From the sequence record KJ190157: a DNA stretch of 64,000 bases, one strand, 5' to 3'. The stretch comes from Escherichia phage vB_EcoS_FFH_1. The notes below the pieces were generated by a model, which was not told where the DNA came from, did no database searches, and saw only the letters and a list, made by a program, of their open reading frames with translations. A program made the position numbers and the translations under genes. Shown here piece after piece: positions 1 through 64,000 of this stretch (positions within the stretch are counted from its first letter, which is position 1; each line of letters begins with the position of its first letter).

Positions 1-735
1 TTACGCAACTTTTAATTTCTCGATATATTGTTGCGGGCTGCAACTATATTCTGCGCGTTCTTCCTCGGTCATACTTTCCCAACATAATTGCAGGCGGTCG
101 GCTAGAAACTGATAATCATTATCATCCTCAAGAGATTCATCAATAAAGGTTTCACCTATCAATGTAACCCCAATCGATAGAATATCGTTAACGGCTTGCG
201 CGTCCAGCGTTTTAAATCCGTATGATGCCGCCGCTGATAGCACGCCTTTATGATCATCAATCATTGTAAAATCAGCGTTCGGATATAACTGTTTAAATAA
301 TTCAAAGTAGTAAGATTTATATACAGCGTCTTTACTGTGGTATATTTCGCTAACCTTATCAGCCTCAAAATATTTGTGTAGTGTATCGCGGGAAAACACG
401 CGGATATTACTATCACCACGACCGCGCACTCCTTGTTTACGCAAATAATAATAGTCCGACTTGCTCATCAGTCGAGCGGTGCAAATAATGTTTAGCGTAT
501 TAACATCATTCATACATTGGCGCATATATGTAACAAGCGGCAATAAAGTATCTTGCATTATTAAATCATGTTTGCAGGCTTCATTTTTATACTTATTTAA
601 ATCTAAATTGCCCTCGCTATCAAAGCAAGGCGCTACACGATGGAAAGAGTTAATGATAGTGCCGTCCAGATCCCAAATCATGACGCGGGAAATATGCGGG
701 AAATTACGGGTAATATTCGTTTTAACTTGATTCAT
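1..735 (-). CDS. dmp: 5'-deoxyribonucleotidase (HAD-like), pre-early
   Basis: 244 aa ORF; N-terminal HAD motif I (WDLDGT); position left of A1/A2 as in T5. Confidence 0.75.
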   Translation of the reverse strand: MNQVKTNITRNFPHISRVMIWDLDGTIINSFHRVAPCFDSEGNLDLNKYKNEACKHDLIMQDTLLPLVTYMRQCMNDVNTLNIICTARLMSKSDYYYLRKQGVRGRGDSNIRVFSRDTLHKYFEADKVSEIYHSKDAVYKSYYFELFKQLYPNADFTMIDDHKGVLSAAASYGFKTLDAQAVNDILSIGVTLIGETFIDESLEDDNDYQFLADRLQLCWESMTEEERAEYSCSPQQYIEKLKVA

Positions 736-767
736 TTTGTTACGTTCTCCATTTAAGGGATTAGATT

Positions 768-799
768 AATTCAGCATTGCCCGCTATTTATAAGCGGGC
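768..799 (-). terminator. hairpin terminator candidate
   Basis: TTGCCCGCT...AGCGGGCAA stem with A/T-rich flank. Confidence 0.5.
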
Positions 800-815
800 A
801 ATAATAAATCAACTA

Positions 816-1211
816 TTAAAGACCATAAGCCAACGCATCAGCGATAAAACTAATATCCTCGCCAGATACGCTGGAACGAATCCCCGCGCAGGTGTATACC
901 TTTGCGCTCGCTAGTTGGTCATCAAGGCAAGCGGGGCAAGGAGCGACAACTGCAAAGGCTAGGCCGGATTTTACGGCGTCGATGATAATCGTTTCTTGTT
1001 TCACCGTGTCAACATAAACGCCTTTTGCTTTAATATGGCTGGTTAGTTTGCCCTGCGTATAGGCAAAGGTAGTAACCTGCAAAGCGTCATTGAAATCTAA
1101 CAATTCATCAATAACGTGCCCCGCCTCGACGTGGTAACGCTCACCATTAGAATAAACTAGAACAATAGAAGACTGAGCGCGGTCGAATGGGATACGGTTA
1201 GATTTAGCCAT
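816..1211 (-). CDS. hypothetical protein
   Basis: 131 aa ORF, same strand as neighbours, hairpin terminator downstream. Confidence 0.5.
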   Translation of the reverse strand: MAKSNRIPFDRAQSSIVLVYSNGERYHVEAGHVIDELLDFNDALQVTTFAYTQGKLTSHIKAKGVYVDTVKQETIIIDAVKSGLAFAVVAPCPACLDDQLASAKVYTCAGIRSSVSGEDISFIADALAYGL

Positions 1212-1249
1212 GTTTATAACTCCAGTTAGTTTAATAAAGGGTATTTAAT

Positions 1250-1507
1250 TTACTTGATAATAATCTGCATTTGATACGGCGTTAATTCACCATTTACGGG
1301 TAAATTATTATCGCTTAGCCACTCATAAAAAGCGTCATCATCGTCAAAAGGGACAATATCATTATCACGATAATCGACCGTAATAATCCCATCCGTATTA
1401 GTTTTGGCGGCTAGGATAGGCCCGAAGCTGTAAACTTTATCGGATTCCATTTCATCCGGTGAAATAAATGCTTTTTCGTCTAATGTTTTGGGTAATGTAA
1501 CTTTCAT
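1250..1507 (-). CDS. hypothetical protein
   Basis: 85 aa acidic ORF between A1 and upstream gene. Confidence 0.45.
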   Translation of the reverse strand: MKVTLPKTLDEKAFISPDEMESDKVYSFGPILAAKTNTDGIITVDYRDNDIVPFDDDDAFYEWLSDNNLPVNGELTPYQMQIIIK

Positions 1508-1564
1508 TCTAATTTAGCTCCTATAGTAGCGGCTATATTTCAAGCCGCTAGGGTAATAATTTAA

Positions 1565-3229
1565 TTATGCAAAGAATTTACCGTTTTTAAAGTCAATCAA
1601 AGTGCGCTGACCGTTTGCATAGGTAATTAAATGCGTTTGCGTCCAGCTTGACGCGCCAACGTTGTAACCCATGTCCAGACTACCAGCCACGCCAGCGGTA
1701 TATACGCCACCGTAAATGCTGGCGGTATGGGTATGCCCCGTGTTTAACTTGCCCAATTTCTTAAATTGTTTAGGATTGCCACGGCTGCCGTTAATGCCGT
1801 TGTGACCGTGTACACCACATTCAATGCCTGCAATCTTGAAAGATTGATCAGTGGTTAGGAAAATGGCGTTAAACTCACAACCTGCAACCTTGCGCAAAGC
1901 ATAATCCAGCACGTTAAACGTTTCGTCGTGTTCACCGATTGCCGCGTAAATTGCAGCATTCAGGCGGTGATATAACTCGGCGTTTGCTGGATCGTCTTTA
2001 ATGTTAGCATTTCGATCATCAAGCCAACGGGATAACGCCAGATCGTGGTTTGATTCAACAATGATCGTTTGACTAAAATCACGTTCCATCGATTCCAGCA
2101 CGCGCCCAGTATCGATTAAGTCATCCAGAACTTTATCACGTCCGGCGGCGTACTGTTTTGCTAGGAATACACCGGATGCACGGTTATGATGATTGCGCGA
2201 TGTAAAATCATGCACGTCATGCACAAACTGATATTTTGGTTTAAGAATATCAAGCAAGCTATTTTCGCCATCCCATGACGCAGCGGCGCATTCTTCATCT
2301 AATTTTTCAGCGTGGATGTCGCCATATTGTAAACCTAAAACGTGCCCCGTTGTTTCATAGCATCCGGCAGGAGTAGCGCAAACATTCAGATCATAAAACA
2401 CGCCGCTTTCGTCCATTGTTTCAAGCTGGCGAACAAAAAATTCCCCGTCCTCATCGAACTCAACAATCAGCGCACCGAAATTATGCAGCGCCTCGGCCTT
2501 TTGTCCTGCTTTCTGCTGAATGTAATTTTTGAGCGTTGCCGTTCCGGTTGAATACATGCGGCGCACAATTTCACCTTTTAAAGCTGGCACGCTTTCGGCG
2601 GTGATTTTAGCCGCTCCAATTGCCAGACCTTCCAGATTAAGCGCGGTTGCAGTTTCAGCGAATCCAGAAAGCGGATAATCTGCGGTTGGCAAAACATTAA
2701 TTTCAGCCATGAAAGCAAAACGGCGGTTATTTAAAAACACGTTTTTGCTGCAAATATATTTATCAAATGCGGAATCATATTTGATTCCGTCTGCACCTTC
2801 TCCATTCTGGAAGCCGTTTTTATTATAAATATACTTAGAAACAAGCAAATCAGCGCCGATATATTTAGCAAATTGCTCCAGTGAGGCTAAAAAGTTTTTA
2901 TGCGGGAAAGTATTGTTCTGAATCGATGTAATAATAAAGCGTTTACCTTGTTTTACTTCCCATTGCTCAACCGTGCTAGAAACAATCCCCGCCGCTTCTG
3001 GGCGCTCATCGTTTTTAATGGCTTTTGCTACTTTCGCCGCTTTCGGTTTCGCTGGTTTATTTGCTTCCAGCCAATCACAAATAGCGGTGGAATGTTTTGG
3101 AGTATCGTAAACCGCTTTTGATATATCGTCGCAGACCTCCAGTTTAGTAGCGCGCAGACGTTTACCGTAGAAATTAAAGTCAGCGGCCATTTTCAGGATA
3201 ACGGTTTGTTTTTCTGCGGAAATAATCAT
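1565..3229 (-). CDS. A1: pre-early protein A1-like, calcineurin-like metallophosphoesterase
   Basis: 554 aa; motifs GDIHAE, GHNGINGSRGN, GHTHT typical of Mre11/SbcD-type phosphoesterases; size and position match T5 A1. Confidence 0.7.
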   Translation of the reverse strand: MIISAEKQTVILKMAADFNFYGKRLRATKLEVCDDISKAVYDTPKHSTAICDWLEANKPAKPKAAKVAKAIKNDERPEAAGIVSSTVEQWEVKQGKRFIITSIQNNTFPHKNFLASLEQFAKYIGADLLVSKYIYNKNGFQNGEGADGIKYDSAFDKYICSKNVFLNNRRFAFMAEINVLPTADYPLSGFAETATALNLEGLAIGAAKITAESVPALKGEIVRRMYSTGTATLKNYIQQKAGQKAEALHNFGALIVEFDEDGEFFVRQLETMDESGVFYDLNVCATPAGCYETTGHVLGLQYGDIHAEKLDEECAAASWDGENSLLDILKPKYQFVHDVHDFTSRNHHNRASGVFLAKQYAAGRDKVLDDLIDTGRVLESMERDFSQTIIVESNHDLALSRWLDDRNANIKDDPANAELYHRLNAAIYAAIGEHDETFNVLDYALRKVAGCEFNAIFLTTDQSFKIAGIECGVHGHNGINGSRGNPKQFKKLGKLNTGHTHTASIYGGVYTAGVAGSLDMGYNVGASSWTQTHLITYANGQRTLIDFKNGKFFA

Positions 3230-3319
3230 ATTAATAAAACTCCATTAAAGGGACTAGGTTAATAATGGCAATATTGCCAAATATAACGCCTCGAATAATA
3301 GGCGTTATAATTTGCAACA

Positions 3320-3517
3320 TTAGTTTAAAGGCATAAGGCTAGAACTAACACCACAAGCAACAGCGGCAATAAAACAAATCAGACCTAAACGTTTTGCTAG
3401 TTTAGATTTACGTTTAAAATAATATGAATCTAAATCATTTTGAAAATAAGCGAACAATAACGAGGCCGCCATAATAAACAAGCCTAGAATTAATGATTCA
3501 GTAGGAAAGAAAATCAT
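3320..3517 (-). CDS. small membrane protein
   Basis: 65 aa, two hydrophobic helices. Confidence 0.4.
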   Translation of the reverse strand: MIFFPTESLILGLFIMAASLLFAYFQNDLDSYYFKRKSKLAKRLGLICFIAAVACGVSSSLMPLN

Positions 3518-3607
3518 TTTTAAAACTCCTGATTTAAGGGAAGAAAATAACTATCGCTAAACAGTTATATTATTGCCCCCTCACTAGAAGGGGGCAAGGT
3601 ATAACTA

Positions 3608-4015
3608 TTATTCGCCTGCGGCTTGTTTCACTTCATCGGCAACGCCCAGCAATTGCGCTACCGCATCCAGCGTTTCAAGTTTTGCGCTTTCCAGACTTGC
3701 CAGATCATCAGCGTCTTTGATAATGCCGGAATCAATAGCGTGTTTAGCGATAACGCGCACATAGTGAGCTTTACGCACAGAGCTACCGCCGCCAACTTTA
3801 CGCGGCTTATCGCTTTTTTGATAGGCTTTTGCGCTGGTCAATTTTGACCGAACGGATACTGGAGAAGCCGCGCCCACTGCTTTTGCAATCTCTTTCAGGC
3901 CGTCGCTATTTGCAAAATCTAAACCGTTTTCGTTGATTAACTGCTGGTACATAGAAACAGCTTTCTGAGTGTTTTCTTCATTCCATGCGAATTTTGCGGT
4001 TTTAGCGTTAGTCAT
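3608..4015 (-). CDS. A2: pre-early protein A2-like (putative DNA-binding)
   Basis: 135 aa ORF immediately downstream-left of A1; basic C-terminal half. Confidence 0.55.
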   Translation of the reverse strand: MTNAKTAKFAWNEENTQKAVSMYQQLINENGLDFANSDGLKEIAKAVGAASPVSVRSKLTSAKAYQKSDKPRKVGGGSSVRKAHYVRVIAKHAIDSGIIKDADDLASLESAKLETLDAVAQLLGVADEVKQAAGE

Positions 4016-4116
4016 GATAAAAACTCCTATTAGTTTAATTTAAGGGATTAGATTAACATAATGTTAATCGTTATATACCCCGAACTACTGGGGTATATAA
4101 AGTTAACACTATAAAC

Positions 4117-4368
4117 TTATGCTACAGCTTCCCATTTTTCGTTACGCTGGACAACCTTTACAACGTCGCCGGATTTAACGCGAACGCTAAAAACGGTTTT
4201 ACCGTTGTTACTACGTTCCGTTTCAGCGTATACCGCGTCGATTGTATCAAATGGCATAAGCGCCGCGCCTTTAATGCGTTCGGCCTTTCCGGTTAATTCA
4301 TCCGTTTTAGTAACGAAAGGAATAAAAACGGATTGACCAATTTTAGGCGTGGTAATAACGTTTTGCAT
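4117..4368 (-). CDS. hypothetical protein
   Basis: 83 aa ORF. Confidence 0.45.
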   Translation of the reverse strand: MQNVITTPKIGQSVFIPFVTKTDELTGKAERIKGAALMPFDTIDAVYAETERSNNGKTVFSVRVKSGDVVKVVQRNEKWEAVA

Positions 4369-4404
4369 AGTATAAACTCCAAGTTATTTAGGGGATTGTT
4401 CCGC

Positions 4405-4433
4405 ATTACCTGCTAGAAAGTAGCAGGTAATAA
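4405..4433. terminator. 10-bp perfect hairpin
   Basis: TTACCTGCTA-GAAAG-TAGCAGGTAA. Confidence 0.5.
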
Positions 4434-4564
4434 GTAACAATCCGCTCGCCAATATAATCAATTTAAAGAACTCCACGCAGGCCGCTATATCCCAGTTAGG
4501 GGGCGGGGCACATTATGGTAAGTGCCGACCGTCAAATTTTATCAAGTTATCGCTCTTATCGAAC

Positions 4565-4589
4565 TGGGTACATCTTAAAGCCTATCGGC
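4565..4589. repeat. 25-bp perfect inverted repeat, left arm
   Basis: TGGGTACATCTTAAAGCCTATCGGC; exact reverse complement at 4833-4857. Confidence 0.85.
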
Positions 4590-4596
4590 TAGGGTG

Positions 4597-4800
4597 TCAA
4601 ACAATTTTTTGCAGTTTTTTATGATTTTCTTTTAAGTCAATCATAATATTGCGCCAGATCATTTCCAGACCTTGCTGGCGGCCTTTCTTGTACTGCGTGA
4701 ATCTATATCTTACGGATTGTTGAGCTACTGTCAACAATTTTTTAGTAGTAACATCTAATTTTTTAGCTGGTTTACCAGTGATCAAAAGCGTTTGTTTCAT
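4597..4800 (-). CDS. small basic protein enclosed by 25-bp inverted repeats
   Basis: 67 aa Lys/Arg/Gln-rich ORF; perfect IR arms at 4565-4589 and 4833-4857. Confidence 0.4.
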   Translation of the reverse strand: MKQTLLITGKPAKKLDVTTKKLLTVAQQSVRYRFTQYKKGRQQGLEMIWRNIMIDLKENHKKLQKIV

Positions 4801-4832
4801 ATCGTCGATTCCTTATAATAGATAAGTTTACC

Positions 4833-4857
4833 GCCGATAGGCTTTAAGATGTACCCA
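4833..4857. repeat. 25-bp perfect inverted repeat, right arm
   Basis: GCCGATAGGCTTTAAGATGTACCCA. Confidence 0.85.
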
Positions 4858-5298
4858 ATTTTTAAAGAGCGTGGCGGTAAACTTCCCGCCGTGTAGTTCG
4901 TCATTGCCGCCCTACGTGATAAATAATAGCAAATACCAAAAATGGCGCAACCTTATTTTTGTAAAGAAACGTAAAGACAAGTGCCACCGGACACCGTGCG
5001 GCAATTGCCTAAGTTTAAAGGAAACGGGCGCGAATACCATAAAACCCAGCGGGTTGGCAAGTAATTTTTTCATTTATATTTGCCTTGCCCTACTTGACAA
5101 AACTTAAAAAGCTCGTGGTAGCGATAAACGAGGGTAGGCAATGCAATGGCATGGCTAAAACTTTCATCGCGTTCTAGGGCGTTTTAGGCCGCTTATTTTC
5201 GAATTAACAAATCATTAACAACCGCAAAATTGAAAAATAGTTGGAAAAGGTCTTGACTTTTAAAAATCAAGACCAAATGACTTAATTTAGTAAATAAA

Positions 5299-5817
5299 TT
5301 AATTGACAATTCCAAATTCAGCTTTTTTAGTTTCAAGCCATAATAGTAACTCTTGTAAATCATAACCAGACTTACTAACACGTTTGTTAGTAATAGGATT
5401 CTTAATTTGAGCAGTCAAATAGTCACGCCCGTAACTATCACGGGGGCGAACTTTATTAACGTAAATGTTTCTAGGGATACCATTAGCACGCTTACAGTTT
5501 TCATACTCACTAGGAGTACGATTATAATTATTCTGCGAACTATCAACCGCGCGAAGATTCCAGATGTTATTATTACGTGGGTTACGATCAATATGATCAA
5601 TCATTAGCTCGCTATCTATACCCCCATTCATTATACAAAAGATAATTCTGTGCACTTTGAATTGTCCCATATCTAATAATTCAACTTGCCAATAATTACC
5701 ATTTAAACCACCTGCGACGGCGTGATCTTCCCGCCAACGTAAAAATGATAACGCTGTTTCATCATAATAAAAGTAACTATTAAAAAGATCATAATCTATA
5801 TCTTTATACTTAGGCAT
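5299..5817 (-). CDS. HNH homing endonuclease
   Basis: 172 aa; HNH motif IDHIDRNPRNNNIWNLRAV plus AP2-like C-terminal DNA-binding region. Confidence 0.7.
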   Translation of the reverse strand: MPKYKDIDYDLFNSYFYYDETALSFLRWREDHAVAGGLNGNYWQVELLDMGQFKVHRIIFCIMNGGIDSELMIDHIDRNPRNNNIWNLRAVDSSQNNYNRTPSEYENCKRANGIPRNIYVNKVRPRDSYGRDYLTAQIKNPITNKRVSKSGYDLQELLLWLETKKAEFGIVN

Positions 5818-6007
5818 CTAATTGTTTCCTTATGTTATTAATTTAATCTCTATTATATTATATCAAAATAGTTAGCAAGCGAGCTAATGAGTTTTTCAGG
5901 ATTAGTTAGCAGACTCATAATCACGGTAAAATCCTATTAGCCAACTAACTATATTTTACGATATAATAACTTTATAAATTAGTTAGTGAGAAAAACTATC
6001 ATTTAAG

Positions 6008-6114
6008 TTATCCACAGACTTAATCACAGCACAAAATAATTTGACATGATAGGCGGCGATATAAGGACTTTTACACAGACTTATCCACATGTTATCCTAC
6101 TGTATAAATATACA
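6008..6114. repeat. left arm of large imperfect inverted repeat with two DnaA boxes
   Basis: TTATCCACA at 6008-6016 and 6081-6089; palindrome ACTGTATAAATATACAG at 6098-6114; reverse complement recurs at 8951-9058. Confidence 0.8.
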
Positions 6115-6382
6115 AGGTAAAAAGGTAGTGTTAACAACTGCAATCAATTTTAAGCCGCCTAAAACGCTTTCTAACGAGCTAAATGCGGTGGGGTAATATT
6201 AAAGTAAAGCCTCAATGCGTCGCCCTGGTGGCTTCGCCGTGTTTTGCTCTTTATTACACCGCTGCGCGGTTATCATAAAAATAGGCGCTAGGCAAGGAAA
6301 ATAAAAAGGTAAAATAATATTTGCCCCTAGAAAGAAAATACCTTTATCATTCACTCACCGATTAACGAGGGAGGCCGAACAA

Positions 6383-7393
6383 ATGAGGCTATATAAACCA
6401 GATAACGCAACCGTTTTAAAAGGTGCATTGCGCAACCTGCTGGACGGTGGCAAGTCAACCAGCATTAAACATTTTATTAACAAGGCTGAAACTATTCATC
6501 AAAACTTTTTTGATGATTATGACGCCTATGATATGGATAGTTTTCTACCATTATATAAGCAAGGGGCAACGCTAGTTTTATATAATCGGGATTGCCATAT
6601 CTTTACAGGCAGGGGAGCGGGGCCGGATACCGATTTTATTGTTGCGCAGGGTAATAATATTGTTGCGTATCATAGCAATTCAGGCCGTCAATCATTTAAT
6701 ATAAATAGTTTTGAGCTTATTGGGCTTGATCTGATAAATGGACTTTCTAGCATTGAGGGATTTTTAGATGTTATCTGGAAGTATTTACCCGCTGGATGGC
6801 ATAAGCCGGATAACGACGGATCTCAATATACTGGTATAATGGCTTTTGATGGCGATGGTAATTTTTTGTTACCTTCGAAATTATACCCGTATGTTTATAA
6901 TGATCTGATAGAAGAAGCCGGGTTTTCTTTCTGGAAAGATGAAGATCAGATTATTGACAGCGTAGAAAACCATGCTGTAAATTCTAACACTCAAAGCGTT
7001 AACACTCAAACTACTGAAAACAAAGGAAAAAACACCATGACCAAGATCGCTAATATTGTTGCCGCTAATAAATCCGCTGCTGTAAACGCTGCAAAACTGG
7101 AAGCAGGTAAAATTGCATTGACTCAAATTACGAAAGTAGCGGCTAAAAAAGCACCGTTCATGATCAAAGGCTATATTGATACGCCGATTGGTCGGGTAGT
7201 GATTGCCAACCTGCTGAGTGTAGCGGTTGACCAGTACGCCCCAAGTAACCAAAAGGCGAAAGCGGTGGCAGGTGCAGCTATGGAAGCGGCTATGTTAGAA
7301 ATGGTGCAAAGTTTTAACATCGCTGAGATGATTGATGAAATGGTAAAAGGTATTGATATTTCTACTTTTACCACTAGCACCGAAAGCGAGTAA
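6383..7393 (+). CDS. hypothetical protein
   Basis: 336 aa ORF, RBS GAGGGAGG upstream, terminator at 7422-7447. Confidence 0.6.
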   Translation: MRLYKPDNATVLKGALRNLLDGGKSTSIKHFINKAETIHQNFFDDYDAYDMDSFLPLYKQGATLVLYNRDCHIFTGRGAGPDTDFIVAQGNNIVAYHSNSGRQSFNINSFELIGLDLINGLSSIEGFLDVIWKYLPAGWHKPDNDGSQYTGIMAFDGDGNFLLPSKLYPYVYNDLIEEAGFSFWKDEDQIIDSVENHAVNSNTQSVNTQTTENKGKNTMTKIANIVAANKSAAVNAAKLEAGKIALTQITKVAAKKAPFMIKGYIDTPIGRVVIANLLSVAVDQYAPSNQKAKAVAGAAMEAAMLEMVQSFNIAEMIDEMVKGIDISTFTTSTESE

Positions 7394-7421
7394 TAGCTAA
7401 CCTAATGTAAAGTTTTGTAAA

Positions 7422-7447
7422 GGCCGCCTCTTATGGTGGCCTTTTTT
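7422..7447 (+). terminator. rho-independent terminator
   Basis: GGCCGCC...GGTGGCC followed by TTTTTT. Confidence 0.7.
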
Positions 7448-7510
7448 GTTATAATGCCTTTACACCGTTTGAGGACGGTTGAAAATTTTCCCAAAAATTG
7501 GAGGCTTAAA

Positions 7511-7741
7511 ATGGTTGCTTATTCTTCTGCTAGTCATCTGTTCACCGCTCAAGGCTGGGTATCTAACCGCGTTATTATTCACGAAATGGTGCAAGAATAT
7601 GGCATTGCTAAAACATACACTACCATTCAGGCGCTCTATGATAATGATCAAATCGATCAGCAAACGGCGGGCTTTTTGCTGGATACCCTGAAGGCGGAAC
7701 ATTGTACCAAAAAACAAGCCGCTAAAATTGTTTTAATGTAA
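7511..7741 (+). CDS. hypothetical protein
   Basis: start chosen at ATG after GGAGG RBS (table ORF begins 7433); terminator hairpin 7752-7775. Confidence 0.5.
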   Translation: MVAYSSASHLFTAQGWVSNRVIIHEMVQEYGIAKTYTTIQALYDNDQIDQQTAGFLLDTLKAEHCTKKQAAKIVLM

Positions 7742-7781
7742 GTAATAACGGGGCGTTATTTTCGCCCCGCTAACTAGGAGA

Positions 7782-7937
7782 ATGAAAATGGTTATTTTTC
7801 GAGCTATTTTAGCGGGTATCTTGGGCGCTATTTTATCGTTGTTTGCAATAGCTTTCGGTGTTCACGCGGTTATTATTGGCGCGGGTATCGCTGCATTTTC
7901 TTATCTGCTGGGCTGCATGACTAGTAAAGGAGAATAA
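7782..7937 (+). CDS. small hydrophobic peptide
   Basis: 51 aa, AGGAG RBS, Gly/Ala/Ile-rich single TM. Confidence 0.35.
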   Translation: MKMVIFRAILAGILGAILSLFAIAFGVHAVIIGAGIAAFSYLLGCMTSKGE

Positions 7938-7939
7938 AA

Positions 7940-8152
7940 ATGATCCGCAATGTTTCCCTTGCCCGTTCGAAAGGCTTTAAGCTGGTGGATGTTAACACGT
8001 TCGAGCGTGAAGATTGTAAAATCGAATATGTAGCACGTAATAAGAATGCCTTTCGTGTTACAGAAAAGAAATTTGACAAGCGCGGCAACGTGATCGCTGA
8101 AACGGTTAAACACTTTGCCACCTTTTACGCTGCGTTTCGTGGGGTGTTATAA
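7940..8152 (+). CDS. hypothetical protein
   Basis: 70 aa, RBS AAAGGAG. Confidence 0.5.
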   Translation: MIRNVSLARSKGFKLVDVNTFEREDCKIEYVARNKNAFRVTEKKFDKRGNVIAETVKHFATFYAAFRGVL

Positions 8153-8153
8153 A

Positions 8154-8498
8154 ATGGTTATTTATGAGGGCAACCGCTTTGTTGCTAATTGCCGCCCTGC
8201 ATTGCTAGCAAATTACTTAAATCAGCTTTCACCAGCTTATAAGGGCGTTATTAATATTTATGAAGGCAAGGCGCATTATAAAATCAATGCGGTCGTTGCC
8301 CGTGAACTAGCGTTTCAATTTTTGACCTTTGCATCTTGTGACGTTCAGGTCATGGGTGAAGCGTTAATTGCAGAAAATGAAGATGATTTTATTAATATTT
8401 TTCGCAAGATATGCACCGAGCGCCTGATAATGAAAGGCGCTTATATTCAATCCACTGCGGATAGTATTGAAACAGCGTTTCGAAAGGTGGCGCAATGA
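8154..8498 (+). CDS. hypothetical protein
   Basis: internal ATG of table ORF 8115..8498 chosen to avoid overlap. Confidence 0.45.
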   Translation: MVIYEGNRFVANCRPALLANYLNQLSPAYKGVINIYEGKAHYKINAVVARELAFQFLTFASCDVQVMGEALIAENEDDFINIFRKICTERLIMKGAYIQSTADSIETAFRKVAQ

Positions 8499-8698
8499 GC
8501 AATAAAATTGTTGTAACCAAAATCAGTACAATGGTTGATGTTTTTTACGTGCCCGATACGCCGGAAAACCGGCAAGCGGTCGAGCGTGGCGAGTATGATA
8601 AAGTGATTTATGATCACGATGGTTATTATCAGCATTTGGTCGATTCCTATGGGGAAGAGGAAAAGATCACGCATCAATTACCGGAGGATGGTTTATGA
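8495..8698 (+). CDS. hypothetical protein
   Basis: 67 aa, ATGA overlap with upstream gene. Confidence 0.5.
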   Translation: MSNKIVVTKISTMVDVFYVPDTPENRQAVERGEYDKVIYDHDGYYQHLVDSYGEEEKITHQLPEDGL

Positions 8699-8808
8699 AA
8701 CGATGGTTTAATCACTGGTACAAGCGGTTTTTAGTACGCCGTCGCAAATCTAGACATCAAGATGAGTGGCGGGAGTGGGCAAAGCGTAACGGTTGCCCGC
8801 TACTCTGA
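8695..8808 (+). CDS. small basic peptide
   Basis: 37 aa Trp/Arg-rich, ATGA overlap, terminator follows. Confidence 0.3.
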   Translation: MKRWFNHWYKRFLVRRRKSRHQDEWREWAKRNGCPLL

Positions 8809-8812
8809 AAAC

Positions 8813-8837
8813 GACGGGGATTAGCTCCCCGTTTTTC
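8813..8837 (+). terminator. rho-independent terminator
   Basis: ACGGGGA...TCCCCGT followed by TTTTT. Confidence 0.7.
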
Positions 8838-8950
8838 CATGCCTCCAGTTAAATACCCCCTTGTTTAGTATCCCCACCAAAATTAAACGCGTTAGAATGC
8901 GATCTAGGACGTTTTAGCGGTATATTAGAATTATTCACTACATAGGAATA

Positions 8951-9058
8951 CTGTATATTTATACAGTAGGATAAGCTGTGGATAAGTCTGTTAATAACGC
9001 CTCAAAATGGCTAGGATTCTGTCAAGTCAAATCGTGCTGTTAATAAGTCTGTGGATAA
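8951..9058. repeat. right arm of large imperfect inverted repeat with two DnaA boxes
   Basis: TGTGGATAA at 8978-8986 and 9050-9058; palindrome ACTGTATATTTATACAGT at 8951-8968. Confidence 0.8.
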
Positions 9059-9084
9059 CTTAAATAATAGTGTTTCTCACTTCC

Positions 9085-9240
9085 ATTCTTAAATGCAAAT
9101 CATTATCATTCGCATTTCACTTTCTAAATGAGAATCATTTCACTTCTTGAATAGTTCTCATTTCACTTTTTAAATGCGAATTATTATCATTCTCATTTCG
9201 CTTTTTAAATGAGAATAATTATCATTCGCATTCGCATTCA
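9085..9240. repeat. degenerate direct repeats (TTAAATG[A/C]GAAT...ATCATTC units)
   Basis: about five 25-35 bp units with internal dyad symmetry, read directly. Confidence 0.6.
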
Positions 9241-9242
9241 GG

Positions 9243-9275
9243 CGAGCGGGGGCAATTGCCCCCCGCGCTTTTGTG
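9243..9275 (+). terminator. hairpin/terminator
   Basis: GCGGGGGCAATTGCCCCCCGC followed by TTTTG. Confidence 0.55.
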
Positions 9276-9871
9276 CAAATCCGACATTGCTCCACGGGTG
9301 TTACGTGCGGGCATGTATGTGCGAATCCGACAATTTTTGGTAGTGTGCAAATCCGACCCGAAAAATTTTATAGTGTGCAAATCCGACAATGAATTTTCCC
9401 AAAAACTCCAGCAATCCGATGCTGCGCATCAATCCTGTGGAATTAGCTAGAATATGTGCAAATCCGACATGGGTTTATTTGTGCGAATCCGACAAGATTT
9501 TTGTGACTTTGATTGGAGGGCGTGTGATTGTAGGGGTTTGAGGAGAAGATGAGAGAGTGAGAGAAATTTGAGGGAACTGTGAGAGGGGCGCAGGATTGGT
9601 GCGGAGCACCTGATTTGCGGGGATTTTGGAGGAGATGTGAGATAACTTGGGTTAATTTGAGATAGGTGCAGAAAAAGCGAAATTTTATTAGCAAAATGGG
9701 GCAAAATAGCTTGACAAGTGAAAATTTCTGTGGCTCTAAAAACTCAGGCAATCATGGGCCTTCGGCCCGAAATAATGCTACTATTTTCAGGAGAGTAAGA
9801 GTTCCTAAAAACTTAGGCGTTTGTGCAAATCCGACCATAAATTTCTAGAAATGCAGTGTGCAAATCCGACA
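9272..9871. repeat. eight dispersed direct copies of TGTGC(A/G)AATCCGACA
   Basis: copies at 9272, 9318, 9346, 9374, 9455, 9480, 9822, 9857, all in the same orientation. Confidence 0.85.
9505..9665. repeat. polypurine (GA-rich) tract with strong strand asymmetry
   Basis: about 160 bp almost entirely G/A/T on the plus strand with GAG(A)G reiterations. Confidence 0.6.
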
Positions 9872-10334
9872 GTAATTTCTGGAAATGTGTTTTCAAAAAA
9901 TGTCTTCTAGAAATAACCGCCCTCCCTATAACCGCCCTGTATTAACCGCCTATTGCTGGAGTTTCTAGGAACAATGAAAACCGCCTGAGTTGACTGGAGA
10001 AACAGATTTAAAGTTTAATGTAAACTCTAGAGTTAGTGCTCAACTATTCCTAGAAACTTAGGAGTCTACTAGAAAGTGTTGTGCCATCCTAGCAGATGAG
10101 CGGCAACAGGTGTATCATCTTGAACACAGATATTGCCTTTAAATATTTTTATGTATTTTAAAAGTAAATAGTCCCCCATTTCATGTGAGATTTCCTCGTG
10201 GGGCGCGTGAGTATTACGGAAGACTTAGTAATTAGATCTATACTCGTGCTGTCGCAACGTATAGACGTAATACTAAGTGTAATAATCATCGCCCCTAGAG
10301 TTCAAAACAAGAGTTGTTTTTAATCTATGAGATT

Positions 10335-10364
10335 ATTATAACATGTGCCGCAATGAGTTGTCAA
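10335..10364 (-). promoter_or_regulatory. sigma70 promoter pointing into the repeat region
   Basis: minus strand TTGACA, 18 bp, TATAAT; no ORF immediately downstream. Confidence 0.5.
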
Positions 10365-10381
10365 GAAGATTTTGTTAACGT

Positions 10382-10738
10382 TTATACATCTCCTTCGAGA
10401 TTGGTATTGGGATCGTAAATTTTCTTGGCTCCTGTATTTAATAGGAATCGTTCTGCAAGTTGTGGGTGAATATCAAAGAACTCTGTGCATCCTTCGAATC
10501 CCTTTAAATTACAGCGGTATTTCTTAAAGTAGATATGTGCAGCGGCTTCTAGATCTCTAGGATTATGGGTTTCATAGATCCCATACACGTATAAATCGTC
10601 AAAACCACGATAAACTATCTTATCTAAGTTTAGTGTTTGAATCCTATTATGTGGATTCATACTAATACCGATCTTTGTTCTCTTAGGGATCTTCGTCAGA
10701 TCCCTATTTGCAAGAATATATACTTTATATAGTGACAT
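10382..10738 (-). CDS. hypothetical protein (possible GIY-YIG/T5orf172-like)
   Basis: 118 aa; weak resemblance only. Confidence 0.45.
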   Translation of the reverse strand: MSLYKVYILANRDLTKIPKRTKIGISMNPHNRIQTLNLDKIVYRGFDDLYVYGIYETHNPRDLEAAAHIYFKKYRCNLKGFEGCTEFFDIHPQLAERFLLNTGAKKIYDPNTNLEGDV

Positions 10739-11456
10739 TCTTTCTAGCCTTTAGATAGATTCCTTTAGATGCTAGATAAATATACGTAGCAAGGAATGAA
10801 GATGTAGATCCTGTTTCCTCAAGAGTAATAGATCCTTTTGCATAACGCTTAGTTCTAGGAGCCTGGTTAAGCACAAGTGCAGTGAGACTACCTAATCCTA
10901 GCGCATCCATTAAACGTTTGAAGGAGTCCTTTTCATCGTGGATAGCATATAGAATGTAATCTTCCGCTGTAGTTAGTTCTATATCACGATGATGTGCCAC
11001 TGCAATCCGTGCTACTACAGCTCCAATCGTTCTATAAATATCTTCAAACGTAATGCTAGTTTCAAAAGCTAATGCTGGAAGATGATCGAACTTACATTTC
11101 TTAGGTGGGATAAGAAGTTGCTCAGGATACGCTTCTAACGCTTCTCTAGCGGATGTTTCTCTATACGCTGGGAGAGGTTCATCAATAATAACATGAATAT
11201 AGTTTCCCATGTGACCTTTAGCAGTTGGATCTAAAGACTTGAGAAGTTTATTCATATCAACATAAGAGTAAGCAAGGTCAGCTTTTGCAGCTTTGTTATC
11301 GTACTTAATCTTACCACCTTCCCACCTAGCTGGGAACATCTCACAAACAAACATTACTGCATGTTTCTCTTGAGCAGTTAGATCAGAGAAACAGCGATGA
11401 TCAGCCCCCTTAGCGAGGGCTAGAATATTCTTAAATTTTACTGCCAAATCTTTCAT
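10725..11456 (-). CDS. hypothetical protein
   Basis: 243 aa ORF. Confidence 0.55.
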   Translation of the reverse strand: MKDLAVKFKNILALAKGADHRCFSDLTAQEKHAVMFVCEMFPARWEGGKIKYDNKAAKADLAYSYVDMNKLLKSLDPTAKGHMGNYIHVIIDEPLPAYRETSAREALEAYPEQLLIPPKKCKFDHLPALAFETSITFEDIYRTIGAVVARIAVAHHRDIELTTAEDYILYAIHDEKDSFKRLMDALGLGSLTALVLNQAPRTKRYAKGSITLEETGSTSSFLATYIYLASKGIYLKARKNVTI

Positions 11457-12076
11457 TAATTACCCCTCTTATCTTTATTAAGGGCAGCTCCCAACGCCTC
11501 CATAATAACATCTTCTAAACTTCCATGTTTACTAGGATTATTAAAATGAATAGTACAAACAGAACTCCTAGAAACTCCAGCATCCACAGGTGCTACGCTT
11601 CGCATATCAGATTCAAAAGCTTCTTGGGTATGTTTCAACTGTACAGAAGGGCCGTAATCTTCCCCAAACTTATATGACTTCGTACTACTTACCACACCCC
11701 CACAAGGAACATTGTGCATATCCGACATTAATCTTTTATCGGAGTTATTCAGCATTGAGATTGTCCCTGACTGCCACGGATCTCTAATAGTCACTGGAGT
11801 ACTAGGACGGTTCACCTCGGTCTTCACGAGTTTGTACCCCGCATCGATCAGTGCATTAATCAGGTTATCCGCCGGGATGCGAGCCGTACCAAAAATCTTA
11901 CGAGCATCTTCGAGCTTACCTTCAAGATCTTTACATGCTTTAATACTAGTGTGTGCAAAGGTTAGCTTCATAGATTTGAATTGTACAGTAGCAGTTAAAT
12001 CTTTAAAGCTATAATCCCATGTATTCAGTTCATGATCTGGTACTACTTGAATAGATTGTTGTGCATATAAAGTCAT
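11456..12076 (-). CDS. hypothetical protein
   Basis: 206 aa ORF, ATG/stop abutting neighbour. Confidence 0.55.
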   Translation of the reverse strand: MTLYAQQSIQVVPDHELNTWDYSFKDLTATVQFKSMKLTFAHTSIKACKDLEGKLEDARKIFGTARIPADNLINALIDAGYKLVKTEVNRPSTPVTIRDPWQSGTISMLNNSDKRLMSDMHNVPCGGVVSSTKSYKFGEDYGPSVQLKHTQEAFESDMRSVAPVDAGVSRSSVCTIHFNNPSKHGSLEDVIMEALGAALNKDKRGN

Positions 12077-12261
12077 TATTTATTCTCCAGTTTGTCTAAC
12101 AGTTTATGAGCTGCTAGATTATATTGTTTGAGTTCACGATTAAGGATTTGGTTTTCACACTTTAACTCTAAATTCTTATTATTAAGAATATTACAGATTA
12201 GTAGAAGTGCTAGTATAACTAGCAGGGAACCTACGAGCATTAAAAGAAAAAGAGTTTCCAT
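12076..12261 (-). CDS. small membrane protein
   Basis: 61 aa, N-terminal TM. Confidence 0.45.
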   Translation of the reverse strand: METLFLLMLVGSLLVILALLLICNILNNKNLELKCENQILNRELKQYNLAAHKLLDKLENK

Positions 12262-12494
12262 TATTTAATTCCCATGTAACGTTTGAGATACGTGATGAAG
12301 TCTTCTGTTGTATGTTCTACGCTACCCTGAACCACAAACAACTTTAAAGCCTCACGCTGTAATTTAAGAGCAGCTAACTCACCACGTAATTTTGTTATAT
12401 CTTCCGCTAGTTCTCTAGCTCTGCGCATAATAGCAAATGATACAAATGTTACAATAAATAACATAACTGCTAAAATAATTACTATGATCTCCAT
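12261..12494 (-). CDS. small membrane protein
   Basis: 77 aa, N-terminal TM plus coiled coil. Confidence 0.45.
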   Translation of the reverse strand: MEIIVIILAVMLFIVTFVSFAIMRRARELAEDITKLRGELAALKLQREALKLFVVQGSVEHTTEDFITYLKRYMGIK

Positions 12495-12772
12495 ATTAAC
12501 ATCCAGCTTTTATCATATATTTGGGCATGTTCTACTAATTCATTTATTGATGTAGAATTATCGTAGATACCCTCTAGTAAACGTTTTCTGTCAAATTTAT
12601 CAACCAAATACTCTGCGCCATTTATTACTACCCTATACAGCTCTGGAACTAATGGATGCTTGTTCGGTATTGGGCGACTACCTAAGTCTATTTCATTATA
12701 TCCCCACGTTGTTTTAAATAGTTTATTACTAAGTGCTGCTAATGGATTTGACCATACAATATAGCTACTCAC
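12482..12772 (-). CDS. hypothetical protein
   Basis: 96 aa ORF. Confidence 0.5.
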   Translation of the reverse strand: MSSYIVWSNPLAALSNKLFKTTWGYNEIDLGSRPIPNKHPLVPELYRVVINGAEYLVDKFDRKRLLEGIYDNSTSINELVEHAQIYDKSWMLIWRS

Positions 12773-13313
12773 TATTTATCTCCATTCTTAACTTTGAAAA
12801 CTTATTATACCAAATTATATGATTATCGTCAATTACAAATTTATGGTAACATGCTGGTACGGTATAAGTTCCATAATCCGTGACACGCTGCACAACCTTG
12901 TGTGCACACAGTCGACAACCATGCCCCTCTAAATGAGATCTAGCAGTTTGCCAGTAATAGCCATCGTGATCTGGACAATAAATCTCGACTTGTTGCTGCA
13001 TTGTTTTATAGTTTACACGCTCATACCCAAAGAAAGCTCCATGAGCTGCAACAGCTTTCTTGATAAATATAAGGTTTAGTGCTTCTTGCTGGAAGTCGGG
13101 GTGTAGCTGCTTAATCTTAGTCCTATTAATAGATCCATCCGATTTAATGAACCTATTTATTGGAAAGTTGTTAGCTTCCTCGATTAATAATTCATTTACT
13201 TTCTCTCTCATATTAAATAGTCTCACAGTTAAGGTAGAAACATTCGTAAGCATCCCCAGTAAACTCTTTATCCTGCAGTAAACACTTAGCTTGGTCTTCC
13301 GGTACTCCAGCAT
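12765..13313 (-). CDS. hypothetical protein (Cys/His cluster)
   Basis: 182 aa; CPDHDGYYW...HGCRLCAHK; start uncertain because of overlap with 13213..13491. Confidence 0.45.
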   Translation of the reverse strand: MLEYRKTKLSVYCRIKSLLGMLTNVSTLTVRLFNMREKVNELLIEEANNFPINRFIKSDGSINRTKIKQLHPDFQQEALNLIFIKKAVAAHGAFFGYERVNYKTMQQQVEIYCPDHDGYYWQTARSHLEGHGCRLCAHKVVQRVTDYGTYTVPACYHKFVIDDNHIIWYNKFSKLRMEINSE

Positions 13314-13491
13314 CTAATAATTGTTGTTTACTTGGCTTTTCAGCGAACACTTTTACAAAATACTCACCATCCTGATTATACTCATTTATATCTCTAGTAA
13401 GGACATATACTTGCATTTGAAGTTCCTTGAAACACAAAAGGCCAGAACAATTAAGTCCTGGCCCCTTAAAATTAATGAAGTTGTTTACCAC
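13213..13491 (-). CDS. hypothetical protein
   Basis: 92 aa ORF. Confidence 0.4.
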   Translation of the reverse strand: MVNNFINFKGPGLNCSGLLCFKELQMQVYVLTRDINEYNQDGEYFVKVFAEKPSKQQLLDAGVPEDQAKCLLQDKEFTGDAYECFYLNCETI

Positions 13492-13909
13492 TTCTTAACA
13501 TAGTGGCCGTTTCCATAAGACCTAGCGTAGTATCACGCTTATTGATCTGTTTACCAAGTTCATCAGTACGTTTACTGATGTAAGCATTAATAGCCATATT
13601 CATAGCTGTAGCGAGATCTTCTTTGGTTATCTCTTCATCGTCTAAGGCTAATTTAGCCAAAGAATCAAATGTGCTAGAGAGTCCTATAAGATCTGAGGTT
13701 TCTCCAGCCAGAATAGGATTAATATTATCTACTGTTACTTCTAGCATGGAGTTAACAATATCTTCGCCGTCTATTAGGCCAGATTCAATATTACTCTCCC
13801 ACTCCTTCATCTGCTCCAGCAATGGATTTTTCTTTTCTGTCATGGTAGAGGTTTCCTGTATCTGTGGGTAAGAAGGATGATTGTGTCTTAGGAGGATGTT
13901 GCTTAGCAA
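13472..13909 (-). CDS. hypothetical protein
   Basis: 145 aa acidic ORF. Confidence 0.5.
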   Translation of the reverse strand: MLSNILLRHNHPSYPQIQETSTMTEKKNPLLEQMKEWESNIESGLIDGEDIVNSMLEVTVDNINPILAGETSDLIGLSSTFDSLAKLALDDEEITKEDLATAMNMAINAYISKRTDELGKQINKRDTTLGLMETATMLRSGKQLH

Positions 13910-14252
13910 TCCAGTTAAGAATCAGCACGCGACAAGGAACAATATCAGTATTGTACCAGAAATCATGAACCCATTGACGAGCATCCTCAAACTTACCAAA
14001 TTTATATGCTTTCTTAAACAATTCAAACCCAAAACAATCTGGTGTAAAGTCTACTTCACGATATTGAACTACTTTAGAACCAGTTAGGTCTTGGATCGCT
14101 GCATTAATTTCTGTATGCGAGAATTTTGTTTCGTGAAACTTATTAAAGAATCGGTAGTTGAAGCGTCCGTTCGTTTCGACAAACAACTGGATGAAGAGAT
14201 CGTTAAATTGGTTATCAAACCAGTAATTCTGTATTTGTTGTAATGCTGTCAT
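13791..14252 (-). CDS. hypothetical protein
   Basis: 153 aa ORF. Confidence 0.5.
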   Translation of the reverse strand: MTALQQIQNYWFDNQFNDLFIQLFVETNGRFNYRFFNKFHETKFSHTEINAAIQDLTGSKVVQYREVDFTPDCFGFELFKKAYKFGKFEDARQWVHDFWYNTDIVPCRVLILNWIAKQHPPKTQSSFLPTDTGNLYHDRKEKSIAGADEGVGE

Positions 14253-14449
14253 TTACGAACTCCGTTAATTGCCACGATGATGCCTTCGTACATAAAAGGA
14301 AGTAGTTCAGAAGTGTAGAAGATATTTTCCGTTATTCCTAGATGTCGAAAAAGTATATTAAATAATGTTGTTAGAAACACAATCTGAGGCAGTAATATAA
14401 AATACTCAGTTACAATCTTTGGTGCTTGATAAACAAGACGTTTTATCAT
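14249..14449 (-). CDS. small membrane protein
   Basis: 66 aa. Confidence 0.4.
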   Translation of the reverse strand: MIKRLVYQAPKIVTEYFILLPQIVFLTTLFNILFRHLGITENIFYTSELLPFMYEGIIVAINGVRK

Positions 14450-14548
14450 TGTTTTTAAGTCTCCTTATTACTTTGGCCTGCTCCACAATAATGAAAACTG
14501 CGAGCACTAATAGTGCTATTAGCCCCGCAGTAATTGGTACTAAATCAA

Positions 14549-14926
14549 TCATGGGAGACGCCATACGTAATTAGCTGTCTGTAGAACCTTAGGTGTGTCA
14601 TCATGATACATTACTACAGACTTTGGTGAATAGCTATCAGCTAGCTCTTTACGAATCATCTTACATTCTTCACCAGTATCGATATTTTTAACTATCACTT
14701 TCATATTAAGAGGTGTTAATACAGAAAGCGGTTTCCAGAAGTCCTCAATCTCAATTCCTACCTTTTTCTCGATTACCATGAGGACTTCTAGTGTATCATC
14801 TGGAATACTAATATTATTATTCACAAACTGTAATATCTCATGTAAGGTATTTAATTCATTAAAATTAAGCTTCATCTTTAAGAATATCCTCAACCATATC
14901 ACAGGACTGTTGCAATTCGTCAGCAA
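14549..14926 (-). CDS. hypothetical protein
   Basis: 125 aa. Confidence 0.5.
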   Translation of the reverse strand: MLTNCNSPVIWLRIFLKMKLNFNELNTLHEILQFVNNNISIPDDTLEVLMVIEKKVGIEIEDFWKPLSVLTPLNMKVIVKNIDTGEECKMIRKELADSYSPKSVVMYHDDTPKVLQTANYVWRLP

Positions 14927-15110
14927 TGCGCTTAATATCGGTCTTCGTCACTCTACCGATTAACATCACCAGTAACATAGAAAGTATAATAAGTGGGACT
15001 GGAATAACAAATAAAGCTACCTTAACAACATTCTTTGGCGTCCATGTGTGGTACTTGGTAACCAGTACACCAACCACAATTAGATAAAACGCTAGAATAA
15101 ACATCATCAT
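14865..15110 (-). CDS. membrane protein
   Basis: 81 aa, two TM helices. Confidence 0.45.
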   Translation of the reverse strand: MMMFILAFYLIVVGVLVTKYHTWTPKNVVKVALFVIPVPLIILSMLLVMLIGRVTKTDIKRIADELQQSCDMVEDILKDEA

Positions 15111-15388
15111 TTTTTAATCTCCGTAATTATCTGTGCACGCATTACTTTATTAGGTAATTTTGTATTCCCAGCTATTGCTTCAATATTATTTAGTTTTTCT
15201 TTTAGAATATCTGAGCGTCTCTGTGCTAGTTCAATATCTTGTTCTTGTTCTATTAAGCGGCAGTGAAGTCCACTATTAGTAGTAAGCATACTCTCTATAT
15301 TTTTTCGCATGCTTACAATACCAATAATCCCGCCAATCGCTACTAGTGTCATAAGCACTAGCAATCCAATGAGAATTTCAGTTAACAT
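15107..15388 (-). CDS. membrane protein
   Basis: 93 aa, N-terminal TM. Confidence 0.45.
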   Translation of the reverse strand: MLTEILIGLLVLMTLVAIGGIIGIVSMRKNIESMLTTNSGLHCRLIEQEQDIELAQRRSDILKEKLNNIEAIAGNTKLPNKVMRAQIITEIKK

Positions 15389-15551
15389 TAAATGCCCCTA
15401 CATTTTTCGTTATTTGGCGTTACTTTGCAAATCTCTACGTTTAGCTCATGAAGAGACTTGTCTACTTCAGTTAAGCGTATGTTAAGAGAAACCATATTAT
15501 ATATTAGTATTCCTATAAGGAATGACAGTATTGAAATTGATACTCTTTCCA

Positions 15552-15821
15552 CTATTTCTTACCTTTCAGTTGCTTAACTTCACGCTCAAAAGATGCTGCA
15601 CGACGTTCGGCAGTCGCTTGATGCTCTTTAGCAAAACGTGCTTCCTGTTTTGCAAGGTTGAATGCCATAGCATTCTTATTCAGAGAATCATACATCTTTT
15701 TCATTGCCGGAATAGACATCTTCATGAGCTGACCCTCAAAACCCTGCATGTCGAGGAGAATTGCCAGAACGTTAGCCATTTCATTTTTAGTCATGTTTTC
15801 CATTAGAATTTCCTCTCTCAT
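15552..15821 (-). CDS. hypothetical protein
   Basis: 89 aa; canonical promoter at 15836-15864. Confidence 0.5.
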   Translation of the reverse strand: MREEILMENMTKNEMANVLAILLDMQGFEGQLMKMSIPAMKKMYDSLNKNAMAFNLAKQEARFAKEHQATAERRAASFEREVKQLKGKK

Positions 15822-15835
15822 TAATTTATGAACTT

Positions 15836-15864
15836 ATTATACAGAATTTTAAGGCTTAAAGCAA
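15836..15864 (-). promoter_or_regulatory. T5-type early sigma70 promoter
   Basis: TTGCTT, 17 bp, TATAAT on minus strand. Confidence 0.7.
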
Positions 15865-15881
15865 CTGAATTTTTTAATTAC

Positions 15882-16313
15882 TTACCAATCATTAACAACG
15901 CCGGAGAACTCAGAAGCAAAAACTTTTTCAAATTTCTCTGTAATTTCAGGATGATCTTTGCAGATCAGCTCAATGCATGCTTCTGGAGTCATTCCTTCAT
16001 CTTCAGGATCACCATAGTATTTATCCCAAAGATCATCGGGGATGATGTGCTCCGCCAAATCTTGGAAAGAGATTAGCTGATAACGTTCTGCTTCCTCGGG
16101 GATAAGGATTTCACAAAGATCTTTATCTATATCGCTACGATAATCCGCAATTAATAGGGCATTGCAAGCATGACACTCCCAAACCATCAAGCGTTCAGAA
16201 ATAGGATTAGACTTATCCTGAACGTAAGACTGAAACAGGGTTCGGAAAGTTGCCTTAACTTGTTCAAACTTATCTGCTGCTGCGAAAACTAGAGCTTTAT
16301 CAACTTTGTTCAT
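15882..16313 (-). CDS. hypothetical protein
   Basis: 143 aa; canonical promoter at 16344-16372. Confidence 0.55.
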   Translation of the reverse strand: MNKVDKALVFAAADKFEQVKATFRTLFQSYVQDKSNPISERLMVWECHACNALLIADYRSDIDKDLCEILIPEEAERYQLISFQDLAEHIIPDDLWDKYYGDPEDEGMTPEACIELICKDHPEITEKFEKVFASEFSGVVNDW

Positions 16314-16343
16314 TTTGATTCCTTCTCATCAATTTATAAAGTA

Positions 16344-16372
16344 ATTATACAGAAACTTAAGCATTTTAGCAA
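16344..16372 (-). promoter_or_regulatory. T5-type early sigma70 promoter
   Basis: TTGCTA, 17 bp, TATAAT. Confidence 0.7.
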
Positions 16373-16480
16373 ATAAAACTTTTAGTTAAAATGCCTAATC
16401 CTGTGCCAATAGCAATACAAATGATTATAAGTATTGCTACTGTTTGTATGATTCGTTTAATAATAGCCTCAGCTATATAC

Positions 16481-17071
16481 TTAGACATTTATATCTCCAC
16501 GCAATACGGCAGCTACATCTTCCCCTATTTGTAATACTTCGCCGGTAGTACAATTAACTACTCTATCATAGCTAGTAAACTTACCAGATACAATATCCTC
16601 CAGTGGGATTGGAGTTTTACTCATTTCAAATGAGACATTAATATAACGTGGATCACGTAGAGAAGTAGTATGTACATGCCCGTGAATATTTAGTTTGCCA
16701 CGAAGTTCATTAGGGTGCAAAGGGCAGTGAGATAGCCAAAACTTTTTGCCGCCTCCAGTCTGTTTACCTAGAGCCTGGATATCGTCATAAACTTCCGCTA
16801 AATCCCTGATGCTCAGTCCTTGACGTTCCGCATCATGATTACCCATAATAAGTTGATTAGGGACATTGTGGATAACCGACTTTAATTTGGTTAGACCTTC
16901 ACGACCTACTGCAATATCTCCTAGCAAAATAAGTTTTGTTCGTTTACCAATATGTTTAGACAAAGTATCTAGAATATACTCATCGTGCTCTTTCATGTTC
17001 TTAAACCACGGACGGAAACGTAACGCTCCAGGGTGGTCTAGATGCAAGTCTGACCAGAATTTAACTTTCAT
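16481..17071 (-). CDS. metallophosphoesterase
   Basis: 196 aa; motifs DLHLDH, GDIAVGREG, GNHDAE, HGHVHT. Confidence 0.7.
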   Translation of the reverse strand: MKVKFWSDLHLDHPGALRFRPWFKNMKEHDEYILDTLSKHIGKRTKLILLGDIAVGREGLTKLKSVIHNVPNQLIMGNHDAERQGLSIRDLAEVYDDIQALGKQTGGGKKFWLSHCPLHPNELRGKLNIHGHVHTTSLRDPRYINVSFEMSKTPIPLEDIVSGKFTSYDRVVNCTTGEVLQIGEDVAAVLRGDINV

Positions 17072-17360
17072 TACTCTTTTCCTTATTCTGTATTAAACTA
17101 TCAACCCAAGAGGTTAACACTTTGGTTTTAAACTCCTCGGGAGTCTCTCCTTCCTTAAGATCTACCTCATTAAGGTAGGTAGTAAGCCTTGTTTCTATCT
17201 CTATTTCAGCAGGAGAATTAAAACAAAAATTGACTGCTATTCCAGAATATATTACTCCGGTGTCTCCTTTGACGAAAGCATTAACTAATGCCCTCCAACG
17301 AAGGGCATCAATACGCATTGCTCGTAATTCTTCTTGTACTTCTTTCATTCTATCATTCAT
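17061..17360 (-). CDS. hypothetical protein
   Basis: 99 aa. Confidence 0.5.
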   Translation of the reverse strand: MNDRMKEVQEELRAMRIDALRWRALVNAFVKGDTGVIYSGIAVNFCFNSPAEIEIETRLTTYLNEVDLKEGETPEEFKTKVLTSWVDSLIQNKEKSNES

Positions 17361-18235
17361 TAAAGGATCCTCTGTACACCACAGCTATCTTCTCGAAGCG
17401 TGGTAAATGTTGTGATTTTCCCCGTTTCATCATTAACTTGCGCAACCGTCAACTGCCCGTTGAAAACACCGCCAGTATCTAGGTAAACACGATTCTGGTA
17501 TAAAATAGGGTAAGGTACTCCAGTATGTCCGTGAAACACGAAATCTACTCCATTAACTGGAGGTACTTCTACCATGTATTTCTCTTTAAACCCTGCATAA
17601 CGCTGGAAATATGAGTGTTCTTCACCATTTTTAGATAAGTGAAAACCTATTTCTTGGATTACATCTCGATCCCATAAGTATGGCTCAACATGGTATCCAG
17701 GATGATCATGTGGGTCTTCCTTAGCTGCTTCTACTTGTGCAATAAGGTTATCCCATACTGGGGTTTCTACTTCGTTACCACATTCTTTGTACGTAAAAGG
17801 TACACCACCATGAACAACACCATACTTCTGGCCACGATGTTTAACAGTTAGGAACACTGGCATTTTTTCAGCCATGTCTTCGGCAATATTTTTAATGGTA
17901 TCTGCATCTAGTTCATTCATGGCCCACATACCACCGTTATACATCCAGTTAGCCCAATCTCCCACAATCATAAATTGGTCATGATTACCACGGACACTGA
18001 TAAAGCGTGGATTATACAGGAATTTGGCTAAAACTTGTAGGTTCTGCGTGCCTCGATCAATTAAATCCCCCACGCATACAACGCAGTCTTTCTTGCCGTT
18101 ATAGCCAGCTAATTGTAGTGCATCTTCTAGTAAATCGTTGCATCCATGAATATCACCAACAAAGAATAAGTTAACATCATCCGGTACTACTAGTGTTTTA
18201 TGCACATTAAATTCTTTTTTCATAATTATTCCCAA
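17360..18235 (-). CDS. Ser/Thr protein phosphatase (PPP family)
   Basis: 291 aa; GDIHG, GDLIDRG, GNHDQ motifs. Confidence 0.8.
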   Translation of the reverse strand: MGIIMKKEFNVHKTLVVPDDVNLFFVGDIHGCNDLLEDALQLAGYNGKKDCVVCVGDLIDRGTQNLQVLAKFLYNPRFISVRGNHDQFMIVGDWANWMYNGGMWAMNELDADTIKNIAEDMAEKMPVFLTVKHRGQKYGVVHGGVPFTYKECGNEVETPVWDNLIAQVEAAKEDPHDHPGYHVEPYLWDRDVIQEIGFHLSKNGEEHSYFQRYAGFKEKYMVEVPPVNGVDFVFHGHTGVPYPILYQNRVYLDTGGVFNGQLTVAQVNDETGKITTFTTLREDSCGVQRIL

Positions 18236-18471
18236 ATAACATTTAAAATAGTTGTACCATAATTATTTGATAGTTTGAGAGTATAACCCTCTTTATTGAG
18301 GGCTTTTATAGCTTCATAACTAATTTCGTCACGATTAAGCTGTACAAAAGAACCTCCAATCTCGACAGAAGATACTATCCTCCGCTTAACCCATCTATAC
18401 GTTTTCTTTCGGCTCTTAAGGGACGCGGCTCTATTTATCCTAGCTAAACGTTTTGCTTGTTCCGCTAACAT
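18226..18471 (-). CDS. hypothetical protein
   Basis: 81 aa basic N-terminus. Confidence 0.45.
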   Translation of the reverse strand: MLAEQAKRLARINRAASLKSRKKTYRWVKRRIVSSVEIGGSFVQLNRDEISYEAIKALNKEGYTLKLSNNYGTTILNVIWE

Positions 18472-18475
18472 TTAA

Positions 18476-18910
18476 TTATCTCCAATGGTTAGTATGTTTT
18501 TCAGCCTCTTCATCATTAGGTTCAAATACTACGTGGCAATCTACAGCTTCCCAAAAGGCTTCACGGATTAAGGAGTTTTTAGCTGAAATATCTAACTCTT
18601 CCCACTCTTCTAAAGTCTCTAGGTCTGTATCAACTTCGGTATCACAGCCAACCAAACCCAGAGACACAACAAGAGTAAGACAATCTTCACGTTCTTCGGG
18701 ATAAACCTCAGCATACTCCCAAGCAGCTTCTTCAACATAATATTGTTGTTCCTTTTCTGGAAGTGACTTATACTTTTCTTCTGTAATACCCATCTCAACA
18801 GCGCGAGTACCACAAACTACGTTATTATTAATAATTAGATATGCATAGTTCATTGGAATACCCCTATTTCTTGTAGTGCGTTGATAGCCCCTAGTATGAC
18901 TAGAACCCAT
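18476..18910 (-). CDS. hypothetical protein
   Basis: 144 aa acidic; true start may be the internal MNYAYL. Confidence 0.5.
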   Translation of the reverse strand: MGSSHTRGYQRTTRNRGIPMNYAYLIINNNVVCGTRAVEMGITEEKYKSLPEKEQQYYVEEAAWEYAEVYPEEREDCLTLVVSLGLVGCDTEVDTDLETLEEWEELDISAKNSLIREAFWEAVDCHVVFEPNDEEAEKHTNHWR

Positions 18911-18943
18911 ACGAAGATAGCCTTCCCATCAATTTATATAAGT

Positions 18944-18972
18944 ATTATACCAAAATTTTTAGCAAAAAGCAA
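18944..18972 (-). promoter_or_regulatory. T5-type early sigma70 promoter
   Basis: TTGCTT, 17 bp, TATAAT. Confidence 0.7.
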
Positions 18973-18982
18973 GTAAAATAAA

Positions 18983-19008
18983 AGCCTGATCCGCTAAGAT
19001 CAGGCTTG
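18983..19008 (-). terminator. rho-independent terminator
   Basis: AGCCTGATC...GATCAGGCT, U-rich on minus strand. Confidence 0.65.
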
Positions 19009-19013
19009 GTTTA

Positions 19014-19304
19014 TTAATCCTCTGGATTATCATCCAGGAAATTTTTAATAGCTTCGTGCATAGTTTCTTTACGAAGCTGACGTCCAATCAAAATATGATT
19101 AGCTTCTACTCGACCATTAGGTAAGCGATCCGCTAGAACTACTACAGGAACTTGGCGTACGCCAAATTTCTGCATTAATTCTGTATTATCAGTCTCTTTA
19201 TGGACTTCCAAATTATACTCATTGACTACTTTATCAAATACTGGCTCAAACATTTTGCAAGGATTGCAAGTAGAACCTTTCAATAGATATACTAATTTAC
19301 TCAT
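19014..19304 (-). CDS. thioredoxin/glutaredoxin-like protein
   Basis: 96 aa; CNPC redox motif near N-terminus. Confidence 0.55.
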   Translation of the reverse strand: MSKLVYLLKGSTCNPCKMFEPVFDKVVNEYNLEVHKETDNTELMQKFGVRQVPVVVLADRLPNGRVEANHILIGRQLRKETMHEAIKNFLDDNPED

Positions 19305-19728
19305 AATTATTAATGGCCTCTAAGAAGTTTTTCATAGTTTTTACGGTTGCGGTGCTCAGATCAAGATTTACACCCAAACACTCGGTTAATGCTTCCTGAT
19401 AAGGAGCCTTTAATCTGCCTTCTGGGACTTCTACCTTCTTATATTCTTTATTTTTGACCTTTTTAATCATAGTCTCTAGTACAAGAAGCGGTAATTTAGC
19501 ACCTTCAATATCAGTACCCAAAAGTTCAGTTAAAATTTTATTAAGATCAAGACGAGTTAACTTTTTGCCCTTAGACATAGATGCGCCTACCTTTGTATCA
19601 ATAGATTTTTCCGCTTTCTTTTCGAGCTTTTTGTACTCAGGAGAGTCATGATCACGGAGTGCAATGTTTAGCTCGTAATGTGGTATACGAAAATGTTCCG
19701 CCATTTGAGTGTAGAAACGATCAGACAT
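19297..19728 (-). CDS. hypothetical protein
   Basis: 143 aa. Confidence 0.5.
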   Translation of the reverse strand: MSDRFYTQMAEHFRIPHYELNIALRDHDSPEYKKLEKKAEKSIDTKVGASMSKGKKLTRLDLNKILTELLGTDIEGAKLPLLVLETMIKKVKNKEYKKVEVPEGRLKAPYQEALTECLGVNLDLSTATVKTMKNFLEAINNYE

Positions 19729-19806
19729 AATATATATACCTCTCTTAACTAATTTATGTATATATTATATAATAACTAGGGCTAAAAGTCAACTACTTTT
19801 TTTATC

Positions 19807-20223
19807 TTAATCTACTGCATGTATAAATCTTTTCCTAACTAGATACATAGTTATTGGGTAAATTGAGTACATAAGTATCGGGGAGAAAAGGGTGAAATAC
19901 GCTGTAACTCCCCCAGCTAACATCAAAGGTATTAATGCTAGAGTAAGGGCCATAAGAATCATGCCGAATGAAACAGCCAAAGCTATGGATATAGGATTCT
20001 CTAGTTCCATCCATAACCAACAATATTTCGTATCTCTATGGCAATTGCATTTACAAACGCCGAATGAACCCATAATTATATACTCTAGTCCGTGAATAAC
20101 CTTTATTAATAAGCTATTTCGGGTAGTTAATGCAAGGATAGTAAAGACTATCATTAAAACGAATACTACTAGACTTATTTTCCAGATACCTAGCAGCATC
20201 ATAGTGAATAGTTCTGCAAACAT
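19807..20223 (-). CDS. membrane protein
   Basis: 138 aa, 4 predicted TM helices. Confidence 0.5.
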   Translation of the reverse strand: MFAELFTMMLLGIWKISLVVFVLMIVFTILALTTRNSLLIKVIHGLEYIIMGSFGVCKCNCHRDTKYCWLWMELENPISIALAVSFGMILMALTLALIPLMLAGGVTAYFTLFSPILMYSIYPITMYLVRKRFIHAVD

Positions 20224-20300
20224 GGCTTTCTCCTATCTTCAAAAATTATTAAAGCCCCCTTTGCCTAAAAAGGCGGGAATACCCCCGCCTAAGTTATTAA

Positions 20301-20714
20301 TTAAACTAGTTCGACATGACCGCCATCATAGGTACCACGTTTTATTTCATCGTGATAGTCTCCCGAAGCATTCCAATCAGCACCAAAACGAAGCTTAATG
20401 CCTAGTTCTTTACCAGCTTGTTCAAAAGCCTTTTTAACTGCCCAAAATGCTTCTAAGTCATTCCAATCAATTTTGCCATTAATGTATGGAGCAAAATCAA
20501 GAGCATCCCCAGTAATATGCTTACTTTTACTAGGATCTTTTAAAAATGAAGTACCATTAGCAATATTCTGGGCACTTTGTGCTACTGTACGAATACCCTG
20601 TACGATCGTAAAATCATATGGAGATAATTCTAAAGCTCTACGAGCTACTTTTTGTAGCTCTGGCTTGACGGTAGCTAATTGTTTTTCGCTATTTTTACCA
20701 AATTTAAAACTCAT
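20301..20714 (-). CDS. lys: endolysin, L-alanyl-D-glutamate peptidase (EndoT5-type)
   Basis: 137 aa; sequence matches my recollection of T5 endolysin almost residue for residue; metallopeptidase His/Asp residues (HITGDALDF, GGHVE). Confidence 0.85.
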   Translation of the reverse strand: MSFKFGKNSEKQLATVKPELQKVARRALELSPYDFTIVQGIRTVAQSAQNIANGTSFLKDPSKSKHITGDALDFAPYINGKIDWNDLEAFWAVKKAFEQAGKELGIKLRFGADWNASGDYHDEIKRGTYDGGHVELV

Positions 20715-21367
20715 ATTGATCTACCTAAAGATCTCTGTTGTGGGGAACAGAGCTTTGTTAAATACTCGTTAAATTTCTCAGAATCGGCTGCATCTACAGG
20801 ATTATCTTTCCAAGCAATACCAATATATCCAGCATAGATATTGTTTAGATTGAAATACGGACAAGTGTATATGTAATTAAAAGTAACGTTCTTAAACGCA
20901 GGTATATTTAACCCCATGTATTTATTTACTTTTACACTTAAATCCGATGCGTAGTTAAAGCCGTCTAAGTGACGTCTATATAGCTCAGACGTCTTATTTA
21001 CCGCTTTATCGGCCAAGTCAGCCCTATCTAATTGCGCATTGCTTTCCCATGCAATAATGTTAGAATAATCATTAATGGCATCGGGTTTATACTTGACTAC
21101 AAAAACAGCATCCGCACCCGTTTGGGAAAAAAGCACCATGCTCTTTTCTCTAGCTACGTTAGGAAAATTACTTATCCTTTGAGTTTGAACATCCTGTAGA
21201 ACCGCAGACGTGGAGAAAGTCTTTAAGAATGACATCACCTCACTAGTATTACTAACAAATAAGAAAATAATGACAGCAACTAAGATAGTTAGCAGACGTT
21301 TAAGAAGCGATGCTGGATCTTTCGCTTCTTGGAGCAGTACCGTTAATAATTGTAAGAACTTTTCCAA
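20711..21367 (-). CDS. hol: holin
   Basis: 218 aa, N-terminal TM, immediately upstream of endolysin with start/stop overlap. Confidence 0.6.
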   Translation of the reverse strand: MEKFLQLLTVLLQEAKDPASLLKRLLTILVAVIIFLFVSNTSEVMSFLKTFSTSAVLQDVQTQRISNFPNVAREKSMVLFSQTGADAVFVVKYKPDAINDYSNIIAWESNAQLDRADLADKAVNKTSELYRRHLDGFNYASDLSVKVNKYMGLNIPAFKNVTFNYIYTCPYFNLNNIYAGYIGIAWKDNPVDAADSEKFNEYLTKLCSPQQRSLGRSI

Positions 21368-21490
21368 TTGTAACCTCCTCTAACCAGTACCATTATACTA
21401 ATTTTGGAGGAAAATTACAATGTGTTTTTAAAGATCACTTCTGGAGCATAAAATTTTGTCGTTGTCAAGAAGAATTTTAGATAAAAGAAA

Positions 21491-21515
21491 AGCCAGGGTC
21501 GTTAAACCCTGGCTT
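21491..21515 (-). terminator. rho-independent terminator after ClpP-like gene
   Basis: AGCCAGGG...CCCTGGCT. Confidence 0.65.
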
Positions 21516-21523
21516 AAAATTAC

Positions 21524-22120
21524 TTACTCTTCATTATGCTCCTCGGATTGAGGTAACTGGGCTTTATTATATTGCTCAGATCGATATTTTGCCAAGATTT
21601 CAATACGCTTATGGATTTCTTTGCTATCTAGGTAGATATTTTTGTTGTCTTTTACCATCTCGTCGATTTCGTCTATTGAGAAGAACGGATAGTAGACATC
21701 TAGCATCATATCTTCTACGAACTTGTTGTAAGATTCATAGGCTTTCTTAATTTCTTGACCCTTCTCACAGAATCCGCCAGAGAACGTGTGTCCCATTAGC
21801 GTAGCATGTGGATGTACTACCCATCCATGACAGGATAGGAAAATTGTGCAGTAAGCAGAAGCACTAGGACCAATCAGGTGTCCTATAACTGTTCCACGGC
21901 AATTAGCAATTAAGTTAGATAACTGTGCAGCAGTATCAACATAACCACCCGGACCATTAATCATCAGATTAATTTCGTCGTCCTCATTTGCCTGCATAAG
22001 TACCATTGATAAATCACGGTATTCATCCGGCGGGCCTAACTCTTCATCAAAGAAAAAGGTATACTCGTTAGATTGGCGAATGGAGTGAAACAGATTAGTC
22101 TTTTCTTTTTTATTAGCCAT
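21524..22120 (-). CDS. ClpP-like protease
   Basis: 198 aa; GPSASAYC serine motif and His region resembling ClpP. Confidence 0.65.
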   Translation of the reverse strand: MANKKEKTNLFHSIRQSNEYTFFFDEELGPPDEYRDLSMVLMQANEDDEINLMINGPGGYVDTAAQLSNLIANCRGTVIGHLIGPSASAYCTIFLSCHGWVVHPHATLMGHTFSGGFCEKGQEIKKAYESYNKFVEDMMLDVYYPFFSIDEIDEMVKDNKNIYLDSKEIHKRIEILAKYRSEQYNKAQLPQSEEHNEE

Positions 22121-22132
22121 AGCGATCCTTGA

Positions 22133-22885
22133 TTATCCAACTAGTGGTTCTAGCTCTAAGTCACAGAAGTTATAAACTTCTAGTTTAAGGTTATTGATAC
22201 CATCGAATTTATTAACTAATTCGTGAGTAATATATTTTGCAGGAATACCACTTTCAGATGGATGATCTGATTTAATAGTGAACTTCTGCTCAGCGGGTAC
22301 TACATTTACTATCAAAGAATCCATATCTAAATGGTTTGTTTCTCTGAGTAACTCTCCTTCATTGGGGAATCTAACATCTGTTATTATGGCGACATCTGGG
22401 TCGTCTTTAGCGATGGATTGCTCCAGAATTATGAGCCAAATGCGTTCATGCACCAGCTGCCTTCCTAGCTCTGTCCCTACGAGCTGTAACATTTTTCTCG
22501 GAGAAATAAATAAACTATAAAGTCCGTCTTCTTTATTCTCTGAGATAAGTTGTTGAGGATTAAGATATTTTTCCTCAAAAATAGGCCAAACGTACGAGAA
22601 GTCTTCAAACTTATCGATACCGTACTTAAACCACACATCTCTGGCTCGCTCCAGTTGAGATTGTGTGACCGTAAACCATTGGTCAATCTCTTTTCCCCTG
22701 CGCTCTCCTAAAAACTCTGGAGTTACACCGAGGATTACGGATGCAAGTTCATAAACGGGCTTAGCAAAACTATAACGACGGGATAAACACGTTGGATACG
22801 TGTCATTACACCAATCGATAATTAATTTTGCAACGGTATCTTTTCCCGAACCAGCTTCACCATGTAAACCGACTAATACTGACAT
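22133..22885 (-). CDS. dnk: deoxynucleoside monophosphate kinase
   Basis: 250 aa; P-loop GEAGSGKDT. Confidence 0.7.
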   Translation of the reverse strand: MSVLVGLHGEAGSGKDTVAKLIIDWCNDTYPTCLSRRYSFAKPVYELASVILGVTPEFLGERRGKEIDQWFTVTQSQLERARDVWFKYGIDKFEDFSYVWPIFEEKYLNPQQLISENKEDGLYSLFISPRKMLQLVGTELGRQLVHERIWLIILEQSIAKDDPDVAIITDVRFPNEGELLRETNHLDMDSLIVNVVPAEQKFTIKSDHPSESGIPAKYITHELVNKFDGINNLKLEVYNFCDLELEPLVG

Positions 22886-23238
22886 TAATCTTTCCTATTG
22901 TTAATTGGTGGATAGTAAACTAAGCAACGTTTTTCTTGTAAATCTTGGCGATAGAAGCAAACCATACCAGTCAGTCGTGAAATGTAAGAGTAAACTGCTT
23001 CCTCACATTTTGCTTTTGCATTCCAATCTTTATATGGTACAACAACTACTACGCCATCTTCTCCATTTGTAGCTAATTTCTTTTCAAACTTAAAGTCAAA
23101 GCTACAAGGTTGAAGTTCTTTAGGCCAGTCTACATGAGCTTGCTTTAACTCATGAGATGGCTCTGGTTTTATTTCTTCTGCACAGCCTGTGATTGTGATT
23201 GTGGCTGCGAGCAGTACTCCAAGTTTCCAGTTAAACAC
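22885..23238 (-). CDS. lipoprotein (o-spanin candidate)
   Basis: 117 aa; signal peptide with lipobox ITGC; starts inside the 3' end of the upstream TM/coiled-coil gene. Confidence 0.45.
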   Translation of the reverse strand: MFNWKLGVLLAATITITGCAEEIKPEPSHELKQAHVDWPKELQPCSFDFKFEKKLATNGEDGVVVVVPYKDWNAKAKCEEAVYSYISRLTGMVCFYRQDLQEKRCLVYYPPINNRKD

Positions 23239-23618
23239 GCTAATCTTTCCTCGAACTCTTTATTCTGCTTTTTAGCAATTAATGTAACCAATCCAGGCTT
23301 TGCAGCGATAACATCTTGGCGACTAAGAGCTTTATCTAGCTGCTTAATCTTTTTGTCTAGATCTGCTTGAGATACATTATTCAGTGTAAAATATTGATTC
23401 ATTCGAGTCTCCCGAAGTTCGCTCTCAGCTTTCACCTTATTAAGGGAAGTCTCTAGAGAAGAAATCTTTTTAGTAGCTACCGCAAGATCTCCCGCTAAAG
23501 TCTCCACTTTATCTACTAAGTGATAAGTACCGAATCCGATGCCTATCGCTAGACCTGCTCCCAGGATATACCACTTACCGTGCCATATTCCTGAAAGAAG
23601 TTTTTGTATCAAATCCAT
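23169..23618 (-). CDS. TM plus coiled-coil protein (i-spanin candidate)
   Basis: 149 aa; N-terminal TM, long coiled coil. Confidence 0.45.
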   Translation of the reverse strand: MDLIQKLLSGIWHGKWYILGAGLAIGIGFGTYHLVDKVETLAGDLAVATKKISSLETSLNKVKAESELRETRMNQYFTLNNVSQADLDKKIKQLDKALSRQDVIAAKPGLVTLIAKKQNKEFEERLACLTGNLEYCSQPQSQSQAVQKK

Positions 23619-24273
23619 GTGCTGCTAACCTGTCTTTATCTGATACTTTAATCATATCAGGCTCACCAGTTCCTAGTACACCGAAGATATACTGTTCGAG
23701 AACTTGGTGTAAACGGTATAAGTTACTTTCAATTTCCTGCCACGGAATACCTGACTGATGGAAACGAATGTTAGTCTGAATCACGAAGTTACGAACATCA
23801 TCGTTATCGTTCTTTTTAATACCTTTCACATATGCAATCGGTACACGCAGTTCGGATAAGATACGTTCTGCTTTAGGTTTTGCTTCAGCGAGCAGATCAC
23901 GCATTGTTTCACGAACATCTCCACGACTCTTATCCATTAAGTAAGAGCGAGCATGTAATCCCATCTCTTCCATTTTATCAAACATAGTGTCGAGATTAAA
24001 CGTTTTGAAGCTAAATGCTGGATGCCAGCAGTACAGCTCGTGTAACCAGTAAACTTCACCTGCAACAAACAGTGGGTTTACAAAGTATTCGAAGTCGCCA
24101 CGGAAAGATAGTGAACCATCCCGAAATACTTGGCGAGTATGCACAATGTTCTTTTCTGCATCATCAGTTACCTTAACCAGTAGCTCTTCAGTTTTACGCT
24201 CCCAAACACGATCGGGGTCGAACAAACTGTTCTGCAAATCATACACATCGGCGAACTTAGAAATAATCCTCAT
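23575..24273 (-). CDS. hypothetical protein
   Basis: 232 aa; canonical promoter at 24305-24333. Confidence 0.55.
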   Translation of the reverse strand: MRIISKFADVYDLQNSLFDPDRVWERKTEELLVKVTDDAEKNIVHTRQVFRDGSLSFRGDFEYFVNPLFVAGEVYWLHELYCWHPAFSFKTFNLDTMFDKMEEMGLHARSYLMDKSRGDVRETMRDLLAEAKPKAERILSELRVPIAYVKGIKKNDNDDVRNFVIQTNIRFHQSGIPWQEIESNLYRLHQVLEQYIFGVLGTGEPDMIKVSDKDRLAAHGFDTKTSFRNMAR

Positions 24274-24304
24274 ATTTAATCCTCTTGCCTCAATCTATAA
24301 ACAT

Positions 24305-24333
24305 ATTATACAAAAGTTTGGGCATCTAAGCAA
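24305..24333 (-). promoter_or_regulatory. T5-type early sigma70 promoter
   Basis: TTGCTT, 17 bp, TATAAT. Confidence 0.7.
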
Positions 24334-24427
24334 CTAAAATTTTATTATAAAAATAGCCCAGTCGCAAAAGTGCGTGCTGGGCTTTGTCATTATTTGCTTT
24401 TGCTAGTAAGTTGACTTAGTGTCAATC

Positions 24428-24808
24428 TTATGTAATATTAGTTTCTCTAGCTTTGCGTAGTACCCCTGCATTTCTCCATAACTTAATATCGTCTACTGTT
24501 TCTTTATAAGGAGCTATGGTAAAACCTAGTGGGCCAGCACTAAATAACCCTAAGAATCCTATTGCACGCATATAGAACAAGCATTCTTCGCCTGTCATTT
24601 CTTCAACTGCTTTTCTTTGTTTTTCGTTTTCAAACTCGTGCTCCTTGTTATCTATACGAAGGTGTTTAATGAACCATTCAGCAGAATATTCATCTAAGTG
24701 TCTAAGTATAGCTACTGCATACCCAGCGCCAATTAAAAACCAAGTGGTAACAAGAATTAGTATTATAGTCATATAATCTCCAGTTAAGGTCAGCGACCAA
24801 CTCACCAC
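24428..24808 (-). CDS. membrane protein
   Basis: 126 aa. Confidence 0.5.
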   Translation of the reverse strand: MVSWSLTLTGDYMTIILILVTTWFLIGAGYAVAILRHLDEYSAEWFIKHLRIDNKEHEFENEKQRKAVEEMTGEECLFYMRAIGFLGLFSAGPLGFTIAPYKETVDDIKLWRNAGVLRKARETNIT

Positions 24809-24882
24809 TTACCGCACTAAGGGGCACGACTCCCTTATCCGTAACAGTTGCAGGTGACGCAACTCGGTCCTACGCGAGTTCT

Positions 24883-25167
24883 TTAGGTATTCTGCATTTC
24901 AGCTTTAAATTTTTTCATATTACGAGTCTTTCTATAAAAGAAAAACACAGATGTTGGGCCTAGAAGAATATCCACAATAAATATCATAGATCTAGCACAT
25001 CTGAGTAATGTTTTATCATCAAGAGGAGGCAGATCTAACGGTCGAGTTTTATGTATAACGTATAATATTACATCTTTATTCTTAGAAATATACAGATCAT
25101 CAACCAAGCTGTAAATAGCTACTATAGATCCAATGACGAACCAAAGAGCAAATGGAGAGATAATCAT
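24883..25167 (-). CDS. membrane protein
   Basis: 94 aa. Confidence 0.45.
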   Translation of the reverse strand: MIISPFALWFVIGSIVAIYSLVDDLYISKNKDVILYVIHKTRPLDLPPLDDKTLLRCARSMIFIVDILLGPTSVFFFYRKTRNMKKFKAEMQNT

Positions 25168-25460
25168 TTCAGATCCTTTTCATTAATTAGAATATTAGTA
25201 AACAGTGGAATAACCCCTAGACTCATAGCAGGTCCAAACGTATTCATAGCTACCCACAGCTGCATAGTGATCATCCCATCTTTAATCTCTGGATCTTTAT
25301 ATTCTTCGATACGTTTTTTGGCAAAGGCAACTACATCTGGATTATTTTTATTTTCCTGAATATAGTCATGCCAAAACTGGGTATTCTCACTACGTAGGAA
25401 TGTTAAAACATCCTTAGTTGCTGGAATCTGCACTGTGCTATTGATGTTTAGCTTTTTCAC
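25164..25460 (-). CDS. hypothetical protein
   Basis: 98 aa. Confidence 0.5.
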   Translation of the reverse strand: MKKLNINSTVQIPATKDVLTFLRSENTQFWHDYIQENKNNPDVVAFAKKRIEEYKDPEIKDGMITMQLWVAMNTFGPAMSLGVIPLFTNILINEKDLK

Positions 25461-25857
25461 GCTCTTCTCTCCGACGTTTGCATTCTTTCATCATATGAGC
25501 TGCTACAACTTCATGGTAGTAGTCATTAATGTTACCTTCTGGCAAGAAATGCTTAATAGTCTCTAGCTGACAAATAACTCGATGAAGATGGTTATTTGGT
25601 AGACACAATTTTATACCTGCAACAAATCCAGAGAAGCCTGGAACACTGAACATGGGTTGGGCTTCCACTCTACCTTCAGAGTTGATATTAAGATCAATTG
25701 AGATACCCATTTTCATGCTATAAAGCTGGCAATATTCTCCATTACCAGATCTTGACCAAACAGTGAAATCCTCATCAATTTGATCTTGGATTTCTGTAAT
25801 TGCAAATTTAATTCTAGGGTCTAAATTATTCATCTTCACCTTCAAAGTCGCAATCAT
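25438..25857 (-). CDS. hypothetical protein
   Basis: 139 aa. Confidence 0.5.
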   Translation of the reverse strand: MIATLKVKMNNLDPRIKFAITEIQDQIDEDFTVWSRSGNGEYCQLYSMKMGISIDLNINSEGRVEAQPMFSVPGFSGFVAGIKLCLPNNHLHRVICQLETIKHFLPEGNINDYYHEVVAAHMMKECKRRREEREKAKHQ

Positions 25858-26131
25858 AACGACAAGTAAAAGAACTGGAGCTATTAGTACGTTGAGTGGT
25901 TATTTCACCGCGTTTGCTAAGAGTAACGGCTGGAGTAGAGAAGTTTTTATTAGTATATATTTCTACTTTACCATTACGTTCCTTAACATCACGAACTTTA
26001 CCATACTCGGTAATAATGCCGTTCTGTTGGACTTTAACATTACCATTTTTCATAGAAACTTTGGTAGATGCCAGAGAACCGAAACTAACTGTGGAGATCA
26101 TCAGTGCAATAATAAACTTATTCATCTTCAT
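25826..26131 (-). CDS. secreted small protein
   Basis: start moved to MKMNKF after GGAGG RBS (table ORF 25826..26212); signal peptide. Confidence 0.45.
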   Translation of the reverse strand: MKMNKFIIALMISTVSFGSLASTKVSMKNGNVKVQQNGIITEYGKVRDVKERNGKVEIYTNKNFSTPAVTLSKRGEITTQRTNSSSSFTCRYDCDFEGEDE

Positions 26132-26399
26132 CCTCCCCACTACAATCACGACATACATCATAATCGTTGAAAGAACGTTCGTGAGCTTCACACCACCAAG
26201 AACAAGAATCACAGAGAAACATTTCGGTTTTCTCTAGTGCTTGACCTAAAAGATCATCAGCTTCCTCAGCAGTAATCTTCAATCCGCACACATCTGCCAC
26301 ACGTTCTTTAATTAAACGACCTGCTTCGTGATAAGACATACAGGTTCCCACAACATCATGTTCAAGAACATGAACAGCACAGTCTAGACGAGTTTTCAT
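26118..26399 (-). CDS. Cys-rich hypothetical protein
   Basis: 93 aa; CDSCSWWC...CRDCSGEDEDE; promoter at 26430-26458. Confidence 0.5.
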   Translation of the reverse strand: MKTRLDCAVHVLEHDVVGTCMSYHEAGRLIKERVADVCGLKITAEEADDLLGQALEKTEMFLCDSCSWWCEAHERSFNDYDVCRDCSGEDEDE

Positions 26400-26429
26400 T
26401 TCAAACCTCTCTCATCAATTTATAAATAT

Positions 26430-26458
26430 ATTATAGCAAGAAAATAGAGGTTTAGCAA
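26430..26458 (-). promoter_or_regulatory. T5-type early sigma70 promoter
   Basis: TTGCTA, 17 bp, TATAAT. Confidence 0.7.
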
Positions 26459-26475
26459 ATGAATTATTTCAGAAT

Positions 26476-26823
26476 TTAGTCATAGCACCACCATAACCCA
26501 CGCTTACGCATGTCATGATCGCGATTATAATCATAATTTTCTGGATCTTTCATCACGCGGTGGAGTTCTTGACGATTCCCTTGACGAACCATTTTATTAG
26601 AATGCCACTTAACATTCTTACTAATAGAATTCCAGTTATAACCATCCTTTTTCTCATTACGAATGGTTGCTTCCTTCATTTCCTGTTCTACATCATCCCA
26701 GGATTTAGCATAAATAACACGAATCCAGTAGCCATTTTCTTTGATGAAAGAATATTCTTGAGAGAATTGTTCTTTAGACTTCCACCACTGATCACCAGAT
26801 TGTTTACGATAAGTACGGCTCAT
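26476..26823 (-). CDS. hypothetical protein
   Basis: 115 aa, Trp/Lys-rich. Confidence 0.5.
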   Translation of the reverse strand: MSRTYRKQSGDQWWKSKEQFSQEYSFIKENGYWIRVIYAKSWDDVEQEMKEATIRNEKKDGYNWNSISKNVKWHSNKMVRQGNRQELHRVMKDPENYDYNRDHDMRKRGLWWCYD

Positions 26824-26944
26824 ATTACCTCCATTAAGTCTTTTAAATTAACCTAATGTGGATGAATTTTGTTATACATATATTATGTACCTTTATACAG
26901 AAAAACCCCAGACTACTTATTCAATAGCTGGGGTTTGTTATTAA

Positions 26945-27259
26945 TTACAGATCGGGGCGTTCATCTTCGAAACAGCCTGAGCTAATTCCTTCTCCGAATC
27001 CTACAAAGCCATCAAATTCATCATTTGAGATGCCCATAATCATTGCTTCCATTTTCCTAATCTCCGAAATTTTCATGCCTGCTTTACTATTCTTATAATA
27101 TTTGCGAGGGTTCCCGCACATCCAACAAGAACAGATGCAAGGAGTAGTAGTGATAATACCTAACCGCTTAGGGCTTTCTTCATGTGGGAAGACTGTCCAA
27201 TACTTCTTGCGGTTGTTCTTCACACGTTGCCGGTGATGGCGTCTTAATGCTCGATCCAC
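26945..27259 (-). CDS. hypothetical protein
   Basis: 104 aa; basic N-terminus, Cys cluster. Confidence 0.5.
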   Translation of the reverse strand: MDRALRRHHRQRVKNNRKKYWTVFPHEESPKRLGIITTTPCICSCWMCGNPRKYYKNSKAGMKISEIRKMEAMIMGISNDEFDGFVGFGEGISSGCFEDERPDL

Positions 27260-27340
27260 ACATTTCTCCTAAAACTTGGGAGATAAACGGAGTTTGCTCG
27301 ACTACCTTGCGTAGCTGGGAGAAATCGTATCCAAACCCCA

Positions 27341-27709
27341 TTACATCGCCTGAGTAAATGTACGACTAATAACGTCGTTCTGTTGTTCACGAGTCAGTGC
27401 ATTAAATCGAACAGCGTAGCCAGAGACACGGATGGTCAACTGAGGATATTTTTCAGGATGTTTCTGCGCATCCAAAAGCTGATCACGGCTTAACACATTG
27501 ACATTTAGGTGCTGACCACCTTCGATTTGAGGGGCGACTTCCACCTTAACTTCACGGAAGGCTTCGGGATCGAATTGTGGTGTGATACCTTCTAGATCTT
27601 CAACTAGAACTTTCTGTTTAAGTTCACCATTGTCGGAGTATAGCTGAATAATCTGATTTTCATGAACAAGGTTAATTACGCCAGACTTAAGATTTTGATA
27701 TGCTTTCAT
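27341..27709 (-). CDS. grcA: autonomous glycyl-radical cofactor (GrcA/YfiD-like)
   Basis: 122 aa; C-terminal [10 protein letters not shown]...[20 protein letters not shown] is near-identical to the E. coli GrcA glycyl-radical domain as I recall it. Confidence 0.75.
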
Positions 27710-27751
27710 TAGATCTCCCTGATGTTAGAATTTGGCTCAGCTCTTTATTGT

Positions 27752-27946
27752 CTATAGTTTACCACGATATACAGAAACTGTCTTACCAGTTTGGTTCATA
27801 ACGTATGCTACTTCATCTTCTTTTAAGAAGATTGCTTGATCTATTCCAGAAATAGCTATGCTTTTATTTCTGGGATTAAACCCTACGCTTTTACCAACAT
27901 GAATCTGCTCACCACCATCAGTGGACATTATTTTAACTGTTAACAT
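27752..27946 (-). CDS. hypothetical protein
   Basis: 64 aa. Confidence 0.45.
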   Translation of the reverse strand: MLTVKIMSTDGGEQIHVGKSVGFNPRNKSIAISGIDQAIFLKEDEVAYVMNQTGKTVSVYRGKL

Positions 27947-27983
27947 AATTGCTCCTATATTTAGCTATCTCTAGCTCTTTTAA

Positions 27984-28059
27984 TGGTAGTTAGTAGTGGA
28001 TTTGAACCACTGTAGTCGCTCCGTATGAAGGAGGTGCATAACCACTCTGCCAACTAACT
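27984..28059 (-). tRNA. tRNA-Met(CAU) (or Ile2/fMet)
   Basis: hand-traced cloverleaf; T-arm AGTGG-ATTTGAA-CCACT; anticodon loop on plus strand GTATGAA; CCA encoded. Confidence 0.65.
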
Positions 28060-28155
28060 GTTATGTTTTACTAGACTAAGTAAGTATTCTTTATACTCTT
28101 TAGACCAATTAGCTTTTTTAAACTTTCCTGGACGCATAGTCTTAATTCCTAGATT

Positions 28156-28232
28156 TGGTACTCCGGGAGGGATTTAAACCCCCGATCTCTCGGTTATCAG
28201 CCGAGTGCTTTAGATCGCTAAGCTACCGAAGT
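28156..28232 (-). tRNA. tRNA-Ile(GAU)
   Basis: perfect anticodon stem CTCGG/CCGAG, loop TTATCAG. Confidence 0.7.
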
Positions 28233-28247
28233 ATTAGAATATTTACA

Positions 28248-28538
28248 TCATACACTGTCTAAGTAAGAAGTATAATGGAATTTAGCTTCTCCAGTCTTAT
28301 CTACTTCTACCTCAGTTCGTGGTACTTGACGAACCACACCATGAATCATCTTATAGCGAATGCCTTTAGCTGGTTCATGATCTTTTGGGAATACTTGTTT
28401 AACCGTTACTACTTTATATCCTTCACGCGGTGTTAACACTACTACTTGATCACCTTCTTTGATTTTCCAAGAAGATGGAAATTCATAGGTATATCTTTGA
28501 CCACCAGTTTGGAATACTACAGAAAGATAACGTTTCAT
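28248..28538 (-). CDS. hypothetical protein
   Basis: 96 aa; promoter at 28569-28597. Confidence 0.5.
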   Translation of the reverse strand: MKRYLSVVFQTGGQRYTYEFPSSWKIKEGDQVVVLTPREGYKVVTVKQVFPKDHEPAKGIRYKMIHGVVRQVPRTEVEVDKTGEAKFHYTSYLDSV

Positions 28539-28568
28539 TTGGTTTCCCTCTCATTAATTTATATAGAT

Positions 28569-28597
28569 ATTATAACAAGAAATAAGAGAGAAGGCAA
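28569..28597 (-). promoter_or_regulatory. T5-type early sigma70 promoter
   Basis: TTGCCT, 17 bp, TATAAT. Confidence 0.65.
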
Positions 28598-28602
28598 ATG
28601 AA

Positions 28603-28677
28603 TTTTTAAATTTGGTGCTCCCACCAGGAATCGAACCCGGTTCAGATGCTTACAAGGCAACTGCATCGCCAGCAATG
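28603..28677 (-). tRNA. tRNA-Thr(UGU)
   Basis: T-loop AATCGAA, D-stem GCAT/ATGC, loop TTACAAG; one anticodon-stem mismatch. Confidence 0.55.
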
Positions 28678-28854
28678 CTTTAGGAGCGATGATCCCGTTA
28701 TTTCAACGGGATTTCTTTTTCAATAACAGGAGACTTATCAGTCATAACTGTCATTGCCATTTGTTGTAGAAATTCAAAGGTGAAGGCTACACGTTCTTCA
28801 CCAATCTCTACTTCTACACGTTTCTTTTGTTTATCGATCTTGACTTTTAGGTTG

Positions 28855-29076
28855 TCAGCCATCTTCGGGTTCTCGTTGCTGCGCTACTTCTAGCCAGTCT
28901 GGTAGAAGAAACTTTGTACGAAATTCTTCGTAAGTTTCTTTGGGATAAAAGCTAAAACCTCCTTTCTCATCATTCAGGATAACAGAACCGTCAGTTTGTT
29001 CGTATGCTCGGTATGTTTCCCCAATAACAATAACTCGTTTATCAGTACTTTTATTACGAAACTCAAAAACGTGCAT
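28855..29076 (-). CDS. hypothetical protein
   Basis: 73 aa between tRNA genes. Confidence 0.4.
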   Translation of the reverse strand: MHVFEFRNKSTDKRVIVIGETYRAYEQTDGSVILNDEKGGFSFYPKETYEEFRTKFLLPDWLEVAQQREPEDG

Positions 29077-29092
29077 AATGTTCCCTTAAAGT

Positions 29093-29168
29093 TGGAGCGG
29101 CTAGAGGGAATCGAACCCTACTCAGCGAGGCTTGGAAGGCCTGCGACACAACCCGTGTGCTTAACCGC
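29093..29168 (-). tRNA. tRNA-Gly(UCC)
   Basis: T-loop AATCGAA; anticodon loop TTGGAAG. Confidence 0.6.
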
Positions 29169-29176
29169 TTATTGTT

Positions 29177-29254
29177 TGGCAGGGGATATTGGATTTGAAC
29201 CAATGATCTCGACTTCAAAGGCCGAAGCTTTAGACCAGGCTAAGCTAATCCCCA
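29177..29254 (-). tRNA. tRNA-Gln(UUG)
   Basis: perfect T-arm ATTGG-ATTTGAA-CCAAT; loop TTCAAAG. Confidence 0.6.
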
Positions 29255-29260
29255 ACTGTT

Positions 29261-29336
29261 TGGCAGAAGGTAGTGGGTTCGAACCACTGATCGGGGTTTC
29301 AGAGACCCCAGCCTTAACCGACTTGGCTAACCTTCT
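29261..29336 (-). tRNA. tRNA-Gln(CUG)
   Basis: perfect T-arm and anticodon stem GGGGT/ACCCC; loop TTCAGAG. Confidence 0.7.
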
Positions 29337-29520
29337 TCTTAATACTTTTTGGATCTTCTAAACGTTTGCCTTCATGATCTACTCGAATAACTCCGCACCC
29401 TTCGCAAACCACAACTACACCATAACCTTCTTTGACCTCAGCTTCTGTAATCAAACCAGAAAGATCACCAGTATCTCTGCCCCACATATCAATGGAGCAT
29501 TGTTTGCAGAAATCAGCCAT
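29314..29520 (-). CDS. small zinc-ribbon-like protein
   Basis: 68 aa; CKQC...CEGC. Confidence 0.45.
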   Translation of the reverse strand: MADFCKQCSIDMWGRDTGDLSGLITEAEVKEGYGVVVVCEGCGVIRVDHEGKRLEDPKSIKKKVSQVG

Positions 29521-29545
29521 ATTTTATTTCCTATTTAAGTTAATT

Positions 29546-29622
29546 TGGGGTGGCTAGTGGAATTCGAATCCACATAGGCCTGATTCACAATCAGGATCAT
29601 TAACCAATTATGATATAGCCAC
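29546..29622 (-). tRNA. tRNA-His(GUG)
   Basis: perfect T-arm and anticodon stem CCTGA/TCAGG; loop TTCACAA. Confidence 0.7.
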
Positions 29623-29862
29623 AATTGAAAACTCGCAGGGTTAGCGAAACCTTCCTCAATTAGCATGTTCTAGAATACTAATCAAGTTATCTCCTATTGC
29701 ACGCAGCTCAAGACGAGTACGAATTTTCAATTGTGGTGGCTCTCAGAAACTCTTCTACTCTAGCCTTAGCAGCTTACTCCCGAACGCATGTCGGGGAAGT
29801 CTTACTAAGCGCATCAAATAGCACCGTTACACTTTGAGCCATTGATATATCAAGAAGTAGAA

Positions 29863-29993
29863 GGACTTGAACCTTCACGAGATAGACCATTTATCTCAGC
29901 CGCTTTATGAGGTATATTGCAGAGAGTGGATGTTCCCTATAAACCTTTTAGGCAGCCCCGTCTACCGATTCCGGCATACTTCAAGATTTGGAG
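29863..29993 (-). ncRNA. tRNA-like stable RNA candidate (~130 nt)
   Basis: perfect T-arm GAAGG-ACTTGAA-CCTTC at 29870-29886 and 6-bp acceptor pairing 29863-29869 with 29987-29993, but 100-nt interior with no canonical anticodon arm. Confidence 0.35.
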
Positions 29994-29998
29994 GTAGG

Positions 29999-30093
29999 TA
30001 AGGGGATCGAACCCTTACACCGTATCACTACGATCAACCGATTTCAAGTCGGAGTCCAGCGCCAGCCATTGGATTGACCTACCGTATAAATTG
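29999..30093 (-). tRNA. tRNA-Ser(UGA), class II
   Basis: 95 nt with long variable arm; T-arm AAGGG-GATCGAA-CCCTT; loop TTTCAAG. Confidence 0.6.
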
Positions 30094-30105
30094 TTTGGCG
30101 GAAGA

Positions 30106-30196
30106 GGAGAGATTTGAACTCTCAAGCCGTTTTACCAGTCAGCCACTTTCCAAGCGGTTTTCGTCGCCAATTCGATTTGCTCTTCCAATAATAAGA
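30106..30196 (-). tRNA. class II tRNA, probably Ser(GGA)
   Basis: 91 nt; perfect T-arm and 7-bp acceptor; anticodon arm only resolved with mismatches (loop TTTCCAA). Confidence 0.4.
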
Positions 30197-30233
30197 TGAT
30201 GCCTCTATCACACCAGGCAGTTACGCCTCGCTG

Positions 30234-30300
30234 GGATTCGAACCCATTAAAACAGCTCAACCGAGATAGTAGATTTAATTTACTCTGACCATCAAATTTG
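30234..30300 (-). ncRNA. tRNA-like fragment (T-arm only)
   Basis: T-loop GGGATTCGAACCC present but no acceptor partner or anticodon arm found. Confidence 0.25.
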
Positions 30301-30308
30301 GTGCGTGA

Positions 30309-30385
30309 CAAGGGATTCGAACCCTCAAAACCCGACTTCTAAGGACGGTATGTATGCCAATTCCATCAATCACGCGTATTTGGTG
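30309..30385 (-). tRNA. tRNA with UAG anticodon (Leu by anticodon), class I shape
   Basis: 77 nt, short variable region; loop TTCTAAG; discriminator A. Confidence 0.45.
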
Positions 30386-30390
30386 GAGGA

Positions 30391-30469
30391 TAACGAATTC
30401 GAATCGTTCTGATGTCCTCGGTGCAAGCGAGGTGTCCACCCCTAGCAGACCCATCCCCCAAATTCTTTA
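30391..30469 (-). tRNA. tRNA-Ala(UGC)
   Basis: perfect anticodon stem CCTCG/CGAGG, loop GTGCAAG; G3-U70 wobble in acceptor stem. Confidence 0.7.
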
Positions 30470-30571
30470 GTTTACTAAGGCTATTAGCTCGGCGTAACTA
30501 CAGCACCTTCGCTTCGAGCTAATACCTTAGTGAACTATGATGAGGATTTCTCCCCATCAATTTATATAAAT

Positions 30572-30600
30572 ATTATAACAAGAAATTAAGCATTAAGCAA
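30572..30600 (-). promoter_or_regulatory. T5-type promoter driving tRNA block 30469-29999
   Basis: TTGCTT, 17 bp, TATAAT; tRNAs immediately downstream. Confidence 0.7.
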
Positions 30601-30952
30601 GTACATTTTTGCAGATTTCTTGTAGTTCCTTTACATCACGAACGTAAAGGTAGTCTGAACTTCCAGAGTGCATACTTTGCATAAACACACCCTCATCTGG
30701 CGCAGTATCCTTCAAAGTAATTCCTAACCAAAAAGCGGCAAAACGAGGTGTTACCTCACCTTGACTTGCCTTGAATACATCGGCTTCTGTGATCTCCTGA
30801 CCAGTAGAAAGTCCCATATACGGTACGTTCAGATCGATATCTTTGTAGAATTCAGCTAGGTCTTGTTCGAAGTCCCAACCTTTAGAGATAGCGAACTCTA
30901 TTGTTACATGACCGAAATAACCTTGAATCTTGTTTGATAGTTGCATTTGCAA
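30593..30952 (-). CDS. hypothetical protein
   Basis: 119 aa. Confidence 0.5.
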   Translation of the reverse strand: MQMQLSNKIQGYFGHVTIEFAISKGWDFEQDLAEFYKDIDLNVPYMGLSTGQEITEADVFKASQGEVTPRFAAFWLGITLKDTAPDEGVFMQSMHSGSSDYLYVRDVKELQEICKNVLA

Positions 30953-30961
30953 TTCCTTATT

Positions 30962-31035
30962 TTGAGTTAATTGGTACTCGGTGATAGAATCGAACTATCA
31001 CAACCGCCGTGTAAAGACGGGGTTCTCCCATTAAA
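30962..31035 (-). tRNA. tRNA-Val(UAC)
   Basis: perfect T-arm GATAG-AATCGAA-CTATC; loop GTGTAAA. Confidence 0.6.
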
Positions 31036-31178
31036 CTAACCGAGCAAAAGATTTGCTACTAAAAATGCTTCGAACAGAAATTCACAAAATCCCGCTAAAA
31101 ACATACCTATTGTAAAATCGGCAGAAAATACATAGGAATCTTTTATTTTCTGCTTCATTAAGTAAAACCAGATAGTCA

Positions 31179-31496
31179 TTAAAATCTCTCCATTCTAAAG
31201 CCAATGAAGTAAGGTGCATTACACGGAACATGCTTAAGATCTTTAAGAGTAATTTTACGTCCTAAGCGTCGTTCCATACAAGTGAAACATAGAACAATAT
31301 CTTTGGGCTGCCCTTTTCTTATCTGATCCCAGACCCAATCTTCAACCATACACATTTCATGGTATTGTTCACAGTCTCGACAATAATGACACTGATGTTC
31401 TGGTACTTTTTGATTTTTAATACACAGTTCAGTAAAGCGTTTTCCGGCTCTGCCAGACATTTCTGATATTGTTTCTAGAACTTTGTTAATATTCAT
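31179..31496 (-). CDS. Cys-rich hypothetical protein
   Basis: 105 aa; HQCHYCRDCEQYHEMC...CFTCMERR. Confidence 0.5.
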   Translation of the reverse strand: MNINKVLETISEMSGRAGKRFTELCIKNQKVPEHQCHYCRDCEQYHEMCMVEDWVWDQIRKGQPKDIVLCFTCMERRLGRKITLKDLKHVPCNAPYFIGFRMERF

Positions 31497-31513
31497 AACA
31501 AATTCCTTTAAAT

Positions 31514-31592
31514 TGGTAGATCGCCTGGGACTCGAACCCAGAACCTTCCGATTAAAAGTCGGATGCTACTAAACCTATTGAGCTAGCGACCT
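31514..31592 (-). tRNA. tRNA-Lys(UUU)
   Basis: perfect T-arm and anticodon stem TCCGA/TCGGA; loop TTAAAAG. Confidence 0.7.
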
Positions 31593-31781
31593 ATTAGTAG
31601 CCATTATATACTTCTTTAATAGAATGGACTTTTAAGTAAGGATGATTAATCCCAAACTCCGCCATTACTTCTTTTTCATCTTTTCCATAATGTGCAAGTA
31701 AGGATCTTGAGGTATTATTACCTAAACGTTTGTCATTTACTACTAATCGAAATACTTTCATTTCGAAATCCTCTATTAAAA

Positions 31782-31859
31782 TGGAAGCGGGTGCAGGAAT
31801 CGAACCTACCTCTTTCTAGCTTATGAGACTAGCGATCTCTACCAGAGATCTAACCCGCA
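31782..31859 (-). tRNA. tRNA-Met(CAU) (or Ile2)
   Basis: loop TTATGAG; mismatch at acceptor pair 1-72. Confidence 0.55.
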
Positions 31860-31865
31860 ATTGTT

Positions 31866-31941
31866 TGGTCAGTGCGGCAGGACTCGAACCTGCGACCCGA
31901 AGCATCCAAGGCTCCCACGCTACCAACTGCGCTACGCACTG
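31866..31941 (-). tRNA. tRNA-Pro(UGG)
   Basis: perfect T-arm GCAGG-ACTCGAA-CCTGC and acceptor; loop ATCCAAG. Confidence 0.65.
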
Positions 31942-31950
31942 TTAATTCTT

Positions 31951-32148
31951 TTATTGTGGGGGGATATTAATAATTCGTCCATCTACACAATAAACGGTAC
32001 TAGGGATTGTACTGTATATGTAGAAATTCTTTATATTACTCTCTCCGCCACAGAAATTTTTAGCAAATTCATACTCTTTATTAATGGTTGAGTCAAGTTT
32101 AAAACAACCAGTAAGTAGGAATACAGATAGCAATAAAACTTTCTTCAT
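31951..32148 (-). CDS. small lipoprotein
   Basis: 65 aa; lipobox LLTGC; promoter at 32181-32209. Confidence 0.5.
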   Translation of the reverse strand: MKKVLLLSVFLLTGCFKLDSTINKEYEFAKNFCGGESNIKNFYIYSTIPSTVYCVDGRIINIPPQ

Positions 32149-32180
32149 TTTGCTTTCCTTCTCTTCACTTTATAAAATAT

Positions 32181-32209
32181 ATTATACAGAGAATTAAGTA
32201 AAATAGCAA
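32181..32209 (-). promoter_or_regulatory. T5-type early sigma70 promoter
   Basis: TTGCTA, 17 bp, TATAAT. Confidence 0.7.
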
Positions 32210-32358
32210 ATGAATTTTTAATAAATTTACTTATTGTGTAGGCCACCTGGAGGCTATGAACCCCACGGCTGACAAAGAAGTTTGCGAGACTTCTCTTAAA
32301 AGCCAGAATAGACCCGCCGATCTATCGGAACCTACATAATAAGTAAACTTTATAGTGT

Positions 32359-32479
32359 CATTCTAGACAGGACTCGAACCTGTTATCACTTGTGCGGACT
32401 TACGAGAACCATTCTTTCACTCGAATCGAACGAGCTTCTGCCCTAGCCAAGCTGGTTTCCCCATCAACCACGCTAGAAT
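32359..32479 (-). ncRNA. tRNA-like stable RNA candidate (~120 nt)
   Basis: perfect T-arm ACAGG-ACTCGAA-CCTGT at 32367-32383 and perfect 7-bp acceptor pairing 32360-32366 with 32473-32479; long interior. Confidence 0.35.
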
Positions 32480-32601
32480 GTTTGATTGTTTTCAGTGCAA
32501 GAGTCCGAGTCTTGGACACGACCGCTTCGCAAGTACATAGGCAGCTTATCATGAGTCAGCACTTCCGAATTGCTAGCCCCGTGTTCTGCACTGAAATTTT
32601 A

Positions 32602-32949
32602 TTAGTTTAACCGTAAAGTATTATCTACTTCACCATTAATTGTTCGGCATTCCTCTGGGATTGCCGGTGTAGCCTTGTATTCCCACCACTCAGCACCATC
32701 ATATTCCCCACGTTCTAGCCAAGTTCCATCGGCAAACCATACATTACCATAAAGTAATTGTCCACCGTATCCAGAATCATATTCAAAGTCTAGGTTATTA
32801 AGAAACCCCTCAATGTCTTCTTCTGTATAATCTAAAGGTAATACCCAGACTTTTTTGTCCCCATAATACCCAAATTCTATTTTAATACACTTAACTTTAG
32901 AATTGGTATTTTTTAAGGCGAGTAACAGCTCTTCTTTAGCATTACGCAT
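32602..32949 (-). CDS. hypothetical protein
   Basis: 115 aa. Confidence 0.5.
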   Translation of the reverse strand: MRNAKEELLLALKNTNSKVKCIKIEFGYYGDKKVWVLPLDYTEEDIEGFLNNLDFEYDSGYGGQLLYGNVWFADGTWLERGEYDGAEWWEYKATPAIPEECRTINGEVDNTLRLN

Positions 32950-32974
32950 AGTATATTCTCATACTGAATTAAGT

Positions 32975-33051
32975 TGGCGCGACCGATGGGATTTGAACCC
33001 ACATTCTCTCCCGTGACAGGGGAGTACCATTACCAAGCCAGCCCCGGTCGC
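32975..33051 (-). tRNA. tRNA-Asp(GUC)
   Basis: perfect anticodon stem CTCCC/GGGAG, loop GTGACAG; perfect acceptor. Confidence 0.75.
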
Positions 33052-33060
33052 ATAATTCAT

Positions 33061-33246
33061 TTACTCAGCTTTGAGTTTTTCAATAGCTGCATTAAGTTCT
33101 TTAAGAAACTCTTTTCGTACATTAAGACGATTGAGACTTACTAGTATATCGTGTTTAAGTTCTTCGATGTATTTCTTTTCAACTTCAATATTGTTGATAG
33201 TGCTATCACGATGAACTTCTAGCTGCGCAATTACATTCTTGGACAT
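33061..33246 (-). CDS. hypothetical coiled-coil protein
   Basis: 61 aa. Confidence 0.4.
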   Translation of the reverse strand: MSKNVIAQLEVHRDSTINNIEVEKKYIEELKHDILVSLNRLNVRKEFLKELNAAIEKLKAE

Positions 33247-33348
33247 GCTTGTTTCCTCAGTTATTAATGAAAATGGTATCTGTGGCTGAATTCGATGTCA
33301 GCAATGATAGCTGGTTGGCTACCGGTTTACTTAACTCTACACAGAATT

Positions 33349-33431
33349 TGGCGGGCCGTGTAGGATTCGAACCTACGTTGTCTTTCGACATGGATTAACA
33401 GTCCACCGCCAAACCGCTTGGCTAACGACCC
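33349..33431 (-). tRNA. tRNA-Asn(GUU) with extended variable region
   Basis: perfect T-arm GTAGG-ATTCGAA-CCTAC; D-stem GCCA/TGGC; loop TTAACAG; 13-nt variable region. Confidence 0.55.
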
Positions 33432-33583
33432 TAAATTTATATTGCTGACTAGGATTTTCACCTAGACGGAGTTAGCACCGTAGCGTGTAGCGGCATACCT
33501 CTCCAAACCGTGCCTCATCTTTCAATTACGGAGACAGTGTTCCTACGCGTGCCTGAATTGATTCAACAATTCTTCCAGCAAAT

Positions 33584-33659
33584 TGGACGACCGCATGAGA
33601 TTTGAACTCACATAAAAAGGATTTGCAATCCTTCGCCTAAGCCCTTCAGCCAACGGTCG
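33584..33659 (-). tRNA. tRNA-Cys(GCA)
   Basis: perfect anticodon stem AAGGA/TCCTT, loop TTTGCAA. Confidence 0.7.
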
Positions 33660-33707
33660 GTTTATCTTGTTCTGTCATGTTGCTTCTCCAGTTCAATTTA
33701 TGTAATT

Positions 33708-33736
33708 ATTATACAGAACTTTTGGAAACTAAGCAA
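33708..33736 (-). promoter_or_regulatory. T5-type promoter driving tRNA block 33659-32975
   Basis: TTGCTT, 17 bp, TATAAT. Confidence 0.7.
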
Positions 33737-34016
33737 CTACATTTTTTAAGAATTTGATGCCTTTCTTTTTCTTCTTATATTTCCACGTTAATGGATTCTG
33801 TCGATTATGAACGCTTGAGATCTTTGTCTCGTCAAAGTTCTTCAATATCATGTAATCACAGGATAATTGTTCTAGTAGAATGTGATCACCGTCAAAAGCG
33901 TATACATAAGGCTGTTGACTAACACGATAATGATAGACTTTGTTAATTCTACGTTTCAGCGACTTATCAGCGCAGTAAATAAAGAAGTTTTCAGGATGCA
34001 TCAGCAGCTCCTTCAA
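33729..34016 (-). CDS. hypothetical protein
   Basis: 95 aa. Confidence 0.45.
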   Translation of the reverse strand: MKELLMHPENFFIYCADKSLKRRINKVYHYRVSQQPYVYAFDGDHILLEQLSCDYMILKNFDETKISSVHNRQNPLTWKYKKKKKGIKFLKNVVA

Positions 34017-34099
34017 TTTGGTGCACCCTGTTCGTATCGAACGAACCTCTCAAGCTCTTCAGGCAAGCGCTAATCCATCTCAGCTAAAGGTGCAAATTT

Positions 34100-34176
34100 T
34101 GGCAAACCTACTAGGACTCGAACCTAGACCGTACGGTTTTGGAGACCGACATGCTGTCCAGTAACACTCTAGGAAT
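34100..34176 (-). tRNA. tRNA-Trp(CCA)
   Basis: perfect T-arm CTAGG-ACTCGAA-CCTAG; loop TTTGGAG; two acceptor mismatches. Confidence 0.55.
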
Positions 34177-34184
34177 GCAGAAAT

Positions 34185-34261
34185 TGGCGTCCTGTGCGGG
34201 GATCGAACCCGCAAATCCTACCTTGAAAGGGTAGTGACTTTACCAGTTTGTCTAACAGGAC
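34185..34261 (-). tRNA. tRNA-Glu(UUC)
   Basis: perfect T-arm, anticodon stem CTACC/GGTAG and acceptor; loop TTGAAAG. Confidence 0.75.
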
Positions 34262-34268
34262 TTAAATT

Positions 34269-34359
34269 TGGTGTTGGATGATGGAGTCGAACCACCCGAG
34301 ACCCTTCCGAGTCGGCAGATTTACAGTCTGCTTCGCTACCTCTACGATACTAATCCAAC
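34269..34359 (-). tRNA. tRNA-Tyr(GUA), class II
   Basis: 91 nt with long variable arm; perfect anticodon stem GCAGA/TCTGC, loop TTTACAG. Confidence 0.7.
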
Positions 34360-34489
34360 ATATTTAGAAGTATTCAAAAATTCTCATTTAAACACTTTTA
34401 AATATGTTTTCAAATTAGGTAACTATTATACCAAGTTTTAAGGCACTGAGCAAGTCAAATTTTAAAGAACTTGCTCAGTGCTATATTAG

Positions 34490-34765
34490 TTAGTCGAACT
34501 TAGGAGTGACAGTTAAGGAGAACGGAAGTTCGAAAACTTCTTCACCCTCATTACTAACGGTAACTACACGACCTTTAAGTTCAGACATTAAAATATCAAT
34601 ATCAGCTTTTGCATCTGGAGCCATGCCAGCTTCAATACATTTAGCTTTAACCTCCGGTAGAAGATCTACGTTATAGAGATAGAGCCACTCAATCTCACCT
34701 TCCCAGTCTTCCCAGGATTTGCAGATTGCACTTTCAATACCAGTTGCTGCAACACGATTTTGCAT
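34490..34765 (-). CDS. hypothetical protein
   Basis: 91 aa; promoter 34785-34814. Confidence 0.5.
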   Translation of the reverse strand: MQNRVAATGIESAICKSWEDWEGEIEWLYLYNVDLLPEVKAKCIEAGMAPDAKADIDILMSELKGRVVTVSNEGEEVFELPFSLTVTPKFD

Positions 34766-34784
34766 TCGTTAACTCCTTCATCAA

Positions 34785-34814
34785 TTTATACAACTATTAT
34801 ATCAGAAATTTAAA
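34785..34814 (-). promoter_or_regulatory. T5-type early sigma70 promoter
   Basis: TTGCCT, 18 bp, TATAAT. Confidence 0.6.
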
Positions 34815-34855
34815 GCAAAAGGCAAGTACATTTTTAAAAATTCTGTTTGGAGGAG

Positions 34856-35062
34856 CTAAACTCCAGATTCTTCAGCTAAGTCTAGGCTAATAAGAGTTAT
34901 AGCCATAATTGCTGCACCGTGTTCTTTTTCTCCGGTGTTTTTAGCAGAGTCTATAATAGTCTTAATCTGTTCGTAATAGCCTTTTACTTCTTGTTCAATA
35001 CCTGCCTCGGCTATCATGCCTTTAGTCATGATTCGTTGCATAGTAATTTCACGGTTAGCCAT
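34856..35062 (-). CDS. hypothetical protein
   Basis: 68 aa. Confidence 0.4.
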   Translation of the reverse strand: MANREITMQRIMTKGMIAEAGIEQEVKGYYEQIKTIIDSAKNTGEKEHGAAIMAITLISLDLAEESGV

Positions 35063-35238
35063 GATGTTTCTCCAGCTTCATTTTTAATAGTTTACAAATG
35101 AAATCAACGTCTTCATCTGTACCTAGATCTCTATCTTCAAGAGTTGCCTTGAAGTTTTTAGTCAATTCCATGAGGATAACTTCTCTAGAACGACGTGTTG
35201 GCGGAGGTGGATGTCTATACATCTTATTTCCTTAGTTT

Positions 35239-35315
35239 GGTAGGGGTGGTGGGATTCGAACCCACAAAACCTGAATTTTAAGTCCAGTACCTATGCCAAT
35301 TCGATTACACCCCCG
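35239..35315 (-). tRNA. tRNA with UAA anticodon (Leu by anticodon), class I shape
   Basis: 77 nt; perfect T-arm GTGGG-ATTCGAA-CCCAC; loop TTTTAAG; discriminator A. Confidence 0.5.
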
Positions 35316-35321
35316 TGTAGT

Positions 35322-35510
35322 TTAGTCAATTACTTTTGAGGCTTCAAGGTAGTCGATATAGTGTATGTTTTCTACCGTAATCATATAATCTGCCACTTTA
35401 TCCATAGCTTGGGCTTCAGAGGTAGCTCTGGCTAACCTATATCCTTTTTTATATTCATCCGGGTATTCTCTATCTTGGATAAACACAACATAAACTATAT
35501 ATAGATCCAT
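35322..35510 (-). CDS. hypothetical protein
   Basis: 62 aa. Confidence 0.4.
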   Translation of the reverse strand: MDLYIVYVVFIQDREYPDEYKKGYRLARATSEAQAMDKVADYMITVENIHYIDYLEASKVID

Positions 35511-35529
35511 TTGTGACCTCTATTTAATT

Positions 35530-35607
35530 TGGTGGCTCCCCGAGGATTCGAACCTACGTACCTTCCGGTTATGAGCCGGGTGCTCATACCATATGAGCTT
35601 GAGAACC
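35530..35607 (-). tRNA. tRNA-Met(CAU), possibly initiator
   Basis: loop TTATGAG; three consecutive G-C pairs at base of anticodon stem; weak T-stem. Confidence 0.5.
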
Positions 35608-35613
35608 AGAATT

Positions 35614-35702
35614 TGGCGGAAGAAGCGGGAATCGAACCCACAAGGCTATATTTCAAACCGACAGATTAGCAATCTGCTGCAATACCGTTATGCTATTCTT
35701 CC
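35614..35702 (-). tRNA. tRNA-Ser(GCU), class II
   Basis: 89 nt; perfect acceptor; anticodon stem GCAGA/TCTGC; loop TTAGCAA. Confidence 0.6.
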
Positions 35703-35717
35703 GAATTTATAAGATAT

Positions 35718-35746
35718 ATTATATTAGAAATTTAGCTTCATAGCAA
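35718..35746 (-). promoter_or_regulatory. T5-type promoter driving tRNA block 35702-35239
   Basis: TTGCTA, 17 bp, TATAAT. Confidence 0.7.
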
Positions 35747-36242
35747 GAAAATTTTTCAAGTTTTCGGTAGACATCTCATCCACATCTACGGGAGAAACAA
35801 AGCCGTTTAATTTTCTAGCAAATTTTTCACCCGCAGGATCATTGTCCCCAACAGCTACCAATTTAAAAGGTAGTAATTTCAGTTGCTTTAATAACGCTTT
35901 TCCTGGAGAAGAACCCAACATTGCTAGGGCTGGATAACCAGCATTATGTAACGCAACTGCCTTAAATACAGATTCAGCAATCAATACTACTTTTTCATCT
36001 CCATTGAGAGTTTCTAGTCCCCATACACACTGGGTAGTAGAATAAGTAAAGTATTTAGCTTCAAAGGGGCACTTACCATGACCTTTTGGAGCAGAAGGAT
36101 TATAAGTTTGATAGCCCCTCAACATCCCGGAGAAGTCATACAACGGGACTGTTAGCCATCCTTCCGGACTTAACCAGCAATGATATTTATCTGTATCAAA
36201 TCCTCTAGATAAGAGGTGCTGTGTTAGCTCATCAACATTCAT
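35724..36242 (-). CDS. Toprim-domain protein
   Basis: start set at MNVDEL after AAGAGGA RBS; conserved Glu (LIAESVFKA) and VAVGDNDPAGEK (DxD) Toprim signature. Confidence 0.55.
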   Translation of the reverse strand: MNVDELTQHLLSRGFDTDKYHCWLSPEGWLTVPLYDFSGMLRGYQTYNPSAPKGHGKCPFEAKYFTYSTTQCVWGLETLNGDEKVVLIAESVFKAVALHNAGYPALAMLGSSPGKALLKQLKLLPFKLVAVGDNDPAGEKFARKLNGFVSPVDVDEMSTENLKNFLAMKLNF

Positions 36243-36272
36243 ATTTGGTTCCTCTTTCAAATTTATAGATAT

Positions 36273-36301
36273 ATTATACAGAGAATTTAGCATTCAAGCA
36301 A
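36273..36301 (-). promoter_or_regulatory. T5-type early sigma70 promoter
   Basis: TTGCTT, 17 bp, TATAAT. Confidence 0.7.
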
Positions 36302-36417
36302 TCAAATTTTTTAACTTTTTAGAGGAAAATCATAGGGCACTTAAGGATAGCAGATAAGTGGTGAGGACCAAAATTTGTGACCCCACTAAAAATCCTGGGG
36401 CAATTTTTAAAGACCCC

Positions 36418-36446
36418 TTGACATTTTCGCTGGGGTAGTGTAAAGT
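36418..36446 (+). promoter_or_regulatory. candidate sigma70 promoter for the plus-strand Gly/Gln/Cys module
   Basis: TTGACA, 17 bp, TAAAGT (weak -10). Confidence 0.4.
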
Positions 36447-36508
36447 ATATGTTATGGATGAGTGATCAAATAGACACACATTTTCTATATACTAGGAGGT
36501 GTCAAAAA

Positions 36509-37492
36509 ATGACAGAAGAAGTAACTAAGAGTCCTGAGACCGTCGCTAGCGTTGCAGCAGAATTGCACCGTCACGAGGAATCAGATAAGAAAAAGTGGGA
36601 GAAGGTCAGAGCCTACGAAGAAAAACATCGTGAACACGATGATAAAGAAGATGATGATGAACATTGTCATAAATATGGAAAACATAAAATGCAAGAACCA
36701 GTAAACGTATTCACTAGTGGCTTCCCTGGCCTACTGGGTGGTTATCCAGCAAACGCAAGTGCTTTCGGTGGTGAAGGTATGGGACTATTCGGAGCTATCC
36801 TAATCGGTGCTCTATTAACAGGCGGATTCGGTGGTTTCGGTGGATTCGGCGGACGTGGTGTAGTTGGTGAAGGTACCGCAGTTGATGCAGTACTTCAGAA
36901 CCAAGATACCGCTAGTATTCTAGCAGCTATTAACACTACTCGTACAGAAGCTAACCAGGGTACTGGAGCTGTTTTAAGCGCAGTTAACAATGGTTTTAGC
37001 CAGACATCCCAAAACCAGAGCCGTGATACTCAGTCTGTACTGACTACGATCTATGGTACAGGTGCTAATCTGTCTAATCAGATCTGTCAGGAAACTCGCA
37101 ACGTTATTCAGGGTCAGTTCGATCTTTCTCGCCAGATTGATCAATCTTTCGCAGCTAATCAGATAGCTCGTGCACAAGATAAGTTTGATTCTGCACAGAT
37201 CGCTTTCCAGCAGACTTTACAAACTAATAACCAGTTTGCCGCTGTTCAGGCTCAGATGTGTGCTAATCAGAACTCTCTGGAACGTCAGATCGCTGAATGT
37301 TGCTGTGAACTTCAGACTGCGATCGCTGGTGTAACTACTGCGCGTATCCAGGATGAGTTAGATGCATGTCGTCTACGTGAAGCAATCGCTGCGGGTAACG
37401 GTGCTAACGGTCAGGTAATTAATCAAATCGCTGTAAGTCTTGGTGCTATAACTCAGACTCTGGCTGGTCTGCAGGCTAAACTGCCGGCTTAA
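36509..37492 (+). CDS. Gly-rich/Gln-Asn-rich protein of unknown function
   Basis: start at ATG after AGGAGG RBS; charged His/Asp/Lys N-terminus, glycine-zipper hydrophobic segment (GGFGGFGGFGG), Q/N/S/T-rich C-terminus with CCC; E. coli-like codon usage. Confidence 0.6.
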   Translation: MTEEVTKSPETVASVAAELHRHEESDKKKWEKVRAYEEKHREHDDKEDDDEHCHKYGKHKMQEPVNVFTSGFPGLLGGYPANASAFGGEGMGLFGAILIGALLTGGFGGFGGFGGRGVVGEGTAVDAVLQNQDTASILAAINTTRTEANQGTGAVLSAVNNGFSQTSQNQSRDTQSVLTTIYGTGANLSNQICQETRNVIQGQFDLSRQIDQSFAANQIARAQDKFDSAQIAFQQTLQTNNQFAAVQAQMCANQNSLERQIAECCCELQTAIAGVTTARIQDELDACRLREAIAAGNGANGQVINQIAVSLGAITQTLAGLQAKLPA

Positions 37493-37513
37493 TATTAAGG
37501 GGAGGAGCCCATT

Positions 37514-37930
37514 ATGAGTAAATATGGTTTTGTAAATAACGGACTTAATCAAAGTATGGGCTCCCAGCAGCCCCTGCCTGGTCTGGATAACCCCTACTTA
37601 CAACAATTGCAACAGCGTTTAGCAGAAGCGCAACAGATGCAGCAACAACTCCAGCAAAACCCTGGAAGTGTGAGTCCTATGCAAATGATGCAGCAAATGA
37701 GCGGGCAGTCGCAAATGCCTCAACAAATGCAGCAACAGGTGCCTCAGCAGCAAGTTCAGCAACAAACCCAACAACCGCAGGTTTCTGCGGAAGGACAGGC
37801 AGTACTAGCCCTTTTCGAAGACTTCGCAAAGACAGAGGATGGGAAACAGCTTGTATCACTTATGGGTAAGTTTAATAGCTTCTGCCAAAGCCAAGTTGCA
37901 AAAGCTCAAAATGGTGGTAATAACTCCTAA
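37514..37930 (+). CDS. Gln-rich low-complexity protein
   Basis: 138 aa; strong RBS GGGGAGGAG; poly-Q/M tracts. Confidence 0.55.
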   Translation: MSKYGFVNNGLNQSMGSQQPLPGLDNPYLQQLQQRLAEAQQMQQQLQQNPGSVSPMQMMQQMSGQSQMPQQMQQQVPQQQVQQQTQQPQVSAEGQAVLALFEDFAKTEDGKQLVSLMGKFNSFCQSQVAKAQNGGNNS

Positions 37931-37939
37931 GGAGAAATT

Positions 37940-38134
37940 ATGTGTTGCAGAAAACCTGTTTCGTGCTGCCCAATGCCTGTAGCACGTTGTTGCTCTCCAG
38001 CAATGTTTACACAAATACCGGCGTTCAATCCCTTTGCCTTTAAGCCTACTCTTATCCTGCCCCCTAGAGTAGATTTTCAGTCAAGATTGGCCTCCCGTAT
38101 GGGTGGTTGCTGTACACCGAGAGTGTGGTTCTGA
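37940..38134 (+). CDS. small Cys-rich protein
   Basis: 64 aa; paired cysteines (MCC...SCCP...RCCSP...GGCCTP); RBS AAGGAGA; terminator follows. Confidence 0.5.
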   Translation: MCCRKPVSCCPMPVARCCSPAMFTQIPAFNPFAFKPTLILPPRVDFQSRLASRMGGCCTPRVWF

Positions 38135-38148
38135 AGAACCAAACAATA

Positions 38149-38182
38149 AAGCCCCTAGTCGAAAGACTTAGGGGCTTTTCTG
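38149..38182 (+). terminator. terminator ending the plus-strand module
   Basis: AGCCCCTA...TAGGGGCT followed by TTTT; A-rich on the other side. Confidence 0.7.
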
Positions 38183-38192
38183 TATTTAAGAT

Positions 38193-38230
38193 AAAAGAAA
38201 AGCCCTGCGCTCTCCAGGGAACGCAGGGCT
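38193..38230 (-). terminator. terminator after SPFH gene
   Basis: perfect 9-bp stem AGCCCTGCG/CGCAGGGCT, U-rich on minus strand. Confidence 0.7.
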
Positions 38231-38254
38231 TACTTCAGATGTTACATGCGGATA

Positions 38255-39202
38255 TTATTTATTACGCATATCCATGATCATTTGACCATCGTAGCCAGTA
38301 CCTACCACAGTCTGTGGTACACCACCTTGATATTTCTGAGCACGAATCATTTCGACTTCCAGTTGTTTCCAACGAATCATCTCAGGAGTAATGGTACGTT
38401 GCAGTGCGGCGTTAGCTTCAGCTTCTTTCTTAGCTGCGTACAGTTTAGCATCTGCGTCACGTTCATTAGCGATAGCTTGGTTGTTGCGAGCTTCACGATC
38501 TGCTTCTGCTTGTTTAACTTTTTGCTGTGCTTCCTGTTCAACACGAGCTAATTCAGCTTTAGCAGCATTAACCTGTTCTTCACGAACTTTGGTATTCTGT
38601 ACCTGTTCCATGATTACCGGTGGCAAAGTAATATCCTGAAGGAATACCTGCTTAACTGTGTAACCATATGGGCGTGCATACTCTTCAACTTCCTGTTGAA
38701 TTGCAGTTTGCAATTGAGCCTGAATTTTAGCATCAAACAAATCTTGTGCTTTAGGTACAGACTTACCAAACTCACGAATAGTAGACAGTAATTTTTCAGT
38801 TACATATTTGTCTAACGCTTGATCCTGAGTACCTGCGTTAATACGGTTAATTGGTGCCTTAGAACCATCAAACTGCAACATAACAGTCAGGTCAACAGTG
38901 GATTTAAACTTATCCTGGCTAGGAACCTGAAGTTTATCTAATTTTACAGCAATATCTTTTGTACTAAAAGTGTCGAAAGATGCAAATGGGTTTACAAGAT
39001 GGAAACCTGGTAATACTGGGTTAGGATCTACTTTACCCAGAAATGTTTGGGTTTTAACCGTACCATCAGAAACAATAGTATATGAATTAAAGGCTAGAAT
39101 CAAGCCTGCTAAACCAACTACAGCACCAATACCCCAACGTTTAATAGTACGAATTACTTTCTGCTCAGAAGTCAGTTCTTTCATATTTTTAGTATTAAAC
39201 AT
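38255..39202 (-). CDS. SPFH/band-7 (HflC/stomatin-like) membrane protein
   Basis: 315 aa; N-terminal TM, SPFH-like core, Ala/Glu/Gln-rich coiled-coil C-terminus. Confidence 0.65.
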   Translation of the reverse strand: MFNTKNMKELTSEQKVIRTIKRWGIGAVVGLAGLILAFNSYTIVSDGTVKTQTFLGKVDPNPVLPGFHLVNPFASFDTFSTKDIAVKLDKLQVPSQDKFKSTVDLTVMLQFDGSKAPINRINAGTQDQALDKYVTEKLLSTIREFGKSVPKAQDLFDAKIQAQLQTAIQQEVEEYARPYGYTVKQVFLQDITLPPVIMEQVQNTKVREEQVNAAKAELARVEQEAQQKVKQAEADREARNNQAIANERDADAKLYAAKKEAEANAALQRTITPEMIRWKQLEVEMIRAQKYQGGVPQTVVGTGYDGQMIMDMRNK

Positions 39203-39236
39203 ATATTTCCTTTGTTTTAGTTACAGTTAATAAAAT

Positions 39237-39311
39237 TGGCCGAGGTGACAGGATTCGAACCTGCATAAAGGAATTTAGAAGACTCCTGCCTCTCCCTTAG
39301 ACTACACCCCG
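39237..39311 (-). tRNA. tRNA-Arg(UCU)
   Basis: T-arm ACAGG-ATTCGAA-CCTGC; loop TTAGAAG; isolated just upstream of the SPFH gene. Confidence 0.6.
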
Positions 39312-39812
39312 TTTAAATATTTTTAAGAACTCTCGTAAAAACTCTTAAAAATACAGACGATACCGGGAGAGTCATAAGTCTCACTCATTAAGTATTTCAA
39401 GACAAAATACAGTAACGTCTATTATTTTCCAGTTTAAGTCAGGGTGACTTAGTGGTTATGTCCTGCGGTATATTGAGGACTCGGTTAGGCTTGGGGTCAT
39501 GACTTCCCGCCTTTTGCTGCTACTCAACAGGAGTTATCGCGAATTACCTGTGCTATTGTGCACCATTAGTGACATCTCTCATGTCAGCATTTCCCACTTT
39601 GTGGATAGCTTGAAAAACTACTCCGATATGGAGAAAAACTTCACTATCCTAGAATACCTTCTAAAGTTCTTCTTTAGCCTGGACATAGTTAAAGCGTAAT
39701 AAAACTATTCAGCAGACTGGTTGGTTAGTCTGGAACCAACTACCGCGTGGTTTAGGCAGTGCGCAACTAACCTCGGAAGCTTTTACGTTAAAAGCATCAG
39801 TTATCCAGTTCT

Positions 39813-39884
39813 TACCGACCGTAGGATTCGAACCTACATCTTCCACCAGTTACGGCTTGATAATACCAATTATACTAGGACGGC
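39813..39884 (-). ncRNA. tRNA-like element, identity unresolved
   Basis: perfect T-arm GTAGG-ATTCGAA-CCTAC and partial acceptor pairing, no convincing anticodon arm. Confidence 0.3.
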
Positions 39885-40122
39885 AGTGTTACTACATAAG
39901 TGATTTCCACACCCCACTATTTATAAATTAGAGAAGAGTTTAGGGGAGAGGTTTCAGACGCCTCATTTTACACGTTCTAGCCACTAACCGGGATTGCCGC
40001 CCCCTGTGTACTAGTTTTACAACTAACCCACCGACTCTATTCAACGAATCTTAGTGCTCGACGCATCTTACATTAAGACAAGTTCAGCGTAATCGGCTCG
40101 CTGTTCTCTAATTTATGAATAT

Positions 40123-40151
40123 ATTATACAGAATTTATAAGCATTTAGCAA
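40123..40151 (-). promoter_or_regulatory. T5-type early sigma70 promoter
   Basis: TTGCTA, 17 bp, TATAAT; points towards the tRNA-like element, tRNA-Arg and the SPFH gene. Confidence 0.7.
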
Positions 40152-40159
40152 ATAAATTT

Positions 40160-40603
40160 TTAATTAAATTCGCCAGCAATCTGAGCAGCAGTACCACCAT
40201 CGTAACGCCCAGGAAATTCTTCCTTAATCGCTTTCATCAGCATACCTTTTGTAATTCCAGGGTTTAGCTTAACTAATTCTGCAAAGTATTTACGAATCTC
40301 AGTATCAGATAACTGAGGAGGCAGATACTCCTGCAACCACTTATTTAGAATGTATTCATACTGAGCGGACTGCAAGCTATAACTATCAAGATCTTGACCA
40401 TGAAGTTTAGCTTTCATCTGGTTAATGCTTTTTAGTTGAGCTTTGAGATAAGACACAAATTGTTCAGAAGTGATGAAATCTTTATCAATACGCTGAAGAT
40501 CCCCGATTATGGTCTGATAGCTTTTAGCGACTTCTTTATCAGAACCATTAAACTTAGAATCCTGCAAAGCTCTACGCAAAACATCTAAAATATTCTCTTC
40601 CAT
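40160..40603 (-). CDS. GatB/YqeY-like domain protein
   Basis: 147 aa; overall resemblance to YqeY family, recalled not searched. Confidence 0.45.
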   Translation of the reverse strand: MEENILDVLRRALQDSKFNGSDKEVAKSYQTIIGDLQRIDKDFITSEQFVSYLKAQLKSINQMKAKLHGQDLDSYSLQSAQYEYILNKWLQEYLPPQLSDTEIRKYFAELVKLNPGITKGMLMKAIKEEFPGRYDGGTAAQIAGEFN

Positions 40604-40804
40604 TATTTCATTCCTAACGCTTGGTTAAAAGATTGTTCTGTCATAACTGCTGAGACTTTGGCGAAATCAAACTTTTTAGGGTTCGTAGTGATTTCAGCAA
40701 CGTTAGAAGTTTTAACAGTTTTCGTAGTACGAATACCGCGAGTGTTAACACCAATAATTACAACTGATTTCATATTTCGCTTCCTCTCATTAATTTATGG
40801 AAGT

Positions 40805-40833
40805 ATTATACGGAAATTTAAGTATTTAAGCAA
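40805..40833 (-). promoter_or_regulatory. T5-type early sigma70 promoter
   Basis: TTGCTT, 17 bp, TATAAT. Confidence 0.7.
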
Positions 40834-40841
40834 GTAAATTT

Positions 40842-41309
40842 TTAAGTTTTAGTGACAACAGGTTTATAAAACGTATGTCCCTTAATCTTAGTTGTTTTCT
40901 TAAACTTCTTTGTCCAGTAAGGTTTATCTTTACCACTATGGAAGTATAGTGCTCCATATGTAGGATCTTGTGGTAAATCAACGTAGTATATCACTCTAGC
41001 TAAATTCTTAGCGGTTTGCCAAGCCTCATCAGTTTTATCAACTTTTGGTCTCTTAGATACCCAAGAGAACTGGTTAGACTGATATACTACTTTACAGTAG
41101 GAATCTGGGAATTTACCGGAGTTTACACGGTTCTTAGTAACATGTGCAATCGCCGTCATTCCCTTTATGCCCTCACCACGACTTTCGAAATAGATATTTT
41201 TAGCAATGCAATCTATTTCTTTTGCATCGTGCGATGCCTGACTACTAAAGCTGAAGGTAAGGGCAGCTACTAAAAGCAAAGCTGCCTTCATTCTTTTTAC
41301 TCCTGCCAA
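40842..41309 (-). CDS. secreted cell-wall hydrolase (SleB-like)
   Basis: 155 aa; signal peptide; conserved NIYFESRGE...HVTKNRV region. Confidence 0.5.
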   Translation of the reverse strand: MAGVKRMKAALLLVAALTFSFSSQASHDAKEIDCIAKNIYFESRGEGIKGMTAIAHVTKNRVNSGKFPDSYCKVVYQSNQFSWVSKRPKVDKTDEAWQTAKNLARVIYYVDLPQDPTYGALYFHSGKDKPYWTKKFKKTTKIKGHTFYKPVVTKT

Positions 41310-41614
41310 TCATATTCAACACGATTGGGATTTTCTTTATACCCTAAGTCAAGCAAATCATTACGCATAGTTTGCTTAGCTACGGGATTCGAGGTTACTA
41401 GTACCACTTTCTTTGGTCTCTGCCCAAACTCTAAGAGTAAACGAAGAATTTGATAACCTTCCATACCATCTACAGCCAAGTCATTATCCATATAAACGAA
41501 GTGGCCTGTGGTATCAGTTTTATTCAGAAACTTTACAGCGGCTTCTGGGGTTCGAATGATAATGTCCATTCCGTGAAGATTACGCACATCATCAATCAAA
41601 ATATGAAAAGTCAT
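41297..41614 (-). CDS. hypothetical protein
   Basis: 105 aa; promoter 41645-41673. Confidence 0.5.
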   Translation of the reverse strand: MTFHILIDDVRNLHGMDIIIRTPEAAVKFLNKTDTTGHFVYMDNDLAVDGMEGYQILRLLLEFGQRPKKVVLVTSNPVAKQTMRNDLLDLGYKENPNRVEYDWQE

Positions 41615-41644
41615 AATAGCCTCGTTTCATCAATTTAAAAATAT

Positions 41645-41673
41645 ATTATACATATAATGTAGTAGATTAGCAA
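41645..41673 (-). promoter_or_regulatory. T5-type early sigma70 promoter
   Basis: TTGCTA, 17 bp, TATAAT. Confidence 0.7.
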
Positions 41674-42056
41674 ATACATTTTTAAATTGTGAAACTAGTA
41701 AACCGATAAACAGCCTAGAGGCGCCACAGGCCATATCTTATGAGCCATGTACCTTTGATCTAGGGTTTGAATCATCAACGAATACTTTGCATCTTTTAGC
41801 TTTAGAAGTTTAGAAGTTTGAGTTCTTTAAACTTTTCAGCTTTCATACTTAAATGTTGATCTTTGAAGTTGTGTCGATAATATCAACGACGCTTTGTTCT
41901 TACGTGTCAGCTTAAAAGGCTGGTGTAATAAACATAATCTCCAATAGATTATACTTTATAGTATGGTCAGCGGTCTTATTTAACCTCGTATTTCAACCGC
42001 TGCTGCGAGGTAAGATGCTTGGGCTTTCGTCTACCGATTTACTAGCTTTTAAATTA

Positions 42057-42695
42057 TTACTCTACTTCAATGAGGGTAGAGGCGTTAGACTCGGACAGAA
42101 CAAAGTCAACATTTGTTGCAAAGTCCTGGTATTCCTCGTCATGCTGCTTAATCAGCTTCTCCAGTTCCAGCGGATCAATCAAGAATGGAGTATTCTTGAG
42201 TTCCAGCAGGTTGAGCTGCATTTTAACTTCATCTTCGGAAGTTTTCTTATCGCGGGTAGCCATACTATCCTGCAAACGCTCATATTTAGCATCAAACTGT
42301 GCTTTCTGCGTATTAAACTTAACCGTAGCGGCATGGAACTGCTTACGCATGTTAGCCAGCAATTGGGCTTTAAGTTCCATAGAACGCTTAGCTTCAATTG
42401 CTTCCGCAACAGTCATCTTACGAGAGCCAATCTCAACGATTGTTTCCGCATTGCTTTTAATCAGAGCAGCTTTGATACGATCACGCTGGGACATCATATC
42501 CAGCAGAGACTGGAAATCAGTCTTAATACGAGTAGACAGATCAGCTACTTCGATTGCAGCGCCAACTACAACCTGGTTTTTATCCTTACCTTCACCAACA
42601 GCGATCAGAAGCTGTTGTTCAGTAGCTTTACGGATTTTAGCTTCCAGAGATTTGATAGTTGCCAGAGCGCGAGTTTTAGAGATACGAGTAGTCAT
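42057..42695 (-). CDS. coiled-coil protein
   Basis: 212 aa; strand consistent with neighbours and promoter; overlapping plus-strand ORFs treated as shadows. Confidence 0.55.
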   Translation of the reverse strand: MTTRISKTRALATIKSLEAKIRKATEQQLLIAVGEGKDKNQVVVGAAIEVADLSTRIKTDFQSLLDMMSQRDRIKAALIKSNAETIVEIGSRKMTVAEAIEAKRSMELKAQLLANMRKQFHAATVKFNTQKAQFDAKYERLQDSMATRDKKTSEDEVKMQLNLLELKNTPFLIDPLELEKLIKQHDEEYQDFATNVDFVLSESNASTLIEVE

Positions 42696-42748
42696 TATTT
42701 GCTTCCTTATATGAAGTTTGAGATTTGAATTTGTTTAAATTTGGTCTA

Positions 42749-42931
42749 TTACAGACCAATTGCCAGCAGAGTGCGCAGAACAGTATCGTTACTGTTATCA
42801 ATTTTAGGATTAGCACGATTTAGCAGATCAAAGATTTTCTGGATACCTGATTGACGTTCAGCCATACGACGGATACCCAGATTACGAGTAGCTTTCTTAC
42901 CATTTTTACGAACATTTTTAGATACTGGCAT
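42749..42931 (-). CDS. small basic protein
   Basis: 60 aa; promoter 42972-43000. Confidence 0.45.
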   Translation of the reverse strand: MPVSKNVRKNGKKATRNLGIRRMAERQSGIQKIFDLLNRANPKIDNSNDTVLRTLLAIGL

Positions 42932-42971
42932 ATTTGTTTTCCTCTTATTGTTTTCTCAAATTTATGAATAT

Positions 42972-43000
42972 ATTATACAGAATTTTGGGGCCGGAAGCAA
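42972..43000 (-). promoter_or_regulatory. T5-type early sigma70 promoter
   Basis: TTGCTT, 17 bp, TATAAT. Confidence 0.7.
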
Positions 43001-43001
43001 A

Positions 43002-43703
43002 TCAAATTTTCATTTTTTCGATCATAGCTGCAACACAATAGCTTTCAACTAAGGCATCAAATGCAGGATCATGCTTAACCGGATAGATCCCATAACGAAT
43101 AGTGTCCATCTTCTCCATTTTAGCTATTGCCCAGCTAATACCTTCGGTCTCTAGAGCCTTATAACTGTATCCAGCTTGCATCCAGAGATTACGAAGAGAT
43201 CGAACATTGCCCAAATTCCAGAATTTCCACGGAACTACCTCTTCATTGGTTCCAGCATGGAACGTATTTGCAGAGTAGATAGTCATATCAAACTCTGGGC
43301 CATTGCCATAGTACAAAGCATTGTCGCCTAGAGCCAATTCCATAATATTTTGAGCCATAGAGAAGGCAGCATAGTTAGAGCCAAGTTTATTAGTGCAATG
43401 ATGTTTACCATTTTGGAAGGCAATCAGTTTTGGATTACGTTCCTTCATAGCTTCCATAATGTGGATAGCAGACGGGCTATTTTTAGCTTGATCCATCCAG
43501 AATGCTAGAGTAGATGCTGTAACTTTAGCACCAGAATTAAACTGATCTTGCACATCCAAAGTAACAAATACTAGATCAGGGTCTTTATCAATTCCATGCA
43601 TAGCCACAAAAGCGAAAGAAGGCATTGCGATATGAGTAGTACCACAATCTCCTGGAGTTCCTAGAGATTCAATATCTAGCATACCAAATGGTTTTACTTT
43701 CAT
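43002..43703 (-). CDS. DEDDh-type 3'-5' exonuclease
   Basis: 233 aa; Exo I motif MLDIESLG, Exo III motif HDPAFDA. Confidence 0.6.
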   Translation of the reverse strand: MKVKPFGMLDIESLGTPGDCGTTHIAMPSFAFVAMHGIDKDPDLVFVTLDVQDQFNSGAKVTASTLAFWMDQAKNSPSAIHIMEAMKERNPKLIAFQNGKHHCTNKLGSNYAAFSMAQNIMELALGDNALYYGNGPEFDMTIYSANTFHAGTNEEVVPWKFWNLGNVRSLRNLWMQAGYSYKALETEGISWAIAKMEKMDTIRYGIYPVKHDPAFDALVESYCVAAMIEKMKI

Positions 43704-43731
43704 AACTTATCCTTTATTGTGTAGAAAACTA

Positions 43732-43968
43732 TTAAAGAGCTGTCTCTTTAATAGACTCCCACTTCTTGGGGTCTTTAAAACCAGGAAGCATATCCTCACT
43801 GACATCCCAGTTCTCTTCCATAGAGAAGTCGGGCCATTCATTCCAGCTACCTTCCAGCTCTTCATAACAGGTATCCATTACCTCATGACTAGAAAGTCGT
43901 GTATAATCCCTAGCTGACTTATGGGTGCTAGCACGGTTAAAATCATTCTTTGCTACAAAATTACGCAT
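43732..43968 (-). CDS. hypothetical protein
   Basis: 78 aa. Confidence 0.45.
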   Translation of the reverse strand: MRNFVAKNDFNRASTHKSARDYTRLSSHEVMDTCYEELEGSWNEWPDFSMEENWDVSEDMLPGFKDPKKWESIKETAL

Positions 43969-44009
43969 AGTTTCTCCAAATAAGAGGGGCTTTCGCCCCC
44001 TGATTTAAA

Positions 44010-44225
44010 TCACTTGCCCAGCAGTTTAAGGATATTTTCCATAATAGTTTGGGCAGACTTTTCACTCTTGTTAGTTTCAGCCAACTTTAAAGCGAGTTCT
44101 TCCTGCTGTTTCTGAATATCAGCTGCGATTTTTTGATCAGCCTCAATACGAGCTTGAAGCTCATCAGTGATAGTGGTAAAGGAAGCAACGATTTCAGTAA
44201 CAGAACGTGGTTTCTTAGAGAACAT
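44010..44225 (-). CDS. hypothetical coiled-coil protein
   Basis: 71 aa. Confidence 0.45.
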   Translation of the reverse strand: MFSKKPRSVTEIVASFTTITDELQARIEADQKIAADIQKQQEELALKLAETNKSEKSAQTIMENILKLLGK

Positions 44226-44289
44226 AAAAAATATCCTTGATTAGTTAGAGAATTAGTCGATTGTAGGGGCTTTCGCCCCTACTTATCTA

Positions 44290-44805
44290 TTACTTCGCTT
44301 TACGCTTACGAACTGGTTTAGCAGATTTACGAGCAGAATCACCCGTGAACTTAATGCCTACACCGTAACACAGAGCACGAACATTATCTTTACTATACTC
44401 TACGCCAAAGATATTTGGCTTAACAGAACCAAACTGTCCACGAGTATCACGCAATACATCTGCTGTTGGTTTACGCTTCTGGTTAACTGCTTTCTCGTAA
44501 TCTTTCATGGCCATGCCATTACGAGGGAACAATTCTGCTCCAGCATTGAAACTCAGTGCTACTGGAACAGATTTGTGACCATAACCCTGTACATAGGTCA
44601 CAAGGCGGGCTACAGAACGAGTGGCATTCTTAGCCTTCGGCTTTTGACGAATCGGAGCCGGATTATTCAGTGCTTGAGCAGCCTGAGCATCAGTAGGGTG
44701 CTTGCGCAGGTGGCGTTCCAGACGAGCTTTGCGGTTAGCCTCAGTCTGCGGGAAAGTTTTAACTGTAGTAGCTGCTTGAGTTTTTGCGTTTTTCTGCTTA
44801 GCCAT
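44290..44805 (-). CDS. basic protein (possible nucleic-acid binding)
   Basis: 171 aa Lys/Arg-rich; promoter 44844-44872. Confidence 0.5.
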   Translation of the reverse strand: MAKQKNAKTQAATTVKTFPQTEANRKARLERHLRKHPTDAQAAQALNNPAPIRQKPKAKNATRSVARLVTYVQGYGHKSVPVALSFNAGAELFPRNGMAMKDYEKAVNQKRKPTADVLRDTRGQFGSVKPNIFGVEYSKDNVRALCYGVGIKFTGDSARKSAKPVRKRKAK

Positions 44806-44843
44806 TATTTGTTTTCCTTTTTGTTTATCAATTTATGAAGTAT

Positions 44844-44872
44844 ATTATACAAGAATTTGAAGCGTTTAGCAA
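44844..44872 (-). promoter_or_regulatory. T5-type early sigma70 promoter
   Basis: TTGCTA, 17 bp, TATAAT. Confidence 0.7.
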
Positions 44873-44888
44873 ATGAATTTTTTAAAAA

Positions 44889-45167
44889 TTATCTACCAAC
44901 CATCTTGGCTTGTTCTGCATCGGAAACATATTGATACGCTCCTTTATTATACGCTGGAGCAGTACACATTTTCTTACGCTCAATCTCTTCTTGAGCTTTT
45001 CTTTCGCGTTCAGCTAATTCTTCATCCAGATAAACTAAACGTTGTTCTGGAGGAGGTGGAAGACGTGTTTCTGGCTCACCAATATTAGCCTTTCTTATTT
45101 GACGAGGTGATTGTGCACGTTTTCTCAACGGTTTAAATCCTAATGAATTTGAGTTATAAATTCGCAT
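44889..45167 (-). CDS. hypothetical protein
   Basis: 92 aa; promoter 45195-45223. Confidence 0.45.
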   Translation of the reverse strand: MRIYNSNSLGFKPLRKRAQSPRQIRKANIGEPETRLPPPPEQRLVYLDEELAERERKAQEEIERKKMCTAPAYNKGAYQYVSDAEQAKMVGR

Positions 45168-45194
45168 AAAGCCCTCCTCACTTTCAATACGAAT

Positions 45195-45223
45195 ATTATA
45201 CTAAATTAGAGGGCTTTAAGCAA
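45195..45223 (-). promoter_or_regulatory. T5-type early sigma70 promoter
   Basis: TTGCTT, 17 bp, TATAAT. Confidence 0.7.
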
Positions 45224-45243
45224 GAAGATTTTTAATTTATTTA

Positions 45244-45732
45244 TCACATCTCGGCAAGTTCTTGCTCAGTAATAACTGTGTTACACAATGCATCTACAGC
45301 TTCATTACCACTAATACCAGAATGTCCTTTAACCTTAATAAAGGTAGGATTAGTATTATGAAAGTTGATATACTGCTGTGTTAATTTAAATGCTTCCTGC
45401 CAAAGTTCTAGATTAAGAGGAACTTCACCATCTGCTTTCTTCCAGCCTTTCCTTTGCCAAGAAAACATCCAACTTTCCATACCATTTTTGCAATAAGCAG
45501 AGTCAGTATAGATAGCAATTGGTCTATTATCTTTTTTAACAGACCAACGTAGAGCTTCTACAATAGCTGTGAGTTCCATCTCATTATTTGTAGTTTTAGG
45601 ATTATAACCAGATTTAGAACCTAAACGATCGTCGTTATCATCATAGACAATAAAACCCCAAGCACCTGGACCTGGGTTAGACTTACAAGCACCATCTGTG
45701 TAAATGTGGAAAACCGACATTATACCTCCCAA
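45244..45732 (-). CDS. rnhA: ribonuclease H
   Basis: 162 aa; YTDGACKSNPGPGAWG N-terminus and DSAY motif typical of RNase HI. Confidence 0.85.
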   Translation of the reverse strand: MGGIMSVFHIYTDGACKSNPGPGAWGFIVYDDNDDRLGSKSGYNPKTTNNEMELTAIVEALRWSVKKDNRPIAIYTDSAYCKNGMESWMFSWQRKGWKKADGEVPLNLELWQEAFKLTQQYINFHNTNPTFIKVKGHSGISGNEAVDALCNTVITEQELAEM

Positions 45733-46001
45733 CTAATTTTAAGACCCATGTCTACAAAGGCGGCTTCTCGGTAGTATTGTGAGAGATGATACCCCTTATC
45801 CGATAAGGTTTTTAGTACCGATTTAGCTGCTCCTGGCATTTCTCTAGGATTATATAGCCACCTAGCGTAAGGATTATCTCGAATAATTACTTCTGTATTT
45901 CCAGACTTAGCAGCTTCTACAATCTTTTCTTCTATAAACTTTAGAAATGCGGGTACTTCTGTTAATCCTGCAAGTTCTTGGGCTTCTTTGGCTGAAATCA
46001 T
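45720..46001 (-). CDS. hypothetical protein
   Basis: 93 aa; promoter 46027-46055. Confidence 0.5.
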   Translation of the reverse strand: MISAKEAQELAGLTEVPAFLKFIEEKIVEAAKSGNTEVIIRDNPYARWLYNPREMPGAAKSVLKTLSDKGYHLSQYYREAAFVDMGLKISWEV

Positions 46002-46026
46002 TGTATACCTCCAATTTATAAAATAT

Positions 46027-46055
46027 ATTATATTTAAATTTCACTAAATAAGCAA
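46027..46055 (-). promoter_or_regulatory. T5-type early sigma70 promoter
   Basis: TTGCTT, 17 bp, TATAAT. Confidence 0.7.
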
Positions 46056-46096
46056 ATGAAATTTAAATATAATAGCCCCCGAAAGGGCTATTTGAG

Positions 46097-46936
46097 TTAA
46101 GAAGACATCTTAGCTTTAAGAGCTGGGTGAGGATCGTACCCCTCTAAATGGAATGACCAAGCTGCCGTATTATTTTCTAGTAAGTCGTAAAGATCTACAA
46201 ACTCTGGCATTACTAGAGTTGGTAAAGGACGAGGTTTACGTTTTACCTGTTCTTCTACCTGTTCCATGTGGTCATTATAGATATGAGTATCACCGCCACT
46301 AAAGATAAGATAACGAGGTTTTAATCCTGTCAGTTTTGCTAATATATGCGTTAATAAAGCATAACTAGCAATATTGAAAGGTAAACCGAGGAAACAATCC
46401 ACAGAGCGTTGTGTCCATTTAAGATCTAGGTATCCATCGTTACTTACATAGCACTGGAAGCCGTAGTGACAGGGTGGTAATGCCATTTTATCAAGTTCAG
46501 CTACGTTCCATGCAGAAACTAGATGTCTGCGGCCATGAGGATTATTCTTGAGTCCTTCAATAAGTTCTAGAATCTGATCTCGCCCACCAAAGTTGCGCCA
46601 CTGTTTACCATATACTGGTCCTAGATTACCCTTATCATACCCCATACTTATAGCTTGGTCTTCATAATTTGGAGTCCAGATGGTCCACTGTCCTTCGTCA
46701 CGACCAAATGTGAATACACGTAGATCATGGAGATTTGTGGAACCAGACAAGAACCATAAGAGTTCTCCTACTACGGATTTCCAAGCTAGACGTTTGGTAG
46801 TTACAGCCGGGAACCCTTCACGTAGGTCGAACTTAGCATAGGAATCAAAAATTGAAACTGTGCCTGTTCCTGTACGGTCATTACGGGGTTCACCTAGTAA
46901 AATTACATCTGTCAAAATTTTTAAGTATTGTTGCAT
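46097..46936 (-). CDS. thyA: thymidylate synthase
   Basis: 279 aa; active-site LPPCHYGFQCYV and other ThyA blocks. Confidence 0.9.
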   Translation of the reverse strand: MQQYLKILTDVILLGEPRNDRTGTGTVSIFDSYAKFDLREGFPAVTTKRLAWKSVVGELLWFLSGSTNLHDLRVFTFGRDEGQWTIWTPNYEDQAISMGYDKGNLGPVYGKQWRNFGGRDQILELIEGLKNNPHGRRHLVSAWNVAELDKMALPPCHYGFQCYVSNDGYLDLKWTQRSVDCFLGLPFNIASYALLTHILAKLTGLKPRYLIFSGGDTHIYNDHMEQVEEQVKRKPRPLPTLVMPEFVDLYDLLENNTAAWSFHLEGYDPHPALKAKMSS

Positions 46937-47469
46937 TAATAAGTAACCAATTCCTGTACAAATCGCAGGCTGTTATCACTGTTTGCGCCAACTGCATAGA
47001 CTAATCGAGTGGATTCATAGTTATAATCCAGTATCATACTATCTAGGTGTATATCTGCCTCTAGCTTCTGTTCGCTAAAGATTGTAGATACAAAAGCACT
47101 TTCAATATGCCCATGTTGGTACATTTCTAGAAGAAGATTAGCTCCACCTAGAACTACTGTTTGCTGATCTTTTAGAAAAGTAGGTAATGTATCACCTATC
47201 ATTGATATGGGAGTGTAAATATCATGTGTAATATCATCTGGCAGTGGACGATCAGCACGAATAAATAGGTCAGAAGCTCCAATCATACGTTCCCTAACGG
47301 CGTATGGAAGAGCTAAATAAGTACCAGCACCAATGATGATGTTATCTGGATTCAACACGTCCAGTTGAGAATAGAAAGCATTCAGTTCTTCTTTGAAAGA
47401 GCCCCAAGGGAGCTTACCTCGGAGGCCGAACTCCCCATTCGGCCCAACTGCGTACATTGCTGTAATCAT
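46936..47469 (-). CDS. frd: dihydrofolate reductase
   Basis: 177 aa; DHFR-like N-terminus; start/stop coupled with thyA and nrdB. Confidence 0.75.
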   Translation of the reverse strand: MITAMYAVGPNGEFGLRGKLPWGSFKEELNAFYSQLDVLNPDNIIIGAGTYLALPYAVRERMIGASDLFIRADRPLPDDITHDIYTPISMIGDTLPTFLKDQQTVVLGGANLLLEMYQHGHIESAFVSTIFSEQKLEADIHLDSMILDYNYESTRLVYAVGANSDNSLRFVQELVTY

Positions 47470-48611
47470 AAGAAATCTCCAAATTCATTACCCAGATCTT
47501 TCAGAGTATCAGTAGAGGTCTCAGTTACCTGACCTACACGGTAGGCTGCACCAATCTGGATTTCTTGTGGAGCAGGCTGTAGAGAAGTAGTATCCAACCA
47601 GTTCATAATCCACGGAATAGGGTTTTTAGTGATTACTGGTAAGTGACTAGGCCATTCTACACCAATGTGCATAAATGCATTACGCCCTACAAAGTACAAG
47701 TATTCTTCTAGAAGTTCTGCATTCAAACCAATCAGACTACGACCTTTGAAAATGAAATGACCCCATTCAATTTCAGTTTTCAGAGTTTTCAGGAGCTGTG
47801 CTGGTGCTTTAGCCACTGCTTCGTCTACCAGATCTTTGTCAAACTGCTGGAACATAATCTGGATGATTGCTTTGGACATCTGAGTGTGCAGAGCTTCATC
47901 TTTAGCGATTAATTGCAGATTTTTAGCAATACCTTGCAGAATATCGTTCTCTGCTAATGCAAAGGTACATGCAAAGGATGCGTAGAACTGCATTGCTTCC
48001 AGACCGTAGATTGCAAAATAAGCATCTAACAGTTTAGCCTGAGTTTCACGCTTAACTTCAGGGAACTCCGTTTCTGGGTATGTATTGTCACCACGATGAT
48101 CACGTACTGCGATGAAATACTGACCTAACTGGTACAGTTCATCGAATAGTTCAACAGAATCAGCGATGCGTGCGAATGCTTCTTGGTTTTTGGTTACAGA
48201 ATCAATAAATTCTGCTGGATCAGTTAGCACATTACGAATAATATTGCTATAAGCACGACTGTGCAGATCTTCGAAGTAGCTCCACTGCTTGAGCATACCT
48301 TCCAATTCTGGACGACTTACAAGCGGCATAATAGCTGCTTCAGGAGCACGACTGATGAAGGAATCTGTTTGAGTCTGCCATGCTAAGTTCAGGAGTGTAA
48401 TTTCCTGAATTTCTCGTGGGAGATTAGGCCATTGTTTCTTATCTGCTTCCAGACTGATTTCAGTTTCAGTCCAAAATTGAGAGCGTTGCAGAAGTGCCAG
48501 ACGTTCTAGTTCTGGATGTGCTACACGTACATAATCTGCGATACCTAGAGAATCTCCCAGGAAAAGGTCAGCGTTAGTATGATCCCAATTCAGGTTTAGT
48601 AAAGTAGTCAT
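47466..48611 (-). CDS. nrdB: ribonucleotide reductase class Ia beta subunit
   Basis: 381 aa; di-iron ligand motifs and C-terminal acidic tail typical of NrdB. Confidence 0.9.
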   Translation of the reverse strand: MTTLLNLNWDHTNADLFLGDSLGIADYVRVAHPELERLALLQRSQFWTETEISLEADKKQWPNLPREIQEITLLNLAWQTQTDSFISRAPEAAIMPLVSRPELEGMLKQWSYFEDLHSRAYSNIIRNVLTDPAEFIDSVTKNQEAFARIADSVELFDELYQLGQYFIAVRDHRGDNTYPETEFPEVKRETQAKLLDAYFAIYGLEAMQFYASFACTFALAENDILQGIAKNLQLIAKDEALHTQMSKAIIQIMFQQFDKDLVDEAVAKAPAQLLKTLKTEIEWGHFIFKGRSLIGLNAELLEEYLYFVGRNAFMHIGVEWPSHLPVITKNPIPWIMNWLDTTSLQPAPQEIQIGAAYRVGQVTETSTDTLKDLGNEFGDFL

Positions 48612-48642
48612 TGATTTTCCTCTTTCTCACTATTTCAGGAAT

Positions 48643-48671
48643 ATTATAGCAAATCTGGTAGCGATTAGCAA
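48643..48671 (-). promoter_or_regulatory. T5-type promoter upstream of nrdB
   Basis: TTGCTA, 17 bp, TATAAT. Confidence 0.7.
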
Positions 48672-48677
48672 ATAAAA

Positions 48678-49160
48678 TTATAAACTATCAAGCTCCAATA
48701 GTTTAGCATCGCGCCATTCTATAGCATCCTCTAATTCTTTGAATGTTTTAGTATGTTTTACACCTTTTCTAGCAATCTGGACTTGGTAAGATCCGCTTGC
48801 TTTTTGGTGTATATTTTTAATACCTAACTTATTGTCTTTGTGCGCTCCGACATTCTTTCCATTGTTAAATCTATCAGATGCTAATAAATTAATTGCTCTA
48901 TTATCATGACGTATTCTGTTGTCATGGTCTACTTCTTTTGGAATGTATCCATGGGTGATATAGAATGCTAAGATATGTGCATAGTATTTTTTACCCCTTA
49001 CTTGCATTACTATGTATCCTGAACATTTTTCTAGAGAACCTGCTTCTTTGTCAGCAAACTTAGTATTAAAGGATTTATCTTCTCTAGGTCTGTGGGTAAA
49101 GATTCCGGTTTCTGGATTATAGTCAAATAACTCAGCTATTTCTTTGTATTTTTCTTCCAT
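48678..49160 (-). CDS. HNH homing endonuclease
   Basis: 160 aa; HNH motif VDHDNRIRHDNRAINL; inserted between nrdB and nrdA. Confidence 0.75.
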   Translation of the reverse strand: MEEKYKEIAELFDYNPETGIFTHRPREDKSFNTKFADKEAGSLEKCSGYIVMQVRGKKYYAHILAFYITHGYIPKEVDHDNRIRHDNRAINLLASDRFNNGKNVGAHKDNKLGIKNIHQKASGSYQVQIARKGVKHTKTFKELEDAIEWRDAKLLELDSL

Positions 49161-49189
49161 AATCTAAAATTACAGCCGTTATAGGCCTA

Positions 49190-49212
49190 ATAAAAGGGGC
49201 TTTCGCCCCCTT
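49190..49212 (-). terminator. hairpin terminator between nrdA and HNH gene
   Basis: GGGGCTTTCGCCCC flanked by A/T runs. Confidence 0.55.
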
Positions 49213-49217
49213 ATTTA

Positions 49218-51551
49218 TTATAATTGGCAACCACCTGATGCGCATCCAGCAGCAGCTTCCTCTCCTGCACCTCCACCGTTTGCGGTGTTGAAGTTAGCAT
49301 AATAGAAAGTTTTCCACCCGTACTTAACAGCAGTCATGAAATCACGAACTACTACTGGGCCAGGAATAATTTCATTCTCAAACTTGGTGTAGTCGTAGTA
49401 CATATTAGTACTGATAGACTGGCTGAAGAATTTCTGCATAGTTGCTACCCATTTGATCCACTCGATACGATCTACATCATAAGCCAATTTATAGCTCATT
49501 AACGTTTCCCAATCGGTTGCACCTGGAGCAATTGCAATTACTTTATTTACTGCACTACCCTTGATAGATACAATCTTACGTGGTGGTTCGATAGAGTTAG
49601 TAACACCTAACAGAACAGAAGAACTTTCTCCCGGCATCTGAGCAGTCAGAACAGAGTTACGCATACCATATTTCAGAATATCTGCACGTAGAGACTCCCA
49701 ATCCATTTCTAGACCTATGGATACCAGTTCATCAACAGTTTTCTTGTACGTGTCGATTACCAAAATTCCCTTAGATGGTTTAGTACGATCAAACCACTCA
49801 CATGCACCCTGTTCTTTAGCTAGGCGTACAGAGGCTTTATGCAGGAAGTAAGACAGTTTTTCAGCCTCACGGTGAATCCAGTTACGTGCTTCAATACCTT
49901 CATAAGCCAGACCTTCTGCGGCCATTGCACCTGCTGCGTTCATTAGGCCAATACCAACATTACGACGTTTCTTAGCCGTATATTCCATAGTTGGGAACGG
50001 ATAATCCTGAATTTCGATAATTGTATCAATGAATTTCAGAAGGATGTAGCAAGTTTTTTCCCACTCAGCCAGAGATTCCATGCGTCCAAGTACAACACCA
50101 CCTAAGTTACACAGAGATACTTCACCAATATCCTCCGGCTTCATTTGATCAAGCTGCTCTTTTGTCTTATACAGCTCTGTGATATGATGGAACGGGCGTG
50201 TAGGCTGAGTAATCTCAACACAAAGGTTTGTCATACGGATCGGATCAAGGAAATTACCATGACGATTAGACTCCCCAATGTGATGAGCATACATACGTCC
50301 TGTTTCCATTCGGATACGTAGCCAAGTATCTAGGATTTCTTTTGCAGAGACTTTAGGAGCTGCTGGAACTGTTTTTCCTTTGTGGTCGATCTTTGTAAGA
50401 GATGCCACACGTTTCTCCGCTGCCACATAGATTTCTTCAAATTTAGCCTCGTCATCACTATAAAACGCTTCATGAACTTCTGGAGCATAGAAGTATGACA
50501 TTAGCGTAATATCTTCATTTTTCAGATAACGTTTTAACAAAAGATTGTTGAAGCTCAGAGAATAATCCATCTTATCGATTTTATTCTCATCTGTAGCACG
50601 TTGTTGCTTAACCTGCATCAATTGAATGATTTCAGGGTCAAAGTATGGATAAGACACTGTAGCAGAACCACCACGAGTTTGCTGAGTATTGGCCTTTACT
50701 GAGCGGTCAATGTGTCGATAATATGGCAGTTTTCCGGAATGCGGGAATGCCCCATTTCGCACCGGATCAGCAATTGATCTGCTCTCAAGATGATACCCGA
50801 TTCCCGCTCTGGCTGCGACCATTTTGAAGACGATGTGCTCGGCGGTGTCGATTGAATCCAACGTGTCAGTGGAATCCACGAGGCAGCAACTAGCAAATCC
50901 ACGGTCACTAGAGCGCAGACCAACCAGTGGCGGCGTAGGAACGTTGATTTTGTGGAGCGACATTGCGTTGTAGAGGTCGATTGCATCTAGAATTGTCCAG
51001 TTAGGTTGAGATAACATCGCCATTGCCATACCCATGTAGGCAAACTGCGGGGTTTCATAAATTTCACCAGTGGCTATGTTACGACGGGAATACTTATCAA
51101 AGAACTGCTTCAGCCCACCACTAGTAAAAAGACGGTCACGATCATGGTCGATAACCTGATTCAGAGCTTCAAATTGCTCATCGGTAATCCATGCACTCAT
51201 GTCTTCCCATGCACCTACGCTAACCATGTGGTCATGGAAGAAACGTAGAGAAGGTGGTTCGAAGGAGTCATAAAGGCGCTTACGCATTTGCGCAAGACGT
51301 AATTCCTTTGCTGGCACATCGTATGCTGGGTTATCTTTGATAAGACTTTCAGCAGCTTTAATTAATGCGTCCATCAGAGTGTCGGAATCTACAACCCCTT
51401 TAGGTAGAGTTTTTTGAGCAGCCATAGTAATGGCTGACCAACTTACATCAACTGTTTTGCAACCATACTCTGCCCAACCATTGAGTTTTTCAGGAGCAAA
51501 GTCTTCTACAGTACCGTCACGTTTAATTACTTTTTCAATGCGATGGCTCAT
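49218..51551 (-). CDS. nrdA: ribonucleotide reductase class Ia alpha subunit
   Basis: start set at MSHRIEKVIKRDG (ATP-cone) after AGGAAAG RBS, table ORF extends to 51656; C-terminal Cys pair. Confidence 0.9.
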   Translation of the reverse strand: MSHRIEKVIKRDGTVEDFAPEKLNGWAEYGCKTVDVSWSAITMAAQKTLPKGVVDSDTLMDALIKAAESLIKDNPAYDVPAKELRLAQMRKRLYDSFEPPSLRFFHDHMVSVGAWEDMSAWITDEQFEALNQVIDHDRDRLFTSGGLKQFFDKYSRRNIATGEIYETPQFAYMGMAMAMLSQPNWTILDAIDLYNAMSLHKINVPTPPLVGLRSSDRGFASCCLVDSTDTLDSIDTAEHIVFKMVAARAGIGYHLESRSIADPVRNGAFPHSGKLPYYRHIDRSVKANTQQTRGGSATVSYPYFDPEIIQLMQVKQQRATDENKIDKMDYSLSFNNLLLKRYLKNEDITLMSYFYAPEVHEAFYSDDEAKFEEIYVAAEKRVASLTKIDHKGKTVPAAPKVSAKEILDTWLRIRMETGRMYAHHIGESNRHGNFLDPIRMTNLCVEITQPTRPFHHITELYKTKEQLDQMKPEDIGEVSLCNLGGVVLGRMESLAEWEKTCYILLKFIDTIIEIQDYPFPTMEYTAKKRRNVGIGLMNAAGAMAAEGLAYEGIEARNWIHREAEKLSYFLHKASVRLAKEQGACEWFDRTKPSKGILVIDTYKKTVDELVSIGLEMDWESLRADILKYGMRNSVLTAQMPGESSSVLLGVTNSIEPPRKIVSIKGSAVNKVIAIAPGATDWETLMSYKLAYDVDRIEWIKWVATMQKFFSQSISTNMYYDYTKFENEIIPGPVVVRDFMTAVKYGWKTFYYANFNTANGGGAGEEAAAGCASGGCQL

Positions 51552-51692
51552 TTGGCTTTCCTTTTTATAGTTATCAGGATTTAAGGAATATTCTACTTTA
51601 TTATCGGTCATTAGGCAAATAAAATTTTCTGATAGAAAAGGCCCGAGTATTTTCATACCCAGGCCTGTATATTACCAGTCTAGCTTTTTAGC

Positions 51693-51983
51693 TTATTCAA
51701 TTACTTTAGCTCTAGCTACTTCTTTTAATAGAATATCTATAGAGGTGCTCAGCTCATTATAATTGAATGGTTTATTTGGATTTGAGGTTACAATTTTCCA
51801 CGCTAGGGTTGTCTTAGGACTTTCTTCCCCTTCCTTACGTGTAATCATATTAGCAGCACTCAGTGAAGTACGATGTATTTTAGTTTTACGGCTCAGATGA
51901 ACGACGTTTCCCATATTACACCTTCCCCATGTCTTTAAAAATGTCATAGAATGCTTTAGACTCAACAGAACGAACGTTATCAA
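51693..51983 (-). CDS. hypothetical protein
   Basis: 96 aa; overlaps phoH 3' end in another frame. Confidence 0.3.
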   Translation of the reverse strand: MITFVLLSLKHSMTFLKTWGRCNMGNVVHLSRKTKIHRTSLSAANMITRKEGEESPKTTLAWKIVTSNPNKPFNYNELSTSIDILLKEVARAKVIE

Positions 51984-52677
51984 TCAATTCGATCATTGAG
52001 AAGGGGGCATTTTCGTATTTCTCATAGACTTCCATAAGGAGTGCTAGACCTGAGTCACCTTTAATGTCTTTCTGAGCTATATCTCCGCAGATAATTAAAC
52101 GGCAGTCTTGTCCTACACGGGTTAGGAGACAAATCATTGCCTCAACGGAAATATTCTGAGCTTCATCGACAATTACATAGGAGTTGTTGAAAGTTCTGCC
52201 ACGAGCATGTTCGATAGCCAAAAATTTAATTTTCTGACGTTCGACATATCCTTTATATGCATGATCGCCGATGGCCCATTTCATACCATCAGCTATTGGC
52301 TCCAACCAAGGCTCTAGCTTTTCCGCTAGATCACCAGGAAGCATACCAAGAGACTTACCTAGAGGTTCATTAGGACGTACGAGAATCACTTGCTCAATAT
52401 CTGAGTGAATGTCTACTAGTTCCTGAGCTGCAAGAACGGACGGAATAAAGGTTTTACCAGTACCTGGCTCACCGATACCCACAGTCACTGTGTTGTTCTT
52501 GATCATATTGATATATGATTTTTGCTCGCGGTTTTTACCTACTAGGGATTTAGCAACTGGGTTAGCGTAATCATTAGAAAAATCAGCCTGAATTACGTTA
52601 TTCTCATATTTGTTGCCACGCTTTCTTGAACCATTGCGGTTCTCTCTTTTTTGACGTGCTTTTCCCATAAATAACAC
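51916..52677 (-). CDS. phoH: PhoH-like ATPase
   Basis: 253 aa; Walker A GEPGTGKT and PhoH blocks. Confidence 0.85.
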   Translation of the reverse strand: MLFMGKARQKRENRNGSRKRGNKYENNVIQADFSNDYANPVAKSLVGKNREQKSYINMIKNNTVTVGIGEPGTGKTFIPSVLAAQELVDIHSDIEQVILVRPNEPLGKSLGMLPGDLAEKLEPWLEPIADGMKWAIGDHAYKGYVERQKIKFLAIEHARGRTFNNSYVIVDEAQNISVEAMICLLTRVGQDCRLIICGDIAQKDIKGDSGLALLMEVYEKYENAPFSMIELIDNVRSVESKAFYDIFKDMGKV

Positions 52678-52744
52678 TCCTATAGTGTACTTCGCTTCTA
52701 ACAGAGGATCAACAAAGAGATCTTGTTTATCAACTTACAAATAT

Positions 52745-52773
52745 ATTATAACAAGGTTTACAGCAAAAAGCAA
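52745..52773 (-). promoter_or_regulatory. T5-type promoter upstream of phoH (divergent region)
   Basis: TTGCTT, 17 bp, TATAAT. Confidence 0.7.
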
Positions 52774-52965
52774 GTATAATTTTAAATAAACCTATGATAT
52801 TGCTTTTAAGTAAAAAATTTACTTGCTTTTAACGTGAGATGTACGATACTAGATAATCATTTTATATCGCGTGCACGAGTGCGTGATTATACAATTTTTA
52901 ATAGAGGTTGGCAAATAAAATTTTTTGACTCAGATCATGTTACAGAACTTTATAGTAAAATATTA

Positions 52966-52994
52966 TTGACATCCGCCCTCGAATGAGTTATAAT
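52966..52994 (+). promoter_or_regulatory. sigma70 promoter upstream of nrdD
   Basis: TTGACA, 17 bp, TATAAT. Confidence 0.75.
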
Positions 52995-53023
52995 AGTAGT
53001 CTTAGTTAGAGAAGGAGGGTGTA

Positions 53024-54898
53024 ATGAATCGTAATGAAGAACTAAAATATAAAGAAATGCAGGCGTTAATTAGAAACTGCAAAGAGATTATCGAAGGGTC
53101 AGCAGATGAAGAGCTGCTGTTTAATAATGCTAATAAACCCTCAGAACGTTTCCCTACACAAAGGGATATGCTTGCAGGTGAATTGAGTAAGTATCTAATT
53201 CTAGAAGAAATGCCTATCCAGATTCGAAATGCTCATATGATTGGGGATATTCATTTCCACGATGCTGATTATGCTGCATTAGGCATGACTAACTGTTGTC
53301 TGGTAGCTTTGGAAGATATGTTGAAGAATGGTATGAAGGTTGGTAATGCTGAAATTAGCACTCCAAACTCTATCACTACTGCGGCGGCTATTACTGCTCA
53401 GATTATCACTCAGGTTAGCTCCCATCAGTATGGCGGTACTTCTGTAGATCGCCTTGATGAAGTATTAGCCCCTTATGTTCGTAAATCCTATGACAAAAAT
53501 CATGCGTTTGCAAAACGTTGGACTAAGGATGAAGCCAAAGCATCAGTAATGGCTACGGAGATGACTGAAAAAGAAGTCTATGACGCTTGTCAGGGTTTAG
53601 AATATGAAATCAATACCATGTTCAACTCTAATGGTCAGAGTCCATTTATTACCTTTGGTTTTGGTCTAGGAACTTCCTGGGAAGCACGTCTAGTACAGAA
53701 AGCAGTACTGAAAGTACGCATGGATGGTTTAGGTATCAATAAACGTACAGCTATCTTCCCGAAACTGGTATTTGTACTTCGCGATGGCGTAAATATGAAA
53801 CCAGGAGATGTTAATTATGACATCAAGAAGTTAGCTATGAAATGTACTGCTGAACGTATGTATCCAGATTATATCAGCTATGACAAGGTTGTAGAAGTTA
53901 CTGGAGACTATAAAGTTTCTATGGGCTGCCGTTCATTCCTAGCTGCTGCAGAAGATGGTGAAACTGCTGGCCGTAATAACTTAGGTGTTGTTTCTGTAAA
54001 CTTGCCTAGAATTGCTATCGAAGCTGAAGGAAATATTGATCTATTCTTTGATTTGCTTGAGCTACGTGTGGATACAGCGTTAAAAGCATTGGAGTGGAGA
54101 GTTGATCGCTTAAAATACATCCAAGCTAAAGCTGCACCCATCCTCTATATGTCAGGAGCCTTTGGGTTACGCTTGGAGCCTGATGAATATGTATTCGATC
54201 ATTTCTATAACCGTGCTTCTGTATCTCTAGGGTATATTGGTTGCCATGAAATGCTACAGTTCATGTTCGGCAAAGATGTAGACACAATGTCAGAGACCTG
54301 CATCAAGTTTGTTCAGCGTGTATTGCAGTACATGCGAGATAGAGTCGATCAGAAGAAGGAAGAGACTAAGTTAGGTTATAGCCTGTATGCTACACCGTCA
54401 GAGTCCCTATGTGATAGGTTTTGCCGTTTAGACCGTGAATATTTCCCAGAGCATGAAGATATTCTGTCTAAAGGATACTACACTAACTCGCACCACCTTG
54501 ATGTAGAGCGTAAAGTTGCTCCTAACGTGAAATTTGATTATGAATCTAACTTTACGCCTATTGCTTCTGGTGGGTGCATTTCCTATGTAGAACTACCGGA
54601 TATGAAACGATTCCCAGATGCACTGGAATGGGTTATTAATTATGCTGCTAGTAAGGTTCATTACTTCGGTATTAATACCCCAGTGGATTCTTGTGGTAAA
54701 TGTGGATTCTTAGGTGAAACAATAGCATCCGAAGATGGATTCAAGTGCCCTATCTGTGGTAATCATGACCCCGAAACTCTTGAAGTAACTCGTCGAGTTT
54801 GTGGGTATCTTGGAAATCCAGGTGCTCGTCCGTTTAACCCAGGAAAACAACATGAGGTTATGGGCAGGGTGAAACATCAGGATATTCGAGCTAAGTAA
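53024..54898 (+). CDS. nrdD: anaerobic ribonucleoside-triphosphate reductase
   Basis: 624 aa; C-terminal Cys cluster and glycyl-radical motif RVCGYLG; TTGACA/TATAAT promoter and GAAGGAGGG RBS upstream. Confidence 0.9.
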   Translation: MNRNEELKYKEMQALIRNCKEIIEGSADEELLFNNANKPSERFPTQRDMLAGELSKYLILEEMPIQIRNAHMIGDIHFHDADYAALGMTNCCLVALEDMLKNGMKVGNAEISTPNSITTAAAITAQIITQVSSHQYGGTSVDRLDEVLAPYVRKSYDKNHAFAKRWTKDEAKASVMATEMTEKEVYDACQGLEYEINTMFNSNGQSPFITFGFGLGTSWEARLVQKAVLKVRMDGLGINKRTAIFPKLVFVLRDGVNMKPGDVNYDIKKLAMKCTAERMYPDYISYDKVVEVTGDYKVSMGCRSFLAAAEDGETAGRNNLGVVSVNLPRIAIEAEGNIDLFFDLLELRVDTALKALEWRVDRLKYIQAKAAPILYMSGAFGLRLEPDEYVFDHFYNRASVSLGYIGCHEMLQFMFGKDVDTMSETCIKFVQRVLQYMRDRVDQKKEETKLGYSLYATPSESLCDRFCRLDREYFPEHEDILSKGYYTNSHHLDVERKVAPNVKFDYESNFTPIASGGCISYVELPDMKRFPDALEWVINYAASKVHYFGINTPVDSCGKCGFLGETIASEDGFKCPICGNHDPETLEVTRRVCGYLGNPGARPFNPGKQHEVMGRVKHQDIRAK

Positions 54899-54904
54899 GC
54901 TAAT

Positions 54905-54938
54905 CAGCCGGGTTGCTAGTCGACCTGGCTTTTATTTT
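54905..54938 (+). terminator. rho-independent terminator after nrdD
   Basis: imperfect hairpin GCCGGG...CCTGGC followed by TTTTATTTT. Confidence 0.6.
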
Positions 54939-54940
54939 AT

Positions 54941-54969
54941 TTGCTTTCAGCCAAAAATTTATATATAAT
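54941..54969 (+). promoter_or_regulatory. T5-type sigma70 promoter
   Basis: TTGCTT, 17 bp, TATAAT. Confidence 0.7.
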
Positions 54970-54998
54970 AGATTTATAAATTTGAGGAGGTAGGAATT

Positions 54999-55379
54999 AT
55001 GACTTTAAAACCGTATATAGTGGAGTCTACGTGTGGCAGTTTCCACCTGGGTGTGGATGATATTGCTGAGGCTGTCTTTGCTGCCACAGGTGATTACTCT
55101 CATATAGGGGGTGCTGGGTACCCCACCGTTATTGGCGATTGGGTGGAAACAAATCTAGATGTGTCGCCTTATAACCCGTATTGCTTGTTTGATGAAGACA
55201 GAGATGAGGTAAAGTGTAATCTTGAATTTGTGTATAATAGAGTATTAAAAGTATACCAACGTAGTCCCGAGGGGTACGGAGATATTACTTGTAGTATTAA
55301 ACAGTATCTTAAAGATGTATACTCTAGTTTTTCTGACGAAGGCCTAGAAACAGTTGCAGTGGAGTTTAATAATGACTAA
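54999..55379 (+). CDS. hypothetical protein
   Basis: 126 aa; own promoter 54941-54969. Confidence 0.5.
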   Translation: MTLKPYIVESTCGSFHLGVDDIAEAVFAATGDYSHIGGAGYPTVIGDWVETNLDVSPYNPYCLFDEDRDEVKCNLEFVYNRVLKVYQRSPEGYGDITCSIKQYLKDVYSSFSDEGLETVAVEFNND

Positions 55380-55578
55380 GAATGTGAAACACCTTAAATA
55401 TCGCTTAATCTATAACGGACGTATGGAAACAGAAGATCTGGCCCAATTAGCTATTAATTCTAATGAGGTTATGGTGCGTGCGCTAGCAATTGAAAAGTTG
55501 CGTGCTTCTTATGAAAATCGTGTTATGGAACTAGAGGAGAAACTGTATGGACTTCTTGAATCAGAGTCTAAAAAGTAA
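55354..55578 (+). CDS. hypothetical protein
   Basis: 74 aa; start may be internal MTKNVKH. Confidence 0.45.
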   Translation: MQWSLIMTKNVKHLKYRLIYNGRMETEDLAQLAINSNEVMVRALAIEKLRASYENRVMELEEKLYGLLESESKK

Positions 55579-55741
55579 TCCAGAAAACATGCTTATTGAG
55601 CAATGGAACTTTGGTTATAATGCCGGTATAGCTACTTGTATTGCTAGATTGGATATGCTTATTAAGCAAGAAAAGGTACGCCCGGAGGAAGCAATTTTAC
55701 TCCGAAATATTATCGAAGGATTTAAGCAAGGAATCGTATAG
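55547..55741 (+). CDS. hypothetical protein
   Basis: 64 aa. Confidence 0.45.
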   Translation: MDFLNQSLKSNPENMLIEQWNFGYNAGIATCIARLDMLIKQEKVRPEEAILLRNIIEGFKQGIV

Positions 55742-56565
55742 TGCGTAGACTAATTATTATTAGCGGTGCGGGTTTGAGTGTTGAAAGTGGTGTACGAGCT
55801 TTTCGTACTGATACTGCTAGTGGTAAAGCATTGTGGGATGATTATAATCTAGAAGAAGTATGTAATATTCATGCCTTTCGTGGTAATTTTTATCATAAAA
55901 CCCATATGTTTTACAACAAGCGACGTGAAGAGTTAGAAACTGTTGAACCTAACCTTGCGCATCTTCGTATTGGTGAGTGGTATAAGAAATATCCGGGTCA
56001 AGTAGTAAATTTGACTACTAACATTGATGACCTTATTGAGCGTGCTGGTGTTCCACATAATGATATTCTCCACATTCATGGATACTTAAAGGAGGTTGTT
56101 GTAGCTGATAGCTACAATAGTAGTAATAAACGAATTATTGATGTTGGGTATAACTCTATTGACCCAGAGGATTATAAATGGGTTAAACCTAACGTTATCT
56201 TCTTTGGTGAGCATGCTCCAGCATATACAGAAATGTACAATGTTTTTGATGGTATTACCAGTCAAGATATGATCATTGTGGTTGGTTGCTCTAACCAAGT
56301 AATTAACTTCTACTGGGAATTATTTCCTGTTCTTAATTTGACTGCTGCCAAATTAATGGTAGTTAACTACTACGATAGTGCCCTAGCGGCAGAACCAGGC
56401 TATCAAGGTATGACTCGTAGTGAGATGTACCAGTTGGAAGATCGTGGTATTCCTTACTGGAGTAAAGGTGCGGTAGATGCTTTTAGTGACCCTGATTTTA
56501 TTGCTCGTGTGGAAGCCCATTTAGAGGGTAGACCTTACGTGCCAGGGAAACAAATATGTCCATAA
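55741..56565 (+). CDS. Sir2-like (sirtuin family) protein
   Basis: 274 aa, probable GTG start; N-terminal GAGLSVESGVRAFR matches the sirtuin NAD-binding signature. Confidence 0.65.
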   Translation: MRRLIIISGAGLSVESGVRAFRTDTASGKALWDDYNLEEVCNIHAFRGNFYHKTHMFYNKRREELETVEPNLAHLRIGEWYKKYPGQVVNLTTNIDDLIERAGVPHNDILHIHGYLKEVVVADSYNSSNKRIIDVGYNSIDPEDYKWVKPNVIFFGEHAPAYTEMYNVFDGITSQDMIIVVGCSNQVINFYWELFPVLNLTAAKLMVVNYYDSALAAEPGYQGMTRSEMYQLEDRGIPYWSKGAVDAFSDPDFIARVEAHLEGRPYVPGKQICP

Positions 56566-56738
56566 TTAAATCTGTGTATACACACCCTGATGATATATTT
56601 GTATGGGCGGACGGTAGTTGGTGCTATCGCTGTGAACTGTGGGAAATGGACTATAAATCCGATGACTATGGTGTCATATATGTTGATACGGCTGAGTATG
56701 ATACGTTCTTAGAAAGGAACAAAAATGGAAATAAGTAA
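56556..56738 (+). CDS. hypothetical protein
   Basis: 60 aa. Confidence 0.4.
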   Translation: MSIIKSVYTHPDDIFVWADGSWCYRCELWEMDYKSDDYGVIYVDTAEYDTFLERNKNGNK

Positions 56739-57231
56739 TACTCCAATTATTTTTCTAGACATTGATGGGGTGCTCAATTCGAGCATCTCCCACCATCATG
56801 CACCTGATGATGAAAAGATTTTCTTTGGAAGTGACTGGGTTTTCAAACCGCTTCTCAAGGCTTTTCAGGACTTTATTCGTCCTTCTCCGATAATGATTGT
56901 TGGGGTATCCTCATGGTTCTCTGTCAGGAATGAGATGGAGAACGTTCAGATTATGACCGGATTAGGTCTTATCGATCGTTTTCTTGGTACAACGGATTTT
57001 ACTGGTGGTGGGCTATCTAGGGGTAATTCTGTTCTTCGCTTCGTTGAAAAGCATAAGCTCAAACATTGGTGTGTACTGGATGACGCTGGTGCTATGATGT
57101 ATCAGTATCCAACGGTTATAGTCAATGGTAGAACTGGAATAAATCTTCAAGATTTAAAAGCTGTTAGCTATATGCTAGAATTTAGCCCAGATCTTGAAAT
57201 GTGTAAATCCTTACAACAATTTAAGGTGTAA
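56725..57231 (+). CDS. HAD-superfamily hydrolase-like protein
   Basis: 168 aa; HAD motif I IIFLDIDGVLN. Confidence 0.55.
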   Translation: MEISNTPIIFLDIDGVLNSSISHHHAPDDEKIFFGSDWVFKPLLKAFQDFIRPSPIMIVGVSSWFSVRNEMENVQIMTGLGLIDRFLGTTDFTGGGLSRGNSVLRFVEKHKLKHWCVLDDAGAMMYQYPTVIVNGRTGINLQDLKAVSYMLEFSPDLEMCKSLQQFKV

Positions 57232-57233
57232 AT

Positions 57234-57662
57234 ATGTTCAATAATGTATTCTCTAAAGAAGCTAACCCAATTTTGGTTAACTTTTGGCGTACTCTCCCAG
57301 CTAGCCTGTATAATGAGGCTATTAACTCTTTGAAAATATGGTGTGAGAATAACGAAATCTCCTTTGCTTTTAAAGATGATATTGATGAGGCTCCCTGTAT
57401 TGTTTTAATTGTGCAGGTAGAGGAGGGTCTTGAAGAGATTGTGGGCTGGAAAGAGTTAGACGAAATGGGCTTAGTTTTTGCGTTAAATTATAAACTGTTT
57501 ATGCCTGCTAAGCATCGCCTTGTTGTTAACTATAAAACTAGTGAATCTCCTGGTTTTCAGGTTAATGAACGTTATGGTTGGTCTTACTCACCGGAAGAAG
57601 TAAATGAGGGGATTCAGAAACTTCGACGTTTCGGGTATATGATCCCGGGTTTAACTGCTTAA
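57234..57662 (+). CDS. hypothetical protein, paralog A
   Basis: 142 aa; shares blocks with downstream gene. Confidence 0.5.
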   Translation: MFNNVFSKEANPILVNFWRTLPASLYNEAINSLKIWCENNEISFAFKDDIDEAPCIVLIVQVEEGLEEIVGWKELDEMGLVFALNYKLFMPAKHRLVVNYKTSESPGFQVNERYGWSYSPEEVNEGIQKLRRFGYMIPGLTA

Positions 57663-57671
57663 GGAGGCAGG

Positions 57672-58064
57672 ATGGAACAAGTATATTGGCGTCAGATTGA
57701 CCCTAGTTTGGTGAAACGTGCGGAGAAGCTGCTACAACGTTGGTTGGGGGTAAGGCAAGCCTCCTTCTCTTTTCCGGAGCAGCAAACGGATGATCCATGC
57801 ATTGGCGTTTTCCTGTCTGGATATGCCGGGGAATGGGAGATGGATTGGAATGAATTGTCCGCTATGGGTTTAATTGTTGCCCTAAATTTCTCTTTGTTCC
57901 ATCCACGTGGTTTGGCCATATGTCGTGTGCCTGATGACGGTTGTTCGCCCCATCTTTTACAGGTGGAAGATGATATTTGGGAGTACACTCCAGATATTCT
58001 CAAAGAAGCTAAAGAACAATTAAACCGTGTTGGGATTTATGTTCCAGGCCTAAATGATGAATGA
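57672..58064 (+). CDS. hypothetical protein, paralog B
   Basis: 130 aa; RBS AAGGAGG; terminator at 58091-58118. Confidence 0.5.
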   Translation: MEQVYWRQIDPSLVKRAEKLLQRWLGVRQASFSFPEQQTDDPCIGVFLSGYAGEWEMDWNELSAMGLIVALNFSLFHPRGLAICRVPDDGCSPHLLQVEDDIWEYTPDILKEAKEQLNRVGIYVPGLNDE

Positions 58065-58090
58065 TTTTTACTAGCTGAACTCTGATTACC

Positions 58091-58118
58091 GAGTCAAAAT
58101 GACTCGGTTTTATCCGTA
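58091..58118 (+). terminator. rho-independent terminator
   Basis: CCGAGTCA-AAA-TGACTCGG followed by TTTTAT. Confidence 0.7.
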
Positions 58119-58155
58119 CTCAAGACCAATGATAGCACCATCCGGAAAATTTTAC

Positions 58156-58184
58156 TTGCAGGATGCCCAAAATCTTGATATAAT
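58156..58184 (+). promoter_or_regulatory. sigma70 promoter with ~490-nt leader before the 929-aa NTPase gene
   Basis: TTGCAG, 17 bp, TATAAT. Confidence 0.6.
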
Positions 58185-58676
58185 ATTTATATTGAGAGAC
58201 ATTAGTAAAAATTGATTTTGCTAATTTTTCTTGTTTACAATCCGCGATACGGAACAGTTAGGCTGCCCCATTAAGGGTTGTTTTAACTATTACTAGTGTT
58301 TATATTGCATTAGTTAATCTTCAATTAAGTGATCTGTGTACCCTGAATTCGGAAAGGTAAATCCAAACCGTGCATATTTAGCTCGTTATATAGGCAGAGC
58401 TTTATATGGGGGTGCGAACGAAAAGAGCAGCGAATGGCGGCACGTACAGTAGTCACCTACCAATAGGATAGTGAGGACAAATAGAATCGGCTTAGCGGCC
58501 AATGACCTAGGTTCTATTCTGTATATGAGCGAAGAGAGCACAGCACTGAGATATGATAACTTATTCATATTGTTTGATGATAATTGATGTTTACGTAAAT
58601 AGTAGTAATAGTTGTTCTATTCTTTCTGAATAGTCCTAAAGAAAAGATTTCTATTAATCAACACAGGAGTATTGTT

Positions 58677-61466
58677 GTGTTTTCTATCCTCCAAGGTCAC
58701 GCCGGTTTTTCTCGTGATTTAGCAACAGGTATTTGGCGAGAAATCAAAGCGGAAGATTATACCTTTGCCAAACGATTCTCGAAAGAGCATCCAGAAGGTA
58801 AACCAGCTTCTATGCCCTTCAAATTTGATGTAATAGAAGAGCACGACCCACAAAGCCTTGCCGAAATGTTACCACTTATGAGACGTTTAACGTCTGACCC
58901 TCATATCGTTGCGGTACGAGGTCGATGTCTTGCACCTAAAAATAATGTGCGACGTAAGAAAGGTAACTTTAATGTATCCAACCCTAGCAATATTATTGCT
59001 ATGGACGTGGATGGTATCCTAGATACCGGTGGGTATGACAAGTTTAATCTTGTAGGTATGGCTCGCCACATTATTAAGATGTTGAATAGTATTAGTGAGG
59101 ATATGTTTCCTCTTGATGCAGGGTTTATTGCTCATGCATCGTCTTCGGCTGGCCTAAAACCAGGTATCCGAATGCACTTAATGCTAGAATCTAACGTCAA
59201 GGTAACTCAAGGTCAGTTAAAGTTCTTATTTACGTCTATCAATGATAGTAGTAAGCAAAAATTCGGTTTTGATATTGCCGACTTAGCTTATTACTCATCT
59301 GTCCAGCTTCACTATTTTGCCGACCCTTTATTTAGCGATGGTATTGTTGATCCGTTTAAAGCGGAGAGTAAGCCACGTCTGGTATATGTTAAAGGTTCGA
59401 AGGTAAATTTGCCCAATAATCTGGTTGACTATGAAACAACTAGAGGGGAATTTAAGGAAGAGTTTTATTCTTTACTTGATCAAATTAAAGGCAAAAAGAT
59501 TGCTTCTGATAAAGTAGAAGAAACCATCAGCGAATTGGAAGAAGCCGAGGATGGGGTGTACTTGCGTATTATCCCCAAACTCTACCATAGAGCATTAGAG
59601 GATGGTGTTGATTTCGCATGGCTAGAACGCGAGATTAAACCCGCTTTATCTGAATATATTGCAACTAAAGATAACAGTCGTAATATTCAAGATTACTTTA
59701 ATAACGGTCGTAAGCAGGCTCTCAAAGCGTTTGTTAATAATTCTAAACGTGAGATCCCATTAAATCTGAAGGGTGTTCCACTCAAGAAATTAGAAGTGGA
59801 TTCTCCACCAGAAGTTCCGTACCTGAAGATTAACATTGTGCCTCCAAAAGGCCATATAACATTTGTTAAGGCAAGTCTTGGTACTGGTAAGACTACGGCA
59901 GTAACTAAATGGCTGGACGCAGGTGTTCTTCCTGGCAACTTTTTAGCAGTTACAAATACTAGAGCACTGGTATCTTCAAACGCTAAGAAATTTAGCGCAG
60001 GACAATATGATAAGTCTGTAGATATGCTCAACTTTAAACGTGGAGCTATTGATCGTATGTCTACAACTATCCACTCTTTGCATAAGTTCAAAAGTTTTAT
60101 TGGTCAAATAGATACCATTTTTATTGATGAATGTGATGCTGTAATGAATGATCTATTATTCGCACCTGTTGTTAAGCAACGTCGCGAATGTATTCAAGTT
60201 CTACGTGACATCCTCATGACAGCTAAAACTGTAATTCTATCAGATGGTGATATTAGTGCCGAAACTATTGAAGCATATGGTTCTCTAATTGATTTTGATA
60301 AACCAGTAGCATTTTATAATCATCACCGTAAGATGCTGTCAAAAGCTCATGCTTATGAGTTCCCGGATGAATCCAGTATTTGGGTTGCACTTCAGACCTC
60401 TCTAGAGATGGGTGAGAAATCTATCCTAGTATCTGATTGTGGGCCGGATGAACTGAATGAGAAGGGCATGGCATTGCGTCGTAATACGGGTGCGCTAGTT
60501 AAGGAAATCCACTCAAACTCCACTTCAGATGTGGATATTAGACGTATTCTGGATTATACGACTAATGAGTTAATTGATCAACAAATTGACTGCTTATTAT
60601 GTAGTCCATCCGTAACGAGTGGCGTTGATTTCAACTATTTTGATAACGTATTTGTTATTACTAGAACTAGTAATCAAGCGCCAAACATGCGTTTCCAAGC
60701 AATTAGGCGCGACCGTGGTGCTCAGAATATCTATTATTTTATTGATAAATCTACGAGTGGATTCTCCGCAGGTTCTGAACAATATAATATTGATGAGGGT
60801 TGGCTGGAGTTAGCACAGCAATTATACGCACGTCGCAGAGAGCTAGAATCTAGGAACTATACTAGTACTTTACGTTATTACTTGCTTGATCAGGGTGCAA
60901 CTATTGATATTTTCAGTGAAAGTTGGGGAACTATTGAAGGTGCTGGTAAAGAGTACACAGAAGAGCGAATTAAAGCTATTCTACATTCAACTCCTGATTA
61001 TTGTGCTCCACGTCATGCGGATGCGTATGAAGCTAAACTACTTCTTGTCCGCTATTATCATCTTGAGTCTATTAAAGATGTAACAGTTGAGCATGTTGAA
61101 CAATATATCAAAGATAAACCGAATGATCGAGCTGCATTCTTCCATAAGATGCACGAGATGTTCTGGGAAGATATTAAGAAGTGTTCAAATGTGACCATTA
61201 AACCATTCATAGAGGCTCTGAAAGGTAAGAAGAAAGACTTCTTCCTTAAAACAGGTCAGAGTGCTAACCCAAAATATGCTAGAATGTATCTTGGTATGAT
61301 GGGTATTGGTAAGGATATGAACACTGAAAATATTGTAGACTGGTACAGAACCTATTGTAAAATCGAGTGTATGCCAATCCCATATAAGTTTATGACTGAT
61401 GAGGAGAAACATATGCATGATGAAGCAATGGCAGAGCTAGGTGCTAGAAATGACAGTGAAGAATAA
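58677..61466 (+). CDS. large NTPase/helicase-like protein (possible replication origin-binding protein)
   Basis: 929 aa, probable GTG start after AGGAG; Walker A SLGTGKTTAV and Walker B IFIDECDAV. Confidence 0.55.
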   Translation: MFSILQGHAGFSRDLATGIWREIKAEDYTFAKRFSKEHPEGKPASMPFKFDVIEEHDPQSLAEMLPLMRRLTSDPHIVAVRGRCLAPKNNVRRKKGNFNVSNPSNIIAMDVDGILDTGGYDKFNLVGMARHIIKMLNSISEDMFPLDAGFIAHASSSAGLKPGIRMHLMLESNVKVTQGQLKFLFTSINDSSKQKFGFDIADLAYYSSVQLHYFADPLFSDGIVDPFKAESKPRLVYVKGSKVNLPNNLVDYETTRGEFKEEFYSLLDQIKGKKIASDKVEETISELEEAEDGVYLRIIPKLYHRALEDGVDFAWLEREIKPALSEYIATKDNSRNIQDYFNNGRKQALKAFVNNSKREIPLNLKGVPLKKLEVDSPPEVPYLKINIVPPKGHITFVKASLGTGKTTAVTKWLDAGVLPGNFLAVTNTRALVSSNAKKFSAGQYDKSVDMLNFKRGAIDRMSTTIHSLHKFKSFIGQIDTIFIDECDAVMNDLLFAPVVKQRRECIQVLRDILMTAKTVILSDGDISAETIEAYGSLIDFDKPVAFYNHHRKMLSKAHAYEFPDESSIWVALQTSLEMGEKSILVSDCGPDELNEKGMALRRNTGALVKEIHSNSTSDVDIRRILDYTTNELIDQQIDCLLCSPSVTSGVDFNYFDNVFVITRTSNQAPNMRFQAIRRDRGAQNIYYFIDKSTSGFSAGSEQYNIDEGWLELAQQLYARRRELESRNYTSTLRYYLLDQGATIDIFSESWGTIEGAGKEYTEERIKAILHSTPDYCAPRHADAYEAKLLLVRYYHLESIKDVTVEHVEQYIKDKPNDRAAFFHKMHEMFWEDIKKCSNVTIKPFIEALKGKKKDFFLKTGQSANPKYARMYLGMMGIGKDMNTENIVDWYRTYCKIECMPIPYKFMTDEEKHMHDEAMAELGARNDSEE

Positions 61467-61683
61467 AAAATGGGAAACAAGGAAGTTCCCAGTAAAAGAA
61501 CGTAAAGTTCCTGTTTATGATACTTCGGAAAAGCTATGTAGGGTGGTACCGCATAGATTAGCTGGTATCCCTAACATATCCGAATGGTTACTTAAACAAC
61601 GGAAAACAAACGTGTCTCTTCGCATCGGCTTTGAGTTAGATAAAGTCTATGCTGAACTTGCTTCTTTGCTCAAGGAATCGTAA
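61441..61683 (+). CDS. hypothetical protein
   Basis: 80 aa. Confidence 0.4.
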   Translation: MLEMTVKNKKWETRKFPVKERKVPVYDTSEKLCRVVPHRLAGIPNISEWLLKQRKTNVSLRIGFELDKVYAELASLLKES

Positions 61684-61691
61684 AAATTTAT

Positions 61692-61720
61692 TTGCATAGT
61701 TCAAAAAATTTCTGTATAAT
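61692..61720 (+). promoter_or_regulatory. T5-type sigma70 promoter
   Basis: TTGCAT, 17 bp, TATAAT. Confidence 0.7.
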
Positions 61721-61751
61721 AGATTCATAAATTTGAGAGAGGAGTTTAAAT

Positions 61752-62456
61752 ATGGCTGGTTCTCGCAGAAAGAAACATATCCATGAAATCCCGGATGAAG
61801 TCTTTAAAAAAGTTATAGAGCATCTGGAGAACGGTGGTACTAAGAAAGCAGCATGTGAAATGCTTGGCGTATCATCCAACCCAACTATGGAAAGGATGAT
61901 AGAAGAGTGGCAAGATCGCCAAATTCAAGTTGCCGAGATGAAGAAAAAGAAACGTGGCACACTCATTGAAGGCATTGAGTTGGCCAACGTTATTGAACAG
62001 TATCTATCTGGCGATTCTTTTGAAGAGATTGCCGATCGTAATTACCGCTCTGTAGCAATGGTTAAATCTGTTCTGGAACGCTATGGTGCTCTGCTTCGTT
62101 TGAACGATATTGTAGATCCATTGAATCCACCAATTATTCCTGATGATGCTGTAGCAGAAGAATTTGAGGTAGGTGAGCTTGTTTGGGTTCCTGGATACCA
62201 GTGTATCGGTGAAATCAAAAAAGCAATGGATACCCCTGTTGGTTGTTACCGTGTATGGCTTCTATCAGAAGGCAAACAACAGAACGTTCATTATATGAAT
62301 TATGAGTTGGCTTCTGTTAAACATCTGGAAAAGCTAGGGGTTGATGTAAAATCTCTAGGGTATAAGTGGACTCGTGAAGAAGTTATTACGTTGATTAACG
62401 AAGCTGTTAAGGCTGCCTTGAAACTTGATAAAGAAAAAGGAAAACGCCGTGAGTAG
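61752..62456 (+). CDS. putative HTH DNA-binding protein
   Basis: 234 aa; N-terminal helix-turn-helix-like segment (GGTKKAACEMLGVS); promoter 61692-61720. Confidence 0.5.
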   Translation: MAGSRRKKHIHEIPDEVFKKVIEHLENGGTKKAACEMLGVSSNPTMERMIEEWQDRQIQVAEMKKKKRGTLIEGIELANVIEQYLSGDSFEEIADRNYRSVAMVKSVLERYGALLRLNDIVDPLNPPIIPDDAVAEEFEVGELVWVPGYQCIGEIKKAMDTPVGCYRVWLLSEGKQQNVHYMNYELASVKHLEKLGVDVKSLGYKWTREEVITLINEAVKAALKLDKEKGKRRE

Positions 62457-62700
62457 ACTAACTGATTTACTTAAAGATGGGGAAATAAAAACACTATATC
62501 GTAGAAGCTGGGATAACGATAATAACGGCTTAGTGTTACTAACTTTAGATGCTGACTCGGATGTAGCTACTCAGCATACCTGGGTAGCCGGTAACTATCC
62601 ATATAGCGAGGTTGTTTCATTAACAGTATGCGAAGCTATTGCAGATGATTGGGAGGTTGCCAGCATCGAGGATATGCTCGCTGTTGGCCTGGTGGAGTAA
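62425..62700 (+). CDS. hypothetical protein
   Basis: 91 aa; true start possibly GTG near 62449. Confidence 0.4.
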   Translation: MIKKKENAVSRLTDLLKDGEIKTLYRRSWDNDNNGLVLLTLDADSDVATQHTWVAGNYPYSEVVSLTVCEAIADDWEVASIEDMLAVGLVE

Positions 62701-62717
62701 CTACTTAAAAATTTCAG

Positions 62718-62746
62718 TTGCTTAATCCTACAATTCTTGATATAAT
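62718..62746 (+). promoter_or_regulatory. T5-type sigma70 promoter
   Basis: TTGCTT, 17 bp, TATAAT. Confidence 0.7.
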
Positions 62747-62803
62747 ATTCTCATAGTTTGAAAGAACTATTCTGTTTAATTCTTAATTAAGGAAATATAA
62801 AAT

Positions 62804-63214
62804 ATGACTACTCCAACTCAGTGGACTGATGAACTGTTCGAAAAAATGTCTTCCGAATACGTTGCTCGTATGGAGCAATTCCCAGAGGATGAACGTCCGG
62901 GTGTTAGCATGGAAATTGTTAGCGAAATTGCCCAGGAAAACGGTGTAACTCCGAACGGTTTTCGTATGAAGCTGACTAAAGCAGGTTTGTATATTAAGAA
63001 AGCTGCTGGTTCTACTTCTAAATCTAGCGCATCTACTGGAGAAAAAGCTTCTGGTGGTTCTCGTACCTCCAAAGCTCAAGCCCATGCCGACCTTCGCGCA
63101 GCATTCTCTGACGCTGGCTTAGCACCAGATTTTCTGGATGATGCAATTATCGACAAACTGACCGGTAAAGCGGCTGCTCATCTGGCAGAAGCAATCCGAG
63201 CTATCACTAAGTAA
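62804..63214 (+). CDS. hypothetical protein
   Basis: 136 aa; promoter 62718-62746. Confidence 0.55.
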   Translation: MTTPTQWTDELFEKMSSEYVARMEQFPEDERPGVSMEIVSEIAQENGVTPNGFRMKLTKAGLYIKKAAGSTSKSSASTGEKASGGSRTSKAQAHADLRAAFSDAGLAPDFLDDAIIDKLTGKAAAHLAEAIRAITK

Positions 63215-63250
63215 TTTTTAGATAAATCCACCAACAAAAGGAACACAGTT

Positions 63251-63547
63251 ATGACCAAAGCTGAAATTATCGCACAATGTGAAAAATTTGGTGAGTTTTA
63301 TCTTCATTACGAGAAACTTCGTCAGAAAGGAACCACGTACCTTCAGGGTACGATGGAATTTGATCCAGCCCAAGATAAATATCTGGCTGAGCGTATTAAA
63401 CGTGAACGTATTCGTAAAGCGAAAGATGATGAGATCCTTGTCTTCTCTCGTACTAATGATAGCTTCCGTTTTATTCCTGTTGAGAAAGTCCGTCGTGTGA
63501 CTAGCCTCCAATCAGAGTTAGATCGTGCTTCTCCAGTAGGCCGATAA
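63251..63547 (+). CDS. hypothetical protein
   Basis: 98 aa; terminator 63555-63582. Confidence 0.5.
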   Translation: MTKAEIIAQCEKFGEFYLHYEKLRQKGTTYLQGTMEFDPAQDKYLAERIKRERIRKAKDDEILVFSRTNDSFRFIPVEKVRRVTSLQSELDRASPVGR

Positions 63548-63554
63548 GAAACCA

Positions 63555-63582
63555 ATTAGCCCCTATATGGGGCTTTTTGTGT
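63555..63582 (+). terminator. rho-independent terminator
   Basis: AGCCCC-TATAT-GGGGCT followed by TTTTTG. Confidence 0.7.
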
Positions 63583-63597
63583 ATTTGGGATATGTAA

Positions 63598-63906
63598 ATG
63601 AGCGAACAGGTAAATCAAAACTATGAAGGACACGTTGATGACCAGTCCATCATACTTTGGGAGAAGGAGGGGGAACAAGTAAGATTAACAGTATCGGAAT
63701 TTCGTGGGAATCTATACATGGGTATTCGTTACTGGCTTCTTGATATTAATGATGAATGGTTTCCAACGAAATCTGGCTTCTCTTTTCCTTACACCCTAGA
63801 AACAACATCACAGCTTTTCTACGCGTTTACACAGATTCTTAGTGAATCTGAGGTTTTACATGAGGTACAGAAACGAGCTGAAGAACTCAAAGCCAAGAAT
63901 GCCTAG
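63598..63906 (+). CDS. hypothetical protein
   Basis: 102 aa. Confidence 0.5.
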   Translation: MSEQVNQNYEGHVDDQSIILWEKEGEQVRLTVSEFRGNLYMGIRYWLLDINDEWFPTKSGFSFPYTLETTSQLFYAFTQILSESEVLHEVQKRAEELKAKNA

Positions 63907-63933
63907 TTCTTGGCTTTTTCTTTATAAATGTAT

Positions 63934-63962
63934 TTGCTTTCAACTCAGTTTTGTTATATAAT
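63934..63962 (+). promoter_or_regulatory. T5-type sigma70 promoter (gene truncated at window end)
   Basis: TTGCTT, 17 bp, TATAAT; ATG at 63994. Confidence 0.65.
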
Positions 63963-64000
63963 ATTTATATAAATTGATGAGAGATACAAATAAATGACTA

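What the first reader, a model, noticed from the sequence alone, without database searches (positions are those of the whole stretch)
36418..39202. Plus-strand Gly/Gln-rich, Gln-rich and Cys-rich three-gene module with E. coli-like codon usage, convergent with an SPFH gene
In a region where essentially every gene is on the minus strand behind a T5-type promoter, three consecutive plus-strand genes (36509-37492, 37514-37930, 37940-38134) have strong Shine-Dalgarno sites, their own TTGACA-type promoter and a terminator pair shared with a convergent SPFH/band-7 gene (38255-39202). The products are compositionally odd: a charged His/Asp/Lys N-terminus, a glycine-zipper hydrophobic segment (GGFGGFGGFGG), Q/N-rich tracts and a CCC motif in the first; poly-Q/M in the second; paired-cysteine motifs in the 64-aa third. 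Codon choice (GGT, GCT, CGT, CTG, CAG) and GC content look different from the AT-rich neighbours, suggesting acquisition or selection for very high expression. I cannot assign a function; the combination with an SPFH scaffold suggests a host-membrane-targeting or superinfection/defence-related module.
Basis: partly seen in the sequence, partly recalled or inferred. Interest (0 to 1): 0.75.

Follow-up and report, generated by a model that had tools for sequence, protein, structure and literature searches.

The report
Mobile three-gene phage membrane cassette
Three oddly composed genes in this T5-like phage form a real, self-contained and dispensable operon that also occurs in unrelated phages; its function is unknown, and it is not tied to the neighbouring SPFH gene.

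Summary
The window is a T5-like phage, 99% identical to SP15. The three plus-strand ORFs are T5.077, T5.078 and T5.079, annotated since 2005 as hypothetical, with promoter P12 and a bidirectional terminator.

**Observation.** It holds, except that the GC excess comes from amino-acid composition. GC3 of ORF1 is average, and only ORF1 has a high optimal-codon fraction.

**The genes are real and co-inherited.** They occur in 221, 221 and 220 phage records. dN/dS is 0.06-0.23 for ORF1 and ORF2.

**The cassette is optional.** It is cleanly absent from about half of the T5-like records that match this region, with the flanks intact. It lies in a spontaneously deletable region, and knockdown in T5 scored 'Not Fit'.

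**The trio is mobile.** At 36-47% identity it sits on the opposite strand to its neighbours in a lambdoid phage (between Q and the holin), in an N4-like phage and in Pseudomonas phage KPP23. None of these has an SPFH gene nearby.

**ORF1.** It has a hydrophobic glycine-zipper segment, a helical rod with about 11-residue periodicity and an invariant CCC. The CCC domain belongs to a family found only on viral contigs, including giant-virus contigs, with no Pfam, NCBIfam, PADLOC or PDB match.

**Best guess, low confidence.** A moron-type operon that builds an inner-membrane-anchored, thiol-linked coiled-coil assembly giving a conditional advantage such as exclusion of other phages.

The parts
36284..36417 (+). 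Left end of the cassette and the region upstream of its promoter. Seafire-type phages that lack the cassette still keep most of this stretch.
   Evidence: Junction alignments against AKFV33 and against Seafire and Klebsiella phage 150049. The two cassette-free phages have different left boundaries, which points to independent gain or loss events.
36418..36446 (+). Sigma-70-type promoter: TTGACA, 17 nt, TAAAGT. It corresponds to T5 'promoter P12'.
   Evidence: Consensus scan, 10 of 12 positions. T5 record AY543070 annotates promoter P12 at the homologous place. Divergent cassettes carry their own TTGAC(A/T)-type promoter.
36447..36508 (+). 5' untranslated leader with AGGAGG at 36494-36499. It is the most conserved stretch of the whole region.
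   Evidence: Positions 36441-36500 show 99.2% mean pairwise identity across 25 distinct T5-like sequences, higher than any coding block. No significant fold (z = -1.0) and no Rfam match.
36509..37492 (+). ORF1 (T5.077, phrog_8119), 327 aa. It has a charged His/Asp/Lys N-terminus and a hydrophobic glycine-zipper segment (GLFGAILIGALLTGGFGGF). A Gln/Asn/Ala-rich helical rod carries the invariant ECCC. The C-terminal helix NGQVINQIAVSLGAITQTLA is almost invariant.
   Evidence: alignment; all-helical model, low confidence; Kyte-Doolittle 19-residue maximum 1.72; hydrophobic period 3.70. dN/dS is 0.06-0.22. Found in 221 phage records.
37514..37930 (+). ORF2 (T5.078, phrog_7894), 138 aa. It has a conserved N-terminal helix (PYLQQLQQRLAEAQ) and a Gln/Pro/Met-rich linker of variable length. 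The conserved C-terminal domain reads LALFEDFAKTEDGKQLVSLMGKFNSFCQS.
   Evidence: alignment of 12 sequences from four phage types. dN/dS is 0.07-0.23. Found in 221 phage records with the same taxon distribution as ORF1.
37940..38134 (+). ORF3 (T5.079), 64 aa. It is a Cys-pair and Pro-rich peptide that starts MCC. Its AAGGAG ribosome-binding site overlaps the ORF2 stop codon. Most phage records leave it unannotated.
   Evidence: tblastn finds it in 220 records at 81-100% identity, mostly with no annotated feature. Every divergent cassette has an ORF of 49-69 aa at the same position, starting MCC, MCGCC or MCGCGC and carrying 2-4 Cys clusters. dN/dS is uninformative because there are few substitutions.
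38148..38190 (+). Intrinsic terminator of the cassette: a hairpin followed by a U-tract. It marks the right end of the cassette.
   Evidence: RNA fold of -23.2 kcal/mol, z = -5.5. Annotated in T5 as an 'efficient bidirectional rho-independent terminator'. The cassette ends at about 38196 relative to AKFV33.

Best explanation
The locus is an autonomous accessory operon of the kind called a moron. It comprises its own sigma-70 promoter, three translationally close-packed genes and its own terminator, spanning about 36.28-38.20 kb. It moves between unrelated phages as a unit.

**Shown**
- The three genes are co-inherited.
- ORF1 and ORF2 are under purifying selection.
- The cassette is optional among T5-like phages and dispensable in the laboratory.
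- It does not depend on the SPFH neighbour.

**Inferred**
- The three products act together as an assembly anchored in the inner membrane.
- ORF1 inserts through its hydrophobic glycine-zipper segment. It extends an oligomeric helical rod with about 11-residue periodicity, whose invariant CCC layer and invariant C-terminal helix are the interaction sites.
- ORF2 is a two-ended adaptor: a conserved helix, a flexible Gln/Pro linker and a conserved C-terminal domain with one invariant Cys.
- ORF3 is a small Cys-pair peptide that joins the complex through thiol chemistry. This could be a disulfide, a shared metal site or acylation.

**Most likely role, low confidence**
The operon is made early in lytic infection, or constitutively from a prophage. 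It changes the cytoplasmic membrane or envelope so that the carrier phage gains a conditional advantage. Exclusion of superinfecting or competing phages is my leading guess. Protection of the membrane against host suicide responses is the second.

**What the confidence figure covers**
The figure of 0.35 applies to the inferred membrane-complex and conditional-advantage model as a whole. I would put the 'shown' layer alone at about 0.9.
For: **Unit structure**
- Promoter, ribosome-binding sites and terminators are present.

**Co-inheritance**
- ORF1, ORF2 and ORF3 occur in 221, 221 and 220 phage records with identical taxon distributions.

**Optional cassette**
- 446 records match the region, but only 215 cover 80% or more of it.
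- The cassette is cleanly absent from AKFV33 and Seafire with the flanks intact, and the two have different boundaries.

**Mobility as a trio**
- The same gene order occurs on the strand opposite to the neighbours in several phage types:
  - a lambdoid phage, between the Q antiterminator and the holin/lysozyme genes (L007-L009);
  - an N4-like phage beside three tRNA genes (L010);
  - Pseudomonas phage KPP23 (L011);
  - divergent T5-like phages (L012, L038-L040).
- The first three also carry a divergent small zinc-ribbon gene upstream.

**Purifying selection**
- dN/dS is 0.06-0.23 for ORF1 and ORF2.

**Membrane anchor and rod**
- The Kyte-Doolittle maximum is 1.72 over GLFGAILIGALLTGGFGGF.
- Hydrophobic periodicity peaks at 3.70 residues.
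- Power at 3.6-3.67 is reached by 4-5% of shuffles, against 13% at 3.5.
- The structure model is all-helical.

**Invariant interaction sites**
- The CCC and the C-terminal helix are invariant down to 36% identity. ORF2 keeps an invariant C-terminal domain and Cys.

**Link between ORF1 and ORF3**
- Relatives of ORF1 that lack a separate ORF3 often end in Cys-rich tails with Pro, Gly or Asn, for example ...CPPPCPPPCPPPC and ...QCCTPAQIRVP.

**Dispensability**
- T5.077, T5.078 and T5.079 all scored 'Not Fit' in the CRISPRi-ART screen of T5 (PMC11879866 supplement).
- ORF1 plus ORF2 is fragment F9 of the roughly 8-kb region that is spontaneously deleted in viable mutants SP15m and T5n (PMC11555353).
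Against: - No homology to any characterised exclusion, defence or membrane-scaffold protein: Pfam, NCBIfam, PADLOC and PDB are all negative.
- Membrane insertion, topology, oligomeric state and any contact among the three proteins are not shown. The AlphaFold model has mean pLDDT 47.
- ORF2 and ORF3 have no signal peptide. If the ORF1 rod is periplasmic they could not reach it. If it is cytoplasmic, disulfides are unlikely.
- The periodicity signal is only marginally significant.
- Relatives of the CCC domain without a membrane segment lie in a phage head-gene module (L063) and on giant-virus contigs. The domain itself may therefore be a general structural rod that says nothing about membranes.
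- No phenotype of any kind has been reported for the cassette.
Confidence: 0.35

Rival explanations
1. Counter-defence module. The cassette is part of the T5 'anti-defence island' and neutralises a host immune system, for example one that kills by damaging the membrane.
For: - It lies directly beside Rad, the anti-retron gene (T5.076, SP15 ORF75, window 35724-36293).
- It falls inside the deletable tRNA-rich region that also holds tRNA-Tyr and ORF71-73, all shown to cancel retron defence.
- In the N4-like phage it sits next to tRNA-Asn, tRNA-Gln and tRNA-Tyr.
- It is optional and dispensable on laboratory hosts.
Against: - Fragment F9 (ORF1 plus ORF2) did not rescue the deletion mutants from retron Eco2 or Eco7. 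Only F6 and F8 did, plus F7 and F8 for Ec83 in the preprint. F9 lacked ORF3, however.
- Across the panel of defence systems tested, the deletion mutants lost plating efficiency only on the two retrons, and T5n also on AVAST 2.
- An outward-facing constitutive promoter in a lambdoid prophage suits a lysogen-expressed function better than a lytic counter-defence.
- Most known anti-defence proteins are single small soluble proteins (my own knowledge).
Confidence: 0.2
2. Functional partner of the convergent SPFH/band-7 protein. The three proteins would be clients or regulators of the SPFH scaffold.
For: - In T5-like phages the two units are adjacent, with back-to-back terminators.
- Both ORF1 and the SPFH protein have an N-terminal hydrophobic segment.
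- Both have a high optimal-codon fraction.
Against: - SPFH is kept when the cassette is absent.
- No Band_7 gene lies beside the cassette in L007-L012 or L038-L040.
- SPFH homologues occur in T4-like and jumbo phages that have no cassette.
- The two are convergent, not co-transcribed.
- None of the three proteins matched any Pfam family, so an NfeD-like partner of the kind known from SPFH operons is absent.
Confidence: 0.05
3. Virion-associated or particle-assembly accessory proteins. ORF1 would be a fibrous coiled-coil that becomes disulfide-locked outside the cell.
For: - A CCC-domain protein without a membrane segment lies between the major capsid gene and the head-tail adaptor gene in phage contig L063.
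- Tandem paralogues occur on giant-virus contigs.
- Cys rings that lock extracellular coiled-coil oligomers are well known (my own knowledge).
Against: - In T5-like phages the cassette lies in the early tRNA region, behind a host-type promoter and on the opposite strand.
- It is absent from about half of the T5-like records that match this region, so it cannot be a core particle component.
- Knockdown gives no fitness cost.
- ORF1 has a hydrophobic membrane-like segment.
Confidence: 0.07
4. Metal-handling module. The His/Asp-rich N-terminus of ORF1, the CCC and the Cys-pair peptide would bind or buffer Cu, Zn or Ni.
For: - Some ORF1 alleles carry runs such as HHYHHHHHEHYEEDDEDDEEEDEHEHH.
- ORF3 resembles metallothionein-type CC and CxC clusters.
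Against: - The His-rich tract is not conserved in the divergent cassettes (L012, L007, L010, KPP23).
- No known metal-binding family matches.
- No transporter or metal regulator lies in the cassette.
Confidence: 0.08
5. ORF3, or the whole set, is not a functional gene: a chance ORF or decaying DNA.
For: - ORF3 is unannotated in most records.
- Its dN/dS among close relatives is not clearly below 1 (0.09 to 2.0, from few changes).
- One phage, GSW6, has lost its stop codon.
Against: - An ORF of 49-69 aa that starts MCC, MCGCC or MCGCGC, with further Cys clusters and a ribosome-binding site, sits at the same position in every divergent cassette. The rest of the sequence has diverged almost completely.
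- It is intact in 219 of 220 records at 80% coverage or more.
- ORF1 and ORF2 are clearly under purifying selection.
Confidence: 0.03

Closest known systems
Phage morons: autonomous accessory transcription units such as lambda bor and lom or HK97 gp15
   Same: - It has its own promoter and terminator.
- It is inserted between conserved genes, often on the opposite strand.
- It is present or absent among close relatives and dispensable for growth.
- In the lambdoid example it occupies the classic slot between Q and the lysis genes.
   Different: - It has three or four genes rather than one.
- The same unit occurs in virulent phages (T5-like and N4-like) as well as in a lambdoid one.
- Its GC3 does not differ from the host phage.
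- Its proteins have no characterised relatives.
Membrane-anchored superinfection-exclusion proteins: T4 Imm and Sp, lactococcal Sie2009, Streptococcus Ltp, T5 Llp (recalled from my own knowledge)
   Same: - Expression is early or lysogenic.
- There is a single hydrophobic anchor with an extended domain.
- They are optional for growth, and they occur in both virulent and temperate phages.
   Different: - There is no sequence similarity.
- The known examples are single proteins, whereas this is a strictly co-inherited trio with low-complexity partners.
- No exclusion phenotype has been tested.
Spanins Rz and Rz1
   Same: - One component is a membrane-anchored coiled-coil protein with conserved Cys.
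- The other is a small Pro-rich, Cys-containing partner encoded next to it.
   Different: - ORF3 has no signal peptide or lipobox.
- In T5-like phages the cassette is not in the lysis cassette and sits behind an early-type promoter.
- The lambdoid phage that carries the cassette has a separate lysis gene (PF03245) of its own.
Vaccinia A27-A26-A17 complex (recalled from my own knowledge; a lead, not a test)
   Same: - A coiled-coil protein with adjacent cysteines is disulfide-linked to a partner that also has adjacent cysteines.
- The complex is tethered to a membrane by a transmembrane protein.
- The CCC domain also occurs on giant-virus contigs.
   Different: - There is no detectable sequence relationship.
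- The vaccinia complex is on the virion membrane and relies on a viral cytoplasmic disulfide pathway. T5 has neither a virion membrane nor such a known pathway.
Amphipathic helical proteins with 11-residue repeats: apolipoproteins, perilipins, LEA proteins
   Same: - ORF1 has a hydrophobic period near 3.7 residues.
- Distant relatives have explicit 11-residue repeats such as ERNGGEVRSSV.
- One relative gives a sub-threshold Pfam Apolipoprotein hit (3e-10; 40.5 bits against a cut-off of 90).
   Different: - ORF1 itself does not match.
- Its repeats are rich in Gln, Asn and Ala rather than charged residues.
- The CCC motif has no counterpart in those families.

Membership tests
Phage moron (autonomous accessory transcription unit) | Own promoter and own terminator flanking the gene or genes | tested here: met
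   Promoter match at 36418-36446, annotated as P12 in T5. Terminator hairpin at 38148-38178, z = -5.5. These are sequence predictions; no transcript was mapped here.
Phage moron (autonomous accessory transcription unit) | Present or absent among close relatives whose flanking genes are conserved | tested here: met
   Of 446 matching records, 215 cover 80% or more of the region. The cassette is cleanly absent from AKFV33 and Seafire.
Phage moron (autonomous accessory transcription unit) | Dispensable for lytic growth | tested here: met
   From published data, not my own experiment. T5.077-079 scored 'Not Fit' in the CRISPRi-ART screen. ORF1 plus ORF2 lie inside a viable spontaneous deletion of about 8 kb.
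Phage moron (autonomous accessory transcription unit) | Nucleotide composition different from the surrounding genome | tested here: inconclusive
   GC is 1.6-2.6 SD above the mean. GC3 of ORF1 is average (0.32 against 0.33), and ORF2 and ORF3 are only 1.2-1.5 SD higher.
SPFH operon partner (NfeD-type or HflK/C-type) | Co-transcribed with the SPFH gene and co-occurring with it across genomes | tested here: not met
   The orientation is convergent. SPFH occurs without the cassette, and the cassette occurs without a Band_7 gene nearby.
SPFH operon partner (NfeD-type or HflK/C-type) | Partner protein carries an NfeD or Band_7 domain | tested here: not met
   ORF1, ORF2 and ORF3 have no Pfam hit above threshold; the best is Rifin at E = 0.82.
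Spanin pair (Rz and Rz1) | The outer-membrane component is a lipoprotein with a signal peptide and lipobox | tested here: not met
   ORF3 starts MCCRKPVSCC with no hydrophobic signal sequence. Its maximum 19-residue hydropathy is 0.85.
Spanin pair (Rz and Rz1) | Located in the lysis cassette with the holin and endolysin genes | tested here: not met
   In T5-like phages the cassette lies in the tRNA region. In L007 it is next to the lysis genes but on the opposite strand, and that phage has its own PF03245 lysis gene.
Known anti-phage defence systems (PADLOC-DB 2.0) | Match to any model of a known or candidate defence protein | tested here: not met
   No hit at E <= 1 for the three proteins, the SPFH protein, or the lambdoid ORF2, ORF3 and zinc-ribbon proteins.
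Glycine-zipper membrane proteins (Gly-zipper, YMGG and SlyB families) | GxxxG-type zipper within a hydrophobic segment, plus a match to the family model | tested here: inconclusive
   The motif is visible (GAILIGALLTGGFGGFGGFGG) and the hydropathy maximum is 1.72. No Pfam Gly-zipper model matched at E <= 1, and the PDB SlyB match has E = 2.
Superinfection-exclusion proteins | Expression blocks infection by the same or other phages | not testable with these tools
   This needs plating assays on cells that express the complete cassette. The published F9 clone lacked ORF3 and was tested only for rescue from retrons.
CCC-domain family (unnamed; phrog_8119, 9288 and 16490) | Helical repeats ending in [LI]xxQ[LIM][AS][ED]CCCE[LI]K followed by R[LIV]RD[ED]L | tested here: met
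   The ORF1 profile finds 96 representatives at E <= 1e-3, most of which carry a CCC triplet. The CCC is invariant in a 30-sequence alignment. The family is uncharacterised, so membership gives no function.

The most novel reading that the evidence does not exclude
The CCC-domain proteins define a previously undescribed superfamily found only on viral contigs and shared by tailed phages and giant viruses. They would be coiled-coil rods locked or modified through an invariant Cys triplet. In the three-gene cassette, such a rod is tethered to the bacterial inner membrane. Together with a Gln-rich adaptor and a Cys-pair peptide it would build a cross-linked protein layer or condensate on the membrane. 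That layer would be a new kind of phage-made cell structure, which excludes rival phages or shields the membrane.
Probability: 0.15. Interest if true: 0.8.

Novelty: new variant of a known kind. Interest (0 to 1): 0.5.

Why it matters
- If the three proteins really act together at the membrane, this would be a portable multi-protein accessory system used by both virulent and temperate phages of E. coli, Salmonella and Pseudomonas. Nothing about it can currently be predicted by homology.
- It sits at the edge of the best-studied 'anti-defence island' of T5-like phages. The only functional test so far omitted its third gene.
- The cassette is naturally present or absent among otherwise near-identical therapeutic-type phages. 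That makes its effect easy to test and relevant to choosing phages.
- The CCC domain links tailed phages and giant viruses and has no Pfam entry, so it is a worthwhile target for structural work.

Tried and rejected
**Homology searches that gave nothing**
- Pfam, PHROGs, NCBIfam and PADLOC on all proteins returned only unnamed PHROGs.
- Profile searches of PDB sequences with the ORF1 alignment and the CCC-domain alignment gave nothing meaningful.
- Rfam on 35.5-40.3 kb found only tRNAs, and the conserved 5' leader has no significant fold.

**Structure prediction**
- AlphaFold2 of ORF1 with a 15-sequence alignment gave mean pLDDT 47, too poor for fold search, so none was run.

**Searches for the cassette in cellular genomes and other collections**
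- Scans of 185,579 representative bacterial and archaeal genomes for ORF1 relatives and for the CCC domain confirmed no relative. Confirmation used only the first sequence of each alignment, so absence is not proven.
- The lambdoid cassette DNA matched nothing in 5,426 complete E. coli genomes or in the phage collection. The host of that phage remains unknown.

**Contexts of distant relatives**
- Contigs carrying P0040, P0061 and P0057 were too short to be informative.

**Literature**
- Searches for T5.077-080, for the motif strings and for the PHROG ids found no functional study.
- The idea that the cassette is the classical T5 'lr' (lambda rex-sensitive) locus could not be checked, because the search found no usable source.
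- The BASEL paper offers no phenotype that separates T5-like phages with and without the cassette.

**Ideas rejected on the evidence**
- Foreign origin inferred from GC.
- A link to the SPFH gene (see above).
- A spanin identity.

Full report
**What the window is.** The 3 kb around the finding is 99.0% identical to Escherichia phage SP15 (Tequintavirus) and 97% identical to many other T5-like phages. The exact ORF1 and ORF2 proteins are those of phage vB_EcoS_FFH_1. Twenty-two tRNA genes lie in the window, 21 of them between 27984 and 35702, all on the minus strand. In T5 record AY543070 the three ORFs are T5.077, T5.078 and an untagged third CDS (T5.079), all 'hypothetical protein'. They are preceded by 'promoter P12' and followed by an 'efficient bidirectional rho-independent transcription terminator'. 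The convergent SPFH gene is T5.080. The genes are therefore already annotated, but no function has been assigned.

**Checking the observation.**
- The promoter scan finds TTGACA-17-TAAAGT at 36418-36446.
- The plus-strand terminator hairpin (38148-38178) folds at -23.2 kcal/mol with z = -5.5. The minus-strand hairpin for the SPFH gene (38200-38231) folds at -26.2 kcal/mol with z = -5.5.
- The composition claims hold.
- The codon and GC claim holds only in part. GC is 0.45-0.49 against 0.390 +/- 0.037 for 99 ORFs. GC3 of ORF1 is 0.32 against 0.329 +/- 0.072, so its extra GC comes from Gly, Ala and Gln codons. The optimal-codon fraction, using my own list of E. coli optimal codons, is high for ORF1 (0.65) and for SPFH (0.64) but average for ORF2 and ORF3.
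- This fits strong expression of ORF1. It does not fit recent foreign origin.

**Are these real genes that belong together?** Several lines of evidence say yes.
- tblastn finds ORF1 in 221 phage records, ORF2 in 221 and ORF3 in 220, with the same taxon breakdown.
- Against eight or nine other T5-like loci, dN/dS is 0.06-0.22 for ORF1, excluding the most divergent locus L012 at 0.36. It is 0.07-0.23 for ORF2 and 0.01-0.08 for SPFH.
- ORF3 has too few substitutions among T5-like phages for dN/dS to decide (0.09-2.0).
- The decisive evidence for ORF3 comes from divergent cassettes. Each has an ORF of 49-69 aa at the same position. It starts MCC, MCGCC or MCGCGC and carries further Cys clusters and many Pro and aromatic residues. 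The rest of its sequence is almost unalignable.
- Most records do not annotate ORF3. The KPP23 record annotates the wrong frame.

**An optional cassette.** Of 446 records that match the region at the DNA level, only 215 cover 80% or more of it.
- AKFV33 goes straight from the Toprim gene to the SPFH terminator. This places the cassette at about 36284-38196.
- Seafire, an Epseptimavirus, keeps about 110 bp of the left upstream region and a different terminator-like hairpin. Its sister, Klebsiella phage 150049, has the full cassette between nadR and SPFH. The different boundaries imply more than one gain or loss event.
- Published data agree on dispensability. In the genome-wide CRISPRi-ART screen of T5, T5.077, T5.078, T5.079 and T5.080 were all 'Not Fit' (PMC11879866 supplementary data).
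- Azam et al. described viable mutants SP15m and T5n with a deletion of about 8 kb in the 'tRNA-rich region' or 'anti-defence island'. They split that region into nine fragments. Their F9 primers map to window 36509-36539 and 37899-37930, so F9 is ORF1 plus ORF2 without ORF3.
- Only F6 (tRNA-Tyr) and F8 (ORF75, Rad, the Toprim gene at 35724-36293) rescued the mutants from retrons Eco2 and Eco7. F7 and F8 did so for Ec83 in the preprint. F9 did not rescue.

**Mobility across phage families.** This is the main new result. Homologues of ORF1 at 36-47% identity lie on contigs that are not T5-like.
- *Lambdoid phage.* Three Logan contigs (L007-L009) have the gene order rep-O, DnaB, NinB, NinG, Q antiterminator, cassette, holin, lysozyme, PF03245 lysis gene, terminase. 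The cassette is on the strand opposite to all of these.
- *N4-like phage.* L010, recognised by its virion RNA polymerase, carries the cassette on the opposite strand next to tRNA-Asn, tRNA-Gln and tRNA-Tyr.
- *Pseudomonas phage KPP23.* L011 carries it near the terminase gene.
- *Divergent T5-like phages.* L012 and L038-L040 carry it in their tRNA regions.
- In every case ORF1 is followed by an ORF2 homologue and an MCC peptide.
- The first three also have a divergently transcribed small protein upstream with a CxxC...CxxC zinc-ribbon pattern and a basic tail (MDRRYCPxCG...CRQRK). T5-like phages lack it.
- None of these loci has a Band_7 gene beside the cassette. Conversely, SPFH homologues occur in T4-like and jumbo phages without it.
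- The SPFH association is therefore a local accident of T5-like genome order.

**What the proteins look like.**

*ORF1*
- A moderately conserved N-terminal helix (VAxELxxHExxDKK).
- A variable acidic and His-rich linker.
- A conserved EPVNVF motif.
- A hydrophobic glycine-zipper segment with a Kyte-Doolittle 19-residue maximum of 1.72.
- About 200 residues of Gln/Asn/Ala/Thr-rich helix.
- An invariant ECCC and an almost invariant C-terminal helix, NGQVINQIAVSLGAITQTLAALQ.
- Hydrophobic periodicity in the rod peaks at 3.70 residues, near 11/3. Power at 3.6-3.67 is reached by 4-5% of shuffles, against 13% at 3.5. This is a weak signal.
- AlphaFold2 gives long helices at low confidence, with mean pLDDT 47.

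*ORF2*
- A conserved N-terminal helix, a Gln/Pro/Met linker of very variable length, and an invariant C-terminal domain with one invariant Cys.

*ORF3*
- Described above.

*Topology*
- It is unresolved. The heavily charged 85-residue N-terminus argues for an N-in, C-out orientation.
- CCC-domain relatives without any signal or membrane segment argue that the rod works in the cytoplasm.

**A wider family found only in viruses.**
- A profile of ORF1 searched against 1.84 billion representative proteins finds 96 at E <= 1e-3. Most share [LI]xxQ[LIM][AS][ED]CCCE[LI]K...R[LIV]RD[ED]L.
- Many have explicit 11-residue repeats such as ERNGGEVRSSV, Gly-aromatic N-termini, and C-terminal tails rich in Cys with Pro, Gly or Asn.
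- None matches Pfam above threshold. They fall into unnamed phrog_8119, 9288 and 16490.
- No confirmed relative was found in 185,579 representative prokaryotic genomes.
- In IMG/VR the domain occurs on giant-virus MAG contigs (L044, L047, L060). It also occurs as four tandem paralogues on a 412-kb contig that encodes collagen-like repeats (L043).
- It also occurs in small phages. One copy lies between the major capsid gene (PF25209) and the head-tail adaptor gene (PF24175) (L063).
- The CCC domain thus looks like a general viral rod or oligomerisation module. The T5-type ORF1 is a membrane-tethered version. In the cassettes, the Cys-rich tail of the single-protein relatives may have become the separate ORF3.

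**How it most likely works.** The operon structure, co-inheritance, optional status, dispensability, mobility and independence from SPFH are shown. The rest is inference.
- A hydrophobic anchor, an oligomeric rod with an invariant Cys layer, a two-ended flexible adaptor and a Cys-pair peptide together suggest a membrane-attached multi-protein assembly held by thiol chemistry.
- The function is conditional, because the cassette is dispensable.
- The same unit has an outward-facing sigma-70 promoter in a lambdoid prophage, at the classic moron slot, and sits behind early-type promoters in virulent phages. This favours a function useful in both settings. I therefore rank exclusion of other phages first.
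- I rank counter-defence second. It is supported by the neighbourhood but weakened by the negative F9 result and by the narrow defence-panel phenotype of the deletion mutants. F9 lacked ORF3, so that test was incomplete.
- Virion, metal-handling and SPFH-partner readings rank lower, for the reasons listed under the rival explanations.

**Comparison with what is known.** Functionally the unit fits the definition of a moron. Three of four defining features are met and the compositional one is inconclusive. It is not a member of the spanins, of SPFH-partner families, or of any PADLOC defence family, because defining features were tested and not met. Resemblances to Sie-type anchors, to vaccinia A27/A26/A17 and to proteins with 11-residue repeats come from my own knowledge. 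They are leads only.

**Verdict.** This is a real, conserved and mobile accessory operon of unknown function. It is ordinary in kind (a moron) and unusual in content: three co-inherited, compositionally extreme proteins, one of them from an unnamed family seen only on viral contigs. Interest is moderate. There is no surprising mechanism yet, but the system is cheap to test and sits beside a published anti-defence island.

Noticed in passing
window 35724-36293 (-): The Toprim-domain gene directly left of the cassette is T5.076, also known as SP15 ORF75 or 'Rad'. It is published as an anti-retron gene. tRNA-Tyr at 34269-34359 is the published canceller of retron Eco7.
   Followed up: partly
window 38200-38231, TGCGCT at about 38206-38211: The SPFH terminator hairpin contains the site that T5 record AY543070 annotates as a 'major DNA single-chain interruption'. 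This nick site is kept in phages that lack the cassette.
   Followed up: no
window 36441-36500: The -10 region and 5' leader of ORF1 are 99.2% identical across 25 distinct T5-like sequences, more conserved than any coding block in the region. There is no significant RNA fold and no Rfam match, so this is unexplained.
   Followed up: partly
window 35533-35607 (-) and 39813-39884 (-): Rfam finds tRNA-like matches (40.3 and 35.5 bits) that ARAGORN did not call. The second lies in the stretch that T5 annotates as 'RNAX, stable RNA with unknown functions'.
   Followed up: no
L007 5716-5919 (-), L010 5756-5911 (-), L011 3266-3412 (-): The lambdoid, N4-like and KPP23 cassettes carry a conserved, divergently transcribed small protein with a zinc-ribbon Cys pattern and a basic tail. 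T5-like phages lack it. It may be a regulator, and it resembles the N-terminus of NinG only weakly (E = 0.006).
   Followed up: partly
L043 3687-7212; L044 4756-6276; L047; L060: CCC-domain proteins occur on giant-virus MAG contigs, including four tandem paralogues on a 412-kb contig. One of these ends in CPPPCPPPCPPPC, which resembles ORF3 in composition.
   Followed up: partly
L063 5566-6201: A CCC-domain protein without a membrane segment lies between a major capsid gene (PF25209) and a head-tail adaptor gene (PF24175) in a 51-kb phage contig. This hints at a particle-associated role for some family members.
   Followed up: partly
L011 (AB910392, Pseudomonas phage KPP23) 4936-5118 and 3266-3412: The public record annotates ORF072 and ORF075 in the wrong frames. 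The conserved ORFs are the MCC peptide and the zinc-ribbon protein.
   Followed up: yes
L016 (Salmonella phage GSW6) 3999-5153: ORF3 has lost its stop codon and reads through for 384 codons, antisense to the SPFH gene. This could be a sequencing error or a real mutation.
   Followed up: no
L013 5524-6327 and L015 about 5700-6321: In two metagenomic phage contigs the glycine-zipper and CCC protein is broken by in-frame stop codons under the standard code. This suggests stop-codon reassignment in those phages.
   Followed up: no

What the first reader, a model, noticed from the sequence alone, without database searches (positions are those of the whole stretch)
39237..39884. tRNA-Arg(UCU) and a tRNA-like element isolated from the main tRNA cluster, flanking the SPFH/odd-module junction
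A well-formed tRNA-Arg(UCU) sits 35 bp upstream of the SPFH gene start and a second tRNA-like element 500 bp further on, both 3.5 kb away from the main cluster and adjacent to the compositionally distinct module. tRNA genes often mark recombination or insertion junctions.
Basis: inference. Interest (0 to 1): 0.4.

Follow-up and report, generated by a model that had tools for sequence, protein, structure and literature searches.

The report
tRNA mimic inside phage T5 RNAX
The isolated tRNA-Arg is an ordinary phage tRNA gene, and the "tRNA-like element" is a conserved tRNA-shaped fold that cannot decode, sitting inside a long non-coding RNA ("RNAX") that phage T5's GenBank record has listed as a stable RNA of unknown function, so the locus is known but still unexplained.

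Summary
The window is a T5-like phage, about 99% identical to SP15 and NBEco001. Both elements are real. tRNA-Arg(UCU) lies at 39237-39311 (-). A cloverleaf lies at 39813-39884 (-); it scores 35.5 bits against Rfam tRNA, but ARAGORN rejects it.

The ORF-free stretch 39312 to about 40116 matches T5 "rnaX", annotated as a stable RNA of unknown function. It runs from an early promoter into tRNA-Arg, the SPFH gene and a terminator.

The cloverleaf keeps its acceptor, D and T arms, with compensatory changes. It has a 6-nt anticodon loop and conserved mismatches. It lacks the encoded CCA that all 23 genuine tRNA genes here have.

A 14-position leader-trailer helix clamps it. Twelve positions pair in all 18 variants, and six carry compensatory changes. 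Relatives place other modules on the same scaffold: a long-arm cloverleaf, a Pro(UGG)-like one, or a non-tRNA insert.

No tRNA-end repeats flank the plus-strand module, and that module's boundaries are not at tRNAs. However, BF23's 4.27-kb deletion joins exactly in this element's T-loop, and HNH endonuclease genes are inserted beside it in relatives.

Function is inferred. Most likely it is a cis processing or stability module.

The parts
40123..40151 (-). Sigma-70 early promoter (TTGCTA, 17-nt spacer, TATAAT). It corresponds to T5 promoter 'P 16-17' and belongs to a repeated early-promoter family.
   Evidence: Promoter scan. Repeat family D1 (35702-35756, 36257-36311, 40107-40161). T5 annotations.
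39312..40116 (-). RNAX-equivalent: a non-coding transcript of about 0.8 kb that ends at the base before tRNA-Arg. By homology to T5 its 5' end lies at about 40109-40116.
   Evidence: T5 record AY543070 annotates misc_RNA rnaX, 'stable RNA with unknown functions'. Alignment to the window. No ATG-initiated ORF longer than 22 aa on this strand; the longest of any start codon is 45 aa from GTG. No Rfam family other than tRNA.
39940..40109 (-). Variable 5' domain of RNAX (about 165-190 nt), enclosed by inverted repeat 40101-40121 / 39918-39938. T5 lacks it and has a simple hairpin there. In MSP1 and bux an HNH_3 endonuclease ORF occupies this position.
   Evidence: (I2). No protein-level remnant of the endonuclease.
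39891..39904 (-). 5' strand of leader-trailer helix P1 (AUCACUUAUGUAGU).
   Evidence: Covariation count. MFE folds.
39885..39890 (-). Invariant single-stranded leader AACACU, with U at position -1 before G+1.
   Evidence: Invariant columns in A4.
39813..39884 (-). tRNA-like module (TL). It is a cloverleaf with an intact D/T elbow. Its anticodon arm is a 3-bp inner stem with a 6-nt loop GUAACU. It has G1-U72 and U5xU68 and no encoded CCA.
39796..39809 (-). 3' strand of helix P1 (ACUGGAUAACUGAU).
39779..39795 (-). Conserved hairpin hp1 (GCUUUUA-ACG-UAAAAGC), with compensatory changes in relatives.
39621..39663 (-). Two further small hairpins in the RNAX 3' half: CUCC..GGAG at 39621-39633 and UAGAA..UUCUA at 39650-39663. 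The second changes to UAGGC..GCCUA in Klebsiella and Epseptimavirus relatives.
   Evidence: Read by eye from the sequences. The block is conserved. Not formally counted.
39237..39311 (-). tRNA-Arg(UCU) with encoded CCA.
38255..39202 (-). SPFH/Band_7 membrane protein gene, downstream in the same transcription unit.
   Evidence: Pfam PF01145, E=2e-17.
38200..38231 (-). Strong hairpin terminator (13 bp) ending the unit. T5 annotates it as an 'efficient bidirectional terminator', next to a major DNA nick.
39823..39840 (.). T-arm identity shared with tRNA(CAU) at 35543-35560 and tRNA-Arg at 39250-39267. This is the crossover site of the BF23 deletion.
   Evidence: Repeat D5. BF23 junction.

Best explanation
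SHOWN:
- The interval 39312 to about 40116 (-) is the ortholog of phage T5 rnaX, a non-coding RNA.
- By sequence signals and the T5 annotation, one early transcription unit reads: promoter 40151-40123, RNAX, tRNA-Arg(UCU), SPFH gene, terminator 38231-38200.
- The 'tRNA-like element' is a tRNA-derived cloverleaf inside RNAX. Its acceptor, D and T arms are maintained by compensatory substitutions.
- It has a 6-nt anticodon loop, conserved acceptor mismatches and no encoded CCA.
- It sits on a conserved 14-position leader-trailer helix (P1) and is followed by a conserved hairpin.

INFERRED (most likely mechanism):
- It is a non-decoding tRNA mimic that works in cis on the early transcript.
- Host tRNA-processing enzymes that read the elbow and the U(-1)/G(+1) junction (RNase P, RNase Z or RNase E) would cut there. 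RNase III might cut on P1.
- These cuts would define the ends of stable RNAX pieces and would uncouple whatever lies upstream (a variable 5' domain, or an HNH endonuclease mRNA in relatives) from the tRNA-Arg/SPFH part.
- RNase P cleavage at tRNA-Arg would create the RNAX 3' end.

SIDE EFFECT (shown in relatives):
- Its T-arm is a recombination substrate. In BF23 it is the crossover point of a deletion that removed the adjacent accessory region (Rad, the plus-strand module, SPFH, tRNA-Arg).
For: - Identity: T5 record AY543070 annotates rnaX plus promoter P16-17 plus tRNA-Arg at the homologous place. The alignment is given.
- Non-coding.
- Transcription signals.
- Cloverleaf covariation: 82% of cells paired, 8 pairs with double changes, 0 of 500 shuffles as high, and a T stem 98.8% paired. 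The elbow nucleotides U8, A14, G18, G19, U54-U55-C56 and A58 are invariant.
- Non-tRNA features: the anticodon arm is skipped by Rfam and rejected by ARAGORN. A 6-nt loop is present in every short-form variant recovered from Tequintavirus, Epseptimavirus, Klebsiella and Enterobacter phages, in three versions: GUAACU, UUCACC and GUAAAU. It is the only one of 24 tRNA-type genes here without an encoded CCA.
- P1 helix: 12 of 14 positions pair in 18 of 18 distinct variants, and 6 positions have compensatory changes. There are 46 double-changed cells against 14.1 +/- 3.7 in shuffles (0 of 500). Slid controls give 35-41% paired against 85%. The G-U pairs work only in RNAX sense. MFE folds recover P1 in five module forms.
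- Conservation: TL plus scaffold is 81-93% identical at roughly full coverage in Enterobacter and Klebsiella phages, and its 5' scaffold strand is 87% identical at full coverage in Erwinia phage KEY. The neighbouring genes are 65-77% identical with partial coverage.
- Recombination.
Against: - No expression or processing data were available. No paper in the searchable library mentions RNAX.
- The module is dispensable or replaceable in nature. 32 phage records, including EPS7, carry an unrelated 46-nt insert. BF23 has only a chimera. T5 lacks the 5' domain.
- Thermodynamic z-scores are unremarkable: -1.64 for RNAX and -0.3 for the core.
- Leader-trailer duplex energy is not unusual. It is -10.0 kcal/mol here against -11.5 for tRNA-Asp and tRNA-Phe.
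- High conservation could partly reflect endonuclease-driven gene conversion.
Confidence: 0.5

Rival explanations
1. A trans-acting tRNA decoy. The mimic is released or exposed and binds a host tRNA-targeting defence nuclease or a tRNA-binding enzyme through its intact top half. The altered anticodon loop makes it uncleavable or non-productive. That would make it an RNA anti-defence factor.
For: - It lies beside a region shown experimentally to hold anti-defence functions in SP15 and T5: Rad and tRNA-Tyr against retrons (bioRxiv 10.1101/2023.03.15.532788), and T5 tRNA-Lys against PARIS (PMC11464382).
- The elbow and acceptor are conserved while the anticodon arm varies freely between a 6-nt loop, a long arm and a Pro-like form.
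- It is accessory and swappable, as anti-defence genes tend to be.
Against: - There is no experimental link.
- The P1 clamp and the missing CCA argue against a free tRNA-like species.
- The fragments that Azam et al. tested, as read, do not mention it.
Confidence: 0.2
2. A decaying tRNA pseudogene with no function of its own. Its conservation would come from recent spread and endonuclease-driven gene conversion in the tRNA region.
For: - T5 AY587007 and VEc33 flag it as a pseudogene.
- It has acceptor mismatches, a 6-nt loop and no CCA.
- An ortholog in Erwinia phage KEY still looks like tRNA-Pro(UGG), and it duplicates a second Pro(UGG) gene in KEY's main cluster.
- It has been lost or replaced in EPS7-type phages and in BF23.
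- HNH genes lie next to it.
Against: - Compensatory changes occur in the T stem, the inner anticodon stem, P1 and hp1.
- The same 'defects' are conserved across genera rather than accumulating at random.
- It is more conserved than the neighbouring genes, and more than the adjacent genuine tRNA-Arg.
- The long-arm form has its own compensated hairpin, GGGGA/UCCCC against GGAGA/UCUCC.
Confidence: 0.15
3. One reading: the tRNAs mark an att-like integration or insertion junction of the compositionally distinct plus-strand module.
For: - The module (GC 0.458) is present or absent among relatives.
- tRNA-type sequences are used as crossover sites in BF23.
Against: - No tRNA 3'-end repeats flank the module.
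- The module boundaries, 36352/36353 and 38125/38126, lie at a promoter block and a terminator, more than 0.6 kb and more than 1.1 kb from any tRNA.
- None of the eight ORFs scanned against Pfam in 35.7-41.3 kb matched an integrase family. From general knowledge, T5-like phages are strictly lytic.
Confidence: 0.05
4. A genuine decoding tRNA with an unusual anticodon loop. Some records annotate it as tRNA-Ser, tRNA-Sec(UCA) or tRNA-Pro.
For: - Its Rfam score is above gathering and close to those of the genuine T5 tRNA-Trp (36.3 bits) and tRNA-Tyr (32.6 bits).
- ARAGORN calls some orthologs.
Against: - The called identity changes from phage to phage (Ser-ACU, SeC-UCA, '??? (aa)', Pro), which is incompatible with a conserved decoding role.
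- It has a 6-nt loop and a 3-bp stem.
- It has G1xA72 in 7 of 16 variants.
- It has no CCA.
- The long form has no anticodon loop at all.
Confidence: 0.03

Closest known systems
Phage T5 rnaX ('RNAX, stable RNA with unknown functions', GenBank AY543070, 40848-41566) together with the adjacent tRNA-Arg
   Same: - Same genomic position, between the YqeY-like gene with promoter P16-17 and tRNA-Arg.
- Same strand.
- Near-identical over the shared core (96-100% for TL and its scaffold) but only 79% over the RNAX 3' half, which carries indels.
- Same tRNA-like core.
   Different: - The window (SP15 type) has an extra 5' domain of about 165 nt.
- It lacks a 79-nt duplication that T5 has in the 3' half.
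- The T5 record gives no structure or function.
tRNA pseudogene annotation of the same element (T5 AY587007; 'tRNA-OTHER' in RefSeq records)
   Same: Same 72-nt element.
   Different: Covariation and cross-genus conservation found here argue that it is a maintained RNA fold, not a neutral relic.
mascRNA-type tRNA-like modules of long non-coding RNAs (MALAT1, MEN-beta). From my own knowledge, not tested here.
   Same: - A cloverleaf with a conserved top half and a degenerate anticodon arm, embedded in a long ncRNA.
- Proposed to recruit RNase P and RNase Z for end formation.
   Different: - Eukaryotic, with no homology.
- Here the module is clamped by a leader-trailer helix and lies upstream of a genuine tRNA.
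- Cleavage is untested.
Phage T4 stable RNAs 'species 1' and 'species 2' in the T4 tRNA cluster. From my own knowledge.
   Same: Phage-encoded stable RNAs of unknown function, co-transcribed with phage tRNAs.
   Different: No sequence relationship was tested. They belong to a different phage family.
Bacterial Y-RNA-like YrlA tRNA mimics, and the tmRNA tRNA-like domain
   Same: tRNA mimicry without decoding.
   Different: - There is no Rfam match to any such family at E<=1.
- ARAGORN finds no tmRNA.
- From my own knowledge, the topology here is that of a normal, non-permuted tRNA.

Membership tests
Canonical decoding tRNA (Rfam RF00005) | Score at or above the Rfam gathering threshold | tested here: met
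   35.5 bits against 29, but the alignment skips the 18-nt anticodon arm.
Canonical decoding tRNA (Rfam RF00005) | Acceptor, D and T arms with the conserved elbow nucleotides | tested here: met
   T stem 98.8% paired with 3 compensated pairs. U8, A14, G18, G19, UUC and A58 are invariant. The acceptor has conserved mismatches at 1:72 (7 of 16 variants) and 5:68 (12 of 16).
Canonical decoding tRNA (Rfam RF00005) | A 5-bp anticodon stem with a 7-nt loop and a conserved anticodon | tested here: not met
   The arm has 3 inner base pairs and a 6-nt loop (GUAACU). The outer two positions are A-G. The loop differs by lineage, and the arm is replaced by a long arm in 41 records. ARAGORN does not call it.
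Canonical decoding tRNA (Rfam RF00005) | A 3' CCA end, encoded in every genuine tRNA gene of this phage | tested here: not met
   23 of 23 genuine tRNA genes encode CCA. This element reads ...GGUCGGU-A-AGA. Addition after transcription could not be tested.
T5 RNAX locus | Position between promoter P16-17 and tRNA-Arg, with sequence homology to T5 rnaX | tested here: met
T5 RNAX locus | Accumulates as a stable RNA during infection | not testable with these tools
   This rests only on the GenBank note in AY543070. No paper was retrievable.
tRNA-associated integration (att) junction of a mobile module | A direct repeat of the tRNA 3' end at the far side of the inserted module | tested here: not met
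   The repeat scan of 35400-40300 finds only the generic T-arm. The junction sequences are shown.
tRNA-associated integration (att) junction of a mobile module | Module boundary coincides with the tRNA gene | tested here: not met
   The boundaries are 36352/36353 and 38125/38126. The nearest tRNAs are at 35702 and 39237.
tRNA-like processing module (mascRNA-like; RNase P/Z substrate) | Cloverleaf with a conserved top half and an unconstrained anticodon arm inside a longer ncRNA | tested here: met
tRNA-like processing module (mascRNA-like; RNase P/Z substrate) | Cleavage by RNase P at the 5' side and by RNase Z or RNase E at the 3' side | not testable with these tools
   Only indirect support: invariant U(-1)/G(+1), and a single-stranded 6-nt leader and 4-nt trailer between P1 and the acceptor stem.
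Leader-trailer processing stem (RNase III-type, as around rRNAs) | A long conserved duplex formed by sequences flanking the structured RNA | tested here: met
   P1 has 14 positions, of which 12 always pair and 6 are compensated.
Leader-trailer processing stem (RNase III-type, as around rRNAs) | RNase III cleavage within the duplex | not testable with these tools
   No data.

The most novel reading that the evidence does not exclude
The RNAX core may be an undescribed kind of phage structured RNA. It would consist of a conserved scaffold that carries interchangeable distal modules. The scaffold is the P1 helix with invariant C-C and G-G mismatches, an invariant AACACU/AAGA internal loop, and the base of the acceptor stem. 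The modules seen are three kinds of tRNA mimic or a non-tRNA hairpin. On this reading it acts in trans, for example as a decoy or sensor for host tRNA-directed defence or processing enzymes, and the module type is tuned to the host.
Probability: 0.2. Interest if true: 0.65.

Novelty: already known. Interest (0 to 1): 0.38.

Why it matters
- T5-like phages are now central models for tRNA-based counter-defence (PARIS, retron Ec78).
- RNAX is a conserved, unexplained non-coding RNA that sits next to that accessory region.
- This analysis gives a concrete, testable architecture for it: a clamped tRNA mimic on a scaffold with swappable modules.
- It gives a sequence-level mechanism for how the neighbouring anti-defence and accessory genes are lost, namely T-loop recombination in BF23.
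- It explains why annotation pipelines give this element contradictory names: pseudogene, Ser, Sec, Pro, Gln, OTHER.
- For the window itself, the result is that the finding is an ordinary, already annotated feature of T5-like genomes.

Tried and rejected
- tmRNA or any other Rfam family: ARAGORN finds no tmRNA, and only tRNA matches were credible in Rfam. The E<=1 scan covered 35500-43000 and the gathering-score scan covered the whole window.
- Hidden protein gene in the 0.8-kb gap: the longest ATG-initiated ORF on the transcribed strand is 22 aa (the longest from any start codon is 45 aa from GTG). There is no tblastn trace of the endonuclease or of the bux_98-type ORFs that relatives carry there.
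- att-like tRNA repeats around the module: none found.
- Thermodynamic evidence: fold z-scores are unremarkable. P1's duplex energy is within the range of other tRNA flanks. I therefore rely on covariation only.
- An outer helix 'P0' (GGAA/UUCC in the window): the pairing register differs between lineages and the alignment is ambiguous, so I dropped it.
- Homologs outside T5-like phages:
  - The metagenome scan returned mostly bacterial tRNA-Thr-type genes plus a few T5-like contigs.
  - The bacterial genome scan returned only chance hits.
  - One loose viral pattern gave mostly noise.
- Literature on RNAX or T5 stable RNAs: nothing was retrievable in the library. The primary papers from the 1980s could not be checked.
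- NR01 and Gostya9 as further tRNA-bounded deletions: they instead carry extra DNA next to tRNA-Arg (a 561-nt ORF in NR01; about 540 nt of unannotated sequence in Gostya9), and Gostya9 additionally lacks the plus-strand module.
- DnaA-box reading of the CTGGATAAC motif: only 7-8 of 9 positions match, and a key position is wrong. I did not pursue it.
Full report
**What the window is.**
- Megablast of 38200-41700 finds 459 phage records.
- The best hits are Tequintavirus phages NBEco001 and SP15, at 99.2-99.3% identity over 100% of the query.
- The window is therefore a T5-like (Demerecviridae) genome.

**Checking the observation.**
- ARAGORN finds 22 tRNA genes, all on the minus strand. Twenty-one lie between 27984 and 35702. 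One, tRNA-Arg(UCU), lies at 39237-39311. Rfam scores it 49.3 bits.
- The tRNA-Arg 3' end is 34 nt upstream of the ATG of a 315-aa SPFH/Band_7 protein gene at 38255-39202 (Pfam E=2e-17).
- ARAGORN does not call the second element. Rfam's tRNA model matches 39813-39884 (-) at 35.5 bits against a gathering score of 29, but only by jumping over the 18-nt anticodon arm.
- The plus-strand module has GC 0.458 against 0.393 for the whole window.
- The elements therefore exist where stated. They do not flank the SPFH/module junction, because both lie upstream of SPFH.

**What is really there: RNAX.**
- Between tRNA-Arg and the next gene (a YqeY-like ORF, 40160-40603) lie about 850 nt. On the transcribed strand, no ATG-initiated ORF is longer than 22 aa, and the longest ORF from any start codon is 45 aa from GTG.
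- T5 record AY543070 annotates the homologous interval as misc_RNA rnaX, 'RNAX, stable RNA with unknown functions'. It is 719 nt long and runs from promoter 'P 16-17' to the base before tRNA-Arg.
- T5 record AY587007 marks only the 72-nt element, as a tRNA pseudogene. RefSeq records call it tRNA-OTHER, sometimes flagged pseudo.
- Other records call it tRNA-Ser, tRNA-Sec(UCA), tRNA-Pro, tRNA-Gln or 'Undet'.
- In the window, a promoter TTGCTA-17-TATAAT lies at 40151-40123 (-). It belongs to a repeated early-promoter family whose other copies are at 35702-35756 and 36257-36311.
- A 13-bp terminator at 38231-38200 (-) follows SPFH. T5 annotates it as an efficient bidirectional terminator.
- The inferred unit is promoter, RNAX (about 40116 to 39312), tRNA-Arg, SPFH, terminator.
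- Compared with T5, the window's RNAX has an extra 5' domain of about 165 nt, enclosed by inverted repeat 40101-40121 / 39918-39938. In T5 the two arms are adjacent and form a plain hairpin. The window also lacks a 79-nt duplication that T5 has.

**The tRNA-like module (TL).**
- I collected orthologs from annotated phages, IMG/VR and metagenomes. This gave 16 distinct short-form sequences (alignment A2).
- On a cloverleaf, 82% of cells pair, and 8 pairs show changes on both sides. None of 500 shuffles reach the observed covariation, and slid controls fall to 27-46%.
- The T stem is 98.8% paired, with three compensated pairs: GUAGG/CCUAC, GCAGG/CCUGC, GUGGG/CCCAC and AUAGG/CCUAU.
- The nucleotides that build the tRNA elbow (U8, A14, G18, G19, U54-U55-C56, A58) are invariant.
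- The departures from a real tRNA are themselves conserved:
  - G1-U72 or G1xA72.
  - U5xU68 in 12 of 16 variants.
  - U13xU22 in 14 of 16 variants.
  - An anticodon arm of only three inner pairs, compensated C-G to G-C, with a 6-nt loop.
- The loop is GUAACU in Tequintavirus, Klebsiella and Enterobacter phages. It is UUCACC or GUAAAU in Epseptimavirus. For one ortholog ARAGORN reports a two-base 'anticodon'.
- All 23 genuine tRNA genes of the window encode 3'-CCA. TL does not.
- In Erwinia phage KEY the ortholog is a canonical-looking tRNA-Pro(UGG), although KEY has a second Pro(UGG) in its main cluster. This suggests TL descends from a duplicated tRNA gene.

**A clamp and a scaffold.**
- The 5' and 3' flanks of TL are as conserved as TL itself, and they co-vary with each other.
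- I joined the 18 distinct flank pairs (A4) and counted a 14-position helix P1. Its strands are AUCACUUAUGUAGU (39904-39891) and ACUGGAUAACUGAU (39809-39796).
- Twelve positions pair in all 18 variants, and six carry compensatory double changes. Two positions are invariant mismatches (C-C and G-G).
- There are 46 double-changed cells against 14.1 +/- 3.7 in shuffles (0 of 500). Slid controls give 35-41% paired against 85%.
- Several positions use G-U pairs. On the opposite strand these would be A-C mismatches, so the helix belongs to RNA of RNAX sense.
- Between P1 and the acceptor stem lies an invariant internal loop, AACACU on the 5' side and AAGA on the 3' side.
- A compensated hairpin, hp1 (39795-39779), follows.
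- MFE folding of five different forms independently recovers P1, the central module and hp1.
- As a control, the predicted leader-trailer duplex energy of -10.0 kcal/mol is not unusual among this phage's tRNA genes (-11.5 for Asp and Phe). Fold z-scores are also unremarkable. The case for P1 therefore rests on covariation.

**Module swapping.** The same scaffold carries different inserts.
- The short cloverleaf is the majority form among the 510 matching records.
- A long form has its anticodon loop replaced by an extra compensated hairpin (GGGGA..UCCCC or GGAGA..UCUCC). It occurs in 41 records, mostly Klebsiella phages including Sugarland, and also in a metagenome contig (L182) with Tequintavirus-type flanks.
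- An unrelated 46-nt insert retains only GCC...GGA of the acceptor. It occurs in 32 records, including EPS7 and STG2.
- TL plus scaffold is 81-93% identical, at roughly full coverage, between the window and Enterobacter and Klebsiella phages. In Erwinia phage KEY the 5' scaffold strand is 87% identical at full coverage, and TL aligns at 84% over about half its length.
- Over the same comparisons the flanking protein genes are 65-77% identical with partial coverage, and the neighbouring tRNA-Arg aligns only over its T-loop.
- Further blocks of RNAX are also conserved across genera, including two small hairpins at 39621-39663 that I read by eye.
- No homolog was found in bacterial genomes.

- No tRNA 3'-end repeat flanks the plus-strand module.
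- Comparison with Epseptimavirus shows that 36353-38125 is cleanly absent there. Homology resumes within 25 nt, and PnuC/NadR genes lie to the left.
- MSP1 lacks 36331-38031 and has a homing endonuclease at 38180-38195. Gostya9 has Rad directly next to SPFH.
- The module is therefore an indel-polymorphic cassette. It is bounded by a promoter block and a terminator, not by tRNAs.
- tRNA-type sequence is nevertheless used for recombination here:
  - BF23 carries a chimera. The first three-quarters of TL are fused to the 3' end of tRNA(CAU) (window 35533-35607), within a 15-nt T-loop identity. This deletes the equivalent of 35558-39822: the rest of RNAX, tRNA-Arg, SPFH, the module, the TOPRIM protein and tRNA-Ser.
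  - The BF23 paper reports this deletion of about 4 kb and attributes it to neighbouring nucleases (PMC10644984). The passages of that paper that I read do not mention a T-loop junction.
  - A metagenomic phage (L147/L186) switches from Tequintavirus-type to Epseptimavirus-type sequence inside the T-loop, which leaves an A-C mismatch in the T stem.
  - An HNH_3 endonuclease ORF sits immediately upstream of the scaffold in MSP1 and bux. Other ORFs, with no family match, sit immediately upstream of tRNA-Arg in several genera.

**Context.**
- The 189-aa TOPRIM ORF (35724-36293) matches in size and domain the Rad anti-retron protein described for SP15. The BF23 paper equates T5's TOPRIM 'primase' ORF with Rad.
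- T5 tRNAs are known counter-defence agents (PMC11464382).
- AGA makes up 16% of Arg codons in the window's ORFs. From my own knowledge AGA is rare in E. coli, so a phage tRNA-Arg(UCU) is the classical supplement.

**Mechanism.**
- Shown: the element's identity, its non-coding nature, the transcription signals, the maintained fold, the features incompatible with decoding, and the recombination events.
- Inferred: the function.
- I favour a cis-acting processing or stability module.
  - The intact elbow, the invariant U(-1)/G(+1), and the short single-stranded leader and trailer fit recognition by RNase P and 3' tRNA-processing enzymes (established enzymology, from my own knowledge).
  - P1 resembles the leader-trailer stems that guide RNase III around rRNAs.
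- A trans-acting decoy for tRNA-directed host factors is the main alternative.
- A neutral pseudogene is disfavoured by the covariation, but it is not excluded, given natural losses and possible homing-driven conversion.

**Verdict.**
- The finding is real but ordinary for this phage group. The tRNA-Arg and RNAX features have been in T5's GenBank records since the AY-series deposits.
- The junction interpretation is only partly right.
- What remains of interest is that RNAX has no known function, and it now has a specific, testable architecture.

Noticed in passing
window 35533-35607 (-): A tRNA with a CAU anticodon (Rfam 40.3 bits, CCA encoded) is missed by ARAGORN. Relatives annotate it as tRNA-Met. 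Its T-loop is the other partner of the BF23 deletion.
   Followed up: partly
window, whole (tRNA cluster 27984-35702): Neither ARAGORN nor Rfam finds a tRNA-Gly in the 64-kb window, whereas Erwinia phage KEY has Gly(UCC). Every other amino acid is represented.
   Followed up: no
window 35930, 36741, 37583, 39800: The 9-mer CTGGATAAC occurs only four times in 64 kb, and all four lie within 3.9 kb: in Rad, twice in the plus-strand module, and in the P1 3' strand. No shuffle out of 100 reaches 4 occurrences. Its meaning is unknown. It resembles a DnaA box only loosely.
   Followed up: partly
window 36353-38125 (+): The plus-strand cassette has ORFs of 347, 138 and 64 aa, no Pfam match and GC 0.458. 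It is cleanly absent in Epseptimavirus and Gostya9. The 138-aa ORF contains glutamine-rich 12-nt periodic repeats at 37630-37774.
   Followed up: partly
window 38180-38250: T5 annotations place a major single-strand DNA nick ('nick 3, 32.6%') next to the bidirectional terminator that corresponds to 38200-38231. MSP1 has a homing endonuclease inserted at this same spot. I did not map the exact nick position in the window.
   Followed up: no
window 39922-40111; L034:3725-4207; L035:4250-4732: Where the window has its RNAX 5' domain of about 190 nt, MSP1 and bux have a 160-aa HNH_3 endonuclease gene, and T5 has only a hairpin. There is no protein-level remnant of the endonuclease in the window. 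Paralogous HNH genes lie at 48717-49145 and 5518-5661.
   Followed up: partly
L147 / L186 (human-gut metagenome contigs): A natural recombinant of the tRNA-like module joins a Tequintavirus 5' part to an Epseptimavirus 3' part, with the switch in the T-loop. This gives an A51xC63 mismatch, while P1 is kept through wobble pairs.
   Followed up: partly
L003 (AY587007): The tRNA coordinates annotated in this T5 record are shifted by about 68 nt relative to where ARAGORN finds the genes in the same sequence. Its promoter and repeat features are in register.
   Followed up: no
window 39621-39663 (-): Two small hairpins in the RNAX 3' half are conserved out to Klebsiella phages. One is compensated: UAGAA/UUCUA against UAGGC/GCCUA. 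This suggests that RNAX has several structured domains.
   Followed up: partly
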